Below the pieces are notes generated by a model that was not told the DNA's origin, ran no database searches, and was given only the letters and a program-made list of their open reading frames with translations. Shown here one piece after another: positions 1 through 64,000 of a stretch of DNA of 64,000 nucleotides. Location of the stretch: positions 558,001-622,000 of the forward strand of contig OX337230.1 in assembly GCA_946965045.2 (NCBI GenBank), read 5' to 3'. The DNA comes from Epithemia pelagica (taxonomy: Eukaryota; Protista; Bacillariophyta). The translations under genes and the position numbers were made by a program. Each line of letters begins with the position of its first letter. Within the stretch, counting starts at the first letter, position 1.

Positions 1-7
1 GGAAGCA

Positions 8-388
8 GTGCAGGAGGAGGAAAACATGGAGGGACCATCCGAGGAGCCTCCCGAGGAACCTTGTGAGCGCCAAATGGAAGATAAGCAGGTAGGTCCGGGG
101 AACAGCCTCGATGATCCGATGGAGCATTCAGCGTTTCATACTGCACCGTCACTTCACACCAAGAGTCCCGATGAAAACGAGATGGACTTGAGCTTTCATG
201 AAACTGTCATGAACCATTGTAACGATGAGCAACACAACGATAGCCAGCAACAGTATGATGACGACATGGATACGAACAAAGATTCGGAGCACTTGGGGGA
301 CAACAGCAATAACACAAACGACGACTCCGTGGAAGAGCAGAATTCCATGCTGGTCGAAGGAAAAGCTGTCGACGAAAACATGGAGTAG
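8..388 (+). CDS. Acidic low-complexity ORF, possibly the 3' end of a gene starting before the window
   Basis: 126-aa E/D/N-rich ORF at the window edge with no recognisable domain. Confidence 0.3.
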   Translation: MQEEENMEGPSEEPPEEPCERQMEDKQVGPGNSLDDPMEHSAFHTAPSLHTKSPDENEMDLSFHETVMNHCNDEQHNDSQQQYDDDMDTNKDSEHLGDNSNNTNDDSVEEQNSMLVEGKAVDENME

Positions 389-678
389 AAAGGGGTAGCG
401 ATGAAGAATTCTGCTTCTGATTGGGGACGAGAGGATCTCTCCATGAATGAGAGTTCTGCAGAGACAGATTGACCAACTTGGGGTGGTTGGCGATCGTTTC
501 GATGCTCTTTTGAACTCTTATCTGCTCTACTGTGAGGATGACCTTGGTAGATTCATAGCTAACGAGTGACATAAATCATAGAGTCTCGTTCACCAAGTGT
601 CTAATCATCACTCTGATATATAAATAGAAACATAAACTTAGGCAGGAGTAATATATCATACATTGAGAGAATAAAACG

Positions 679-1115
679 AATAAGAAGAATGACTCTTGGT
701 GTATGGATGCGTTGATGCGTGTGCAGGCGCATTGTGTGGCGCAAACAGAGGATGATGAACAACGTTTCGAAGTCGCATCTCCCTCGTTTGACGAACACAC
801 ATATATGGCCCCACAATCAAACCGCATTTATACAGCCAATGAGACAATTCCTTCCGTATCCTTTGAGCTTGGTTTTGTCTTGGTATCTTGAGGAACAAAA
901 CACCATAAGGTGCTCTTGGGGAGAGTCCTGGTGTATCCTGCAGAGGTGAGGTGTGCGAGCTATGTGGGCTGGGTGGTTTGAGAACCGTCATTGGTCTGTT
1001 CGTCAAACGAGGGAGATGCGACCTTTAAATGTCGCTCATCATCCTTTGTTTACGCCACACAATGCGCCGGCACCCGCATCAACGCATCCATACACCAAGA
1101 GTCATTCTTCTTATT
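679..1115. repeat. Inverted repeat, ~119-bp arms (679-797 / 997-1115), ~200-bp spacer
   Basis: aataagaagaatgactcttggtgtatggatgcgttgatgcg...cgtttgacgaaca is the reverse complement of 997-1115 with about ten substitutions. Confidence 0.9.
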
Positions 1116-1320
1116 TGTGAAATATCAATCGCAAGTGCTACAGTCTTTTGAATAGGACTTGAGGCCTTGGAGAAGACGTATTCGTCTTCTTAGACAAGGG
1201 TGGTATCTTGTCATGGAACAACTGCGGCTTTTGTTCGAGAAGGGTATATATATTGGGTAACTGAGTGAGGCAGAAGGTCGCCGGACGTATCCTTATCATT
1301 GTGCTGACCAGGCCAAAATA

Positions 1321-1441
1321 GTTGTCCAGATTCAGCGACATTTTATGAACGTTTATACACTTTTGTATCCGGTGCATGAATTAAATCATCCATCAAATGA
1401 CATGTATAAACGTTCACAAAATGTCGCTGAATCTGGACAAC
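1321..1441. repeat. Inverted repeat, ~39-bp arms, ~43-nt loop
   Basis: gttgtccagattcagcgacattttatgaacgtttataca (1321-1359) pairs with tgtataaacgttcacaaaatgtcgctgaatctggacaac (1403-1441) with one mismatch. Confidence 0.9.
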
Positions 1442-1469
1442 CATGTTTCCCGAATTTTCACAACAATAA

Positions 1470-3800
1470 TTATACACCAACAACATGCCGATCATCCGTA
1501 TTGCACGACTTCGTGCGATTTGAATTGTGAACTTCCTGGTGCTGATCATGAAGCACTAGAGGTTCCTTTCCACGAGGAGGTTCTTCGCTGGTAAGAAGTT
1601 CCTGTAAAAAGAAAAAATCCTTCGTGTCAGAAGCGTCATGCCGGACCTGCCCCTTTCGCTGGAAGAGTATTTTACTTACCCCACCCGGGAGTGCTCTAGC
1701 CTCCATTTCCTCTGACCGAGGAATCTGGACTTGTTGATATGCGCGAGTCTCAGTTCCTACAGTAAGAGATTCCGGAAGATGTGCTCTCTTCCGTAGCTTT
1801 TGAACAAATGACCCAAGTATATTTTTCGTATCTATTTGCATCGACATCACTGAACGATGTAGTTGTCCCTTCAGCAGACCACAAAGATGGTTGAAAAACC
1901 CTTTGCGGAATTTAGTGAACACCTCGAAGTCGCCATCAGAGCGTTTCGTATCTTTTTGTTTTATGATCGCTAGACCATGTAGAAGGAGTTCAATGGAGCG
2001 ATTCGACACACAACGAAGCGGGGTTTTGCCTGGATCAAGCAGATAGCCAAACACAGAGTCACTCCGCTCGAGTGCGGTGAAGAAAACAAACGATCTCCAG
2101 ATTTCATCTTCATTCAGTTTTTCAGGTTTCATAAACCTCTTCCTGAGATTCATTGTAGAATCCATTAATAAATCAATGTGACCCTTCAACTTTTGGCCAT
2201 AGTCTTGGTGGAACGTGGTCAAGACGTCCGAGGAACTCCAGCTGGCCACGCCTGGATGTACTCGTAGGGTTCTTAGCACATTCCGAACAGGACAGACTTG
2301 TTCCGCATTCAGTGGGGGACCCTCCGGGAAAGAAAGAAAGTACCAAATCGCGGGAAGCTGGTCTTCGATCTTCTTCTCTAAGATCTTTTTGGTGATACTT
2401 GGCCCTTGGACAGTCCTGGTCAGTTTGGGACTGGGCCGATCTAATATACTATCCGAAGGATCTGGTTGTCGTGCGTTAGCGAAACCTGGTTGCTGACTTG
2501 AAGGAGGCAACAGATCTGGTGGTGTTGCCTGAAGGAAACCTTGTTGCTGACATAACGGAGACGAAATATAGGGTGGTCTAGCGTGATCGGTACTTTGGCA
2601 TTGACTTGAAGGATGCGACTGATGCGTCCTTGTACCAAATGCTTCCGATGGTGTACCGGCGAAAAAGGTTGGAGGTTGCGGATTTACCGAGCTTGGAGCG
2701 GTGCTCTGACCTTGGATGACTGTCGTTGCCACAGAGACTTGACCTCCATCAGTCCGCATACTTGCCAGAGAATCAAAGAATTGGGGAGGTGTGACAGAAG
2801 TATTCTCACTAATCGCGACAGAGCCTGTCAGATGCATTGATGCTGGAGTTCTTTCCAAGGTTGATGGCTTTCCTTTAGACGTGCTTGCGACATGTAGCTT
2901 GTCGTCGCTTGTCCTACTAGTCTGTTGTGACATGCCTGTGAGATCTTTAGTGGCATCTCCAGGAAAAGACGTGTTTTTCGACCTGCTTACGAGATCTTTC
3001 GACCTTTCTTCGGGATCCTTGGGAGGAGGCCACCCAATCATACACTGAGTGATAAGATCATCAATCAAGAGACTATACGCAGGGCTTGTCTCTGCCGATA
3101 CACCACCAGCTGGTGGATTTCCCAGTAGTCCTGCGTTGGATAAGCTTACAAGATCTCGAGGAGCAGCATCTCCAGTATGAGGCTTCGCTTGGGGATCGGT
3201 AGGAGGCCACCCATCCATAAACTGATCTTGAGGATCATTCATCAAGAAGGTGCTTGGCACCTCGTTTTCTTCGACCGGCAAGGTAGGCTTATTTCCTTGT
3301 TGAGGCTGATCTTCAAGGTCAAAGGTTTCCGTAGAATCCAAGTTGTACGATTTCTCAGTGTCGCCAAGTTCTTCCAAGCTCATGCAGCTCCCAAACGATG
3401 GCAAAGAGCCAAGATCTTCGGGTAGCACGAAGGAGGCTGACTCGTTTCTCCGGTTCCGTACTTGGATGCAGGGATCGGGAGGAAGAGCTTCGCGCTCCAA
3501 ATGGGGCACGAAACATTCTGTCACCTGGTTCAGTTCACCACCAGGATCTTCTTCTCCTGCCGCTTGTTGGACGTTCCCTGTCTGTCTCTCGGATCCATTC
3601 CACGACGGTGGAGGTTCTCCTGTGCTCAACTCACCATGAGCGTTTGACACAAACGCCAACATCTCAAGGGGATCAACAACGGTCAGAGAGACTGCATCAT
3701 GGCTAGACCTTTCCGGTGGATGATGATCCAACTCTGGGATGGCAGAAATGCCTTTTTCATCATCACCATCGTCTGGTCCTTGCTCTCGTAGAGGGTCCAT
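1470..3800 (-). CDS. Hypothetical protein (disordered N-half, predicted helical C-terminal domain); probable in-frame intron 1602-1679
   Basis: 776-aa ORF. The minus strand has GTAAGT at 1679 and a pyrimidine tract ending TTTTTACAG at 1602 (78 nt, stop-free, so the ORF track reads through it). No family recognised. Confidence 0.6.
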   Translation of the reverse strand: MDPLREQGPDDGDDEKGISAIPELDHHPPERSSHDAVSLTVVDPLEMLAFVSNAHGELSTGEPPPSWNGSERQTGNVQQAAGEEDPGGELNQVTECFVPHLEREALPPDPCIQVRNRRNESASFVLPEDLGSLPSFGSCMSLEELGDTEKSYNLDSTETFDLEDQPQQGNKPTLPVEENEVPSTFLMNDPQDQFMDGWPPTDPQAKPHTGDAAPRDLVSLSNAGLLGNPPAGGVSAETSPAYSLLIDDLITQCMIGWPPPKDPEERSKDLVSRSKNTSFPGDATKDLTGMSQQTSRTSDDKLHVASTSKGKPSTLERTPASMHLTGSVAISENTSVTPPQFFDSLASMRTDGGQVSVATTVIQGQSTAPSSVNPQPPTFFAGTPSEAFGTRTHQSHPSSQCQSTDHARPPYISSPLCQQQGFLQATPPDLLPPSSQQPGFANARQPDPSDSILDRPSPKLTRTVQGPSITKKILEKKIEDQLPAIWYFLSFPEGPPLNAEQVCPVRNVLRTLRVHPGVASWSSSDVLTTFHQDYGQKLKGHIDLLMDSTMNLRKRFMKPEKLNEDEIWRSFVFFTALERSDSVFGYLLDPGKTPLRCVSNRSIELLLHGLAIIKQKDTKRSDGDFEVFTKFRKGFFNHLCGLLKGQLHRSVMSMQIDTKNILGSFVQKLRKRAHLPESLTVGTETRAYQQVQIPRSEEMEARALPGGVSKILFQRKGQVRHDASDTKDFFFLQELLTSEEPPRGKEPLVLHDQHQEVHNSNRTKSCNTDDRHVVGV

Positions 3801-4234
3801 GATTATTCAAAGATCTTTGTTCCGTTGGACATGCCAACTCAAGCCCAGAATGAAAAAAGATCTTTGAGATCTAGAATTTTTGCTGTGAAGTACACAATAG
3901 CCGCCAAGAATGAAAACGGTGTGTCTGTCAGTATCAGCTGAAAAGCAGTGGCGAGCCCAGCTTCAAACGTGCACCGTATTCTTGATCCAAACGCGTTTGA
4001 AGAGACACCTTCATTTCTCTCTCTTGTCCTTTGTGACGTCCATCTTTCTTTGGCAACAGACTGCCAGTGATGAGGTGAACAGACATGGATGATCAACAAA
4101 CCAACTCAATCATTGTGCATACAGCCATGAAATCCGATATGGTTGTCGGTTCTTTGCGGTATTCTCAAGGCGATTCATCCATTCAATGAGCCACACCAAA
4201 GATTACACCACTCAAAGAGGATTACATGTGAATA

Positions 4235-5842
4235 TTACAACCAATCATCATCGTTCAAGATAATTCGATACTGCTTCCACCTACTGGAGAGCCCCGGGAG
4301 CTTCTTGGTCATCGTGAACTCGTCTGGAACAACAAAATAAAGATCAGTGGAGCCAGCGAGCGCTGAAATTGATTCTGCATAGCTCACTGCAAGTGGACGG
4401 CTATTTCCTGCTTTCACTTGCAACAATTTTCCTGCGCCTTGGGTCTTGGGAATGAAGATGGAATCAACGACAGGAAAATTTGAGAGATGGGGCAGAAGGT
4501 AACCTCCATTTGCTGATGTGCGTCCGCGTTGAATGGCCGCATCTAGCTGGGCTTGGACGTCGTTGGTTGGCAGCCGGATACGTGAAGCATGTGCTGGGAT
4601 CGTGATTGTCTTTGGCCCTGACTGAGACAGCCCTGTTTGCGTAAGGCCCTGTGCCAAGCCACTCAAACCATCTTTCAGAATTTTCTTGTGGGCGTAGGCC
4701 TCGTAGCGGATGCCTCTTAAAGCCTCTAGCTCGTCTCTGGTGTCGCGAAACAATACCCACAAGTCCTTTATCGCCTTGTTGTCCATCAACTTGTCCCGAA
4801 TGCGAGCTCCAAGATCGTCACGACAAGGAATGATAGAATAATTTGTAAAGTCAATGGTTCCATCGGAACGCGTAATGGGTAGCATATGGAAGATTGTCCA
4901 AAGGGGTTTAAATGGATCGGAAGTCTCCATGTCGTCGATGCGTCTCAGGTTGGCGGCGACATCATTTAAGGCGGTAACTTGACAAGACTCCGTTTCCTTC
5001 AAATTCAGGTCCACTCCGTGTTCGATCCTTTCCGTTTCAAACAGAAAGCGAGGTATGCCACCAAATTCTTGAAAACGCAATTTCACACGCGCTTCCGACA
5101 CGCCTGGATAAGACTTCAACCTCATCCGGAGTGCCTCTTCAAGCGAGTACGGGCCCATGTACAAACTCGACATGGAGGCTCCTTTCTTGATGGCTTGGCA
5201 AGTGTTGCGATCGGGTGACATGGCGAGAATAAATGTTTTCCCAGCCAGACCGTACTCGCCACCGAGAAAATTTGGATCGCCATTTTCCGGAGGATCAATA
5301 AGAAGATAGTCGGCTTGCTGAGACAATGAGCTCACCTCGATACCCGCCATCTTGTATTTCTCGACGGTGCCATTGGGCTTGAATATTCGGGTGAAACCTG
5401 TTTTTCCATGGAAATAGCAAACGGTCTTTTGTAATGTCAAAAGTTGGTGCAAGCAGTAGTCCAGAAAACACGATTTCCCAACGCCTGGTGTGCCTTTGAT
5501 AGCAGTGCCTTCAGGCCCCCCTTCGTCAGGCGCCACTTCGTTGGCCTCATCGCCAATGCCATATCGCTGTTGAACAATGTTCCACAAGTCGACGTGGCAA
5601 TCTCGCACAAAAAGACTCTTCTTCCGGGTTTGTGGCCACCGGTGTTCCGAATCAGCGCTGATTAATACGTGGGTATGAGTGTCATCGAAAGAGGAACCAA
5701 AACCGCTCATTGTCATCGACATCCAAGCCTTTTTCCAGAAAGTTTGAAAAGTGGAGCGACAAGGGCGACATATGGTCGGTCGCGGATGGAACGCACCTAA
5801 ACGGGTTTTGGATCTTTTGCGGATCTTTCGGTGATCGGTCAT
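4235..5842 (-). CDS. Crinkler/RHS-type protein: P-loop NTPase + restriction-endonuclease-fold domain (start may be at 5722)
   Basis: Walker A GTPGVGKS followed by a hydrophobic strand; YLLIDPP; GPYSLEEA; FGGIPRFLF; C-terminal YEAYAH...NFPVVDSIF...LLQVKAG, typical of the CR NTPase+REase module. Confidence 0.75.
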   Translation of the reverse strand: MTDHRKIRKRSKTRLGAFHPRPTICRPCRSTFQTFWKKAWMSMTMSGFGSSFDDTHTHVLISADSEHRWPQTRKKSLFVRDCHVDLWNIVQQRYGIGDEANEVAPDEGGPEGTAIKGTPGVGKSCFLDYCLHQLLTLQKTVCYFHGKTGFTRIFKPNGTVEKYKMAGIEVSSLSQQADYLLIDPPENGDPNFLGGEYGLAGKTFILAMSPDRNTCQAIKKGASMSSLYMGPYSLEEALRMRLKSYPGVSEARVKLRFQEFGGIPRFLFETERIEHGVDLNLKETESCQVTALNDVAANLRRIDDMETSDPFKPLWTIFHMLPITRSDGTIDFTNYSIIPCRDDLGARIRDKLMDNKAIKDLWVLFRDTRDELEALRGIRYEAYAHKKILKDGLSGLAQGLTQTGLSQSGPKTITIPAHASRIRLPTNDVQAQLDAAIQRGRTSANGGYLLPHLSNFPVVDSIFIPKTQGAGKLLQVKAGNSRPLAVSYAESISALAGSTDLYFVVPDEFTMTKKLPGLSSRWKQYRIILNDDDWL

Positions 5843-5981
5843 TCAATTCAATCGTCATATCCCATTGGCATCACGGATGCTTCATGACGATTCAGATATC
5901 AACTTTCACTATGACGAGTGATGCTCAGAGACACAAGAATAAAAGTAAAATGAACACAAATATTTCTATTAGCAGTTACAA

Positions 5982-7923
5982 TTAATGCGCTCCCTCGACA
6001 GCTTCGCCTTCGTCATCATCATCATCCTGAAGATCCTCAACGTCTGCATCGGCAAATCTCAGCGAGTGCATGGCATGTCGTTTCTTGTCCACCCAGGCCT
6101 TGATTTCAAAGTCGTCACCATCCAACAAGTTCAATTCCCATCCCTCAAAGAATCGAGGCAAAAAGAACAAACGGGCGGGGATACACAGCAGGGTCATTAG
6201 CGGGAAAATAATGGAAATGGCCGACATGTTTTGCACCAAAAACACCATGCCAAAGAAGAACAGCTGCAGCACAGTGTACAAGTGAATCTTGGGCTTCTCC
6301 AGGTAACGGTTGAAGACTGTATCGGGGTATCGGCTGGGTTGTTGCAACCACAGCAAGATGCGGTTCCAGAATTGCATGGCAGGCAAGGACGAAAGACCCA
6401 TGAATAAGAACACACCATACAAGACAGGCATGGGCAACAATTGAAGCAGTTCCAGAACAAGCAAGGATAATCCAACCATCAAGTGGGAAAAGAACAAGGT
6501 CAAACGAGTCTCCTGCACGCCAATAATGTTGCCTTCCTTGTCCTTGTCGGCCAAACTGTTGAGATGGATAATGCAGGGAACGGTAGTGGCAACCAACCAG
6601 GGAAGACCAAGGATACCATTGACAAAGTTGAACATTCCGTTCAGGCACAAATCATAGTTGTACGCTTCCCCATGCTTGAGCTTGTGGTTGGGGTGGTTGA
6701 TCAAATGCCATGTGATACCGTTGTCAAGCAAGCAAAGCAAGAAGGCAAGAACGGCAGGACCAGCAGCGACAATAGGAACCCATCCCTTGCCGTTCAGATC
6801 CGAAAAGTCGACAAACCAGTCACGAGTGCGGGCGGCTTCGGCTTGATCCGGACAGTCGTCAGGGAAGAATGTGTTACAGGTGTCGTCACAGCACTTGAAC
6901 GAAGGTTCGAATCGATCAGGGACGTTCAATTGTTCAGTTTCAACATCGGTAAAGAGGAATTCCTTGATCACAGTGGCAATCAACACAGACATGGTCACGG
7001 CAAAGTCATGGACCGAGTTACGAATGCCATCGTTGCAAAAGAAGGACGAGTTCTTGAAGCTTCGGAAGAAGAAGATCAAAGCTGTGGTTCCGAAACCAAG
7101 CAAGGTACTGAGAAGAGCAACTTCCATGTAGTCGTAGTCTGGGTCGTCTTCAAAGTCTTCATGAGAAGGTTGATTGGGGTCAAAGTATCGAAGGATACCG
7201 ACATCCGAAAACGGATCACCACCAGCGTCAAACACAAAAATGGTCACAATCAAAAAGGCAAAGATTTCATCGGTGAAACGAGTGGCCAAACGGACGACGC
7301 GCGTCAAGTCGAAAAAGGCAGCAGTGACACAGTAAAACAACAACCAGCAGGAAATCCAAGCGTTGAAAGTCAAGAAAGGGACACCAATGTTGTCCGCAAT
7401 TCGGACGACGGCCTTGGTGAAGGCGAGCACTGGACCTGTGGATCCAATCACACACTGCAACGTTGACCAGCTGCTGTTAGAAACTATGGTACAATCACGT
7501 CGATCAATCATGAACCGTTTGTTTGTTACTTACGAGAGGCATACCACCAATGAGACTTTAAGTCACTCTAATCCATGACGTGGCCAAAATGGTTTCGACG
7601 GCTCCAATCTTGTTGTCCGTTTCCTTGCCATAGACAGCTCCAAAGGTCAAGGTGGGGGCAATGACGGAAATGAAAACCAAGAGGGTCACGGCAACCGTCT
7701 TTTGGTTAAAGTTGGTGAATTCGGTGACCCAGTGAGTACCCACAGTGCGCTTGAAATCATTGATAATACCGACACCCCATGGCTGACCCTCATCCATGTG
7801 GACCTTGCCGGCATCCGGGATAAGTTCGGCATTTGACAACTGAGAAGCACGAAGGTTAGCAACTTTTTGATTTTCCATCTCATCCATGTCTTGAATGGTA
7901 TCGTCTTGATTGCGGGGAGCCAT
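5982..7923 (-). pseudogene. SLC4: SLC4/HCO3- transporter family gene, two exons (7923-7534, 7454-5982), with an in-frame TAA at 7560-7558 in exon 1
   Basis: Motifs VIAPTLTFGAVYG, IGSTGPVLAF, TRFTDEIFAFLI, YNYDLCLNG, QETRLT, VLYGVFLFMG. Intron GTAAGT(7533)...CTAAC...TTGCAG(7455). Exon 1 reads ATSWIRVT*SLIGGMPL and splices in phase 0 to CVIGSTGP. Confidence 0.8.
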
Positions 7924-8321
7924 GATGCTGTTGGTCAATTTCCAAAGCAGCGAAATGCAATGTTGTCTCCCGTTTGACCTCGTCGAACTTCGTCGTTCGT
8001 CTGAATTTATGAGGACGTTCAACAGGACTCTGCTTACTGACCTCTCCACTCTCAACCCGTTCGATTTGTTCATGGCGGCCACGTCGAAACGAAAAAGTGA
8101 GCAACAGAAAGGAAACAGGATATTTTCACATCTCTCCCATCTCTCGATGTGATGTCAGCAACAACCTATCGATCAAATATTGAAAGATTTCAATAGAATC
8201 TAATTTCCACCTATGTAGAGAGTGAAGGGAGACGATGGAGAGTGAGACACGGTCTTGGACGCTTCACGCAAAAACTTCTTTCTGGCTTCCGGGTTGTTGG
8301 GAGCGAGGGAGTCTCGAAATC

Positions 8322-9070
8322 AATAACGGTATCACATGGCATTTGATCAACCATCCTAACCACAAACTCAAGCACGGTGAAGCCTACAACTACGATCTTT
8401 GCTTGAATGGATTCTTCAACTTTGTCAATGGTATCCTTGGTCTTCCCTGGTTGGTCGCCGCCACTGTTCCTTGTATCATCCATCTCAACAGTTTGGCCGA
8501 CAAGGACAAGGATGGCAAAATTATTGATGTGCAAGAAACTTGTTTGACCTTGTTCTTTTCCCACTTGATGGTTGGTCTTTCGTTGTTGGTCTTGGAGTTG
8601 CTCCAGTTGTTGCCTCTGCCAGTCTTGTACGGTGTGTTTTTGTTCATGGGTCTCTCCGCTTTGCCCGCCATGCAGTTCTGGAACCGCATCTTGCTTTGGT
8701 TCCAACAACCCAGTCTTTACCCAGACACTGTCTTCAACCGATGTATTGAAAAGCGCAAGGTTCACTTGTACACTGTCCTTCAATTGTTCTTCTTTGGCTT
8801 GGTCTTTTTGGTGCAGAACTTGTCGGCCATTTCCATTATTTTCCCCCTCATGACACTGTTGTGTATCCCCGCCCGCTTGTTCTTTTTGCCTCGATTCTTT
8901 GAGGGATGGGAACTGAACTTGTTGGATGGTGACGACTTTGAAATCCAGGCATGGTTGGACAAGAAATCTCGAGCGATGCACTAACCGACTTTGAAAACTC
9001 GGAACACGGACCATCGGAGTATGGGGCAGGCGATGATGTCGAGGGAGACGAAATTGTCGACGACGCTTAA
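8322..9070 (+). pseudogene. SLC4: 5'-truncated SLC4 paralogue fragment, head-to-head with the upstream copy
   Basis: From NNGITWHLINHPNHKLKHGEAYNYDLC to KKSRAMH it is highly similar to the C-terminal third of the 5982-7923 gene. Sequence upstream of 8322 is not homologous. A stop at 8982-8984 is followed by an acidic tail (DDVEGDEIVDDA*) in another frame. Confidence 0.75.
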
Positions 9071-9753
9071 GTGCTTATCCTCGACGATCATGGAAAGAGT
9101 GAAACGTTTTCTGCTATTACAACAACTACATTGTTTCTACATATAATATGTGTTTTACTTATCATTAGTGCTGATACATCTTCTTGTTGTAGAATGACCT
9201 TCGGCGTGGTTCTCTCATTAGCTCTTTAAACAGGACATCAAGAGGTCTTTGACCTTTGACTAGTCGTGCGCTCCAGGTTCATGAGGATTTTCCCTTGATA
9301 ACCGACAATGGATCACTACGATGAATTCAACAGACACAATCCAGACAGTCTTTTGCGGAAACTCATCGACGCTTAGGGATGTCCCCCATGATGATCATCG
9401 ATGTCGAAAAGAAGAACGTCCCACGAGATATACAACCTTGCCCACTATTGGTTTGAGACGACTTCCACTTTTCTAGCTTTGATTTCTCGAGCTAGAGCTG
9501 CAGCTATCGACAATCGGCACAGTCTTGTATAGTGGGGTAGTTCAGCACTAGAGGAGGCAATCCGAGGATTAGCCCCATAGCCCTACGAGTACATCTCGAA
9601 AATGCGTAGTGCTACCCCCTAGATTAGACCGTAGCTCGTCGATATGACAATAACGAATGTAAATTACGACTCCATAAAAAAATGCATTGTGGAAAGAGAC
9701 TTGTCAATAATTGATACCGTCAGGGACCCTGAGCAACAGTGTTCCACTTCTTC

Positions 9754-11148
9754 CTAGTTGATACTGTTGGCACATGTCGTCAATGGTCCTGCAGGGGGGA
9801 TCACAAAGAGCCCAAACGGATTAAAGTTGGTCTTGACGATTTCTTTGCTCTCCGGGATGACGCATCCGGTCTTCATATCAATATCAAAGGCTGAGTTGAC
9901 TTCCGATGCTCCACCGGAATGGGTAATAAAGATGCGAGAGTTATCCATCGAGAGGGTAGGGTTGTGAGGAACGGGGTTGGAGGTGGTGACTTCGGGGCAA
10001 TCCAAGAGCTGACCAGTCGCCACATCCCACACATCAATTGCGTTGCTACCTCCAAGACCAATGTTGGTGGTGTACAAGTACTTGGAATCAAAAGAAATGA
10101 ACATGCCATGTGGGGTAGGACGAGGTGTCTCAGAGATGGGAGTCATATCCGGAACTGAAACCATGTATACGACACCTCCATCCCCGCCTCCTTGGGCGGC
10201 AACAAACAGGCTCGTATCATCACGAATGGCTACATGAGGGTCAGGGACAGTTTCCAAAACTCCAATGATGTCGTACGGAGCCGTCGCCTCGTAGCATGCA
10301 ACGTATCCATTGCTACTGTCAGTTCCACCCAAGAAGGTAACAAAGATGTAGTCGTCCGTCAGAGTTACATCATGGGGCCTTGCACCTGCAGCAGCAGCTT
10401 CACTAGGTGGTTCCAAGGTTACCAGGAGACGGCGAGACGTGAGATCATACACTGGGATACGATTGTCAATGTCACACGTGACTGCCATGATGGGATACGA
10501 TGAACCAGTTGTCTGGGCAATCATGGAGTGGAACAAGCCCCTCGGAGCTTCAATTGTGCCATCGTAAACTAGTTCACATCCCAACATTTTGTAAATGACA
10601 TGACGGTTGTTGGCCCGATCACCAACCAAGATTTCGGACTTGGATTGCGAGAACGCATAATACATGGGCTCTCCATTATCAGGCAAGGCAACTTCCTTGA
10701 TTGCTTCAAGACTGTACTGATCCACCAACGAGAAGGTTCTGCCCGCACGGTTGGCAATGGCCACGGTATTACCAAAACTATGAGACGGGCGATATTCATC
10801 CTTCATCCAGGGACACTTGTACTCCCCATGGTAGCACGAAGGAGGGTGGACAGGATCCTTCCCTTTCTTGCCGCTCTTGTCCTTCTTGCCGCCTTTTTCC
10901 TTTTTCCCTTTGGAGGAACTCAAATATGGCAAAAGTCGCCCTGCTCGCTGGTCGCCCTCGATGGACATCATACCATCCTCACGCTCGGTAGCTGCACCAT
11001 CCTCTTGGAAGATGCTGTTGGACTTGGCGACTACAACGGTAGAAGCGAAAGCTCCAGCAAGGAAAACACTTGATGCAATCTTCGGTCGAGATGAAATTAT
11101 GGCGATGAAGAGGTGCTCCGAAATTTTGGCTCCCCCATCTTCCCCCAT
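9754..11148 (-). CDS. Probable secreted YVTN-like beta-propeller protein with a Lys-rich N-terminal segment
   Basis: 464-aa intronless ORF. Hydrophobic N-terminal stretch (SVFLAGAFASTVVVA); RLL followed by SSSKGKKEKGGKKDKSGKKGK; ~40-45-aa blades with PH(D/V/G/N) motifs, YLYTTN and IDVWDVATG. Confidence 0.7.
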   Translation of the reverse strand: MGEDGGAKISEHLFIAIISSRPKIASSVFLAGAFASTVVVAKSNSIFQEDGAATEREDGMMSIEGDQRAGRLLPYLSSSKGKKEKGGKKDKSGKKGKDPVHPPSCYHGEYKCPWMKDEYRPSHSFGNTVAIANRAGRTFSLVDQYSLEAIKEVALPDNGEPMYYAFSQSKSEILVGDRANNRHVIYKMLGCELVYDGTIEAPRGLFHSMIAQTTGSSYPIMAVTCDIDNRIPVYDLTSRRLLVTLEPPSEAAAAGARPHDVTLTDDYIFVTFLGGTDSSNGYVACYEATAPYDIIGVLETVPDPHVAIRDDTSLFVAAQGGGDGGVVYMVSVPDMTPISETPRPTPHGMFISFDSKYLYTTNIGLGGSNAIDVWDVATGQLLDCPEVTTSNPVPHNPTLSMDNSRIFITHSGGASEVNSAFDIDMKTGCVIPESKEIVKTNFNPFGLFVIPPAGPLTTCANSIN

Positions 11149-11233
11149 GCAATAACGGAAGTAAAGGGGAAGCTTTCAAACAGACGGAAGCTGGTTTACT
11201 CTACGGGAATCATCTCCTATTTAGGAGTAAGTG

Positions 11234-11648
11234 CAGGGTGACCGCCTCTAATTATACCTCGCGTTTTAGAGTGACTCTAAAAGTATCTAAAATAATTATA
11301 CCTACGATTTCGATTTCAAACTCTAAAAATATTTTAGAGTGCTATCCCGTAACCCTAATGGAGCCCAATAAAGTGAAAACCTTAACCCTAGAGGAGCTCA
11401 AACAGCATCCATGACAAGAATGACGGTGAAATGCACGGTTTCACTCAGTAAGGCTCTGACAACAAAACAACAACAACAATAAGAGATAAAGGATGCATTT
11501 GCCCACTTTGTCATGGTGGCATTTCGCTTACATGAACGAAAAAATGAGACAAGATTTTATACCATGGTATTAGACTCTAACTCTAAAAGGTATAATTATA
11601 CTTTTACTTCTAAGCAAAATCCCTTAGACCCTCTAAACGGTCACCCTG
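11234..11648. mobile_element. MITE-like non-autonomous element (~415 bp, hAT-like CAGGG ends)
   Basis: 11-bp perfect TIR CAGGGTGACCG (11234-11244) / CGGTCACCCTG (11638-11648). AT-rich, non-coding interior with many CTCTAA/TTAGAG and AATTATAC subterminal motifs at both ends. Flanks share gtaagt but there is no clean 8-bp TSD. Confidence 0.6.
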
Positions 11649-12845
11649 GTAAGTAAGGTTTGCTCAATTATTATTAGGAGTTTTTTTGGCTACTGCCATG
11701 TCGATAGTCGATAGTGTTGTTTGCATCCTGTTCGGGGGATCAGCTAACGCAGGCGTTTCGGATTACACGTTGTCCTTGAAGAAAGAAACATGACTTTAAG
11801 AAAACGACATGTGTCCACGTCATATCATATAGATAGAAAGATTATGAGATATGTCACAATATTCTTTCATTGGAAGATATATGTCAGAAGAATGTCTGAT
11901 ATCATGTGTATTGCCGGCTGACGTCAACACATCCGGTCCTGCCAGGACTGAACAAGCGGGGAGAGGTAGCTTTTGGTAGAAAGATTTCGGATTTTAATGT
12001 ATCCGAGGACGAGTCTATTCGACTGAGTTCAGAATGAACGTGTCGGGTAAGCCGGCAGGCTAAGGGGGTCTGGGGGTGGAAAAACATCAAAGACTAGAAA
12101 AAACTTTTTTAGCTCAAGAGTGGAAATTCAGTACTTTACACCAAAACCTTCCCATGTTAGGCAAAAAACGCCGGGCCAACTCCTATTCAAAACCATCCAG
12201 CCCCGAAGAAAAACAATGATCGAAGAACGGTCATCCATTGTTTTATCAATCCATTAAATAAAAACCATTTCACCACGCTGTTCCACGTCAGAATCACGGC
12301 CAACGAACCAACCCACGAAACATCTCCTGGTGGCGTTTTGCGTGATCACTGAACTCAGCCGTTCCATCCCGAAGGGTACTGTCTGGTTGTTGTTTCTTTG
12401 GGTCTTGAGAAACATTACGACAGACATGAAGCAACAATGCAAATAGACTGGGTTCTACGGCAAGTTTCGGGATTTGGTTTCTTGGTTACAAATTAGAGAA
12501 GAAAACTAGAGGATTATTCAATGACTCGTTCAAATTTCAGATCGGATCCATGACACTTCGATCTTCAGCCTCGATAATCATCATGGACGATCGCGAGTTC
12601 TATTCGGTTCGACGAAACCTCGTGTCGTCTCTATTATTCTAGTCCTCATTTCGTTTGGAGACACGTGAACTGCACCGTTGCTGTTATTCGGTGGAGTAGG
12701 AGGACCCCGCATTCATTGCCATTGCGACCACCAAAAGGCACGAGGTTCATTCCAGGAACTGGACCACCGTAACCCCCCATGGTTCATCCTGGTCGGCGTG
12801 AATCGCCTTGGTTGTTGTGCGTTTGGTTTTAAGAAACATGGAATG

Positions 12846-14192
12846 TTAGGTTCCTTTGGGTTGTATGCTTTCGGGTGCTGGGTCCATTGTTGTTATTGTT
12901 GTTGTCGTTGTTGTTGTAGTCGTTGGAAGGGCCGTCGACGAATGTCGCGCATCGTGTTGGGCCAGTTGGAGGGCAAAGTGTCGACTGGCCCGCGACGACA
13001 CGGCGGCCACCTTGTGCAAAATTTCCATGCGTTTGTAGCGGACCTTGTGATTGTCGAGACTGAGGACCTTGCGTTGGACCATGAGAATGAGAGCCGAATG
13101 ATTGGCACAAAGGGACCCTAGGACGGGAAACAAGTGTCGTTCCAATCCACGGGCTTCGACCGGAACCTGATCCAAGAGTTGCGGCCACGATAAGGGTGAT
13201 GGCGTTGTGGTGGTTGTGGTCACTGCGTCACATGTCGTGGTTGTCGTGGACAGGGAATTGGGTGACAAGGGCTGCGATACGGTAGATTCCTTGGAGACGG
13301 TGCAGTCCTTCGGTTTCATGGTATCATTGTTGTTGTTGTTGTTGTTTTCAGCTTCTTCTTTCTCTTCTGCCTTTTTGGCATCCTTGTCATTGTCGTTAGT
13401 GTTGTGCTTCGTTTCTTCCTGTTCGTCGAGATTTTTGCCCAAGGCATTGACCAAGGCTTGGACTTGCGGCGAACGAAAATTGGCGTGGGGACAGGCATGA
13501 ATCTGTTGCACCAAGAGTCGACAGTGTTGTCGACTTTGTCGCAGTTCGCCTTCGGTCCACCACAAGGGAGGCTTTGTGGTGTTGTTGTTGTTTGTAGTAG
13601 TAGTGGTAGTAGTGGTGGCGAGAGTAGGACGATCTGTGGTGGTTGGATCCGTGGTGGTCGAGTCTTCTTCTGCGCCTTCTGCTCCGTGACGTTCCACATC
13701 CACGCACGACGAAAATTCAAACACGTGCGAGACTGGAGAGGAGGGACCCCAAAATTGAACTCCTTTGCGTTTTCGTTTGCGACTCAACGTCTCCGTAGTA
13801 TCCACGGCAGATGTGATTGCAGCGGTATCCTCCTCCTTGTTGTTGTTGTTGTGGGGAGTCGACGACACGGCACCCTCCACTCCATTACGGGGTTCCTGGG
13901 TGGTGGGCATGTTCGTTGGTACTGTGGTGGTGGATGCTTCGTCCTGGTTGGATGCGTAAGGAATGTTGTTGGTGGTTGGTTCGTGGACCAGAGACACGCG
14001 GCGAGAACCAAGAATGGCTGGAGGTGGCGGAGGCGGCGGCGGACAACAAGTAGTTTTGGTAGAGTCTTGGTTGGTTACGGCCACGGATTGCCATGGAACG
14101 GCCGTAGGAGTAGTAGTAGCTGTTGTAGTAGTAGGAATGGCAGGAAGATGGAGTTGTTTCGAGTCCATGGTGGATCCTTTCTCGTGCCCCAA
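12846..14192 (-). CDS. Hypothetical protein of a common diatom uncharacterised type (basic-VxF...WW...RGLE...SR-A-LA-D motif set)
   Basis: 448-aa ORF with RKRKRKGVQF, LWWTEGEL, EARGLERH and SSRASRHFALQLAQHDA among poly-T/N tracts. Confidence 0.65.
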   Translation of the reverse strand: MGHEKGSTMDSKQLHLPAIPTTTTATTTPTAVPWQSVAVTNQDSTKTTCCPPPPPPPPAILGSRRVSLVHEPTTNNIPYASNQDEASTTTVPTNMPTTQEPRNGVEGAVSSTPHNNNNKEEDTAAITSAVDTTETLSRKRKRKGVQFWGPSSPVSHVFEFSSCVDVERHGAEGAEEDSTTTDPTTTDRPTLATTTTTTTTNNNNTTKPPLWWTEGELRQSRQHCRLLVQQIHACPHANFRSPQVQALVNALGKNLDEQEETKHNTNDNDKDAKKAEEKEEAENNNNNNNDTMKPKDCTVSKESTVSQPLSPNSLSTTTTTCDAVTTTTTTPSPLSWPQLLDQVPVEARGLERHLFPVLGSLCANHSALILMVQRKVLSLDNHKVRYKRMEILHKVAAVSSRASRHFALQLAQHDARHSSTALPTTTTTTTTTITTMDPAPESIQPKGT

Positions 14193-14981
14193 TCAACAAG
14201 ATTTGTAGCAACAACAACAACAATAGCCAAAAGAAGAAGATGACGAGAAAGAAGAAGAAGAACCAACAATCACCCGTTCCATTTCGAAACTCTCCACCAA
14301 AACGAGAAGAAGAAAAAGTAATGAAGGATTCCGATGCTTTGGGAAGAGATGACCGATACTTCCAACCTCAACCGCTTCGGATGATGACGACGAGAACAAA
14401 CCGAAGAGCTGAGAAGACTCTCCAAACAATTGGAGAAAAATGTGAGAACGCCACCCAAAGTAAGTGATCCAGCTCCACGGCTCACTGCCACCACGTAACC
14501 TCATAAACTCTTATGGGAGGATCTTTTGGACTGACCAGTTTTGTGTACGATCCAAGGTGGCCACATAAGTCAGTTGCGCACGGAAGGTGCGTGGCGACTT
14601 TGAGGCTCGCCATGCGCGCAGGATCCTTCAAGGTTGTGTTGGTTGGCTCTCCCCATGCTTTTCGTACGACGGTCGGACTGATTGTACTCTTTCTTTTACT
14701 CTAACCTGTCCTTCGTCCGATATCAATGATGTGTCCCGAGGATACGACCAAGACCAAGTCTTATGTACTGCTTGAAGTAGGGGGACAAACAGCCGTTCCC
14801 ACAAATGAATATTGCAAAATGCAGTCATCACCCCACTCTCTGGGCCATTGGGGTGTGCTGCCCGGTACACAACCTTTCGTAAATGCTTCCCCGCAGGCAG
14901 GAAAACCTTCGTGAAAAAGCCTGACTCGGGAGTGAGGCTCGATTCATTCTGGCAAATCGGCATTTCCATACGGTGTAGACC

Positions 14982-17450
14982 ATGACGAGGAAGGCTGCCA
15001 AAACGACGGCGGCACTCCACAAGAAGAAGGCTTCCAGTCCAAATCACCGTCCTTCTGATACACGAAAGGGATCCAAAGATGATTTGAACACGAGAAAGGA
15101 TACTACAACAACGCAACCACCCTGGAAGGATTCTACCACCACGACAGCAGCATTCCTCACACGTCTCATTTGGGTGGTTCGCCTGGTTTGGTTGGGCGCC
15201 AGTGTGTGGCACCGTCATTCCAATACTGGTGGTGCTTCTTGGAGTTCTGAATCCCATGGATGGTGGTGGAAACGATCCTTGTCGGCCGTGATGGTCCCTC
15301 AAACGCCATGGACCACGGCGGGTGGTGGTGCATGGTGGTCCGCCGTGGATCACGTTCAACAAGTTTGGGCCTTGCAACAACGACATGTGGTGGTGGATTC
15401 CACATTACTATCACCACAATATCCCTACAAGGAGTTTAATCAACACCTTCTATCGGCCCTGCCGCCCCTCTTGCGAGTGGTGTTGGAACCTCTCGTGCAA
15501 CTGATGGATACGTCTCCATTGCTAGCATCTCCGGAATGGAACTGGATCTGTTTGTCCTTGTTGTGGGGACTTTTATTACAAGGCATGGATTATTGCTTGT
15601 CTTGGCAGTTGGAAGCATTGGGTCGAGCCCTGTGGAAACGACAACCACCACCACCAAACGAAGCAATGGCTGATGAGCATACCAATGACCATCCTTTGGC
15701 CTTGACCCTCGATGCCTTTTATTGGCACACCCGACAACGCGCCGTCCAAACCAAATTGCAATCCTCCAATCATTCCCAACAGTCTTGTTCTCCAAAGGAA
15801 TCGGACACGTCTAATACCACCCCGGTCGTACCGTCTTCTTCTTCTTCCCCTGCCTCTGATCGGGTGGCCTGGTGGACCTTTGTACAACACGATTGGCCTA
15901 CGATCGTACGATTGGCCTATTGGGTCAGTCCGATCACCATGGCATCGAGTAGTGGATTTGGAAGTCATCAAGCCTTGGCCGTGGCCACGTGTGTGGGAGC
16001 CATGCGGCTGGCAGCAACAGCAACAACAGCAGCGTCGTCCTGGTCGAATCTGCTGGCCAGTGCCGTGGCCCTGGCCGTTGCCGCGCATTTGGATGTCGGT
16101 TTGGTGATTTATGCCATTCCCGTGGTCACCTTTTTTGGGGTGGCGTCGAGAGGACCATCGTCTCACTCATGGCAATCGTCCTCTGCAGGGTGGTTGCTGT
16201 GGGGATGCTGGTTCGTACTGGTGTTTGTGGGCGTCTTTGGCGGTTTGTTGCAGTTTGTCGTGACACCTCGGCTCGGCCTCCTCCACCCAGAGGCGGTGGT
16301 GGATTCCACCACCAACAACAATAACAACATCTGGTGGCCGACGGCAGTATCATCTCTCGAGGTTGTCGAATCCATGGTACGGCAACGATGGAGTTTGACC
16401 CGGGTCGGACCCTCCTTGTCCATTTTGTGGTATACCCAAATGGAATCCTTTGTTCGATTTTCCACCTACTTTCAAATTCTGTTGGCCGGATTGCCCTACT
16501 TGTTGGTCCTACCGGCCGCCCTGCGCTTGTGTCCACACGCTCCCATGACCTTGGTACGTACTACATACGTGGCGAGAGTCTCCCGTGTCCATGCTCGTTG
16601 GTGTGTGTGTGGTTTGAAATGACGAGACAAGGGTTTGTACCATTCTTCTCTCTCACACACGCAATGTTGGTTGTGGATATGTTATGATTTGTGGAATGCG
16701 CTCTTGCTCTACGGTCCTTTGGTGGCATAATGACTGTTTCTCTGGCTTGCTTTGCGTGCTGTTGATGGACATGGTTCTCTGTATCGAATTTCTGGTGTGG
16801 GGACACAGACGTCCATTTATTGGTTGGTAGGGACCTTGCTTCGTCCCGTGACAACCTTGTACGATTGGAATGTCGCAGCCTGTCTCGTGGCCCTCTCCCT
16901 CGTGGAATCGCCCATTTTCTTGTTGTGGTTCCCTCCTCTCCACAATGGAATGCGCATGGTCAAACGACAACGTACTACCAAAACGACCAAACATTCAACA
17001 AACAGCAGCAACAAGAACAAGAAAGAGGATTCATCACCAGCGCCACCGCAAGATGAAACCAAAAAAGACACTGCCACCACCAAAGACAAGGACAACGACG
17101 ACGACACAAAGGAGGAGGAGGCTTCTCAATCGTCCTCCTCGTATTCCGTATCGTCTTGGCACTGGACCATGCCATGGTTGATTGCAGTGATTGCCTTTTG
17201 TGCGCTCTGGGTTCCCATTTCTCTCTTTGTCCTCTTACACAGTTTGTGGTTGGAAACGGGCAATGGAGAAGCCAATTTTGTCTTTTTTCAATGCTTGGCC
17301 CTCAATGTCTTGGCCACGTTGTTGGTTGTCTTGTACGTCCATGGCATTGTCCAATGGGACAAGTTGCGACACTTGTGGATGCGACAACGACAACAGGAGC
17401 AGAAAGAGACCAGCACAACTCGGTCCACTCGTAACCAAAAGACACCATGA
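14982..17450 (+). CDS. PIGU: GPI transamidase subunit PIG-U/GAB1-like, probable intron 16554-16808
   Basis: Multi-TM protein. GPSLSILWYTQMESFVRFSTYFQ resembles PIG-U PNIGLxWYFFxEMFxxF, and LHSLWLETGNGEANFVFFQ resembles LWxLWIxxGSxNxNFFY. GTACGT donor and ACACAG acceptor join the two ORFs in phase 0. The exact 5' end is uncertain. Confidence 0.75.
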
Positions 17451-17992
17451 ATCCAGGCGTTACCGATACGGCACCATGTCGAGAAATGCACGTACAAATG
17501 AAAACCTGTCAATTTCCCAACGTACGGACGTATACGTGACCGTTGGCAAAGTCGCAGTGCGCAGTGTCCTTTGCATCGATTCGCCAAAAGAGAAAAGCAC
17601 TTTGGTTTTGGTTGGTTCCGACCATGGCGAGAATGAAAGCCATCTGAATGCTTTGTGGAGAATGGAGGGGAATGACAGCGCTGTCAATCCTTTCCAACGA
17701 GTAGTTCTTTTGGTACTAGTAAACACTATATTATTTAGTATCCTTGATGTATCCACCTCGAAATTTCGACACCCGTGTTCGTTTTGATTCATCCAGTCAA
17801 TCCCTGTGATTGATGTTTCCCTGCGAAGTGTTTTGTGTGAGAAGTTGCTCTCTCCTCGTTTTTGCTCTCGAGAGAGTCGTTTGTCATGAAGTAATTGTGT
17901 ACCCAGTTTTCTCAATGGATGGTTGCTTCCATGAATATTCTACCTAATAGGTTGTAGAGAGCTTGGTGGTTCCCCTTGTTGTTGTTGTTGTT

Positions 17993-19354
17993 CTACACCG
18001 CAATTGGAAACAAGATCCATCCGAGCGCCGCTCCGGCCAAGGGTACGGTATAATTGTCATCGGCAATAGGGACCAGTTCCAAGGCGGCCGTGAGGAACGC
18101 CACCAGGGCGGCCCGGAGCCACAATTGCCCCGTTGACGAATGGGCCAAGACCAAGCCGACATGAGGAAACAAGGTCATCCATTGCAACAATCCCACAATC
18201 GCCAAGGTGGATCCAATAAAAAAGGCGGTCGATCCCGCCACACTCTTGTTGGGAACAAACTTCCAGGGATTGGAGGCCCCATAGCGTCGTCCGACCAAAT
18301 CGGCCAAGCCATCGCCGACGGCCATGGCACAGAGTGCGACAATCCCGGCGGCCGAAGTGCGCCAAAAGGCCAAAATGGCCACAAAAATAATGCACACATA
18401 AATCATGGGTCCACCCAGAGCCTCCTTCAATTCCCCCGATCGGGACACGGACAAGGCCAAGGTGGGTTCGCCCCGTCCCGTCGAAGCCAAGTACAGGCGG
18501 ACCATATTCCACAGCGGCACCAAGGCACAAAAGATTTGACTGCCCGTGGCGGGTGAAAACAAGGGCCAAAACAATAGAAACAAGGGTGCCGACAATGTAT
18601 GAATGAGTTTGCGGGCATCCTTGGAGTCAATGACATGTTGTTCAAAGCCGTAGCCAATCGTCTTGGCCAAGATATACGCCAATGTGGCCGTCAAGAGGGT
18701 ACTGCCCACATCGCGCCAGAGATAGGCATTGGTATAGGGCACCACGACCAATTCTCCCGGAAACAACCAGGGAGCCGGCAGGGTCCCCATGGTATGAGCT
18801 GTCAGGGCGGTCACGGCCAAGGATGCCACTCCAATCGCCACAATCCATCCACGTGTACTACTACTAGTACTACTAGTACTGTCGCTGGTCGTCGGTTCGA
18901 CCGACGAGGAGGAGGAGGAGGATGACACTACTGTGTCGTCATCATCAGTACCACTGGTTGCTGTGGAGTCTGGGTCGGATTCAAGGGCCGACAAGGAAAT
19001 CGTCGACGGTCGTCGGGGACGAATGCGTTTGTCGTGCCATTCCGAACCTCCTCCTCCTCCTCCTCCTCGTACCAGGAGATTGGCCTTCTCCTTAGATGAC
19101 GACGACGACAAGGAGTCGAATAAACTTGTGGTGGTTGTGGAGTATGGCCCAACGGCTGAAAATCTGGAATCCACAGGGATGCCTCTTTGTTGTGGGAACG
19201 GTCGTCCTCGTTGGGATGGACGCACCGAGGTTGCGACCACAGATCGTACCCAGGCAGCCTCCACTCCCTGCAACAAGGGGCAGCAAGTCACGACGACCAG
19301 CAGAATCAGCAGGCAGAATGCCAACAAGGAGGGGGGTCCTGGTTGCATCCACAT
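17993..19354 (-). CDS. VTE5: Phytol/farnesol kinase (CTP-dependent polyprenol kinase), probably plastid-targeted
   Basis: DARKLIHTLSAPLF, SRSGELKEALGGPMIY, AVGDGLADLVGRRYG and NKSVAGS motifs. N-terminal signal peptide (LLAFCLLILLVVV...VEA-AW) plus an S/R-rich transit-like region. Confidence 0.85.
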   Translation of the reverse strand: MWMQPGPPSLLAFCLLILLVVVTCCPLLQGVEAAWVRSVVATSVRPSQRGRPFPQQRGIPVDSRFSAVGPYSTTTTSLFDSLSSSSSKEKANLLVRGGGGGGGSEWHDKRIRPRRPSTISLSALESDPDSTATSGTDDDDTVVSSSSSSSSVEPTTSDSTSSTSSSTRGWIVAIGVASLAVTALTAHTMGTLPAPWLFPGELVVVPYTNAYLWRDVGSTLLTATLAYILAKTIGYGFEQHVIDSKDARKLIHTLSAPLFLLFWPLFSPATGSQIFCALVPLWNMVRLYLASTGRGEPTLALSVSRSGELKEALGGPMIYVCIIFVAILAFWRTSAAGIVALCAMAVGDGLADLVGRRYGASNPWKFVPNKSVAGSTAFFIGSTLAIVGLLQWMTLFPHVGLVLAHSSTGQLWLRAALVAFLTAALELVPIADDNYTVPLAGAALGWILFPIAV

Positions 19355-19871
19355 CACGGTCCTCCTCCTGTCTGACAGTCGCGTGGTGCTTCTACCTTCC
19401 ATGCGGCAATCAACCCAGAGCGAGGGCGCACCCGACCTTCTTTGGCTCATCATTGTAGTTTCGGACGAACGATCCTATACTTCCCAACTCCAGGTATAGA
19501 GATCGAGAGTGTCAATGGTCAAGATATCTTGAAGACCGAACGATCTGCGAAACACGTACTACTCGGGACTCCTTCCATTCTAACGGGAGTCGATTTCCTG
19601 TATCGACTGGTGCGAACCTTACGCGACCAAGGAGCGAAACACTTTTCAGACTGGTGCATTCGTACGTTGGAGGTTGGAGCGTTGAGCGTTCGTCACCATG
19701 GGGGGAGGGTTCTGCGAAAGCGATGAGACGGCCGAATACGTAGGTGCGAAGGTTACCCTGCACTCGTTCTCTCACTCCTCCATCATCACATACACACAGA
19801 AAGTGTTTTACCAAAATCATTCCTATTACTTTATCCACTTCTCCCATCTGCTTCGTGGTGGTTGAAGGTGG

Positions 19872-20891
19872 ATGGAATCCAATCCGTCGAGATTTTCGAG
19901 GGAAGTACACAAACTCGATGGCTGGGTCGACGTGTTCGGGGACACAAGCGAAACCAGCGCATATATCCAAAAGATATGCAAAACAAAGTATGCCGTCGTT
20001 CGTCTCACAAAAACAAAGAGGATGGAGGAGTGGTCCTTCTCCAAAAGAAGCGGAGGAGGGGAGGAAGAGAACGATCCAGGAGGAACCGAGGAGGAAAAGG
20101 AGCAGGAGGAGGAGAATCCTCATGAGTTTACAAGTGGACATGGAGAAGAACCACACGACGAGAGTAACATTCTGGACGGAGGATCGTGGGACACGGACAC
20201 GAATTTCATGGTTCCCCTGGAACACCATCACCACGGATCTAGAGGATTGGATCAAGAAGCTGTGGCCAGAGAAAGCTTCGAAGGAGTAGAAGAAGAAGAA
20301 GCAAATTCCGATGAAATCGAACGGTTCTTGTTGGTATCGTGGGAGGATGTCGTGAATTCCAGTGGTGGAATGGAACCAGCCACTGCGAATAATCCTGCAT
20401 GGAATCCAGCCGTGGCGCGCCAACAAGAAGAACAAGCACCACAACAACAGCAACAGCAACACCTGCAAGGCCCAGGGAATTTGGGGGCGACCGCACAAGC
20501 AGAAGAAGAAGAAGAAGAAGAAGAAGAAGAAGAAGAAGAAGAAGAAGAAGAAGGACCACCGCCTCATGTCCATCGGCCCGGCGACAACTACCCAACAGCA
20601 GCCCCGGTGGTCGGCAACAACAGGAATCCTCCAGAAGGACCTGTGGCACCCGCTCGACCATGGATTGTGGACATCCAAAACACAGTCCAACAAGCCGAAG
20701 CACAAGCACAACAGCAGGCAAACGCCGTGGTACGTTGCAAAACACTTGTGTATTCTATCTTGCGGTCGTTCACCATGCATGTCGGTAGGGAGAGAGACAG
20801 TCTCTACGATCATAACCCATTGTTTTCGTTTTTCGATCCACAAATCTCCAGGTCCCGAGAGGCACGATCAAAAACAGGCCGGATAAGTTAA
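19872..20891 (+). CDS. Hypothetical Glu-rich protein; gene model uncertain
   Basis: 339-aa acidic ORF with a poly-E tract. A competing ORF (19744-20289) and a possible upstream exon with a GTAGGT...ACACAG intron exist. Confidence 0.4.
   Translation: MESNPSRFSREVHKLDGWVDVFGDTSETSAYIQKICKTKYAVVRLTKTKRMEEWSFSKRSGGGEEENDPGGTEEEKEQEEENPHEFTSGHGEEPHDESNILDGGSWDTDTNFMVPLEHHHHGSRGLDQEAVARESFEGVEEEEANSDEIERFLLVSWEDVVNSSGGMEPATANNPAWNPAVARQQEEQAPQQQQQQHLQGPGNLGATAQAEEEEEEEEEEEEEEEEEGPPPHVHRPGDNYPTAAPVVGNNRNPPEGPVAPARPWIVDIQNTVQQAEAQAQQQANAVVRCKTLVYSILRSFTMHVGRERDSLYDHNPLFSFFDPQISRSREARSKTGRIS
20502..20552 (+). repeat. (GAA)~17 microsatellite
   Basis: Direct reading of the sequence. Confidence 0.95.
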
Positions 20892-21926
20892 TATATAAGA
20901 AACGAAGCCACAAGAATCGCCCTCGTAAAGTTCCCGACAACAAGCCCAAGGAACGCAAGTGGAAAGCATCGACGAGGGCCCCCATTCCGGAGAGAACTAT
21001 TTTGAAAAACTCGGATTTGTTGCCGAGACCTGTGCAACCGCAGACGGGAAATGAAAAGGTGAGAACAACAAGGGTGGTGTGTCGCTAAGAACCAAATGAA
21101 TGTGATCATTCACACCTCTTGGGTGGTTTTGGGGGGAATGAATCGACAGGAGGGGACGGAGAGAGAGGAAGAAGAAGAGGAGAAGGACATGGATTCTAGT
21201 TTTTGCCCGGATTGTCCCGATGGTGGACCAAAGGACTTTGGTCCAGGTGGGAATGGACCAGGTGGTTTTGGTGATGGAGCGGGTTTCGGTGGTACGGGTG
21301 GAATTGCTGTGTAGAGTTGGGTGCGCGTGTGGTGGTGAATGTGCGGATAGTATTGGTTATGGAAAATTGTGGAGTTCTCAGGGAAATGACGTTCCATACG
21401 ATTTTGGGAACGATGGTTCTGTCACCAGGATAAAAGCTTGCTTCCTCTTTGCACATTGCAGGGATGTGCAGCTCAACACTCCAAGGGGGATACGCTGACA
21501 ATTCAATCGAATCTGTCATGTCGTCCCCCTCCTGCTCCATTGGGGCAGGATGGGGTGTTATCTGGTGGCACGAACGCATCGTTCCATAAATCGATGACCA
21601 TCATTCTTCCGGCGAATGCACTCTATTCCATTTCAATATAACTGTTTCCTGTCATAGAGTCAAGTTATTATTTGTTTCGCGCCCAATTGTATGGTTCCGT
21701 TGTCAAGAAGAGGGATTCTATGACATGACTTGTAGATTCTAGGCAATGAATCCCAAGACAACACAAGTGATCTATAGGTAGGTTATTGCTCTAGGATTTG
21801 TGTTTGCATATCGAAGATCTATACGTAAGGATATTTTACAAGAAAACTAGATAGTATGGTCGAAACAAATCCAACAGATGCAATCGCATGCTGTATAGCC
21901 AGTATGATGTTGTTACCGCTTCCTCT

Positions 21927-22517
21927 CTAGGCCGCCATGGCCGTACGGCCAACCAACTTTGCCGAGATCTTGGCGTATTCATCTCCACTCATGTTCTTGT
22001 TGCCCGTGAGGACCAGAGACCGAATGGTGGTGTTCTTTTCCAAGAATCGCTCCAAGCATTGTCCACCGACATCACTCAAGTCGTTTCCGGACAAGTCAAT
22101 GGTATGGACGGACGATGAAGTTGCCAGTGCATCGGCAATCACGGCCGCATCGGCATCCGTGTATCCATTGCTCGGAAGACACAAGGATTCAATCGTATCG
22201 CAGTACGACACGGTCGCCACCGTGGCGGCTTGAATGGGAGTATTCTCAATGTGAACCTTGAAGATTTTTCGGGCCGATGCAAACAAGCTGCTCAAAACCA
22301 TATCGAGGGTGGCTTCAGGGTCGGCTGTGGTCACATTTTTGACGTAGAAATCTTCCAATGCCGGATGCCCTCGTGTATTTCTCATAAACATGTACATGTC
22401 CTGTTCGTTTCCTTCAATCTTGACGTTTGTGAGACGAAAGGACTTGGCGTCGTCGCGGAGCATACTGCTCAAGCTCTTGTAAGTGGTGGTGGTGTCGCTG
22501 AGTTCCAAAGATGTCAT
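21927..22517 (-). CDS. Small RNI-like leucine-rich-repeat protein
   Basis: IESLCLPSNGYTDADAAVIADAL, VHTIDLSGNDLSDVGGQCLERFL and IRSLVLTGN repeats. Confidence 0.8.
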   Translation of the reverse strand: MTSLELSDTTTTYKSLSSMLRDDAKSFRLTNVKIEGNEQDMYMFMRNTRGHPALEDFYVKNVTTADPEATLDMVLSSLFASARKIFKVHIENTPIQAATVATVSYCDTIESLCLPSNGYTDADAAVIADALATSSSVHTIDLSGNDLSDVGGQCLERFLEKNTTIRSLVLTGNKNMSGDEYAKISAKLVGRTAMAA

Positions 22518-24397
22518 GGTGTGTTAATTTGATGACAGGTAAAAAAATACGAGGCTATAGTTGGGTGCGCTTGAGCTCTTGTATGCTTGGACAATTATGA
22601 TCTCGCTTTCACTTTTTGTCATGATTGCAAACAAAGTCATTGAGACTTGGTAGACCTTTGTAGATTTGCGTATGTTTCCTTGTTGGGCTGTCATTTCGAT
22701 AACATTGGATTCGGATTTGCGTTTGGGAGAGTTCGGATTCGAATATCATTGTCTTAAAACTACGATGTCGTTCATGTCGATCTCGGACGACGGACAAATG
22801 TCAAAGGGCATCAGGATGTTATCGTTCCCTAGTAAAACTTCCCATTTTCCAACTGCTGAGGAATGTCTGGTTTGGCTTCTTTGTGGCGATCTGATCGTGG
22901 AGGACATTTGCAAGAGATGCCTCAAGCTTCACACAAAGCATAGATGGAGAGATGCCACCAATACGCCCACGTGCGACTGACTCTCTTCCGAACACTCCCC
23001 GTACCAATGAGAATTCTCCCCCAAAATTGAGCTCCCCAACCGAATACTGTTGATGACCCAAGTATTAAAAACATAAGCCCCCACAATAGTAATTAACAAA
23101 AGTTATGGGTTCGTAAGCGGGAAAGAAAATGACTTGGGACATCCCAGTAGTTCGATCCAAAACAAAGTACGTTTGTTACACTTGTTACTTGTTTTACGCT
23201 TTCTGCGGTGGATGATGGATGATACTCTCATGGTAACAAGAGCGACACGAGAAAGTGAAAGCTCATCTGTCTTGCGTTCGATGTTACTATCGGTCTTCGT
23301 CTAGCGCCCAACATCATGGGGAATCATTATCGCCAGAAACCTTCCTCCTAGAGAGATATGGGCTCTGAGGAGAGAAGACTGAGGCTGCACGATGGGATCA
23401 GAAAGACAAATCGGTATAGTTTCTAGCCCGGGATTGACAAGACGCAGCCCCAAATTTGGAGCAATCATGAAAGTTCGCCATTCGCCGTCATCCCCAGAGA
23501 AAGTAGCCGAGAAGAAAGCGCTCTTCATTGTAAACTTTTATGTACAAGAGGATTACTCTTAGAAGACAGCTTCCGGTCTTGTGTCTCCTCACGTCGTTTG
23601 GTTGAAAGCGGACTCCAGATCATGCTGTCTTGCCACAGGAATGAGGATGCTAGGTTTCTTGTTTCAAAACAATGTTGCTAGTCATGAAGAAGAGAAGGGC
23701 GACAACCCAATCACCAATTGGAAAATGACACGCTTCATTGAATCGTACCAATCATCAGGAGCAAATGGAAACTCTCAAACCCAATCGGAAGTTCTGTTCG
23801 AAGTCGATTGCTTGAACACCAAAGAACGTACCAATCGATGAATCCAAACCGTCTTCCAAAGCCAGTTAGTGGTTGCAGGATTTTGTGTTGTCGACGACTT
23901 GAAGATGTGCGCTGGTGGGGCATGCAGCGCAGGTTCTCGTTTTTTGCACGATAGCTGAATCAGAGTTCTGAGTTCTTCATACCAAACTCACAACCTCTGA
24001 GTATTTACAATATAGCCGATGGGGTATAATACTGGGTGTCTACTGAATGTCTTAACTCCTAGCGCCTAAACAAAAATCATACTTAAAACAAAGCCCATAA
24101 CCCAATAGACCGAACTCAAATTTATGATCGAAACCATTTAAGAGCAAATTTGTCCGGGGGTAGACCCCTGCCCATGAACGTCGATCGTGATTCGGATCGT
24201 AAAACTTATACATACAAATATATATACATGTATATGATATATCGCCTGGCCGCACCTTCTCTTCCCCCCAATCGAGCTACCTGACTCCAACCAACAGGTA
24301 GCTCTTTACCGCCTTTTCCAATTACTGGCCCTCTTGTTTTGTTTGTCCCCTGATTCCTGTTTCTCTTTGATCGAATACCCTCTTCCATCATCACACC

Positions 24398-25714
24398 ATG
24401 TCCTCCTACGCAAGATCCCTCGAAGAAGTATTCAACAATGTGGAGAAGTCAATGGCAGACTCAGACGAGGAGCCTGACATCGAAGAGATAGAAACTCCAA
24501 AAGCTGTAACGCAGACAGCCACTTCAGTGACGTTGGATATGAACCAACCACAGCCAGTGACAAACAAAAGGCCTGCAGAGCCGGTGGCAAAGAGAGAATC
24601 TCCACGGCTCAAGATACAACGTCTATTGGACGAGGCAAAACGGGCGAGACTACAAAAGACCAAGAAAGGCCCTCCTACAGCACCTCCTTCTCGTGCTCCA
24701 CCGGTGCCTGTCAGTGCTTCCGCGGCAACAACAAACAAGTCGACAAAAGCCAAACAGTCAAAAGGCAATGGCGGAAAAGGCCGAACAAGGGGCAGGAATT
24801 TTACAAGCGATGAGACTTGGTATTTGTTGAATCTCATTGCCACTGTTCGTCCGGGTGGTCAAAACGATTGGGACCGCATTACCGAAGCCTACAACGAGAA
24901 GTTTGGTAACGGTGATGGAGAGCGGCTTCGCGACAGAGAGTCCCTCAAGCGTCGCTTCAGTGCTCTCCACGGCAGGAAGATCCCTACTGGGGATCCTGAC
25001 TGCCCCAAAGACGTTAAAGCTGCGAAGAGACTTGTTCGTTACATCGAATCGCGTTGCGATTCAGGCGAAGTTGGAGACGAGGAAAACTTCTTGGGTGAGG
25101 ACCAGATTTTGTTGGACAACCAGGAAGAAACAGAAGATTATGCAGATGGAGACGTGGAAGACGATGCTTCTTTGGATGAAGAAGAAGCAGCAGCCCAAGA
25201 GGAACAAAAACAACCATCCAGCAAGAACCCACGAACTCCAAAAGAAACAAGCAAGCCTGTGGAGGGTTTGGCTCTGGATTTGGCTGAAAGACTGGAATCA
25301 AAACCGCTCCGGTCTGCCACCAAAGGCAGAAAGAAGGTAACAATCGAGGATCCCAAGCAGGACGACAGCGACATAATGAAATACCTTATTGTGTCGCAGC
25401 AGAACCGACAAAATGCAGAGGACAAGGAACGCCGTGAACGCCGTGAAAAGGAAGACCGCGACCGAGAGGAGCGCCGTGAAAGAGATGAGCGTCGCGAGCG
25501 ACAAGAAGAACTTCGACAACAGCAAGCCATGCAACAATCCATGGCTATGCAGCAGTCTATGATGCAAATGATGATGATGGTGTTTGGACAGCGCCATCCG
25601 GTGCAGAACACCCAAACCGTTCAAAATACCCAGACTGTAACGGACGACAACATTCCCAAAGGCAATAGCGACACCACTACAAAAGAAAACACTGACGAGA
25701 ACACAAAGAACTAA
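24398..25714 (+). CDS. Transposon accessory protein with Myb/SANT-like (DUF6818-like) domain and coiled coil
   Basis: GRTRGRNFTSDETWYLL...DWDRITEAYN...RDRESLKRRFSALHGRKIPTGDPDCP; C-terminal E/R coiled coil and a Q/M-rich stretch. Confidence 0.85.
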   Translation: MSSYARSLEEVFNNVEKSMADSDEEPDIEEIETPKAVTQTATSVTLDMNQPQPVTNKRPAEPVAKRESPRLKIQRLLDEAKRARLQKTKKGPPTAPPSRAPPVPVSASAATTNKSTKAKQSKGNGGKGRTRGRNFTSDETWYLLNLIATVRPGGQNDWDRITEAYNEKFGNGDGERLRDRESLKRRFSALHGRKIPTGDPDCPKDVKAAKRLVRYIESRCDSGEVGDEENFLGEDQILLDNQEETEDYADGDVEDDASLDEEEAAAQEEQKQPSSKNPRTPKETSKPVEGLALDLAERLESKPLRSATKGRKKVTIEDPKQDDSDIMKYLIVSQQNRQNAEDKERRERREKEDRDREERRERDERRERQEELRQQQAMQQSMAMQQSMMQMMMMVFGQRHPVQNTQTVQNTQTVTDDNIPKGNSDTTTKENTDENTKN

Positions 25715-25742
25715 GTAGAATCATTTAACTATAGTAAAGACT

Positions 25743-26921
25743 TCAATGCATGTAACCATATATTTCTGTGGCGGCCAAACCAGGGTAGAACGTAGAGGAG
25801 ATTTGGTTAAAGCCGACTGTAGAAGCACGAAAATTGTAGAGCAAGACAATGAGAGAGACAATCACTTTTCTCTCACCAAATTCTTCGTACCGAAGACGGT
25901 CTTTCAAACGGGGAAAGGAGGCTTGAAGGCCTCGCATCCCCCACTCGGAAAGCTGTCGGACGGATGTGGCAGCCTTGTGAATCTCACTATCTCTCCGAAC
26001 TCTTCCCTGTCGGTCTGTGTTTCTCTGGTATGACTTTAGGAGACTCTCTCGTGCCTCAGAGCCAAAAGCAGAATCAACCACAATTCTTGCTCCACCACAA
26101 GCTTGTTCTCGTGCGTTGATATGGTCTAGCTTCTCGTAGGTTTTTGAGTAGACGGCCATTGTGGAATCGTGCCAGGATCCGGGCGCATTGATATAGCTTG
26201 CCCGAATCCTGCCATCGGGCGAGAACACAAACAAGTTGGAAATGTAATGATCACATTTCCAACCGTTGTAGAACATGTTCTCGAGGTCCGGATTTGCCTC
26301 AATAAGCAGTTTTAGGCCATCCATTGCTCCCCACACGTTGGTCAACACAGGGTACTTTTCGTTGATGACTCTTTTGAAAGTCGCCACTTCGTCACTTGTA
26401 GGCAACTTTACCATTGCGTCCGGATGATCTTTTAGCACAGTGACTAAGACCCTTCGTCCGAATCTTAGCCATACAGAGACGGGGGTTGCAGTCATACCGA
26501 AGATGACCTGCAATGCTGTCGTCGCCCCCCTTGTCCGTGTCCAGGCTAGAACCAACGCTAGACAAATAGTTGCATTGATCAGCCTTTTCCTGCCAGTCCG
26601 CCCCGAACGTGGGAGTCGCCTCATACGGTAGGTGTTGCTTGCAGTTTGCGGATAGGGCGTCCACTCGTTGAACACAGGAGCAAATAGTTCAAGTAGTTTT
26701 TGGAAGGACGCATGATCAAAGCCGCATAATGCAATCAAGGACGAGTCGTCTTTGCTATTAAACAAGCGGATGAATGCAGAACGTTTTGGATGCTGAAGTG
26801 CCAAACGGCCAATTCGTGCGGAGGGACGTCGTTTGAGTTGCTGCAACAGGCGATGAAGTCGTCTCTGTTTCTTCCTGTGAAGGAGAAGCATAAGAAAGGC
26901 AGTTTCCTCATGTTCGTCCAT
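25743..26921 (-). CDS. Harbinger-type DDE transposase (DDE_Tnp_4-like)
   Basis: WGAMDG, FYNGWKCDH, FSPDGRI, APGSWHDS, VVDSAF and RQLSEWGMRGLQASFPRL, with the catalytic D-D-E present. Likely start MDEHEE at 26921. Confidence 0.92.
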   Translation of the reverse strand: MDEHEETAFLMLLLHRKKQRRLHRLLQQLKRRPSARIGRLALQHPKRSAFIRLFNSKDDSSLIALCGFDHASFQKLLELFAPVFNEWTPYPQTASNTYRMRRLPRSGRTGRKRLINATICLALVLAWTRTRGATTALQVIFGMTATPVSVWLRFGRRVLVTVLKDHPDAMVKLPTSDEVATFKRVINEKYPVLTNVWGAMDGLKLLIEANPDLENMFYNGWKCDHYISNLFVFSPDGRIRASYINAPGSWHDSTMAVYSKTYEKLDHINAREQACGGARIVVDSAFGSEARESLLKSYQRNTDRQGRVRRDSEIHKAATSVRQLSEWGMRGLQASFPRLKDRLRYEEFGERKVIVSLIVLLYNFRASTVGFNQISSTFYPGLAATEIYGYMH

Positions 26922-27700
26922 TGTTTTGCCTAATAACAATTCTATGATCCTAGGATTAAAGCAATCTACATGAGGACGATGGTGGATGATGGATGATGGT
27001 GGATGGAGGTGGAGGATGGTGGACGATTGTTGGATGAATGTTAGATGTTGGATGGCGTTCATTGGGGGATAGATGGCATGAAAAAGGTGAAAATGGCGCG
27101 AAGCATGAATGTAGACCTTATGCCCTTAGTGTGCTGGCGTGCGCTTTGAGTCTTACTGGTTTAGGGCTATGACTTTCAGTACCAGTACGTCTTTTAAACT
27201 TAACCCCTATTTGTCCTAAATATGGTTTGAGATTTACGTCAGATTTACGAAAATACATTCAGTAGACACCCACTATCAGTAGCATTGAATTTAATTATGT
27301 CCAGAAAACCTGAGCCCAATCTACGACAAACCTTCACGCTTGTCGGAAAGAAAAGGCTCGCGGCTCATGCGCGACCGCATAAAATGCAAGATCCGGCGTG
27401 TTGGCTTGAAGGTGTTCGTGGGTGTTCGTCGGTGTACAGCTTTTAGAGACACCGAGCATTACGTCATCCTTGTCAGCTGGATCATTGACGCGTTTGCCTA
27501 TAGTGAGCGGTCGGTCCTCTGAAAGTTCCCGTAGTTCGGCAGTGGACTTAGATCTCAGAACTCATCTGGATGACGGATGACGGGGTGTTCTCCATTCGCC
27601 CAATTCCGAATCCAGCATCCAGCCACCCCCTGCTCATAATTTCTGTGAAACATCAAACGATTTCACCTCTGTTGCCACACCGATTCGAAACCAAAACACC

Positions 27701-28632
27701 ATGACCCCTCCCGTCGACGCTCCTTCTCTTGCCCAAACCCACATGCAAGGCCCTTTGAAAGTCAATGGCTCTGGCAAAGCCTTGACGAGAGAGGAATTGG
27801 ACGCTGTGAAAGAAGATTTGGAACGTATCAAACAAGAGTACGGTCTCAAGGAACCGGACCGGTCCTTCATGCACGACGAGGAAGGCATCCAGTGGCGTTT
27901 TGGAGGTCCTCCGGATTATTCTCTCACCAACTATCTCTTTCTCAAGGAACGTTCCAAGATGCATCCCGAAGGATCCTTGGAACTCGTGGTGGAGAACCTG
28001 GTCAAGACGTGGGAAATGGAACGATCGCACAAGGTGGATTCGTCGCAGCATCGATCCGTGGACCAAGATGCGTTTGAAATCTCGGCCAATGGGGGCAAAA
28101 CCTACAACCATGTGGAAGCCAACCAAGTCGGCAACTACAATGTCTTGCTGGAGTCCTGCCCCGCCTGGGACAATGCCAATATTACATGGGAAGATTCTCA
28201 CGAAATGTTTCATACGGCCTTTGCGGCATTTCCGTGGGAGGTTCTCGATACCTTTTCGGGTCCACCCAAGATTGGATTTACCTGGCGTCACTGGGGTCGA
28301 TTCACCGGAACCTATGAAGAGAACCAGGGCAAAGGACAGCTTGTTGAAATGTTTGGTTTTGGTACGTCCACGAAAATGATCCAACCTTTTCCTGTTTCTC
28401 GTAACGCCATTCCTTCTCACATTTTTTGTCCACAGGAACTGCCACGGTCAATGAGAAACTGCAGCTCACCAAGGTGGAAATTTACTACGACGCGGATGAG
28501 TTCCTTGCCGTGATGCGAGGAGAAAAGGAGGTCGAAGATGCCAATAAGGATTGGCGAAGCGGTGGAAAATGCCCTCACTTTACCATGCTCCAAAAGGAGA
28601 AGAAGGAGGAGGAGGAGGGAAAGAAGCCCTAA
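27701..28632 (+). CDS. 'Pathogen-related protein' family (SnoaL/NTF2-like C-terminus), intron 28362-28435
   Basis: WRFGGPPDY, NLVKTWEMERSHK, AFPWEVLDTFSGPP and FTWRHWGRFTG motifs. A GTACGT...CCACAG intron joins the two ORFs into 286 codons. Confidence 0.85.
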
Positions 28633-29255
28633 ACTCGATCGAATGGGACGCCGTATTGTCTCTTTTCGATTGTTGAGTGATAGTTCGTCATGTTAAATCT
28701 TGAAGGAAGTTGTCTATTACGTTAACCATGCTTTTCCCACAAACATTCGAATACGTCACACAAACTTTCACACGGAAGTCATTTAAGTATGGGCTTGTAT
28801 GGAAATCCCGTAAAATTCTTGAAGTCTCTGGAACTTTCTATCTTCGACATAAGATCTCAGCATTCTTTCTCAGTCGCTGAAAAATAAAGTATATTGGTCG
28901 TGTTACAGTCGCTTTTGGTGAGTCAGTCATCGATGGAGTTGGAGATCGAATCTGACGAAAGATTCACACATCACTCAACTTCTTCGCTTTGCCTTTTGTC
29001 CAACGACACACATCATCTCACCACCGCAAAATCGTGATGGCCAAGAGCCTGGCTCAGTTTTTCTGTCGTACGCAAGAAATAGTTGGATATTGACCAGTTC
29101 CATATCTTTGTGGTGTTGGACGGACCAAGGAAACTTTTCAAGAGACCTCGTCTGTATCTCTTGCACGAGTTGCTTCATTCACTGCTGGAGATTGTTGGAC
29201 TTGACAGCATCGATTCGACGACTACAAGACTTGTTTGAACGCAATTGAACACAAG

Positions 29256-32200
29256 ATGACCAAGATTTTATGGTTCTTGACATGGACGGTGGCCATTGAG
29301 GCCGCTTTTGGTCCAGCCACACCTCTGTTGGGTGTCCCATCGCAAGTGAGCACGTCCGAGAATACGTTGACCATGCGGGTGGGCCTTTCGGATCTCGGTC
29401 GACGCCAAAAAATGAATCAACTGCTCAAGACGGTGCACACCAACCCGTCCCCCGAATTTGTCCGCGACGAGCTCTTGTCCGAAGACACGGCGTCCATTTT
29501 GGAAAAGTGTCAATGGAAGTTGCGTCGTGCCTTGTTGCGAAAGATTCGATCGGCGGCCTATGCCTACGATATTGACGTCGATCCCTCCTTTGGTCACCCC
29601 CCGTCTCAAGACGTACGTGAGGCACTGGAACAAAAGCAAGGTGCGGTACGCAAGGCGGAACGTGCGGCCCATTTTGCTCAAGTCGAACAAGAACGACAAA
29701 CGCGCATGGCCGCTCGTGCCGAAGAAGCCCGGAAAAAGGCCCACGCCGAACGAGCCGCGCAGTTCAAGGCCGAACGGGAAGCGGCCAAACAGGCTGAGGA
29801 GGAACGATTGGCGGCCGAACAAAAGGCCGAGGAAGAACGACTCGCTGCCGAAGCCGCTGCCCAGAAAGCTGAAGAAGAACGACTTGCTGCCGAAGCCGCT
29901 GCCAAAGCCGAAGAAGAACGCTTGGCGGCGGAAAAGGCTGCTGAAGAGGAACGATTGGCAGCTGAAGCTGCTGCCAAGAAGGCAGAGGAGGAACGACTCG
30001 CGGCGGAAGCCGCTGCCAAGAAAGCTGAAGAAGAACGACTTGCTGCCGAAGCTGCTGCCAAAGCCGAAGAAGAACGCTTGGCGGCGGAAAAGGCTGCTGA
30101 AGAGGAACGATTGGCAGCTGAAGCTGCTGCCAAGAAGGCAGAGGAGGAACGAATTGCTGCGGAAGCTGCTGCCAAAAAGGAAGAGGAAGAACGAATTGCT
30201 GCTGAGAAGAAGGCCGAAGAGGAACGATTGGCTGCCGAAGCAGCAGCCAAGGCCGAAGAGGAAGCTGCTGCAGCAGCTGCTGAGGCCGCTGCCAAGAAAG
30301 CCGAAGAGGAGAAAGCAGCAAAGGAAGCTGAACCAGTTGCTGAAAAGACGGAGTCAGCCCCTCCGGTCAGTGGTGGCGCTGTTACAACGAAAATGATTAA
30401 GGAATTGCGTGACAACACCGGTGCCGGAATGATGGACTGTAAAAAGGCCTTGACAGAATGTGGAGGTGACATGGAGGAAGCCACTGACTTTTTGCGCAAA
30501 AAGGGACTGGCCAAGGCCGATAAGAAAGCCAGTCGCGTTGCCGCCGAAGGAAAGATTGCCTTTAGCAGTGCCGGTAACAAGGCTGTGTTGGTCGAAGTGA
30601 ATTGTGAAACCGACTTTGTCGGCAAGGACGCCAACTTTGGCGGATTTTGTGATCAGGTAGCACAAGCCGCTGTGATAGTGGAGAATGATTCTGTTGATGC
30701 CTTGTTGGAAAAGACAATGGCAGATGGAGCTTCTGTAGAAGAAACTCGTCAAGCGCTGGTTGCCAAGATTGGAGAGAACATTCAGGTTCGACGCATGGCT
30801 TCTAGGGGAGGCGAAGGAAGCACGGTGGGAGCATATGTTCACATGAATCGTATTGGTATGTACATGGCTTCATGAAGCTATTCAACGAAGTTTTTTCTAT
30901 TGACAATGGCGCTAACCATAACTCTATTTTTCATCAGGTGTATTGGTTGAGTTGGAAGGAGGTGACGAACAACTTTGTACGGACATTGCCATGCACGTTG
31001 CTGCCATGAACCCTCCTTTTGCCGTTCCCGAGGATGTCCCTGCTGACGTGTTGGATAAGGAACGTAAGATTTTGAGTGACCAGGCATTGGAATCGGGCAA
31101 GCCACCCGAGATTGTCGAGAAGATGGTGGAAGGCCGTATCCGTAAATACTTGCAAGAGATTTGTTTGGTGTCGCAACAGTATGTCAAGGATGGCGACAAG
31201 ACCGTTGGCAAGTTGTTGGAAGAGAAGGGTGCCAAGATGAAGGGATTTACTCGCATTGCTGTTGGAGAAGGGATTGAAAAGAAGGAAGACAACTTTGCCG
31301 AAGAAGTTGCCAAAATGGCCGGAACAGCTTCTTCGGATGCAGATGTACAAAACGAACCCGCTCCTGCCGAAGCTGTCACCTCCCCTGAACCCGTTGTCGA
31401 ACCTGAACCCGTTGTCGAACAAGTGGCTGAACCTGTCGAAGAAGCAAAGCCAGCAGCCACGGGTGGCGCTGTCACAACGAAAATGATTAAGGAACTGCGT
31501 GACAACACCGGTGCCGGAATGATGGACTGTAAAAAGGCCTTGACAGAATGTGGAGGTGACATGGAGGAGGCCACTGACTTTTTGCGCAAAAAGGGACTGG
31601 CCAAGGCCGATAAGAAAGCCAGTCGCGTTGCCGCCGAAGGAAAGATTGCCTTTAGCAGTGCCGGTAACAAGGCTGTGTTGGTCGAAGTGAATTGTGAAAC
31701 CGACTTTGTCGGCAAGGATGCCAACTTTGGCGGCTTCTGTGATCAGGTAGCACAAGCCGCTGTGGAAGTTGAGAATGATTCTGTCGACGCCTTGTTGGAA
31801 AAGACAATGGCAGATGGAGCTTCTGTAGAAGAAACTCGTCAAGCGCTGGTTGCCAAGATTGGAGAGAACATTCAGGTTCGACGCATGGCTTCTAGGGGAG
31901 GCGAGGGAAGCACTGTTGGAGCATATGTTCACATGAATCGTATTGGTAAGTGCAAGACTTCAAACGAAGCTTTTCTCAGTCTTCGAAACGTCTCACTCAC
32001 ATACTTCTTCTATGTTCTAGGTGTGTTGGTCGAGTTGGAAGGTGGTGACGAGGCGCTTTGTACGGACATTGCCATGCACGTTGCGGCCATGAACCCTCCC
32101 TTTGCCGTTCCCGAGGATGTCCCTGCTGACGTGTTGGATAAGGAACGTAAGATTTTGAGTGACCAGGCATTGGAATCGGGCAAGCCACCCGAGATTGTCG

Positions 32201-32433
32201 AGAAGATGGTGGAAGGCCGTATCCGTAAATACTTGCAAGAGATTTGTTTGGTGTCGCAACAGTATGTTAAGGATGGCGACAAGACCGTTGGCAAGTTGTT
32301 GGAAGAGAAGGGTGCCAAGATGAAGGGATTTACTCGCATTGCTGTTGGAGAAGGTATTGAAAAGAAGGAAGACAACTTTGCCGAAGAAGTTGCCAAAATG
32401 GCTGGAACTGCCCCCGAGCCTGTAGCCGCGTAG
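29256..32433 (+). CDS. tsf: Plastid-targeted protein with two tandem full-length EF-Ts units; introns 30856-30937 and 31946-32020 (1,006 aa)
   Basis: Signal peptide KILWFLTWTVAIEAA-F. Two copies of IKELRDNTGAGMMDCKKAL...EVNCETDFV...GEGIEKKEDNFAEEV. Both introns are GT-AG, phase 1, at the same codon (MNRIG/VLVE). Confidence 0.92.
29780..30330 (+). repeat. Coding tandem repeat (AEEERLAAEAAAK-type) forming a charged helical linker, including a 156-nt near-exact duplication
   Basis: About 13 EEERLAAE units; sequence at 29871 recurs at 30027. Confidence 0.85.
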
Positions 32434-33033
32434 GCTTAGCTACTATCTTTAATACGCACAATGTTATCATAATCAATATCCGAATCTATCAGGAGTTGTA
32501 GACATCACATTGGCCGCAGACAAGTTTAGCGCTTGTTGACAGACTATAAAAATGTTCTTGGATTGAATACGAAGGGATCATGGAATCGAAGCATCGTTAT
32601 TATCACTATACCGTGTTTGTTTGTAATGCGTCGACTTCGTTTCAAGAACCCGTCGAAGCTTATGAATCAGAGTGCCAGTGTCCAACAGTGATAGGTCCTA
32701 TGGAACCTCGTTTGAAGAACTCGCACCGATTGTAGAAGGACAACCATTGACCACTGGCTCATTGCGGTTCTATTTGTCGACTGGAAAGGTCAAATATATA
32801 GGATTGAACGGGATGAATAAGCTGGGGATGTACAATATCTTCTTTGTACATGTCGCTGTATGCATACCAGCGCACATCCATAAAGTAAACAATATCTCAG
32901 ACACCCTTGCCGAAACGTCTCTCTGCATACATACCGCAGGTGCCAAGTCATTTCGTCGAGCACTGTGAGAATCGCTTGTACAAAAACCGTGTGCCATACA
33001 ACCGTCATTGTTGTACACGATTGTGCCCCGTCA

Positions 33034-35508
33034 TTACTGGACTTCTTCAATGGGTTCATCCATCGTAAGGGCGATATGTTGGGCTACCAAGGTACACGTT
33101 TGGTTGATTTGACTCTCCGACAAGATGCTTTCGTCATGACCGGGAACAATGATGCGGCGTACACCCACGTTGTTGTTGGTGGTGGTGCTTGCATTGTGGG
33201 CACTTGTCGGGACTTTTTCTTGTGGTGGTTGTTTCCATTGCACCAAGGGGGTAAAGACTTGACTGGCCGCCATGCTGGTAAAGGCTTGTTGATATTCCAG
33301 AACGAGGGCCGCGTCGTGCAAAAAGAGCAAGTGCGTCAATCCGGCACCATGATTGCCTATCAACACGTGAGATTGTCGCATCAACCGCAGCTGTTGCTCA
33401 AACGTCAAGGTTTCCAGGGCTACCAACTCGACCGATGTAATACTACCTGGAACACGTCCTTGTGTTTCTTGCAGGGCTTGTACCAAGGCGGGCAAATTGT
33501 GCAAGAATCGACGCGCTTTTTTGTCCGGGTTGGATCGCGGATGGGCCAGGTAGGGACGTCGATCAATCACAGTCACTTTGCCAGGAATCATGGTCACGTG
33601 TTGCAACTGGTACGCCGTCAGGACGTACTGAACAAAGGCATGCATCATACTGGGACAGACCTTCCAGGATTTCAAAGAAGAAGGAGATTGACTCTGACGC
33701 CACAAAACACTGGAGTATCCCGAAGGTATTAAGGTGACATTTCTGAGACAAACAACGGGTGAAATCTGCTGCTTGTCCTTAGTTTCTTGTTCTTGTTGTT
33801 TTTGTGGTTGGGACTCTCCCAACAAGAAGGACGATTGGATAAAGTAGGTGGGTCCAAACAATTGACGCCACACATCATCCAAGGCTCCTCGTGCATGACC
33901 ATCCAAAAATACAACGGAAACATTGAACACTGGTGAAGGATCCATGATAGTAGTAGGCGAGGGAGAGAGCGTCAAAAAGGTTTGAAACCAATCCATGACG
34001 GTGTGAAACAAGTTGCAATATTCGTAGCGAGTAATCATCAAGACACGCCCCGACAAATGGTGTGTACAGGCCACGGGATCCGGATCGTCCTTGTTGTGGA
34101 GGGACGACGACGACGACATGGATAAATTGTGGTTGGAATTTGTGGATTCCAAATGGCTACTATGAGCAACACTTGCAGACTGAAATGGGACCTCCAACTC
34201 ATCCTCTTTGACTGCTTTTGCTGCGACTGCTGCAGGATCGGTTGACGTACGAAGAATCGTCGAGTTCTTCTTATTCGTGGGTGCTGGCCCAAGATCCCAA
34301 ATTGCCAAATGATCCAAAACTTGCTGAATGTAAAAGAATTGGTCTCGATTTGTTGTTGTTGTTGTTGGTGGTGGTGTAGGTTCCTCGGAGGAGGTCGAGT
34401 TGTTCGTATCATCCACCAAACGACGCAAGGATGAGGATTCCGTAACATTCTGATGGCGATGCAACAACAAGACAAAGGCAGCTTCTGGTCGTCCTTGTTG
34501 AGAATCCCCATGGTGGTTTTGACGATTGTTGTGGCTACTATAAGTGTATTGCGGCAATTCCTCTTGTTCGTCACGACCCACGACAGACGAGACGGTTTCA
34601 TTGCCTCGTGCCTGCAGGGACAACAAGGCGACATGAATTTTCAATTCATTGTCATGACCAAACTGGCTATACGGAATATGTGTGAGGGCATGAACGCGAC
34701 ACCCCGTCATTCGTTCGAGGTTGTGGTTGTGGGTATTGTGGTGGCGGTGGTGGTGGTCCATTGGATGAAAGTGCACAGAGCACTGTCGATAATCGTCGAC
34801 ATGCTCCACGTCAATCAATCGAGGAGCTTTCCAGGAGTCGAGTTGATGGGGAGCAAGACGAAGAATGTTGTTGCCTCGTTGTCGTTGTTGGACGGAAACG
34901 ACCAGTTTGGTCTTGTGCTGGTGCGACGACGACGACGACGACGACTGAGCAAAAGAAGGCTGGGACGTGGGGATTTTGGACGGGGATGTGCGTGTAGTTG
35001 CCAGGGTGTTGTTGTTGCTGCTGCTGTTGTTGTTAGGGTTAGATGAGGATACTGCCGAATGGAACGACCGAGTACGACGAGGATATTCCGCTCTTCTTGT
35101 GGCAAGGTCTTTGGCATTGCGTTCTTTCATTCCATCCGTGTTCGGTTGGACGGCAGACCATACATTGGGTTGTGACATTGTGATTGTCTTGTTGGATGTT
35201 GTTTTTGTTTTTGTTGTTGTGGTGGTGGTGGTGGTGGTGGTTTGGTGAGATGGTGGTATGATGGACGGAGCAAAAGGCTGTTGAAACAGCAACATTGGAT
35301 AGAGATTCATCAACACTGTAGGGCAAAGGACCAAAACTAGGACCAGGAGAATGCATGTGGGAGCCTGTCGACAATGAGTGCGATGACGACGACGACGTCT
35401 TGAAAGGACACTGGAACGACGGACATGTGGTGAATGATGCAACCACTCGTCGGCAGTGTCTTGTTGGTTCCTCGAGCCGAAGGACGGCCGAGGTTGCAAA
35501 GGACTCAT
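33034..35508 (-). CDS. Glycosyltransferase family 61 (EOGT/xylosyltransferase-like), type II membrane protein
   Basis: N-terminal TM (ILLVLVLVLCPTVLM), ITRYEYCNLFHTVMDW, FLDGHARG, IDRRPY and LIGNHGAGLTHLLFL. Confidence 0.85.
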   Translation of the reverse strand: MSPLQPRPSFGSRNQQDTADEWLHHSPHVRRSSVLSRRRRRHRTHCRQAPTCILLVLVLVLCPTVLMNLYPMLLFQQPFAPSIIPPSHQTTTTTTTTTTKTKTTSNKTITMSQPNVWSAVQPNTDGMKERNAKDLATRRAEYPRRTRSFHSAVSSSNPNNNSSSNNNTLATTRTSPSKIPTSQPSFAQSSSSSSSHQHKTKLVVSVQQRQRGNNILRLAPHQLDSWKAPRLIDVEHVDDYRQCSVHFHPMDHHHRHHNTHNHNLERMTGCRVHALTHIPYSQFGHDNELKIHVALLSLQARGNETVSSVVGRDEQEELPQYTYSSHNNRQNHHGDSQQGRPEAAFVLLLHRHQNVTESSSLRRLVDDTNNSTSSEEPTPPPTTTTTNRDQFFYIQQVLDHLAIWDLGPAPTNKKNSTILRTSTDPAAVAAKAVKEDELEVPFQSASVAHSSHLESTNSNHNLSMSSSSSLHNKDDPDPVACTHHLSGRVLMITRYEYCNLFHTVMDWFQTFLTLSPSPTTIMDPSPVFNVSVVFLDGHARGALDDVWRQLFGPTYFIQSSFLLGESQPQKQQEQETKDKQQISPVVCLRNVTLIPSGYSSVLWRQSQSPSSLKSWKVCPSMMHAFVQYVLTAYQLQHVTMIPGKVTVIDRRPYLAHPRSNPDKKARRFLHNLPALVQALQETQGRVPGSITSVELVALETLTFEQQLRLMRQSHVLIGNHGAGLTHLLFLHDAALVLEYQQAFTSMAASQVFTPLVQWKQPPQEKVPTSAHNASTTTNNNVGVRRIIVPGHDESILSESQINQTCTLVAQHIALTMDEPIEEVQ

Positions 35509-36094
35509 TGTCAATTTATATTTTTGGGTGGTGTGTGTCGTTCGAATGCATGGGATAATTCCAGACGGGCATGTCGTTTGAGAGAGAGACCTCTTTTTCT
35601 TGGCTCTGTTCTTGAAAGTTGGGAGGACGACCACAAGAAGAGAACGGTCTCCTGGACGTGGATCGTCGATCGTCGCTCAATTTTTCGGGTGTGTGTAACG
35701 ATAATATGTCTGGACCTTGCAAAACATGAGAGGATATGGTTGGCCGTGCGCGTAACATGAGACGCGCGAGCATGTCAAATGGAGGCTTAACTATCAGCAC
35801 CTTTACGTCAGCCGGTGGGGATGCCTGCTGGTAAGAGCGCGCAGCGACATACATTCCCTCTCGATCTCGAGATCGCATATCGTCGAGTACTCTCACACAC
35901 ATCATGGACGCGTTTCTCTCTCGTGGAAACTACAGACCTTTTGTGCTCCCCCCTGCTTTCTCTCATGGCGAGTTTCTCAGACATAGCTAGTGAACGGTGA
36001 TCTCTAAAAATCGAATCATTGTTTCTCCTCAACAAGATGACTTTGAATTTACATGGCTAGAGTAAGCTTTTACGTAGCTCGCCGATATACCATA

Positions 36095-37758
36095 TTATAG
36101 TGCACCATACAACGACTCGGCGCTATTCAGTGTTGTCCCTTGTTGTCGTCGCCGTTGTGGCACGAAATGATGGCACGTGTTATTGATTTCGGCTTGCGAC
36201 AATTGCGTGGGACTTTCGGATCGAGATCGATGCAACAAGATGCGTTTCAGCCCTTGTACTGTCGTCGTCGTCGTCGTGGTTGTAGTAGTATTCGGATTGT
36301 CGCTGGGTGCGGGCAGTTTCCAATCGGCCAGTGCCCAGGAAAAACTATAGCCATTGGTCGTGTATTCGAGCATCATGGCATTCTGGGACAAGAAAATCAT
36401 GTGAACCATGCCCGCTCCGTGATTGCCAATCAAGACATGGGTTTGTCGCATCAAGGCCACTTGGTCGGCAAAACTCAGGGTTTCCAAGGCTACCAGCGTC
36501 ACATAGGTAACGCCCGGAACGTGGTGTTGCAAATGGTGGACCAAGTCGGGCAAATTGGTCAAGTAGCGGCGTTGTTTTGTGGCATTGATTTTGGTGCGGG
36601 GATGCGCCAAGTAGGGTCGACGATCAATAATGGTAATCTTGCCGGGAATCATGCGGAGGTGGGACAGGTCCAATCCGGCCACTACAAAATCCACAAAGGC
36701 ATGCATCATACTGGGACACTTGGTACCTTGTTTCCACAACGATTGACGTTTGGGATCCAAGACGGTCGCATATCCAGCCGGAATCAAGGTGGCATTGGAC
36801 AAACACACGACGGAATGTTGTTCTTGTTGTTGTGGTGGTGACACATGATTTGTCGGTGCGGATGCGGCACTCGTGGGAACCCCCGTAGCATTTGGTGTTG
36901 CCGGAAAGGACGACTTGATAAAGTAGGTGGGTCCAAACAATTGCCGCCAGGCCGGGTCCAGGGCTCCTTGGGCATGACCATCCAAGAAAATAATCGACAC
37001 GTTGTCGTCAGTGTCCTTGTCCTTGTTCTTGTGGGACAAGGACAAAAAGGGTGGTGCGGGGGACAGGGTCAAAAAGGTTTGGAACCAATCTCGAATGACA
37101 AAGTACACATTGCAATATTCGTATCGGGTAATCAACAAGACGCGTCCGGACACGTAATGGGTACACGCGTCGCTAGCAGCAGCAGTCGTTGTTGTTGTGG
37201 TAGTGGTGGTAGTGGTGGTAGTGGTGTCGGTTGTCGGAGAATTGTCATTTGTCTGCTGCACAATTTTCAAATGCTTCAAAATGTCGTTATTGTAATGAAA
37301 GTGTGGTCGTTCTTGTCCTTTTGGTTGCATTGGTGGACCTTGCTGGTACTGTTGGGAGAAGCCGCCGCTGCACGAATGATGAATCGACCATGAGGGCATC
37401 TCGTCGTTGTAGGGAAGAATAGGGATGGTGAAAAAAAGACGAAGGATTGATTGAGAGGTATCAGGACCGTGACAAAACACAAGAGCAGAAACAAACTCAA
37501 TCCATGGACGGACCGAATCCAGCCTGTCCAACATGATGATGATGATGACAAACTACTACTCTGCATCAATCGTTCTTGGAGCGTTGTTGCATGTCGGAAA
37601 TGAGGATGAGGAGGGAGGTGACGGTGGTATCCGTTGTTCGGAAGCAGGAGAGGAGGAGGAGGTGGTGTGACGATCTGGAAGAGGTGGATGAGAGTGTTCG
37701 TGAAAGATTGAGACGTTGCTGGGAGCTCCGACCATGGAGGGCGATTCTTTCTCAGCAA
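36095..37758 (-). CDS. Second GT61 paralogue, shortened, with a frame discontinuity near 37280-37350 (possible pseudogene)
   Basis: Catalytic part (ITRYEYCNVY, FLDGHAQG, IDRRPY, LIGNHGAGMVHMIFL) lies in ORF 36095-37534, while the TM-anchor-like N-terminus (GLSLFLLLCFVTVLIP) lies in a different frame (37276-37758). Confidence 0.65.
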
Positions 37759-38648
37759 CAGTACGAGGATTCTTGGGACTGATCGTCGACTTCTTTGTCA
37801 TGGTGGTGTGCATATTTGGAGAAGAGTAACTCTCCTTCCGATCTTCTTCTTCTTCTTCCTTTGCCGGACGAAGTGGGTGTCGAATGAATGAGAGAAACCC
37901 TGGAACACCCAAGATTGTTGGGGTCATCCACAGATTCCTCTTTGTTTTCGCAAAATGTGGATAAACGCCGATCTTGACCAAAAGTTTGAGTTGAGAGCTG
38001 GGCCGATGTCTCATCACGACTAAATGGATACGGTGAGCGACGTTTACTTAAACATAACGCTTTGGCTGTTAAAGGGACAGTAATATTTTTTGACTTATTG
38101 CTATAGAGTTCGATGTACATAAAATACGAGTAATCGAAATAAAGGGAACGATTCAAGAGGTGTATATTTGAAAAGAGTGTGTCATTCCCAAACCCCTATA
38201 TCGGGCGATACGATGGGTAGCTATTGCTCTTACATGTACTCCTACTTTTCCGCCTCAAGTGCGATTCATACGAGACTTTACAAAGATCCTTACTCCCAAG
38301 CGTACTGATGAGTCACGCTCATGATTAAGAAATTTGTACATTCAATTACTGACGATGAATCACGATCATTCATGACTCACTCAATGATGCGCTAGGGAGT
38401 ACAAAGATCCGCACATCTGGGGAGGTTCCATCACCGTTGCCAGCTGCTGTGCCATCCAAAAAGGATTCTTTTTCCAGATGCCAACAAACACAGACACACA
38501 CACGTCAAAGGAGTCTGTATCGTTGGTTCCTTGTTTCGTGTGTGTTTGGGACCCTAATAGAGACAAAGATACCAAGCATCATCCAACAAACCAGACGCAT
38601 TCTCCGGCAATCTCTCAAAAGCCGACGACACACTACTATATCAACAGG

Positions 38649-41600
38649 ATGGTGATACTGAGCACCGCCTTTGGTCCAAGACAGGGTCCATCGCTTCGGC
38701 GCATCCAAACCAGATATCCAAATGTCGTTTGTCACCACCGGAATGGATTCCTACTACTACTTCTCCTTTGTTTCTCTCGGTGGTGGTTGCTTCTTGGGAC
38801 CGCCCCCACAACAACAAGAATGATGCTGCTGGTCTCTGCCTTTTCGACGACAACAACAACCACAACTCTACAGACTCCTCTTGGTGTGTCTCGCCGTCGC
38901 CCACTCCAACCAATCACGACACTGACCAGAACAACCAGAGAACGACCAACAAGGGGTGGCAAATTGTCTCGCGACAGGATTGTTTTGTGGGACAGCAACA
39001 AGTCTCCCTCCTTTCCCTTTTTTCAATCGGACGAAGTGGGCGACGACGATGAATATGACGACGCATTTGACGAATATGACGACGACAACGACTCGGCTGC
39101 TTCCAAAAGTAGCAGTAGTTCGACGACTCCTCGTACGTCGGTACGATTGCAAGATTTGGCCCGAGAATGGGCCGCTCGCAATTTGGAGACCCAATCGGAA
39201 CGAAAACACAAGGAATCACCCAAAACCATGTCCTCCTCCAGTGCCTCCTTTTTTGCGTCTTCTGCTTCCACAACGTCGTCCAAACCACCTCGAGGGGCAT
39301 CGTCCTCATCGTCTTCGTTCAAGGGTACGGGCAGCAACCGTCCCAAGACTCCTTCTCCTCCTCCTCCTCGTGATCCAGGCATGCCACCGGGTGGTTATAG
39401 TTTTGGATCCATGGAGTATCATCCCGACATGGGAGATTCATCCTCCTCCTCCTCTTCATCGTCGTCACCCTTTGGAAAAATGCAACTGGAATCCTATGCG
39501 ACGGTTCAACAATGGGTCATGGGAGGAGATACACCCACATCAACGAGCAGCAGCATGAAGAAACAGACATCTTCCCCCACAACCATGAGCAGTGTGACAC
39601 GTCGAACCTTTTCCGTCCCTCCCATTGCCGCTCATCATCCTTACCGGCCAGCACGAGGAGGTTCGTCGTTGACCAGTAAGACGGTTCCGGCGTCGCCTCC
39701 GGCACCACGTCCACCATCCACCACCACAAAAACCACAACAACGACCATGGACGATTTGACACGACAATGGTCGTCGCACCGTCCTCCGTCCGACGACACT
39801 GGGAAACGAGCCGATTATGCTCCCACCACGATCCAATACGACATGGCCGATCCTCCGGAACGATCCAGTAGTAGTAGTTCCAACGACAACGACGACAACA
39901 AACCGAAGGAGGACCAGCCGTCCTCGGCTGCCACCAGGTCGGAAACACCCCGACCATCGGTCCCATCGCCAACACAATCCAATGTCAAGAACACCACGTT
40001 GGAGGAACTTGCCACGGAGTGGGGATCCAGGAATCAGGATTCCAAAGAGGAAACGACCACCATGCCACCCACACAAGTATTTGTGTCGACACCACCAACA
40101 ACAACAACCACGCCAGTGCCAACTCCTTCATCAAAAACACCGACTGTTTCCAGCAATGTTTTGGAACAACTTGCCATGGCATGGACCACCACAAATCAAG
40201 CTCACGAGGAACACACGACAATGCCACCGACACAGGCCTTTGCATCCGACAAAGCACCAGTACCATCGGTAACGACGACACCGGAACTACCCAGTGCCGA
40301 AACGTTGGAGGAATTTGCCACGACGTGGGGATCCATGAATCAGGATTCACAAGAGGAAAAGACCACCATGCCGCCCACACAAGCATTTGTGTCGACATCA
40401 CAAACAATAACGACGCCAGTGCCAACTCGTTCACCAAAAAAACCGCCAGTTTCCAGCAATGTCCTGGAACAACTTGCCATGGCATGGACCACCACAAACC
40501 AAGATCATGAGGACAAAACGACAATGCCACCGACACAGTCCTTTACATCGACACCCACAATTGCATCCGAGGAAGCACCAGTACCATCGGCAACGACGAC
40601 ACCGGAACTACCAAGTGCCGAAAAGTTGGAGGAACTTGCCACGGCGTGGGGATCCATGAATCAGGATTCAAAAGAGGAAAGGACCACAATGCCACCTTCA
40701 CACGTATTTGTGTCTACACCACCAACAACAACGCCAGTGACAGCTCAAGTACCATCACCAAAGACATCGACGGTCTCCAGTAATGTTTTGGAACAACTTG
40801 CCATGGCATGGACCACCACAAATCGAGATCATGAGGACAAAACGACAATGCCACCGACACAGGCCTTTACATCGACACCCACAATTGCATCCGAGGAAGC
40901 ATCAGTACCATCGGTAACGACGACACCGGAACTACCAAGTGCCGAAAAGTTGGAGGAACTTGCCACGGCGTGGGGATCCATGAATAAGGATTCACAGGAG
41001 GAAAAGATCACCATGCCACCCACACAAGCATTTGCGTCTACACCGACAACAACAACCCCGCCAGTGACAACTCCTTCATCAAAAACACCGACAGTTTCCA
41101 GCAATGTTTTGGAACAACTTGCCATGGCATGGACAAGGACAAATCAAGATCATGAGGACAAAACGACAATGCCACCGACACAGGCCTTTACATCGACACC
41201 CACAATTGCATCCCAGGAAGCACCAGTACATTCAAAGGTTACTACGACACCGGAACTACCCAGTGCCAAAAAATTGGAGGAACTTGCCGCAGCGTGGGGA
41301 TCCATGAATCAGGATTCACAAGAGGAAAGGACCACCATGCCACCTTCACACGCATTTGTGTCTACACCACCACCAACAACGCCAGTGACAGCTCCAGTAC
41401 CATCACCAAAGACACCGACGGTCTCCAGCAATGTTTTGGAACAACTTGCCATGGCATGGACCACCACAAATCAAGATCATGAGGAACAAACGACAATGCC
41501 ACCGACACAGGCCTTTGAGTCCGCACCCACAACGACGTCCGAGGAAACTGGCGTAACATCGATCAAAGCTTCGGAAAAATCAAGTCCCAACAAATTGGAG

Positions 41601-44600
41601 GAACTTGCCACGGCGTGGGGATCGAGGAATCAGGATTCGGAAGAGGAACGGACGGCCATGCCACCCACACAAGCCTTTGACTCCCCACCATCATTGACAA
41701 AAGCACCTTCAGTGTCCACTCCAGGACCAAAGAAGCCGACAGTCTCCAGCAACATCCTGGAAAGACTTGCCATGGCATGGACGACCACAAATCAAGATCA
41801 CGACGACAAAACGACAATGCCACCCACACATGCCTTTGTATCAACAGCGACTGCGACAATGCCCAAGGAAACTGTAATGCCAACACCCGTAGCCCCTGTT
41901 CCTGTGTCGTCCACAGCATCCACAATGGATGATCTTGCGGAGGCATGGAAAACAACCAACCAAGATAACGACGATGACAAAGAGGCAACTGTACCAACCA
42001 CACAAGCGTTTGCATCTGTTCCGACAATGGCAGCCACGGAAATTCCAGTTCCATTGGTTTCTACGCCGCCCGAAGTATCCAGTGCCAAGTTGGAGGAACT
42101 TGCCACTGAATGGGAAACCATGAATCAGGATCGAAAAGAGGAAACAACAGCCATGCCACCCACGCAGGCATTTGCCTCTACACACAAAACGACAAAAGCA
42201 CTTCCAGTGCCAACTCCAGTACCAGCACCAAAGAAGACACCGAAAGTCTCCCATAATGTCATGGATAAACTTGCCATGGCATGGACAACCACAAATCAGG
42301 ATACCACAGACACGACGACAATGCCACCGACTAAGGCCTTTGAGTCCGTACCCACAACTACATCCAAGGAAACACCAGTACCATCATTGGTTAGTACGAC
42401 ACCCGAAGTACACAGTGCTAAGTTGGATGAGCTTGCAACGGCCTGGGGATCCATGAATAAGGATTTGGAAGGGGAAAGAACCACCATGCCACCCACACAA
42501 GCATTTGACTCCCCACCGACAACAAAAACAACGCCAGAGACAACTCCAGCACTAGCACCAAAGTCGCAAACAGTCTCGAGTAATGTTCTGGAAAAACTCG
42601 CCATGGCGTGGACAACCACAAATCAAGATCACGAGGAAACGACGGCAATGCCACCGACTCAGGCGTTTGCATCCATTCCCACCGCGAAAAGACCCGAGTT
42701 ACCTGCAGTACCAACACCGGTAGCTCCTGTACCAACGCCTGTGACGCCTGTATCATTAACAGTATCAATGGATCAGCTTGCGGCGGCATGGAAAACAACC
42801 AATCAAAATCACGACGAAAAGGCGACAATGCCACCATCGCATGTCTTTGCCTCCACAACGACAGCGACACCCATGGAAACACCAGTACCATCTATTGCGA
42901 CAACGGAACGAGGAATTACCAATTTGTCGGGTGAACTGGCCACGGCGTGGGGTTCCATGAATAAGGATCATAAAGATGAAACGACAACCATGCTTCCAAA
43001 ACACCCCGTTGGGTCCACGCCGACGACGGCGACAACAACCCCAGTGCTTACACCAAAGGCAACTCAACCACCAACACCGCAAACACCTGCTGTATCTTTT
43101 GGTCATGCCATGGAGAAACTTGCGGCTGCATGGGGATTAATGAATCAAGATAAAAGTGATAAGGTGACAATGCTACCAACAGAAGTCTCTGCATCCCCGC
43201 CGAAAGAGTCCATGGCACACCCAGTACCAGATACGCCACAAACTTTGGTACCAACGCCACCGTCGCCAAGGTCATCCGCAGTTTCAATAGATCATCTCAC
43301 GACTGCATGGGGATCCATGAATCAAGATCACGACGACACGTCATCCATGCCTCCAACTCAAGCATTTAGCTCAAAGCCCTCTACACCAGTGTCAACTCCA
43401 GTACCAGCACCCAAACCACCTGTTATTTCAAGTGTCGACCTAGATCAACTAGCTGTTGCATGGGGATCCATGAATCAAGATCACGACGACACGTCATCCA
43501 TGCCTCCAACTCAAGCATTTAGCTCAAAGCCCTCTACACCAGTGTCAACTCCAGTACCAGCACCCAAACCACCTATTATTTCAAGTGTCGACCTAGATCA
43601 ACTAGCTGTTGCATGGGGATCCATGAATCAAGATCACGACGACACGTCATCCATGCCTCCAACTCAAGCATTTAGCTCAAAGCCCTCTACACCAGTGTCA
43701 ACTCCAGTACCAGCACCCAAACCACCTGTTATTTCAAGTGTCGACCTAGATCAACTAGCGGTTGCATGGGGATCCATGAATCAAGATCACGACGACGGGT
43801 CAACCATGCCACCAACACAAGCATTCATACAAAATCAAGCGACGCCTTATCAGCACGAAACAAAGCTGTCACCAACTTCACCCGCCGACGGAACGTCTAA
43901 ACAAGTCACACCTAACCAATCTTCATCTTCGTCGACGCCAAAATCCACAACTAGCACCAACTCAAAAAATGTACTCAACAATATTTTCGAAAATATCGCA
44001 AATATATGGGGATCGATGAATCAAGATGAGGACACGAGTTCGACAATGCCACCTACAGCCGCCTTTGTTACGTCTGCACCAGCGACGCCTCCTACACCAG
44101 CAACAGTCAAGGAAAGTGCCAAACCAGCAGAACCGCCAGTGGTGTCGTCCGCGACAATGGATCAATTGGCAACGCAATGGGGATCTATGGGATCTATGAC
44201 TCAAGATGAGGACACGAGTTCGACAATGCCACCTACAGCCGCCTTTGTTACGTCTGCACCAGCGACGCCTACTACACCAGCAACAATCAAGGAAAGTGCC
44301 AAACCAGCAGAACCGCCAGTGGTGTCGTCCGTGACAATGGATCAATTGGCAACGCAATGGGGATCTATGAATCAAGATGAGGACACGAGTTCGACAATGC
44401 CACCTACAGCCGCCTTTGTTACGTCTGCACCAGCGACGCCTCCTACACCAGCAACAATCAAGGAAAGTGCCAAACCAGCAGAACCGCCAGTGGTGTCGTC
44501 CGTGACAATGGATCAATTGGCAACGCAATGGGGATCTATGAATCAAGATGAGGACACGAGTTCGACAATGCCACCTACAGCCGCCTTTGTTACGTCTGCA

Positions 44601-47600
44601 CCAGCGACACCTCCTACACCAGCAACAATCAAGGAAAGTGCCAAACCAGCAGAACCGCCAGTGGTGTCGTCCGTGACAATGGATCAATTGGCAACGCAAT
44701 GGGGATCAATGACTCAAGATGAGGACACGAGTTCGACAATGCCACCTACAGCCGCCTTTGTTACGTCTGCACCAGCGACGCCTACTACACCAGCAACAAT
44801 CAAGGAAAGTGCCACACCAGCAGAACCGCCAGTGGTGTCGTCCGTGACAATGGATCAATTGGCAACGCAATGGGGATCTATGGGATCTATGACTCAAGAT
44901 GAGGACACGAGTTCGACAATGCCACCTACAGCCGCCTTTGTTACGTCTGCACCAGCGACGCCTACTACACCAGCAACAATCAAGGAAAGTGCCAAACCAG
45001 CAGAACCGCCAGTGGTGTCGTCCGTGACAATGGATCAATTGGCAACGCAATGGGGATCTATGAATCAAGATGAGGACACGAGATCGACAATGCCACCTAC
45101 AGCCGCCTTTGTTACGTCTGCACCAGCGACGCCTCCTACACCAGCAACAATCAAGGAAAGTGCCAAACCAGCAGAACCGCCAGTGGTGTCGTCCGTGACA
45201 ATGGATCAATTGGCAACGCAATGGGGATCTATGAATCAAGATGAGGACACGAGTTCGACAATGCCACCTACAGCCGCCTTTGTTACGTCTGCACCAGCGA
45301 CACCTCCTACACCAGCAACAATCAAGGAAAGTGCCAAACCAGCAGAACCGCCAGTGGTGTCGTCCGTGACAATGGATCAATTGGCAACGCAATGGGGATC
45401 AATGACTCAAGATGAGGACACGAGTTCGACAATGCCACCTACAGCCGCCTTTGTTACGTCTGCACCAGCGACGCCTACTACACCAGCAACAATCAAGGAA
45501 AGTGCCACACCAGCAGAACCGCCAGTGGTGTCGTCCGTGACAATGGATCAATTGGCAACGCAATGGGGATCTATGGGATCTATGACTCAAGATGAGGACA
45601 CGAGTTCGACAATGCCACCTACAGCCGCCTTTGTTACGTCTGCACCAGCGACGCCTACTACACCAGCAACAATTAAGGAAAGTGCCAAACCAGCAGAACC
45701 GCCAGTGGTGTCGTCCGTGACAATGGATCAATTGGCAACGCAATGGGGATCTATGAATCAAGATGAGGACACGAGTTCGACAATGCCACCTACAGCCGCC
45801 TTTGTTACGTCTGCACCAGCGACGCCTACTACACCAGCAACAATCAAGGAAAGTGCCAAACCAGCAGAACCGCCAGTGGTGTCGTCCGTGACAATGGATC
45901 AATTGGCAACGCAATGGGGATCTATGAATCAAGATGAGGACACGAGTTCGACAATGCCACCTACAGCCGCCTTTGTTACGTCTGCACCAGCGACGCCTCC
46001 AACACCAGCAACAATCAAGGAAAGTGCCAAACCAGCAGAACCGCCAGTGGTTTCGTCCGTGACAATGGATCAATTGGCAACGCAATGGGGATCTATGAAT
46101 CAAGATGAGGACACGAGTTCGACAATGCCACCTACAGCCGCCTTTGTTACGTCTGCACCAGCGACGCCTACTACACCAGCAACAATCAAGGAAAGTGCCA
46201 AACCAGCAGAACCGCCAGTGGTGTCGTCCGTGACAATGGATCAATTGGCAACGCAATGGGGATCTATGAATCAAGATGAGGACACGAGTTCGACAATGCC
46301 ACCTACAGCCGCCTTTGTTACGTCTGCACCAGCGACGCCTCCTACACCAGCAACAATCAAGGAAAGTGCCAAACCAGCAGAACCGCCAGTGGTGTCGTCC
46401 GTGACAATGGATCAATTGGCAACGCAATGGGGATCTATGAATCAAGATGAGGACACGAGTTCGACAATGCCACCTACAGCCGCCTTTGTTACGTCTGCAC
46501 CAGCGACGCCTCCTACACCAGCAACAATCAAGGAAAGTGCCAAACCAGCAGAACCGCCAGTGGTGTCGTCCGTGACAATGGATCAATTGGCAACGCAATG
46601 GGGATCTATGAATCAAGATGAGGACACGAGTTCGACAATGCCACCTACAGCCGCCTTTGTTACGTCTGCACCAGCGACGCCTCCAACACCAGCAACAATC
46701 AAGGAAAGTGCCAAACCAGCAGAACCGCCAGTGGTTTCGTCCGTGACAATGGATCAATTGGCAACGCAATGGGGATCTATGAATCAAGATGAGGACACGA
46801 GTTCGACAATGCCACCTACAGCCGCCTTTGTTACGTCTGCACCAGCGACGCCTACTACACCAGCAACAATCAAGGAAAGTGCCACACCAGCAGAACCGCC
46901 AGTGGTGTCGTCCGTGACAATGGATCAATTGGCAACGCAATGGGGATCTATGGGATCTATGACTCAAGATGAGGACACGAGTTCGACAATGCCACCTACA
47001 GCCGCCTTTGTTACGTCTGCACCAGCGACGCCTACTACACCAGCAACAATCAAGGAAAGTGCCAAACCAGCAGAACCGCCAGTGGTTTCGTCCGTGACAA
47101 TGGATCAATTGGCAACGCAATGGGGATCTATGAACAAAGATGAGGACCCGAGTTCGACAATGCCACCTACAGCCGCCTTTGTTACGTCTGCACCAGCGAC
47201 GCCTCCTACACCAGCAACAATCAATGAAAGTGCCAAACCAGCAGAACCGCCAGTGGTGTCGTCCGTGACAATGGATCAATTGGCAACGCAATGGGGATCT
47301 ATGAATCAAGATGAGGACACGAGTTCGACAATGCCACCTACAGCCGCCTTTGTTACGTCTGCCACAGCGACGCCTCCTACACCAGCAACAATCAAGGAAA
47401 GTGCCAAACCAGCAGAACCGCCAGTGGTGTCGTCCGTGACAATGGATCAATTGGCAACGCAATGGGGATCTATGAATCAAGATGAGGACACGAGTTCGAC
47501 AATGCCACCTACAGCCGCCTTTGTTACGTCTGCACCAGCGACGCCTCCTACACCAGCAACAATCAAGGAAAGTGCCAAACCAGCAGAACCGCTAGTGGTT

Positions 47601-50600
47601 TCGTCCGTGACAATGGATCAATTGGCAACGCAATGGGGATCTATGAATCAAGATGAGGACAAGAGTTCGACAATGCCACCTACAGCCGCCTTTGTTACGT
47701 CTGCACCAGCGACGCCTACTACACCAGCAACAATCAAGGAAAGTGCCAAACCAGCAGAACCGCCAGTGGTTTCGTCCGTGACAATGGATCAATTGGCAAC
47801 GCAATGGGGATCTATGACTCAAGATGAGGACCCGAGTTCGACAATGCCACCTACAGCCGCCTTTGTTACGTCTGCACCAGCGACGCCTCCTACACCAGCA
47901 ACAATCAAGGAAAGTGCCACACCAGCAGAACCGCCAGTGGTGTCGTCCGTGACAATGGATCAATTGGCAACGCAATGGGGATCTATGGGATCTATGACTC
48001 AAGATGAGGACACGAGTTCGACAATGCCACCTACAGCCGCCTTTGTTACGTCTGCACCAGCGACGCCTACTACACCAGCAACAATCAAGGAAAGTGCCAA
48101 ACCAGCAGAACCGCCAGTGGTTTCGTCCGTGACAATGGATCAATTGGCAACGCAATGGGGATCTATGAACAAAGATGAGGACCCGAGTTCGACAATGCCA
48201 CCTACAGCCGCCTTTGTTACGTCTGCACCAGCGACGCCTCCTACACCAGCAACAATCAATGAAAGTGCCAAACCAGCAGAACCGCCAGTGGTGTCGTCCG
48301 TGACAATGGATCAATTGGCAACGCAATGGGGATCTATGAATCAAGATGAGGACACGAGTTCGACAATGCCACCTACAGCCGCCTTTGTTACGTCTGCCAC
48401 AGCGACGCCTCCTACACCAGCAACAATCAAGGAAAGTGCCAAACCAGCAGAACCGCCAGTGGTGTCGTCCGTGACAATGGATCAATTGGCAACGCAATTG
48501 GGATCTATGAATCAAGATGAGGACACGAGTTCGACAATGCCACCTACAGCCGCCTTTGTTACGTCTGCACCAGCGACGCCTCCTACACCAGCAACAATCA
48601 AGGAAAGTGCCAAACCAGCAGAACCGCTAGTGGTTTCGTCCGTGACAATGGATCAATTGGCAACGCAATGGGGATCTATGAATCAAGATGAGGACACGAG
48701 TTCGACAATGCCACCTACAGCCGCCTTTGTTACGTCTGCACCAGCGACGCCTCCTACACCAGCAACAATCAAGGAAAGTGCCAAACCAGCAGAACCGCCA
48801 GTGGTGTCGTCCGTGACAATGGATCAATTGGCAACGCAATGGGGATCTATGACTCAAGATGAGGACCCGAGTTCGACAATGCCACCTACAGCCGCACTTT
48901 TTTCGTCTGCACCAGCGACGCCTCCTACACCAGCAACAATCAAGGAAAGTGCCAAACCAGCAGAACCGCCAGTGGTGTCGTCCGTGACAATGGATCAATT
49001 GGCAACGCAATGGGGATCTATGAATCAAGATGAGGACACGAGTTCGACAATGCCACCTACAGCCGCCTTTGTTACGTCTGCACCAGCGACGCCTCCTACA
49101 CCAGCAACAATCAAGGAAAGTGCCAAACCAACAGAACCGCTAGTGGTTTCGTCCGTGACAATGGATCAATTGGCAACGCAATGGGGATCTATGAATCAAG
49201 ATGAGGACAAGAGTTCGACAATGCCACCTACAGCCGCCTTTGTTACGTCTGCACCAGCGACGCCTCCTACACCAGCAACAATCAAGGAAAGTGCCAAACC
49301 AGCAGAACCGCCAGTGGTGTCGTCCGTGACAATGGATCAATTGGCAACGCAATGGGGATCTATGACTCAAGATGAGGACCCGAGTTCGACAATGCCACCT
49401 ACAGCCGCACTTTTTTCGTCTGCACCAGCGACGCCTCCTACACCAGCAACAATCAAGGAAAGTGCCAAACCAGCAGAACCGCCAGTGGTGTCGTCCGTGA
49501 CAATGGATCAATTGGCATCGCAATGGGGATCTATGAATCAAGATGAGGACACGAGTTCGACAATGCCACCTACAGCCGCCTTTGTTTCGTCTGCACCAGC
49601 GACACCTCCTACACCAGCAACAATCAAGGAAAGTGCCAAACCAGCAGAACCGCCAGTGGTGTCGTCCGTGACAATGGATCAATTGGCATCGCAATGGGGA
49701 TCTATGAATCAAGTTGAGGACACGAGTTCGACAATACCACCTACAGCCGCCTTTGTTACGTCTGCACCAGCGACGCCTCCTACACCAACAACAATTTCAA
49801 GTCCCTCTAATGCAGCTTTCAGCAAGGAAATGCCAAAGCCCCTCGAAGTCCGTGGTGCTGTGCCAGTTTCGAAGGATTCAGGTACTTCGACGGTCAACGA
49901 TGAAGGAAGAGTTTCTTCAAGGAATAAGGAAAGTTTGAAGGATGCTTCAGGCAAGGTCGACTCACAATTTTCGCCTGGTGATTTCGCATCTATTGGAACA
50001 CCGAATAAGAAGACAGTCTCTGACAAGGATGGAAGCAAGGCAGTGACGAGATCTTTTCCATTGGGAGAAAGCAAGAGGAAGGTTCCAGATAGTGCTGCAT
50101 CTCCACCAAAGAAATCGTTTACGACATTTGATGAATTTGATGAGTCGGAAGAAGAAGCAAGTGTCTTGTTGCCTCTTGTGTTGACGATTGGATTTTCGGT
50201 CGGACTGTCTCTCCTGGCCTTGCTGCCTCTGGGAATGATTGATTTGTTTTCCGAGTCCAGGAACGCGGGACCCATTGTGCCCGCCACGACCACACGCGTC
50301 GAACCTAGTGTCAAGGGTGGTAGGAGTGAAACCAAATCGTCGGGTGCCTTGTCGAAAGAGTTGGACAAGGACAGAATATCACAAGACATGATAAAGACAG
50401 CAAAGGGTGATGCAACGAAAGCAGACGAAGCAGAAGCGGGGGAGCCGAAATCAGAAGCGGAGAATCAAGGCACAGTCTCAGCCAAGAAGTCAACACGACC
50501 CGCCCAAAAGAAACCATCCAAACCACCCAAACCAGATCCAGCCACACAACGGGCTCTCCGAAAACAGGCCCAACAAGAGCGGGCAACCACACAAGCCAAA

Positions 50601-50879
50601 AAGGTGCAGGATCGAAAAGATGCGGTACAATCCAAAAAGGCGGAACAGGCCAGAATCGTCTCCCAAGCACTCAAGGCCGAACAAGACCGATTGACACCCA
50701 AACCAAAGTCATTACCACCACCACCACCAACGAAAACATCCACGACAAATGTGGTGGAAGATAACAAGAAAGGACTAGACACAACAACACTGAACCAGCA
50801 ACAGCCGCAACCACAACAAGATGATGATTCCGCTCCTCAAACATTTGAGGATGCCATATGGCAATATGTAAATAAGTAG
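38649..50879 (+). CDS. Giant (~4,076 aa; ORF open from 38478) repeat protein: plastid-type presequence, ~60 LAxxWGSMNQD-type motifs, C-terminal TM helix; candidate pyrenoid Rubisco-binding tether
   Basis: One uninterrupted ORF. Hydrophobic segment followed by LVSA-FSTT (F at 38841) and an S/T/R-rich transit-like region. TM VLLPLVLTIGFSVGLSLLALLPLGMI at ~50163-50240, then a K/Q/R-rich tail. The coding call is strong; the functional call is inference. Confidence 0.85.
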   Translation: MVILSTAFGPRQGPSLRRIQTRYPNVVCHHRNGFLLLLLLCFSRWWLLLGTAPTTTRMMLLVSAFSTTTTTTTLQTPLGVSRRRPLQPITTLTRTTRERPTRGGKLSRDRIVLWDSNKSPSFPFFQSDEVGDDDEYDDAFDEYDDDNDSAASKSSSSSTTPRTSVRLQDLAREWAARNLETQSERKHKESPKTMSSSSASFFASSASTTSSKPPRGASSSSSSFKGTGSNRPKTPSPPPPRDPGMPPGGYSFGSMEYHPDMGDSSSSSSSSSSPFGKMQLESYATVQQWVMGGDTPTSTSSSMKKQTSSPTTMSSVTRRTFSVPPIAAHHPYRPARGGSSLTSKTVPASPPAPRPPSTTTKTTTTTMDDLTRQWSSHRPPSDDTGKRADYAPTTIQYDMADPPERSSSSSSNDNDDNKPKEDQPSSAATRSETPRPSVPSPTQSNVKNTTLEELATEWGSRNQDSKEETTTMPPTQVFVSTPPTTTTTPVPTPSSKTPTVSSNVLEQLAMAWTTTNQAHEEHTTMPPTQAFASDKAPVPSVTTTPELPSAETLEEFATTWGSMNQDSQEEKTTMPPTQAFVSTSQTITTPVPTRSPKKPPVSSNVLEQLAMAWTTTNQDHEDKTTMPPTQSFTSTPTIASEEAPVPSATTTPELPSAEKLEELATAWGSMNQDSKEERTTMPPSHVFVSTPPTTTPVTAQVPSPKTSTVSSNVLEQLAMAWTTTNRDHEDKTTMPPTQAFTSTPTIASEEASVPSVTTTPELPSAEKLEELATAWGSMNKDSQEEKITMPPTQAFASTPTTTTPPVTTPSSKTPTVSSNVLEQLAMAWTRTNQDHEDKTTMPPTQAFTSTPTIASQEAPVHSKVTTTPELPSAKKLEELAAAWGSMNQDSQEERTTMPPSHAFVSTPPPTTPVTAPVPSPKTPTVSSNVLEQLAMAWTTTNQDHEEQTTMPPTQAFESAPTTTSEETGVTSIKASEKSSPNKLEELATAWGSRNQDSEEERTAMPPTQAFDSPPSLTKAPSVSTPGPKKPTVSSNILERLAMAWTTTNQDHDDKTTMPPTHAFVSTATATMPKETVMPTPVAPVPVSSTASTMDDLAEAWKTTNQDNDDDKEATVPTTQAFASVPTMAATEIPVPLVSTPPEVSSAKLEELATEWETMNQDRKEETTAMPPTQAFASTHKTTKALPVPTPVPAPKKTPKVSHNVMDKLAMAWTTTNQDTTDTTTMPPTKAFESVPTTTSKETPVPSLVSTTPEVHSAKLDELATAWGSMNKDLEGERTTMPPTQAFDSPPTTKTTPETTPALAPKSQTVSSNVLEKLAMAWTTTNQDHEETTAMPPTQAFASIPTAKRPELPAVPTPVAPVPTPVTPVSLTVSMDQLAAAWKTTNQNHDEKATMPPSHVFASTTTATPMETPVPSIATTERGITNLSGELATAWGSMNKDHKDETTTMLPKHPVGSTPTTATTTPVLTPKATQPPTPQTPAVSFGHAMEKLAAAWGLMNQDKSDKVTMLPTEVSASPPKESMAHPVPDTPQTLVPTPPSPRSSAVSIDHLTTAWGSMNQDHDDTSSMPPTQAFSSKPSTPVSTPVPAPKPPVISSVDLDQLAVAWGSMNQDHDDTSSMPPTQAFSSKPSTPVSTPVPAPKPPIISSVDLDQLAVAWGSMNQDHDDTSSMPPTQAFSSKPSTPVSTPVPAPKPPVISSVDLDQLAVAWGSMNQDHDDGSTMPPTQAFIQNQATPYQHETKLSPTSPADGTSKQVTPNQSSSSSTPKSTTSTNSKNVLNNIFENIANIWGSMNQDEDTSSTMPPTAAFVTSAPATPPTPATVKESAKPAEPPVVSSATMDQLATQWGSMGSMTQDEDTSSTMPPTAAFVTSAPATPTTPATIKESAKPAEPPVVSSVTMDQLATQWGSMNQDEDTSSTMPPTAAFVTSAPATPPTPATIKESAKPAEPPVVSSVTMDQLATQWGSMNQDEDTSSTMPPTAAFVTSAPATPPTPATIKESAKPAEPPVVSSVTMDQLATQWGSMTQDEDTSSTMPPTAAFVTSAPATPTTPATIKESATPAEPPVVSSVTMDQLATQWGSMGSMTQDEDTSSTMPPTAAFVTSAPATPTTPATIKESAKPAEPPVVSSVTMDQLATQWGSMNQDEDTRSTMPPTAAFVTSAPATPPTPATIKESAKPAEPPVVSSVTMDQLATQWGSMNQDEDTSSTMPPTAAFVTSAPATPPTPATIKESAKPAEPPVVSSVTMDQLATQWGSMTQDEDTSSTMPPTAAFVTSAPATPTTPATIKESATPAEPPVVSSVTMDQLATQWGSMGSMTQDEDTSSTMPPTAAFVTSAPATPTTPATIKESAKPAEPPVVSSVTMDQLATQWGSMNQDEDTSSTMPPTAAFVTSAPATPTTPATIKESAKPAEPPVVSSVTMDQLATQWGSMNQDEDTSSTMPPTAAFVTSAPATPPTPATIKESAKPAEPPVVSSVTMDQLATQWGSMNQDEDTSSTMPPTAAFVTSAPATPTTPATIKESAKPAEPPVVSSVTMDQLATQWGSMNQDEDTSSTMPPTAAFVTSAPATPPTPATIKESAKPAEPPVVSSVTMDQLATQWGSMNQDEDTSSTMPPTAAFVTSAPATPPTPATIKESAKPAEPPVVSSVTMDQLATQWGSMNQDEDTSSTMPPTAAFVTSAPATPPTPATIKESAKPAEPPVVSSVTMDQLATQWGSMNQDEDTSSTMPPTAAFVTSAPATPTTPATIKESATPAEPPVVSSVTMDQLATQWGSMGSMTQDEDTSSTMPPTAAFVTSAPATPTTPATIKESAKPAEPPVVSSVTMDQLATQWGSMNKDEDPSSTMPPTAAFVTSAPATPPTPATINESAKPAEPPVVSSVTMDQLATQWGSMNQDEDTSSTMPPTAAFVTSATATPPTPATIKESAKPAEPPVVSSVTMDQLATQWGSMNQDEDTSSTMPPTAAFVTSAPATPPTPATIKESAKPAEPLVVSSVTMDQLATQWGSMNQDEDKSSTMPPTAAFVTSAPATPTTPATIKESAKPAEPPVVSSVTMDQLATQWGSMTQDEDPSSTMPPTAAFVTSAPATPPTPATIKESATPAEPPVVSSVTMDQLATQWGSMGSMTQDEDTSSTMPPTAAFVTSAPATPTTPATIKESAKPAEPPVVSSVTMDQLATQWGSMNKDEDPSSTMPPTAAFVTSAPATPPTPATINESAKPAEPPVVSSVTMDQLATQWGSMNQDEDTSSTMPPTAAFVTSATATPPTPATIKESAKPAEPPVVSSVTMDQLATQLGSMNQDEDTSSTMPPTAAFVTSAPATPPTPATIKESAKPAEPLVVSSVTMDQLATQWGSMNQDEDTSSTMPPTAAFVTSAPATPPTPATIKESAKPAEPPVVSSVTMDQLATQWGSMTQDEDPSSTMPPTAALFSSAPATPPTPATIKESAKPAEPPVVSSVTMDQLATQWGSMNQDEDTSSTMPPTAAFVTSAPATPPTPATIKESAKPTEPLVVSSVTMDQLATQWGSMNQDEDKSSTMPPTAAFVTSAPATPPTPATIKESAKPAEPPVVSSVTMDQLATQWGSMTQDEDPSSTMPPTAALFSSAPATPPTPATIKESAKPAEPPVVSSVTMDQLASQWGSMNQDEDTSSTMPPTAAFVSSAPATPPTPATIKESAKPAEPPVVSSVTMDQLASQWGSMNQVEDTSSTIPPTAAFVTSAPATPPTPTTISSPSNAAFSKEMPKPLEVRGAVPVSKDSGTSTVNDEGRVSSRNKESLKDASGKVDSQFSPGDFASIGTPNKKTVSDKDGSKAVTRSFPLGESKRKVPDSAASPPKKSFTTFDEFDESEEEASVLLPLVLTIGFSVGLSLLALLPLGMIDLFSESRNAGPIVPATTTRVEPSVKGGRSETKSSGALSKELDKDRISQDMIKTAKGDATKADEAEAGEPKSEAENQGTVSAKKSTRPAQKKPSKPPKPDPATQRALRKQAQQERATTQAKKVQDRKDAVQSKKAEQARIVSQALKAEQDRLTPKPKSLPPPPPTKTSTTNVVEDNKKGLDTTTLNQQQPQPQQDDDSAPQTFEDAIWQYVNK
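43317..43790 (+). repeat. Three near-identical 153-nt coding repeats (51 aa)
   Basis: MNQDHDD ATGs at 43317, 43470, 43623 and 43776. Confidence 0.9.
44016..49790 (+). repeat. 34-unit coding tandem array, 171-nt (57-aa) unit, five units with an extra 9 nt (GSM)
   Basis: Unit starts step by 171 or 180 nt from 44016 to 49704. Unit: MNQDEDTSSTMPPTAAFVTSAPATPPTPATIKESAKPAEPPVVSSVTMDQLATQWGS. Confidence 0.95.
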
Positions 50880-50987
50880 TTAGAAAGAGAGAACGAGCAC
50901 AGTAATGTGATGCACAAATTAATCTATGTAAATAAGTAGTTAGAAAGAGAGAGCGAACACAGTTAAGACAGGCATGAATTAATCTAT
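50865..50987 (+). repeat. 60-bp tandem duplication covering the stop codon and 3' UTR of the giant gene
   Basis: tatgtaaataagtagttagaaagagaga occurs at 50865 and 50925. Confidence 0.85.
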
Positions 50988-51320
50988 TATCACCGTCCCT
51001 TTCCAGTCCTGTTCATCGGGAAATGGCTATGCGCGCCAAGACTTGTGTATGTGTCTTTCATTTCACATTATCGCGGTTATTCGCTTTGGCTTCGATTCTT
51101 TGGGTCTCGACTGGATGGAAACGCAAGAGAATGAATTGCCAGTCCACAGAAGTTCAAGAAGCAACCGGGTGGTTGGATGCTCGTCGGTGGCCCTTTTATT
51201 GCGTGTAGGTCAACCAAAAGGGATCCAACCTCCAAATCACCATTAAGAGTCCATATTTTGCTCTGTAGACTCTGGAATGCTTTGTCCACACATTTTATCT
51301 CCGTGCTGGTGTGCGCTGTT

Positions 51321-52847
51321 TTAGGCTTGCCACAGGGCCGACTCGCGCTTACCGGGACCATCAAACGGACTCCCTTGTTCCATTTTGTTGTTGTGGTGGT
51401 GGGTGGGTGGTCGAACAAAGGTGGGAATCATTGTGCCACAATCGGTACGAACGTGCCGTGGTTCGTGGGGACACGACTGTTGCAATTCGTCCAAGGATGC
51501 TTGGCGGTGTATGTCCTGGAGATTGACGGCTTTGTACAAGAAATGTTTGTAATACTGGAGTTCCCAACACAGAGCTTGACATAAATAGTCCATAGCCTCG
51601 CGTGTCAAGGGTTGTTGACGCGACAATTGTACCGTGGACGATCGAACCGTCGCAGTGGCATGATGGCGATTGTCAGGAAACACGTGCGATCCATTCAAGA
51701 ACGGAGGTAGCTGATGGGTCGTCGCTGTGTCAGTGCTTGGTGGGGTGTGGGATGACAACCATGCATGAATGGCATTCCAATCTTCCGCCAAGTGTTCGGT
51801 CCGCAACACCAGGATTGTCATGTTCTCCTTCTTGTACTTGTTCTTTTGGATGCGTTGTTGAATCACGTCATGATAATATTCGTAATTGTACCAGGCATGA
51901 TCGGCCAATCGACGAGCTCCCGTCACCATGGCCCAGGCTCGTTCCGGACACGTCATGTTTTCCACATGAGCCGTGTCAATGTGCCACCTCGACGACGACA
52001 ACGTTGTGTTGTCATGGTGGTAGTAATGGTTGCTCGGAATGGTGTTGTTGGTATTGTTGGAGCTCTGCTGCGGTTGTGGTGACGCCAATCCTTGGAGGGC
52101 CAAGTCTTGCAATTGCGCATAGCAATCGACAAACAAGTGCGCCCGCATCCATTGACGTTCCCAATACCAAGCCTTGCGAAAGACTTGATCCGGCCGCGGA
52201 TATTCAACTACCGATTCGTAGGCAAAGGCGGATCGAAACCGATCCAGGGGATTGCGAATCGACACAATCATGGTCGACGCCATGGCGTCACAAGTGTCCA
52301 AATCATGACCCAAGTGAATGTAGCCCCCCTCTTGCACTTGACGGGACAAGGGAGACGTGAGACGAACCACCCCGTAATGGTTCCAGGCCGTGGGGGAATT
52401 GCAAGCGTCTGGATCCACTCCCAACACACAGGACAATAAGCTTCCTGCCGTTTTGCCGACATGAACAAAACACAGTTTGTGGCGATCCAAAGCAGTCGCT
52501 CTTGCAGTTGTTGCGTGTGGCAGCTCAATTGTTACACTTTTACTGGCTGCCCTTACAAGATCCTCGTTTCGTTTCATTGCTTCATTGTGGACCATTTGTG
52601 AGTTCAATGTATCCTGCTCCGAAGATGGCGAGTCGGTCCTCCTGGATCTCTCCAAAGCACCACGACTACTCGTACGCCCATGGACCGTTGTTGTTGTAGT
52701 GGATACAGTGGTGCCCTCCTTGACGAGCACCGAGAATCGATGAATGGCCACCACCACCGAGAGGGTCAATCCAATCATTGTCACACTCCGACAGGATTGT
52801 TTTCGTCTCCAACGGCCGTGGACAGTGTTGGTAGTGGTTGCTCTCAT
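51321..52847 (-). CDS. Golgi-type sulfotransferase-like protein (type II membrane)
   Basis: TM IGLTLSVVVAI; PAPS-binding motifs LCFVHVGKTAGSLL (5'-PSB) and IVSIRNPLDRFRSAF (3'-PB); VLRTEHLAEDW. Confidence 0.8.
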   Translation of the reverse strand: MRATTTNTVHGRWRRKQSCRSVTMIGLTLSVVVAIHRFSVLVKEGTTVSTTTTTVHGRTSSRGALERSRRTDSPSSEQDTLNSQMVHNEAMKRNEDLVRAASKSVTIELPHATTARATALDRHKLCFVHVGKTAGSLLSCVLGVDPDACNSPTAWNHYGVVRLTSPLSRQVQEGGYIHLGHDLDTCDAMASTMIVSIRNPLDRFRSAFAYESVVEYPRPDQVFRKAWYWERQWMRAHLFVDCYAQLQDLALQGLASPQPQQSSNNTNNTIPSNHYYHHDNTTLSSSRWHIDTAHVENMTCPERAWAMVTGARRLADHAWYNYEYYHDVIQQRIQKNKYKKENMTILVLRTEHLAEDWNAIHAWLSSHTPPSTDTATTHQLPPFLNGSHVFPDNRHHATATVRSSTVQLSRQQPLTREAMDYLCQALCWELQYYKHFLYKAVNLQDIHRQASLDELQQSCPHEPRHVRTDCGTMIPTFVRPPTHHHNNKMEQGSPFDGPGKRESALWQA

Positions 52848-53136
52848 TCTTCTCTCTCTCCATCACAACGAATGCACCTTGCTTGGCATTGTCGTCCTGT
52901 GTTGTCGTCATCAGTCGTTTGTGTTTTTTCAAACCAGGTTTCCATCCAACGTCCGAAAAAAGTGAAGGAAGGATCATGATCACGACCAAGACCAACGACA
53001 CGACTGATGGGGCTGGGGTGGCTAAATGAAATAATTTTCATGACCAAACAGCCATGGTTATACCCGATCAGTACCAACCAACACGATTAACACAACATGC
53101 CTCCTCTGTACCGTCCACGAGAAATTCTGTTCATTT

Positions 53137-54768
53137 ATGTCGCTTGAAAACGCCATGAGCCATCTGTTGAGACCAATAGAGGCTGCAAAAGCAACAGAAG
53201 CCGATGTGGAAAAAGTGCGAGCGCAGAAAACGGCCAAGAAGGCAGCCCTGCACACGGAATATTCGGTGCCGCTCTCATTCCTGGAGGACGCTGTCCAGGC
53301 TGCACAACGCAGTGGCGACTCGTTCAATATAGCGGCGATTGGTGAACCCTTTGGAAATTCCAAGGAAGCCTACGTCCGTCAATGCTATGAAGACATTGTG
53401 CAATTGATAAACAATGTCTTGAAAGCAAATGTCGCAGACGAAAAGAAGCAGCTTTTTGTGGTCCGCGGATCCTCAGGGGTCGGCAAATCGACCTTTCTGG
53501 CATACTGCATAGTTCGTCTACAGGCAAATTTCCAAGGAAAGATTGTAGTCTGTCATGCCCAAAAGTCGGTCAAGAGCAACGAGATTGACGGTGTTGATTG
53601 CCAAGTCTGGGAAAAAGGCAGCTTAGTTCTATCCGGAAAATTCCGCCAAGTCCAGACGCAACTCAACCAGCACATCGCAGCTGCCAGTCTAATTGTGATG
53701 GATGGCTGCTCATTGCCAGTTGATCTGGAGGAGTTCACAGGCAAGATTGTAATGGCTGCTTCGCCTAGCTTGTACATAAAGAACATCGAAGCTGCTGTCT
53801 TTATCAACCGTCGAAAAGCCTACACGATGCCAGCTCTTAGCGAGGAAGAGGCACTTGCAATTGCGACGTTGATTGGGATTCCACATGATGTAGTGAAAAC
53901 GAATCTACTCCATATGACCGGTGTTGCACGCTATCTTTTCGAACCAGGTGCTGCAAAACTAAAAGTAGACGAAGTCGTGAAGCAAGTTGACTCTTCCGCC
54001 ATCACCAAAATGGTATCAATGCAAGAGTCCAACAAGGCCACCGAACGCTTTATAGTTCACGCGCTCGTCCTTTGGAAAGTGGACATTTCGAATGGGAGGG
54101 GCTTTGATCAAAACCCCCGATTTGAGCTGGTGTCACGTTATGCCGAATGTCTCGTCGCCAACAAACTTGTCCTTGAATCTGCAGAGGCATTAAAGGCTGC
54201 CAGACAAAGCATGGCTCCACTGTCTGGAGCAGAAGGCTATGCTGGAGCTCTCTTTGAGGCTTATGCAATCCGAACTCTACAGGGTGGTGGCACCTTCACA
54301 CTGCAAAGCCTGGTTGACAACGCAAGTAACAGAAGGTGTGCGTTAAACATTCCAAGTCTCGGAACTCCGGTCGTGGTCGAAACAAACAAGGTGACCATCG
54401 CAAATGTACCTCCCAGCAGAGTGCGTGTTTTTGATGGGAAGGGCGGGTTCGAAGCGACCCTTCTATGGCCAACCACAACAATTTTCCCGACGTTCGATTG
54501 CTTCTACTTCCACACAGATGGGAAACCATATGCTCTACAGATGACCATCGCAAAGATACACAAACTCAACAACAGTGGGGCCCACAATGCCAAGGTATAT
54601 TTCGACACACTTCTTGGTTCGGGGAAACTGCCAGCTTACCCTGTCGTATTCGTTGTACCAGCAGATGCTGCACCGACCTTTGCAGCACAGAAGTTTACTG
54701 GCAATGTAAACAATAATGCACCAAAAGATATGACGCCCCACTTTGAGCAATGGGTCCTTGGCCTCTAG
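53137..54768 (+). CDS. Crinkler/RHS-type protein: P-loop NTPase + REase-fold domain
   Basis: VVRGSSGVGKSTF, LIVMDG, MPALSEEE, GVARYLFE, GALFEAYA, LLWPTTTIFPTFDCF and YALQMTIA; intronless. Confidence 0.8.
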   Translation: MSLENAMSHLLRPIEAAKATEADVEKVRAQKTAKKAALHTEYSVPLSFLEDAVQAAQRSGDSFNIAAIGEPFGNSKEAYVRQCYEDIVQLINNVLKANVADEKKQLFVVRGSSGVGKSTFLAYCIVRLQANFQGKIVVCHAQKSVKSNEIDGVDCQVWEKGSLVLSGKFRQVQTQLNQHIAAASLIVMDGCSLPVDLEEFTGKIVMAASPSLYIKNIEAAVFINRRKAYTMPALSEEEALAIATLIGIPHDVVKTNLLHMTGVARYLFEPGAAKLKVDEVVKQVDSSAITKMVSMQESNKATERFIVHALVLWKVDISNGRGFDQNPRFELVSRYAECLVANKLVLESAEALKAARQSMAPLSGAEGYAGALFEAYAIRTLQGGGTFTLQSLVDNASNRRCALNIPSLGTPVVVETNKVTIANVPPSRVRVFDGKGGFEATLLWPTTTIFPTFDCFYFHTDGKPYALQMTIAKIHKLNNSGAHNAKVYFDTLLGSGKLPAYPVVFVVPADAAPTFAAQKFTGNVNNNAPKDMTPHFEQWVLGL

Positions 54769-55135
54769 CACTAGCTCGTTATTAGGCATGGTTATCTGCT
54801 GAGGACGACGGAATCTGTCTTGCTCGCGGTGTGTCCTATGCTGCTTCCGGAACCTCATCAACTCCCATTTCGCTGCATGAACCTACGAAATTCCTGCCAT
54901 GTGGGTATATAGTACCTAAGTTGCGTGTTCCAGGAATATCACGGTACGCCATTGGATCTGAGTGCGATGGCATCCTCTTTCAAGACAATTCCTCGACGAG
55001 TTTCGGCTACTTTTGTGAACATGGCATATAGAGTTGTAGGAAATCATTATACAATATAGATTACTGTCGTTGTGTTACAAAATTGTGTGTCACGGTAAGA
55101 CATATTCCAAACCACACGAGACAACAAGGTTTTTA

Positions 55136-58100
55136 TTAGATGGAATCTTCGTCCGATCCATACTCGTGGCCTTGTTTTCGAGCCGATCGTGCCAAGGACA
55201 GGTCCAGACTGTCGAGTAAAAAGGATTCGGAAGGATCCACCATGGCGCGGGGTTCGTTGTCACTGGCGGTAGAGGAACAAGATCGATCCTGCACACTGGG
55301 AGAGGCCGTCCTCCCTCGACGACCCGAACCTCGTTTGGGAGTCGAATTGGGACTCACGACAGCCGCCGCACGTGTCGGAGAGGCTGCCAAGTATCTCTTT
55401 GGTGTCAAAGCACGGGTATAAGTAGGACTATTACGACGACCCCGGGAGGAACTGCTTCCAATATTATGACCCAAACGCCGCGATTGTTCTTGTTGCAATC
55501 GTTGGACTCGGGCACGCCGGGCTCGGCCTCGGGGACTCGTCGCTTCCGCATCTTCTTGTGTGGTTTCGGGAGCCTCACTGGAGGCAGATGACGAGGACGA
55601 CGACGAGGAGAGGTAGGATCGTGTTTGATGAATGCTGGCTCGATGTTCCAATTCCCGTTTCCAGAGATTGGTCGTCGTCCCTCGTTCGGCCAGAGGCCGC
55701 TTCCGTCGTACCTCGAGAGATTGACTACGCCGCTTACGGAGATGGGGTCCCGTACTTACGCTACTGGGAGAAGCACTCTTTTCGTCGTCGTCCTTTGTGT
55801 GGTTTGCAACGACGGCAGCGTCCTGGTCCTGGGAGGACCGCTGGTCCTGGGACGACGACATGGACAATTGTCGAGGACCGGTCCAGATGGAGCTGGGGTT
55901 GGTACCGAGGGTTCCCATATCATCATCATCATTATCATCGTCATGACGATTTGCAGCAGCAGCAGAATGGTCCTTCAAATATGTGGGGCTGTCACTAGTC
56001 ATGGTGCTGTCCGTAGCAGCTTGATGAAGGCGTGACAAATCGGGTGAGGACTGGGTTCGTCGAAGAATGCTGGGTTGGGGACTCCTACTCCTCCTCTCCG
56101 TACTATTAGGTGACGTGGGATCGCCGCTGGCGCCGCCTTTTTCTTGTTGCAAGTCTTCTTCGGTTTCTTCTTGAATGGTACAACTCAAGAGGGAATGATT
56201 GGAACTGACCGACGAACCAGTAGTACCAGTGTGGTAGCGTCGTCGACGACGGGGCGGATGCAACACCTTGGTGCGGCGGCGGCCGCGTCGGGGACTGGCA
56301 GTATCGTCATCGTCGTCATCATCGGTTTCGGGTTCGGAGGAGGAAAAGTAGGGTTCCGGCTCGTCGTCCTCGGAACCATCCGTACTAATACTGGGAGGAC
56401 CGGCCGGATCCATCTCCAACATGTCATTGTCATTGTCTCCCGGACGTCGTTCCAAATCGGGATGGGACGTTTCCTGCGCCGGATCCTCCTCCTCCTGAAA
56501 CAAGTCCTTCCATTCTTCGGACAGTAATTTCAAGTGTCGTTCGGGCGACGAGGCGGAGGATGAGGTTTCTTCGGACGAATTGGTTTGAAAGGTGACTTCC
56601 ATCATGGGTGGTGGCGAATCGTCATCGTCGTTGTCCTCCAGCGGCAAGCACTTTTCGTCGTCGTCGTCATCATCGTCATCATCACTGCTCAAGCGTTTGT
56701 ATCGTTGCAACCGAGCAAAGATTCCCGGTCGGGGCAATCGTCCCGTGTGGTTTGTCGATGTCGTGGTTGGGTCGGTGGCCTTGTGGTTGTTGTTGTGGTT
56801 GTCGGGAAGGTGGACGACTCGTGGTTTGGTCAGTTCCGGTTGCAACTGGTCCGTATTGGTGGAGAATGGGTGTGGTCCAAAGTCCTTCTCCTCGTCCTCC
56901 TTGTCGAGAGCCAGACTATCCTGGTCCGCTTCTTCTTCTTCTTGTTCTTCTTGGTTGGGAGCCAAGCCATCGGCGCGGTCCCGGTTCCGTTCCAAACTAC
57001 TACTACTACTACTATCGTCATCGTCATGATCCAACAAGGATTCTTCGCCCGTCAAGGTGTCGAGCATGGATTCGTGGGCCGAAATGAGACTGGTCGTCGA
57101 TAGGGACCGATTGTGGTGGACGCGCGCTTCCTGGCGGCGGTCGTCCTCCTCTTCGTCCGAGGGTGGGTCGTCGTTGTTGTTGTTGTGGTCCTCGTTGGAA
57201 GCCGAAAAGGCTGTGGGAAACCAAGGAGTACTATGACTCCAGGGTGTGGCGTACCACGAATCGGCCTGGTCCTTGTCATTCTTGTTGGGAGTGTCATTAT
57301 TGCCTGGCTCTTCTTCGTCTTGTTCGTCTTGTTCCTCCACGGATCGACGCCCCATTTGATGAGCAGCCGCCAGGACTGCGGGTGGGACGGCAAAGGAATA
57401 GCGCTTGACAATGCGCGTCGTCGACGTGGACGTCAAGGAGGGGGAAATGGACGCCTCCGCAGAGGATAGTCCTGATTGTGATGGTGATTGGGAGTGTGGT
57501 GCCGCAAGTCGTTGCCACCAATTTCCAATTCGGAGACGGTTCGACCAAGCACCACCACCGCCTCGTTGTTTCCGAGTGTCGGCGGGATCGTCGTCGGATT
57601 GACAAAAGCCGGCGGCAAAAATGGGATCGTATTCGCGCACGACTTTCATGCCGCCGCGTTCGACATCGTGGTCGTCGTCGTCGTCTTCTTCTTCTTCCCA
57701 AGTGGTATCGGCCGGAGCCAGTTTGGGCAGTACCACGACCCGCGACCACCACGGACCACTCGTGCCGGTCGTCGAACGACGACGACTGGAAGCAGCCGAC
57801 GAGACGGTTCGTTCCCGGCGCGACAAACAGTCTCGAATGCGACTCCAATGGACCAGGATGGCCACGGCCACCCAGGCCACGACACTGCACACCCACACAC
57901 TGCTCCCCATGGCCCACCGACACTCTTGTTGCGTCGAAAACTCCGTGCAGGGAACGGATTCCCACACGACCAGGGCGGGAAGTTGCAGCAAGGCGGCCAG
58001 GCACGACACGACGGCCACACTGGTCGTCGTCCAGGAATTGGGTGTGGTATCGTCGTTGTTCGAGTCGTTGGTGTTGTTGTTGGTGTTACTGGTGGTGGTG

Positions 58101-58534
58101 TCGTTGGACCGTTTCTGGGTGACAATCAGGGCCACCATGCCATTCCAAACCGTCCACAACCAGGCCAGGACACCCACGGCCAAGGCCACCAATGAAAACG
58201 ATCGTGCCAGTTTCCAGTGGTGGTCGTCTTCCAAGTCATAAAAGTCGCCACTGCATTGCAAGCCCCAACTGGTGGAACGTTGTGCGACTTGAGCACTGTC
58301 GGCCGTAATGGCCAAGATTTCGCCATCATGAGCTTGCACCGTCACAAACGAACAGGTCAAACTGGCTCCCAATTGCAAGGACCAGGCGACCGTCGCCACT
58401 ACGGCCGCCCCGATCCAGACCAGACGACTATTCGTAGTTGTATTTGGGGTTTGGCCTGGTTGTCGTTGTCCTTGTTGTGACGAGCGATTCATGGTGGTTG
58501 TGGTTGTGGTTGTGGATTGTGAAAACACACACAC
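55136..58534 (-). CDS. Four-TM (claudin/amastin-like topology) membrane protein with an ~900-aa disordered acidic/Ser-Arg-rich tail
   Basis: Four hydrophobic segments with loop cysteines (SLTCSF, WGLQC, SVPC...ECRW) followed by low-complexity D/E/S/R sequence. Confidence 0.7.
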   Translation of the reverse strand: MCVFSQSTTTTTTTMNRSSQQGQRQPGQTPNTTTNSRLVWIGAAVVATVAWSLQLGASLTCSFVTVQAHDGEILAITADSAQVAQRSTSWGLQCSGDFYDLEDDHHWKLARSFSLVALAVGVLAWLWTVWNGMVALIVTQKRSNDTTTSNTNNNTNDSNNDDTTPNSWTTTSVAVVSCLAALLQLPALVVWESVPCTEFSTQQECRWAMGSSVWVCSVVAWVAVAILVHWSRIRDCLSRRERTVSSAASSRRRSTTGTSGPWWSRVVVLPKLAPADTTWEEEEDDDDDHDVERGGMKVVREYDPIFAAGFCQSDDDPADTRKQRGGGGAWSNRLRIGNWWQRLAAPHSQSPSQSGLSSAEASISPSLTSTSTTRIVKRYSFAVPPAVLAAAHQMGRRSVEEQDEQDEEEPGNNDTPNKNDKDQADSWYATPWSHSTPWFPTAFSASNEDHNNNNDDPPSDEEEDDRRQEARVHHNRSLSTTSLISAHESMLDTLTGEESLLDHDDDDSSSSSSLERNRDRADGLAPNQEEQEEEEADQDSLALDKEDEEKDFGPHPFSTNTDQLQPELTKPRVVHLPDNHNNNHKATDPTTTSTNHTGRLPRPGIFARLQRYKRLSSDDDDDDDDDEKCLPLEDNDDDDSPPPMMEVTFQTNSSEETSSSASSPERHLKLLSEEWKDLFQEEEDPAQETSHPDLERRPGDNDNDMLEMDPAGPPSISTDGSEDDEPEPYFSSSEPETDDDDDDDTASPRRGRRRTKVLHPPRRRRRYHTGTTGSSVSSNHSLLSCTIQEETEEDLQQEKGGASGDPTSPNSTERRSRSPQPSILRRTQSSPDLSRLHQAATDSTMTSDSPTYLKDHSAAAANRHDDDNDDDDMGTLGTNPSSIWTGPRQLSMSSSQDQRSSQDQDAAVVANHTKDDDEKSASPSSVSTGPHLRKRRSQSLEVRRKRPLAERGTTTNLWKRELEHRASIHQTRSYLSSSSSSSSASSEAPETTQEDAEATSPRGRARRARVQRLQQEQSRRLGHNIGSSSSRGRRNSPTYTRALTPKRYLAASPTRAAAVVSPNSTPKRGSGRRGRTASPSVQDRSCSSTASDNEPRAMVDPSESFLLDSLDLSLARSARKQGHEYGSDEDSI

Positions 58535-60294
58535 TGGAGGTGTGGGACACTCGACCGGGTGTTGTTGTGTGTGCCTTGTTGTGGTGATGGATTGATTTCT
58601 GGGGGTGTTGCTTCTACCTACTAGAGGAAATGGAACGAGTGGCTTGTCCCTGGTGGTTTATGTTTTGTTGGAATGTCCTTTTCTTATACAGTCGTGGGTT
58701 CTCTCCAAACAACAAAAAAGCAGCACAATCCTCTATTATAGAGAGAGTGCCATTCGTTGTCGAGAGAGATGGACGAGATGCTCTCATTCATTCGTGGGAC
58801 TTGCCGCTTGCCGCCACACACACATAGCGAGGGGTCGTGTGTCGTGTCGAATGGCATCCAAAAATGTGAGGCTATAGTCGCAATTCCCGCGGGCTTGGCC
58901 CTCCAGATTCACCTATTAACGACACCTCCGCGGGACCAAAACGGTTTGGAACTTCCATGGGAAGGTCCAGTTGGAATTCTCACGAATATTAGATCCGGCT
59001 CGGATGGTATCTCGATGGGTAGTACTACGCAACGTCCGAAAGTACAGACAGTCCCTATAGTAAATCATTCCTCGACCATTTTGGACGCGCCCGCCTGCGA
59101 TAGAATCTGGGGGGTGTACAAGATCATTGGACGGACTATACCTACAATAAATAATCGTCGATCTGGGGAAATTCGTCCGTCGAGTTCGTGTGTGTCGCCG
59201 GGCGAGCATTCATTGGAAACAAACATCCTCATCTAGTTGGGTTCGGTTGCAAAAATGAAACGGTTCTGCTTCTGCTAGTTGTTGTTGTTGTTGTTCTTCT
59301 TCTTGTTGTTGTTGATGTGGTTGTTGTTTCGCACATGTGGTGTCTCCATGGTTGCTTCCATGTGGCATTGTAGACGTTACATCTGGCACGTCCTGGTGCT
59401 GCTCCCCCTCTTTTTCTTGGACCCAGTCAAGGACCATTGTGTCTCCGGTTTCTTGTCTTGTCTTGTCTTGTCGAGCTGCTGCTGCTGCTATTGCAACAGG
59501 GATCCATCGTAGGAAACTGAGGACCCTGTACCTATTGCGAGTACCTAGCTAAGAGTAGTATAGATATAGGTAGGAGTAGATCGTTTGGCACTCATACGTT
59601 GTGGTTTCTTCGCGCACCCGTGTCGGAAGAAGGAAAAGCTTGCACCCAACGAACGTATTTTAAGTGGGGAGTGGGGTGGTGTCTGTGGTGTCAATAGCTT
59701 TCAAGAGAGACATGTTCCATGTTCCATGGCCAACGGCAGTGCGCTCTGGATGACGTTTGGTTCCGAATCCTCAAAATTTCAAACGAGCCTGCCGTCTGTT
59801 TCTCCTAAATAGTCTTGAAACGCATGTCTGTTATCCGTTGAGGTTTCGTCTACTTAGATGTTTTCAGAACCGGCGCGCTACCATTGTCTAATCCGGTTGT
59901 AGGTATGCGTAAGACGAGGAGACCAATGCATTGATGAGCACCTCGCTCATAACTAATGTACAACACGAGAAAACGGACGAGCCACACAACCCACAGACCT
60001 CCATCTTCCATTCTCCATGATGTGTGGGTCTGTCGACGAGAGAGTGCACACTTCCTCCAGTAAATTTCATCTGACACGATCACACACCGGCAGAGAGAAA
60101 GTCCATCCATCCGGGCACACGAGGAGAGTCGAAAACCTCTTGGAGGATTCCACAAAACCAAAACAAAAAGACGGCAACAAAAGAACAAACCATTGAGAGA
60201 AAGAAGAAGAAGAAGAAGAAGAAGAAGAACACTCACAACAACAAAAAGGCGTCACAACGAAACGAGCTCCAGACAAATTCAGTTTGTAGTCTCC

Positions 60295-63200
60295 ATGTCT
60301 CTACCACATTCTCCACAACCACAAACACCACCATGTGTCCAAGGACCTTCACAAGAACCTCTTTTACTCGGTGATGCCCCACCAGCAACCACAACAAATT
60401 CAACTACAAATCCGACAACCACAACCACGACAAACACAACCACAGTGGCTGCTCCCTTGGTGGCGGCTGCCCAACACTTGTTGCAACCCAATGGAAGTTT
60501 GCGAGGCCAAGCCGTGGCGGACCATGTCGTGCCCCAATTTCCCACCCTCTTGTCGGCCATTCCCCGGACCAGTACGCGACCCGCCCTCTACAGCAGCAGT
60601 CCGCCGCCTGTCGCTGTGCCACATTCTACCAGCCATGACACCACCACCACGACAACGACGACAACAACGACGAGTCCTCCTACAACTACAGATGGTCCCT
60701 TGACCCATGCCGACGTGTATGATTTTTTGGCCCGTGTCGGACCGCAATTTCATGCCGCGGGCATTGGACGGGGCCATCGTGTCGCCGTCGTCTTGCCCAA
60801 TGGCCCCATTTTGGCCGTGGCCTTGTTGGCCGTCTCGACCTGGGCCACGTGTTTGCCCCTCAATGCGCTCGGGGCACCCGATGAAGTCCGACACGAGTTG
60901 CAAGCCGCTCAATGCGATGTGATATTGGGACAACCCAAGGACCACGACAACAATGATACCAATAGCCTGGCGGCGACGGTGGCCCAACAATTAAATGTCC
61001 CCCTGATTCGGGTCATTTCGCATCCCCACGATCCAGCCGGCAAGTTTTCCCTCGTTTTTGAGAATGACAAGCAAACGAATGGATTTCCTCTGGTCGGTCT
61101 TCCCAAACACCACCAACAATCACAACAATCACCACACGTGTCATCGTCCTCCTCATCCTTGACTGCACATGAAACGACTGATTTGTTGTCCTCGTCCCGC
61201 TTTACGGCCAATTCCTGGAACGACGTGGTCTTGCTCTTGTTTACTTCGGGTACCACGGGGGGCAAAAAGTTGGTTCCCCATTCCTGGCAATCCCTCTTGG
61301 TGGCCACGGCGTGCATTGCCGTGTCGTGGCAATTGACCCCGGACGATATCAATTGCAATTTCATGCCCCTCTTTCATGTCGGGGGCATTGTCCGACAAGT
61401 TTATGCGCCCCTGTGTTCGGGCGGTGCCGTCATTTGTTGTCCGACCGTCTTTGATCCACTCCTCTTTTGGCAATTGCTTGTCGTGCGGCCCGTGTCGTCC
61501 GAATCGGAAACGACGACGACCACCAATCCTCCAAACCAAAACAAGAAAAAGAATCCACATATTCCTCCCCCCTTTACCTGGTATTATGCCGCTCCCACCA
61601 TGCATCAATTGATTTTGGAAACGGGACGCGCCGAAGGATACTTGCCGCCCTCGTCCTTGACGGCCCAGGACGGTTCGGCCATTCCACCACAACCACAACC
61701 ATTTGAACAACAACCGTTTGAACATTCCTTGCGCATGATTGCCAATGCTGCCGGTGGCTTGTCGCCCCGATTGGCGCGGGAATTGCAACACGCCTTTGGT
61801 GGTAACAACCACCATGGCAACAAGAACAAAGTGGTTCATGTTTTGCCCAGTTATGGCATGACGGAATGCATGCCCATTTCCGCACCGCCGGCAACCTATC
61901 AATTGGAAAAACCGGGAACGTCGGGCGTGGCCGTGGGTCCCGAAATTGCCATTCTCAATGCTGTCACACACTGTGCCGAACCGCCCGGTACGGAAGGTCC
62001 CATTTGTGTCCGGGGACCACCCCTCTTTGGAGGATATGCCCCCGTGTGGACGAGCAATAGTAGTAATGACACGTCGTCGTCGAATCCATTGTCGCGTCGT
62101 GGCGACGATTGCTTGTTGCCCGGCGGGTGGTTTGATACGGGCGATTTGGGCTATCTCGATGCCGACGGTTACTTGTACATTACCGGACGGTCCAAGGAAG
62201 TCATTAATCGAGGGGGTGAAATTATCTCCCCCCTCGAAGTCGAAGAAGCCTGCATGGCCCATCCCGACATTGACACGGCCGTGGCCTTTGCCGCCCAACA
62301 TGACGTGTTGCAAGAAGTCGTGGCCCTGGTCGTCGTACCGGCGACCACCACCACCAATAACAATACCAAGACGCAACCATTGTCCACCAGCACGACAACC
62401 ACGAGACGGATCCCCAAAAAGATTGATTTACCAGGCTTGCATGCCTTTTTGGGTCAAGGTCGATTGGCGGCGCCCAAATGGCCCCAATGTTTGGTGTACA
62501 TGGATGCCGTTCCCAAATCCCATACCAACAAATTGTTACGGGTCAAGCTGGGAGAACGATTGAAATTGCCACAATTCCATGATTCCATGTATCCCATTGA
62601 ACGAACCTTTCAAGCCACTTGTCCGCCCCTGGGCACACCCCTGTCGGTACCCATCCCGTGTCAACCCGTCACGGTCCATCCACAAACCGTACAAGATATT
62701 TTGCAACACGAATTTGTCAATCAACTACCACCCCTTCCTGCATCATCATCATCTCCTTCCACTCGAGAATTGGCAGTGACACTGCATCCCCTCAAATTGG
62801 GTCATTTGGTCGTCCATGTCTACAACATTCATCGAATGGAGGTCATTGAAGCTGCGCAAGAATTGCTCGATGCCTATACGATGCCCAGTCATGTTTGCAC
62901 CTTAACGGCACCCGTGGCCCATTCGGACCTGACACGAATCATACCGGAACCCTCCGATGCGGTCGCCAGTATTTTGCAACAAGCCATGGGACAAGGACCG
63001 ACAGCGGATCCGTTGGTTTCCAATTTACAACAAGTCTTTCAAGACTTGTTGGATTTGGATTGTCAACCGGCACCCGATACCAACTTTTTTCATTTGGGTG
63101 GATCGTCCATGATGGCCTCACAACTGGCGAGCAAGATACGAAAGATTCATAATGTGGCCTTTGGTGGTGCCGAAGTCTTTCATCATCCCAATTGTTCCGC

Positions 63201-64000
63201 CATTGCGGATGTGATTCGCGAACGACGAGGCGAAATTGGCATGAAGCGCTCCCTCTCGTCTGTTACCAACAACGCAAGCATCCGAGACAAGGCGAGTTTG
63301 GCGGCCTCGTCCCTCTTTTCGCAAAAGCTCAACTTGGATGGCGTCAAATTCGATTCTACACGGATCCATGTCGAACCAGACTGGAAAGTGCACCTGTTGC
63401 AACTTCTCCCACTCTTTGTCATTCATCCCTTGTGGCAATTGACGCGGTTCTTTATGTTTTTCCAAACCTTGCTAGTAGTACTGAAACGAGTTCCCAATGA
63501 AGACAATCTTGTGGCCTTTGTCATAACGCTGGTTACCTTTCATTTCATTTGGATTGTCATCACTCCGCTGGTATTTGTGGCCATCAAATGGATCGTCATT
63601 GGCAAGTACAAAGCGGGGCGGTATCCAATTTGGGGCGAATACTACATGAGATGGTGGTTTGTCGATATATTGCGCAAAATGATTGGACTTGGCTTTTATG
63701 GGAGCAGTGAGGCACTGTTGCGAGAGTACTACCGCTGGTGTGGTGCCACGATTGGAACGGGGGCACGAATTTCCGTGTCCGCCGACATTGCCGAATTTGA
63801 TTTGGTTCACATTGGAGAGGAAGCCGCAATCGACTTTAGCGTTGTTCGAGGCTTTGCAGTGGACAGTGGCTGTGCTCTGTTGGGACCCGTTACGGTGGGA
63901 AATCACGCAAGTGTGAGCATTCGGGCCATTGTTGCGCCCCATACCTCCATTCCAGACCACACACATCTCAGTCCAGGGGGCACAAGCTACGAAATCCACG
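60295..64000 (+). CDS. NRPS-like protein, 3'-truncated by the window: adenylation domain + carrier (T) domain + TM/left-handed beta-helix module
   Basis: Absent from the ORF track because it has no stop in the window. Frame of ATG 60295, checked at many points: LFTSGTTGGKK (~61240), YGMTEC, WFDTGDLG, GRSKEVINRGGE, NFFHLGGSSMMA (~63085), KWIVIGKYKAGRYPIWGEYYMRWW and hexapeptide-like GATIGTGARIS / VTVGNHASVS. Confidence 0.88.
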   Translation, partial: MSLPHSPQPQTPPCVQGPSQEPLLLGDAPPATTTNSTTNPTTTTTTNTTTVAAPLVAAAQHLLQPNGSLRGQAVADHVVPQFPTLLSAIPRTSTRPALYSSSPPPVAVPHSTSHDTTTTTTTTTTTSPPTTTDGPLTHADVYDFLARVGPQFHAAGIGRGHRVAVVLPNGPILAVALLAVSTWATCLPLNALGAPDEVRHELQAAQCDVILGQPKDHDNNDTNSLAATVAQQLNVPLIRVISHPHDPAGKFSLVFENDKQTNGFPLVGLPKHHQQSQQSPHVSSSSSSLTAHETTDLLSSSRFTANSWNDVVLLLFTSGTTGGKKLVPHSWQSLLVATACIAVSWQLTPDDINCNFMPLFHVGGIVRQVYAPLCSGGAVICCPTVFDPLLFWQLLVVRPVSSESETTTTTNPPNQNKKKNPHIPPPFTWYYAAPTMHQLILETGRAEGYLPPSSLTAQDGSAIPPQPQPFEQQPFEHSLRMIANAAGGLSPRLARELQHAFGGNNHHGNKNKVVHVLPSYGMTECMPISAPPATYQLEKPGTSGVAVGPEIAILNAVTHCAEPPGTEGPICVRGPPLFGGYAPVWTSNSSNDTSSSNPLSRRGDDCLLPGGWFDTGDLGYLDADGYLYITGRSKEVINRGGEIISPLEVEEACMAHPDIDTAVAFAAQHDVLQEVVALVVVPATTTTNNNTKTQPLSTSTTTTRRIPKKIDLPGLHAFLGQGRLAAPKWPQCLVYMDAVPKSHTNKLLRVKLGERLKLPQFHDSMYPIERTFQATCPPLGTPLSVPIPCQPVTVHPQTVQDILQHEFVNQLPPLPASSSSPSTRELAVTLHPLKLGHLVVHVYNIHRMEVIEAAQELLDAYTMPSHVCTLTAPVAHSDLTRIIPEPSDAVASILQQAMGQGPTADPLVSNLQQVFQDLLDLDCQPAPDTNFFHLGGSSMMASQLASKIRKIHNVAFGGAEVFHHPNCSAIADVIRERRGEIGMKRSLSSVTNNASIRDKASLAASSLFSQKLNLDGVKFDSTRIHVEPDWKVHLLQLLPLFVIHPLWQLTRFFMFFQTLLVVLKRVPNEDNLVAFVITLVTFHFIWIVITPLVFVAIKWIVIGKYKAGRYPIWGEYYMRWWFVDILRKMIGLGFYGSSEALLREYYRWCGATIGTGARISVSADIAEFDLVHIGEEAAIDFSVVRGFAVDSGCALLGPVTVGNHASVSIRAIVAPHTSIPDHTHLSPGGTSYEIH

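Follow-up and report, generated by a model that had tools for sequence, protein, structure and literature searches.

We predict, with the balance of evidence tipping somewhat in favour of this reading, that a giant sticker protein of the diatom Epithemia pelagica is a plastid-membrane-anchored, Rubisco-binding tether for the pyrenoid matrix. The reading is favoured because its repeated helix appears identical in motif to the PYCO1 helix bound to the Rubisco large subunit (RbcL), because the Trp and the Asn four residues after it (W+4) are conserved, and because the helix is under selection. Weighing against it are the weak binding reported for the PYCO1 large-subunit motif, a non-canonical presequence, a very acidic and mucin-like chain, two GT61 glycosyltransferase genes next to the locus, the loss of the contact Asn from part of the array, low expression and an anchor and tail for which a search returned no homologue. 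An initial annotation of the same DNA had proposed such a role, and its overall interpretation is partly supported by the sequence evidence presented below.

Gene, start codon and transcription

The window, that is, the whole stretch of 64,000 nucleotides that was analysed, contains a single ORF of 4133 aa at 38478-50879 on the forward strand and no other long ORF of such size. The initial annotation had taken this interval as an ORF of about 4,100 aa; the ORF itself was recovered, but its first 57 codons are probably non-coding. In the second haplotype, additions of 3 bp at 38489 and 7 bp at 38513 shift the frame upstream of M58. An RNA-like run (X4) had zero depth over 37991-38581 and covered the locus from 38685 onward. 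On the basis of these indels and the absent RNA-like depth, M58 (38649) is likely the start codon. M58 has A at -3 and G at +4, and the haplotype differences 3' of it, read by eye, were conservative (A>T, Q>H, L>I). The gene is nuclear and belongs to a raphid pennate diatom; counted from M58, its precursor has approximately 4,076 aa.

Transcription was apparently low, with a depth of 2-6 in the RNA-like run at the locus versus 33 for a neighbouring gene; a marine metatranscriptome contained 6% of the sequence words taken from the 3' end of the locus. The locus thus appears to be transcribed at a low level; the initial annotation had named an untranscribed locus as something that would speak against its reading. 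Two GT61 glycosyltransferase ORFs are located immediately upstream of the giant gene, in divergent orientation.

Table 1. Features of the giant sticker-protein locus (window coordinates; aa numbered from the first codon of the ORF; hyphens within motifs mark candidate cleavage sites)
Feature	Position	Strand	Basis
ORF extension 5' of the likely start, probably 5' UTR or promoter	38478..38648	+	Haplotype frameshift, zero X4 depth
Signal-peptide-like region M58-A121: hydrophobic core aa 91-109, short second patch MMLLV, candidate site VSA-F	38649..38840	+	Hydropathy, ORF translation
Stretch resembling a transit peptide, aa 122-175 (T 26%, R 17%; net charge +8)	38841..39002	+	Composition
S/P/T-rich N-terminal region; contains an acidic patch and, as degenerate stickers, W231 (LQDLAREWAARN) and W431 (MDDLTRQWSSHR)	39003..39977	+	
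Older, diverged part of the array, ~26 units	39978..44117	+	Repeat analysis, helix pN/pS 0.25-0.31, TMPPTxAF pN/pS 0.15
Five 321-bp double units, WGSMNQ-type alternating with WTTTNQ-type helices (older array)	40240-41837	+	
Three 153-bp units (older array)	43304-43825	+	
Young array, 33.6 copies of a 171-bp (57-aa) unit, 96% identical, higher-order blocks	44006..49795	+	
Non-repeat juxtamembrane region aa 3791-3893, acidic patch DEFDESEEEA at its end	49848..50156	+	
Single transmembrane helix aa 3894-3920	50157..50237	+	Kyte-Doolittle 2.29; AF2 helix pLDDT 73-83
C-terminal tail, K/Q/A/P-rich, net +9 over 208 aa (3926-4133)	50238..50879 (including stop codon)	+	
52-aa tail helix aa 4021-4072	50538-50693	+	AF2 pLDDT 82-94
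Short terminal PQTFEDAIWQYVNK helix, stop codon next	50835-50876	+	AF2

The sticker array

About 60 helical motifs had been described in the initial annotation, and we counted 60 helix units, of which 59 are centred on Trp ([LIMF][ATS]xxW) and one is a W-to-L variant; a profile search counted 58 unit stretches. Exact WGSMNQ occurs in 28 units and LAxxWGSMNQ in 25. Asn occupies W+4 in 48 of the 59 Trp-centred units. In an alignment of units (A1), Trp was invariant and Asn at W+4 was at least 90% conserved; these two, the RbcL contacts in PYCO1, were its best conserved positions. The units are spaced at 48-60 aa (roughly 50-57 aa in the initial annotation); where the array seems to be interrupted, over 114 aa and over 137 aa, a degenerate unit is present in either stretch (W1491, W1844).

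Three arrays were found in the DNA: 321 bp in five copies (84% matches), 153 bp in 3.4 copies (97%) and 171 bp in 33.6 copies (96%). Such a repeated sticker array cannot be a product of chance. Half of the older units carry WTTTNQ in place of WGSMNQ. The units that have lost Asn at W+4 in the young array number ten (WGSMTQ or WGSMGSMTQ), and one further young unit has the W>L change. AF2, run without an alignment on aa 657-1018, predicted seven helices, each 13-19 aa long and coinciding exactly with one of the seven motifs, and coil elsewhere, at low confidence (mean pLDDT 35).

Nucleotide variation among the older units was distributed unevenly within the unit. The pN/pS ratio was 0.25-0.31 for the helix and 0.15 for the TMPPTxAF element 3' of it, indicating purifying selection with a stronger constraint on TMPPTxAF than on the helix; in the spacers, pN/pS was 0.75-0.98, near neutral, with pS of about 0.5. 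The helix and TMPPTxAF are therefore kept by purifying selection while the spacers drift near neutrality, which is a new result. In the young array pN/pS was 0.73, and this value, together with the ten units without the contact Asn, implies that fewer than 60 stickers may be effective.

Relation to PYCO1

In PYCO1 of Phaeodactylum tricornutum, the RbcL sticker defined by cryo-EM is AAEWGSMNQ (577-585), and ASEWASMNT (532-540) is a second C-terminal large-subunit sticker; the Trp sits in a pocket of RbcL, and the Asn at W+4 forms a hydrogen bond with RbcL Y89 (Oh et al., 2023; PMC10288592). The initial annotation had given the first sticker correctly, its WGSMNQ being the string present 28 times in the giant protein, and had proposed an alignment to the PYCO1 C-terminus. 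In a BLASTP comparison (E=2e-9), the C-terminal 67 aa of PYCO1, containing both large-subunit motifs, aligned with two successive units; the motifs were in register, and identity was 33-35%. From amino-acid frequencies, we estimate about 1e-4 expected matches to the eight fixed residues of LAxxWGSMNQ per diatom-sized proteome. Judged by sequence, the helix of the giant protein and PYCO1 577-AAEWGSMNQ-585 are one motif. The PYCO1 peptide chain was not among the entries returned by a PDB sequence search.

KWSP, WSP and GYNP/GTGYNP occur nowhere in the giant ORF, in agreement with the earlier remark that no KWSP-type small-subunit sticker was seen. Because the KWSPR/Q small-subunit and GTGYNP homotypic stickers are absent, we rejected the giant protein as a PYCO1 orthologue.

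The helix, together with TMPPTxAF, might bind something other than RbcL in the plastid (the PyShell lattice, another protein of the sticker family, or itself), so that the array would organise something else than Rubisco. The strongly acidic chain, the WTTTNQ form of half of the older units and the tighter constraint on TMPPTxAF, which has no known partner, would fit such an arrangement, as would the weakness of the PYCO1 large-subunit motif in vitro, whose binding was too weak to cause a mobility shift of Rubisco in native gel electrophoresis (PMC10288592). However, the sole experimental datum for the motif is density on RbcL (PMC10288592), and the Trp and Asn that contact RbcL are exactly the residues that the family conserves. 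We consider a non-RbcL partner distinctly improbable.

Sticker family and presequences

An exhaustive search of 1.84 billion (1.84e9) proteins identified 19 carriers of the unit, and the named ones belong to Entomoneis, Epithemia and Phaeodactylum. This restriction to 19 carriers, all named ones being diatoms, is newly found. Among 111 motif instances from 18 other proteins, where Asn was not a selection criterion, 84 have Asn at W+4. In eight family members, as in PYCO1, a sticker forms the C-terminal end, which is likewise new. All of the 13 complete N-termini examined, which were drawn from search hits and cluster-mates, had a signal peptide followed at +1 by F (10), Y (2) or L/F (1); these N-termini look like diatom plastid presequences of the ASAFAP type. 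Their consistency, also a new result, strengthens the plastid reading of the giant protein.

Two paralogues in the same assembly, P0002 (1882 aa) and P0010 (1030 aa), carry 17 and about six stickers and have canonical GA-FAP and QA-FS presequences. The ASAF-type presequence and the sticker are common to them and the family of the giant protein, and P0002 also contains the TMPP element; unlike the giant protein, both lack a transmembrane helix and have a sticker at the end. P0003 (704 aa, from a transcript-like Logan contig) has the layout of the giant protein in miniature: a TA-F presequence, only about five stickers, a single transmembrane helix after them, and PQTFE near the C-terminus, as in the giant protein. 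The W231 unit of the giant protein matched the first sticker of P0003 (E=3e-4), and outside the stickers the similarity of the two proteins was not significant. A homologue search with the anchor and tail found none.

SA-F is the diatom plastid-targeting cleavage motif. The initial annotation had placed it before a transit-like region in the giant protein, and both were located: VSA-F occupies aa 119-122, and the T/R-rich stretch after it has almost no acidic residues. The signal region departs from the usual form: its n-region is 33 aa long, an Arg breaks the h-region, and SA-F comes 12 aa after the h-region; an alternative cleavage site, GTA-P, is located 11 aa upstream of VSA-F. By these features, the presequence of the giant protein itself is non-canonical, and its cleavage site is ambiguous (GTA-P versus VSA-F).

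Membrane anchor, tail and composition

A single transmembrane helix and a basic coiled-coil tail, both described earlier, were confirmed as one predicted helix and a helical, mildly basic tail (Table 1). The mature protein is very acidic (pI 4.5, net charge about -200) and mucin-like in its shares of T (about 16-18%), P (13-15%) and S (11-13%). A Pfam search of the giant protein found no domain; mucin, adhesin and GDPH-type domains were absent.

This composition, set in P/T/S tandem repeats with a type I-like layout, would suit a secretory type I mucin or adhesive membrane protein with an O-glycosylated P/T/S ectodomain, a basic cytoplasmic tail and the W-helix as a general interaction module that here would have nothing to do with Rubisco. 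Also compatible with it are the acidity of the ectodomain, the positive charge that flanks the transmembrane helix on its C-terminal side, the long tail helix, the ambiguous signal peptide cleavage site, the lack of a Pfam domain and the two divergent GT61 ORFs directly upstream. We nevertheless judge a mucin rather unlikely: the repeated helix equals the motif seen on RbcL by cryo-EM (PMC10288592), the relatives have plastid-type residues at +1 in 13 of 13 cases, and the stretch after SA-F resembles a transit peptide. Moreover, constraint falls on the helix and TMPPTxAF, not on the spacers that would bear the glycans, and the domains expected of mucins and adhesins are missing.

The protein could also be a plastid Rubisco binder without being a tether on the pyrenoid-penetrating thylakoid. 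It might be anchored in the inner envelope or the bulk thylakoid, serve chiefly as a super-valent matrix scaffold, a nucleator or a Rubisco sink, or have an unstable transmembrane anchor. The sticker and presequence evidence fits this equally, and no sequence feature specifies the membrane; in addition, the chain is acidic before the transmembrane helix and basic after it, a misfit with the simplest stroma-positive thylakoid topology with the N-terminus in the stroma. Yet nothing positive points to any other membrane, and the precedent of RBMP1 and RBMP2 puts proteins with a motif and a transmembrane segment on traversing membranes (PMC10473226). We hold a binder of this kind to be unlikely, if not strongly so.

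Proposed role

As a tether for the pyrenoid matrix, the giant protein would enter the secondary plastid by means of its ER signal peptide and transit-peptide-like stretch. The mature protein, of about 420 kDa, would be an intrinsically disordered chain of about 60 bipartite units. Each unit would comprise an amphipathic helix of 14-19 aa, [LM][DE]xLAxxW[GT][ST][MT]NQD, then a few acidic residues and TMPPTxAF, and lastly a freely evolving P/T/S/A spacer of about 25-30 aa. Like those of PYCO1, the individual stickers may bind weakly; about 60 together on one chain would give high avidity. With the single C-terminal transmembrane helix anchoring the chain in a plastid membrane, the protein would form a Rubisco-binding brush by which the pyrenoid matrix is attached to, or nucleated on, that membrane. 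The best candidate for this membrane is the pyrenoid-penetrating thylakoid. Across the membrane, the tail, with its long basic helix and PQTFE end, presumably meets another partner.

A broader proposal, which we put forward tentatively and with more doubt than confidence, is that the W-helix (consensus S-M-[DE]-x-L-A-x-x-W-[GAS]-[AS]-[MR]-N-x-D) serves as a general Rubisco-binding and pyrenoid-targeting motif of raphid pennates, that the giant protein is a 60-valent, membrane-anchored organiser of the matrix site, and that TMPPTxAF is a second contact. If this is true, the W-helix would correspond, in the red lineage and with RbcL as its target, to the Rubisco-binding motif of Chlamydomonas, and would be common to the linker PYCO1, coiled-coil proteins and other plastid proteins that often end in the motif, and the 60-valent member would decide where the matrix condenses.

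Comparison with known Rubisco linkers and tethers

The giant protein resembles PYCO1 in the LAxxWGSMNQ helix with its W and N+4, in motifs 45-57 aa apart, in disordered spacers and in a plastid presequence, although that of the giant protein is non-canonical. It differs in having 60 large-subunit stickers versus two, a transmembrane anchor with a tail, an acidic chain and the additional conserved TMPPTxAF, and in lacking the KWSPR(GGS) small-subunit and GTGYNP homotypic stickers. EPYC1 and PYCO1 are basic proteins, whereas the giant protein is very acidic. In the diatom sticker family a motif often stands at the extreme C-terminus, as it does in PYCO1.

In Chlamydomonas, the membrane proteins RBMP1 and RBMP2 carry a transmembrane segment and an EPYC1-type Rubisco-binding motif, and are proposed to attach the matrix to the traversing membranes (Meyer et al., 2020; reviewed in PMC10473226). 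The initial annotation had likened the giant protein to these tethers, and the literature is consistent with this comparison: in both cases the sticker of a linker is reused on a transmembrane protein. This is an analogy, and no homology is claimed. The proteins have no sequence relationship, and the Chlamydomonas motif binds RbcS, whereas that of the giant protein matches an RbcL binder. RBMP2 has a rhodanese domain; the giant protein has about 60 motifs and a single transmembrane helix, and a Pfam search found no domain in it.

Short helical stickers between disordered spacers, with a period of about 50-60 aa, are shared with EPYC1 (five stickers), CsLinker (six), itself an RbcL binder, and SUPA1. 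The period of the giant protein, 51-60 aa, agrees with the approximately 60 aa expected of Rubisco linkers, and its structured stickers in disordered spacers form tandem repeats within the approximately 40-80 aa that define the linker class. Linker searches usually look for soluble, basic proteins, and the giant protein has a pI of 4.5 and one transmembrane helix. EPYC1, CsLinker and SUPA1 are soluble and have far fewer stickers, whereas the giant protein is an acidic chain that appears to present about 60 stickers from a membrane anchor.

Architecture of the giant sticker protein

The initial annotation had described a sticker repeated about 60-fold in an ORF of some 4,100 aa, followed by one transmembrane (TM) helix and a basic tail, and the analysis bore this out. 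The repeat region contained 59 units of the form [LIMF][ATS]xxW and one Trp-to-Leu variant, 60 in total, each consisting of a short Trp-centred helix (the sticker) and a spacer. The units recurred with a linker-like period. Exact WGSMNQ was present in 28 units, and Asn at W+4 was kept in 48 of the 59. A unit alignment (A1) indicated that Trp was invariant and that L-4, A-3, N+4 and D+6 were at least 90% conserved, as were the M, both P and the F of a further element, TMPPTxAF. AF2 modelling of aa 657-1018, run without an alignment and accordingly of low confidence, placed seven helices of 13-19 aa exactly on the seven motifs and coil elsewhere, indicating the helical propensity of the motif. 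At the DNA level the array had three layers. Long antisense ORFs within it (e.g. 45399-47480, minus strand) were rejected as by-products of stop-free repeats. Downstream of the array, a non-repeat stretch was followed by one predicted TM helix at aa 3894-3920 and a K/Q/A/P-rich C-terminal tail of 208 aa with a net charge of +9, in which a 52-aa helix was predicted confidently along with a short terminal helix, PQTFEDAIWQYVNK. The charge was acidic before the TM helix and basic after it, a pattern that does not favour the simplest topology. The mature chain was strongly acidic (pI 4.5). No Pfam family matched the N-terminal, repeat or C-terminal parts.

Features of the window and layers of the sticker array
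Feature	Position	Strand	Description
Transposase and adjoining ORF	24398-27062	transposase -, DUF6818 +	DDE_Tnp_4 (Harbinger-type) transposase ORF adjoining DUF6818 ORF
EF-Ts ORFs	29235-32433	+	two adjacent ORFs, three EF-Ts domain matches
GT61-domain ORF	33034-35634	-	tandem with the next; pair directly upstream of and divergent from giant gene
GT61-domain ORF, proximal	36095-37534	-	as above
Giant sticker protein	38478-50879	+	single ORF, 4133 codons
Array layer 1			five 321-bp double units, 84% identity; WGSMNQ-type alternating with WTTTNQ-type helix
Array layer 2			three 153-bp units, 97% identity
Array layer 3 (young)			33.6 copies of 171-bp unit, 96% identity; higher-order blocks
ORF	53137-54768	+	weak match, below gathering cut-off, to novel STAND NTPase family

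The best named matches of the EF-Ts gene were from Nitzschia inconspicua (69%), Cylindrotheca and Entomoneis, which places the source organism among the raphid pennate diatoms. Because the best matches (Nitzschia, MMETSP diatoms) were 596-853 aa long, the two ORFs are probably exons of one multi-domain polyprotein gene. The transposase and DUF6818 ORFs are likely a transposable element.

Start codon and transcription

In DNA-like runs from the same organism, a second haplotype was frameshifted by insertions of 3 bp at 38489 and 7 bp at 38513; haplotype differences 3' of Met codon 58 (M58, 38649) were conservative. Sequencing run X4, which we took as RNA from its coverage pattern and not from its record, had a depth of 33 on the upstream gene, zero over the intergenic 37991-38581, and 2-6, piecewise, across the ORF from 38685. 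M58, with A at -3 and G at +4, was the first ATG past the uncovered stretch. On the basis of the frameshifting upstream insertions, the X4 coverage and this position, we took M58 as the start; codons 1-57 are probably not translated. For the unique 3' end of the gene, 38% of sampled words were found in X4 and 6% in a marine metatranscriptome. We take the locus as transcribed at a low but real level, the RNA nature of X4 being inferred. In the RNA-like run, the depth of the proximal GT61 ORF was above that of the giant gene. Over 38413-38795, one DNA-like run showed nine substitutions and the two insertions (+3, +7 bp), reflecting heterozygosity or strain variation. A 342-bp 'joint' (38502>38845) in DNA-like runs, with only 21 matching letters on one side, was treated as a repeat artefact.

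The repeated helix matches the PYCO1 large-subunit sticker

In the model of Oh et al. (PMC10288592), PYCO1 residues 577-585, AAEWGSMNQ, form a helix that occupies a hydrophobic cleft of the Rubisco large subunit (RbcL), with W580 in a pocket of F102, F104, L361, F366 and F482 and N584 hydrogen-bonded to Y89. They reported a second similar motif, ASEWASMNT, at 532-540, described the binding of the large-subunit motif as weak, and mentioned helix variants in other proteins in passing (PMC10288592). The sticker sequence given in the initial annotation agreed with the published one. We aligned the PYCO1 C-terminal 67 aa, as printed in the supplement of Oh et al., with the giant protein by BLASTP. 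Both PYCO1 motifs fell in register with two successive units (E=2e-9, 33-35% identity), and PYCO1 ASPAPASSAY was aligned opposite SSMPPTQAF. The two RbcL-contacting residues of the PYCO1 structure were the two best conserved positions of the giant's sticker. When PDB sequences were searched with the profile of the unit, no PYCO1 chain was found and only chance matches appeared, e.g. the MPPTQSF peptide of ERRFI1. No peptide of the giant or of Phaeodactylum tricornutum B7GCF0 was present in the listed rows of the Rubisco co-IP tables published by Oh et al., which is uninformative given the different species and the rows covered.

A family of sticker proteins

We scored a 38-aa unit profile against 1.84 billion representative proteins. 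Only 19 matched at E<1e-3, the giant among them with 58 stretches. Two were paralogues encoded on a different contig of this assembly, namely P0002 (1882 aa, 17 stretches) and P0010 (1030 aa); further matches came from Entomoneis paludosa, Epithemia clementina, a second ENA diatom assembly and environmental sequences. One matched cluster included P. tricornutum B7GCF0; in its full-length form (P0030) this protein bears four YGNLAKEWASMNRED stickers along with a coiled coil. The consensus of 111 distinct instances in the 18 other proteins was S-M-[DE]-[DQ]-L-A-[RK]-E-W-[AGS]-[AS]-[MR]-N-[KRQ]-[DE]. Asn at +4 (84/111) and an acidic residue at +6 (86/111) were recovered although neither was used for selection. 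All 13 complete N-termini opened with a signal-peptide-like segment, after which came F (10), Y (2) or L/F (1), at sites picked by eye such as GA-FAP, QA-FS and TA-F (hyphen, cleavage). Ten Phe at the post-cleavage position is far beyond chance, and the arrangement matches the diatom plastid-import signature. The 19 members appear to be a previously undescribed family of putative plastid proteins. In eight of them, as in PYCO1, a sticker forms the very C-terminus.

A TM helix C-terminal to the stickers was found only in the giant and in P0003 (704 aa; C-terminus PQTFEE). The presequence-stickers-TM layout recurred in this one relative, but its similarity to the giant outside the stickers was not significant: resemblances at MPPGG, WVMG and PQTFE had E=0.6-2.7, so we regard the likeness as architectural only. 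No relatives of P0003, or of the giant's anchor plus tail, were recovered by word-indexed searches, metagenome locus scans gave pattern matches of which none was confirmed by tblastn, and an ESM Atlas search with the giant C-terminus gave a best score of 0.68, which is not meaningful.

Other elements were observed in the family. P0017 (ENA ERZ25042306, L004:2001-2951) was PYCO1-like, with PKSYSMSWWDP elements, comparable to KNYSMVKWSP of PYCO1, and three large-subunit stickers, the last one C-terminal. A recurrent module of ~30 aa, KVAAMAEAGKSRWGAMENQKAQ (variants ETRWGVLETDKAAAE and ARWGVLETLRAQ), was present in P0007, P0015, P0002, P0010 and P0011 (e.g. L001:6001-11649), with more than 20 copies in a 2928-aa Entomoneis protein and none in the giant; this module may represent another type of sticker. 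The C-terminal motif VRP[AS]FLD[TN]LGR[IV], common to P0004, P0006 and P0018/P0040, marked another subgroup.

Selection acts on two short elements

Among diverged older units, pN/pS was 0.25-0.31 in the helix block (pS ~0.4-0.5) and 0.15 in TMPPTxAF, a stronger constraint than on the helix; spacer blocks gave 0.75-0.98 in ungapped comparisons, which misalignment may inflate. These values show that the ORF is coding and that the constraint lies on the helix and TMPPTxAF but not on the spacers. TMPPTxAF followed every helix over 39981-49800, behind 4-6 acidic residues, and had a counterpart, STMPPVAA, in paralogue P0002; it is thus a second element conserved together with the helix. The young array was nearly neutral (pN/pS 0.73). 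The contact Asn was changed in ten young units (WGSMTQ or GSM duplication) and Trp was lost in one, so that fewer than 60 stickers may be functional.

These data also bear on whether the giant is a secretory, mucin-like surface protein, as its composition, type I layout and the two GT61 glycosyltransferase genes immediately upstream would fit. The constraint lay on two short elements rather than on the P/T/S-rich spacers, and every relative with a complete N-terminus carried a plastid-type presequence. Mainly for these two reasons, we consider a mucin-like protein improbable.

Discussion

We lean slightly towards the giant being a membrane-anchored Rubisco binder. It would be imported into the plastid, where each helix would bind RbcL weakly, as PYCO1 does; some 60 helices on a disordered, membrane-fixed chain could give high avidity, and the protein may line a plastid membrane as a Rubisco-binding brush, tethering the matrix or nucleating it. 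By analogy with the Chlamydomonas Rubisco-binding membrane proteins RBMP1 and RBMP2, the pyrenoid-penetrating thylakoid is an attractive candidate for that membrane, an assignment we hold less firmly than the membrane-anchored Rubisco binder as a whole. The acidic chain, the failure to find an anchor or tail relative, the low-looking expression and the mucin-like composition and layout speak against this reading. So does the giant's atypical presequence (33-aa n-region, Arg inside the h-region, 12 residues from h-region to SA-F); cleavage at the alternative GTA-P would predict no stromal import.

Two questions of diatom biology are at stake: what attaches the Rubisco matrix to its traversing thylakoid, and what directs proteins to the pyrenoid. 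With the giant and the 19-member family, a passing remark of Oh et al. becomes a concrete hypothesis that can be tested in three parts: a motif, now defined, for which two contact residues are predicted; carriers with plastid-type presequences, among them one from P. tricornutum, a model open to transformation (P0030, the full-length B7GCF0 locus); and an extreme member joining ~60 weak candidate stickers to a membrane anchor. If true, this would represent convergent evolution of motif-based pyrenoid assembly in the red lineage and provide parts for engineering form ID Rubisco condensates.

Among the papers searched, the motif strings occurred only in the PYCO1 paper and, for one string, in an unrelated tick-antigen paper, and reviews up to 2026 made no mention of such proteins. 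The only diatom Rubisco linker named in the 2026 reviews is PYCO1, which is absent from centric diatoms. The giant shares the large-subunit sticker with PYCO1 but lacks KWSP, as had been noted at first reading, and also GTGYNP; hence it is not a PYCO1 orthologue. It resembles RBMP1 and RBMP2 in design principle but has no sequence relationship to them. What is new here is a known sticker in an extreme, membrane-anchored architecture.
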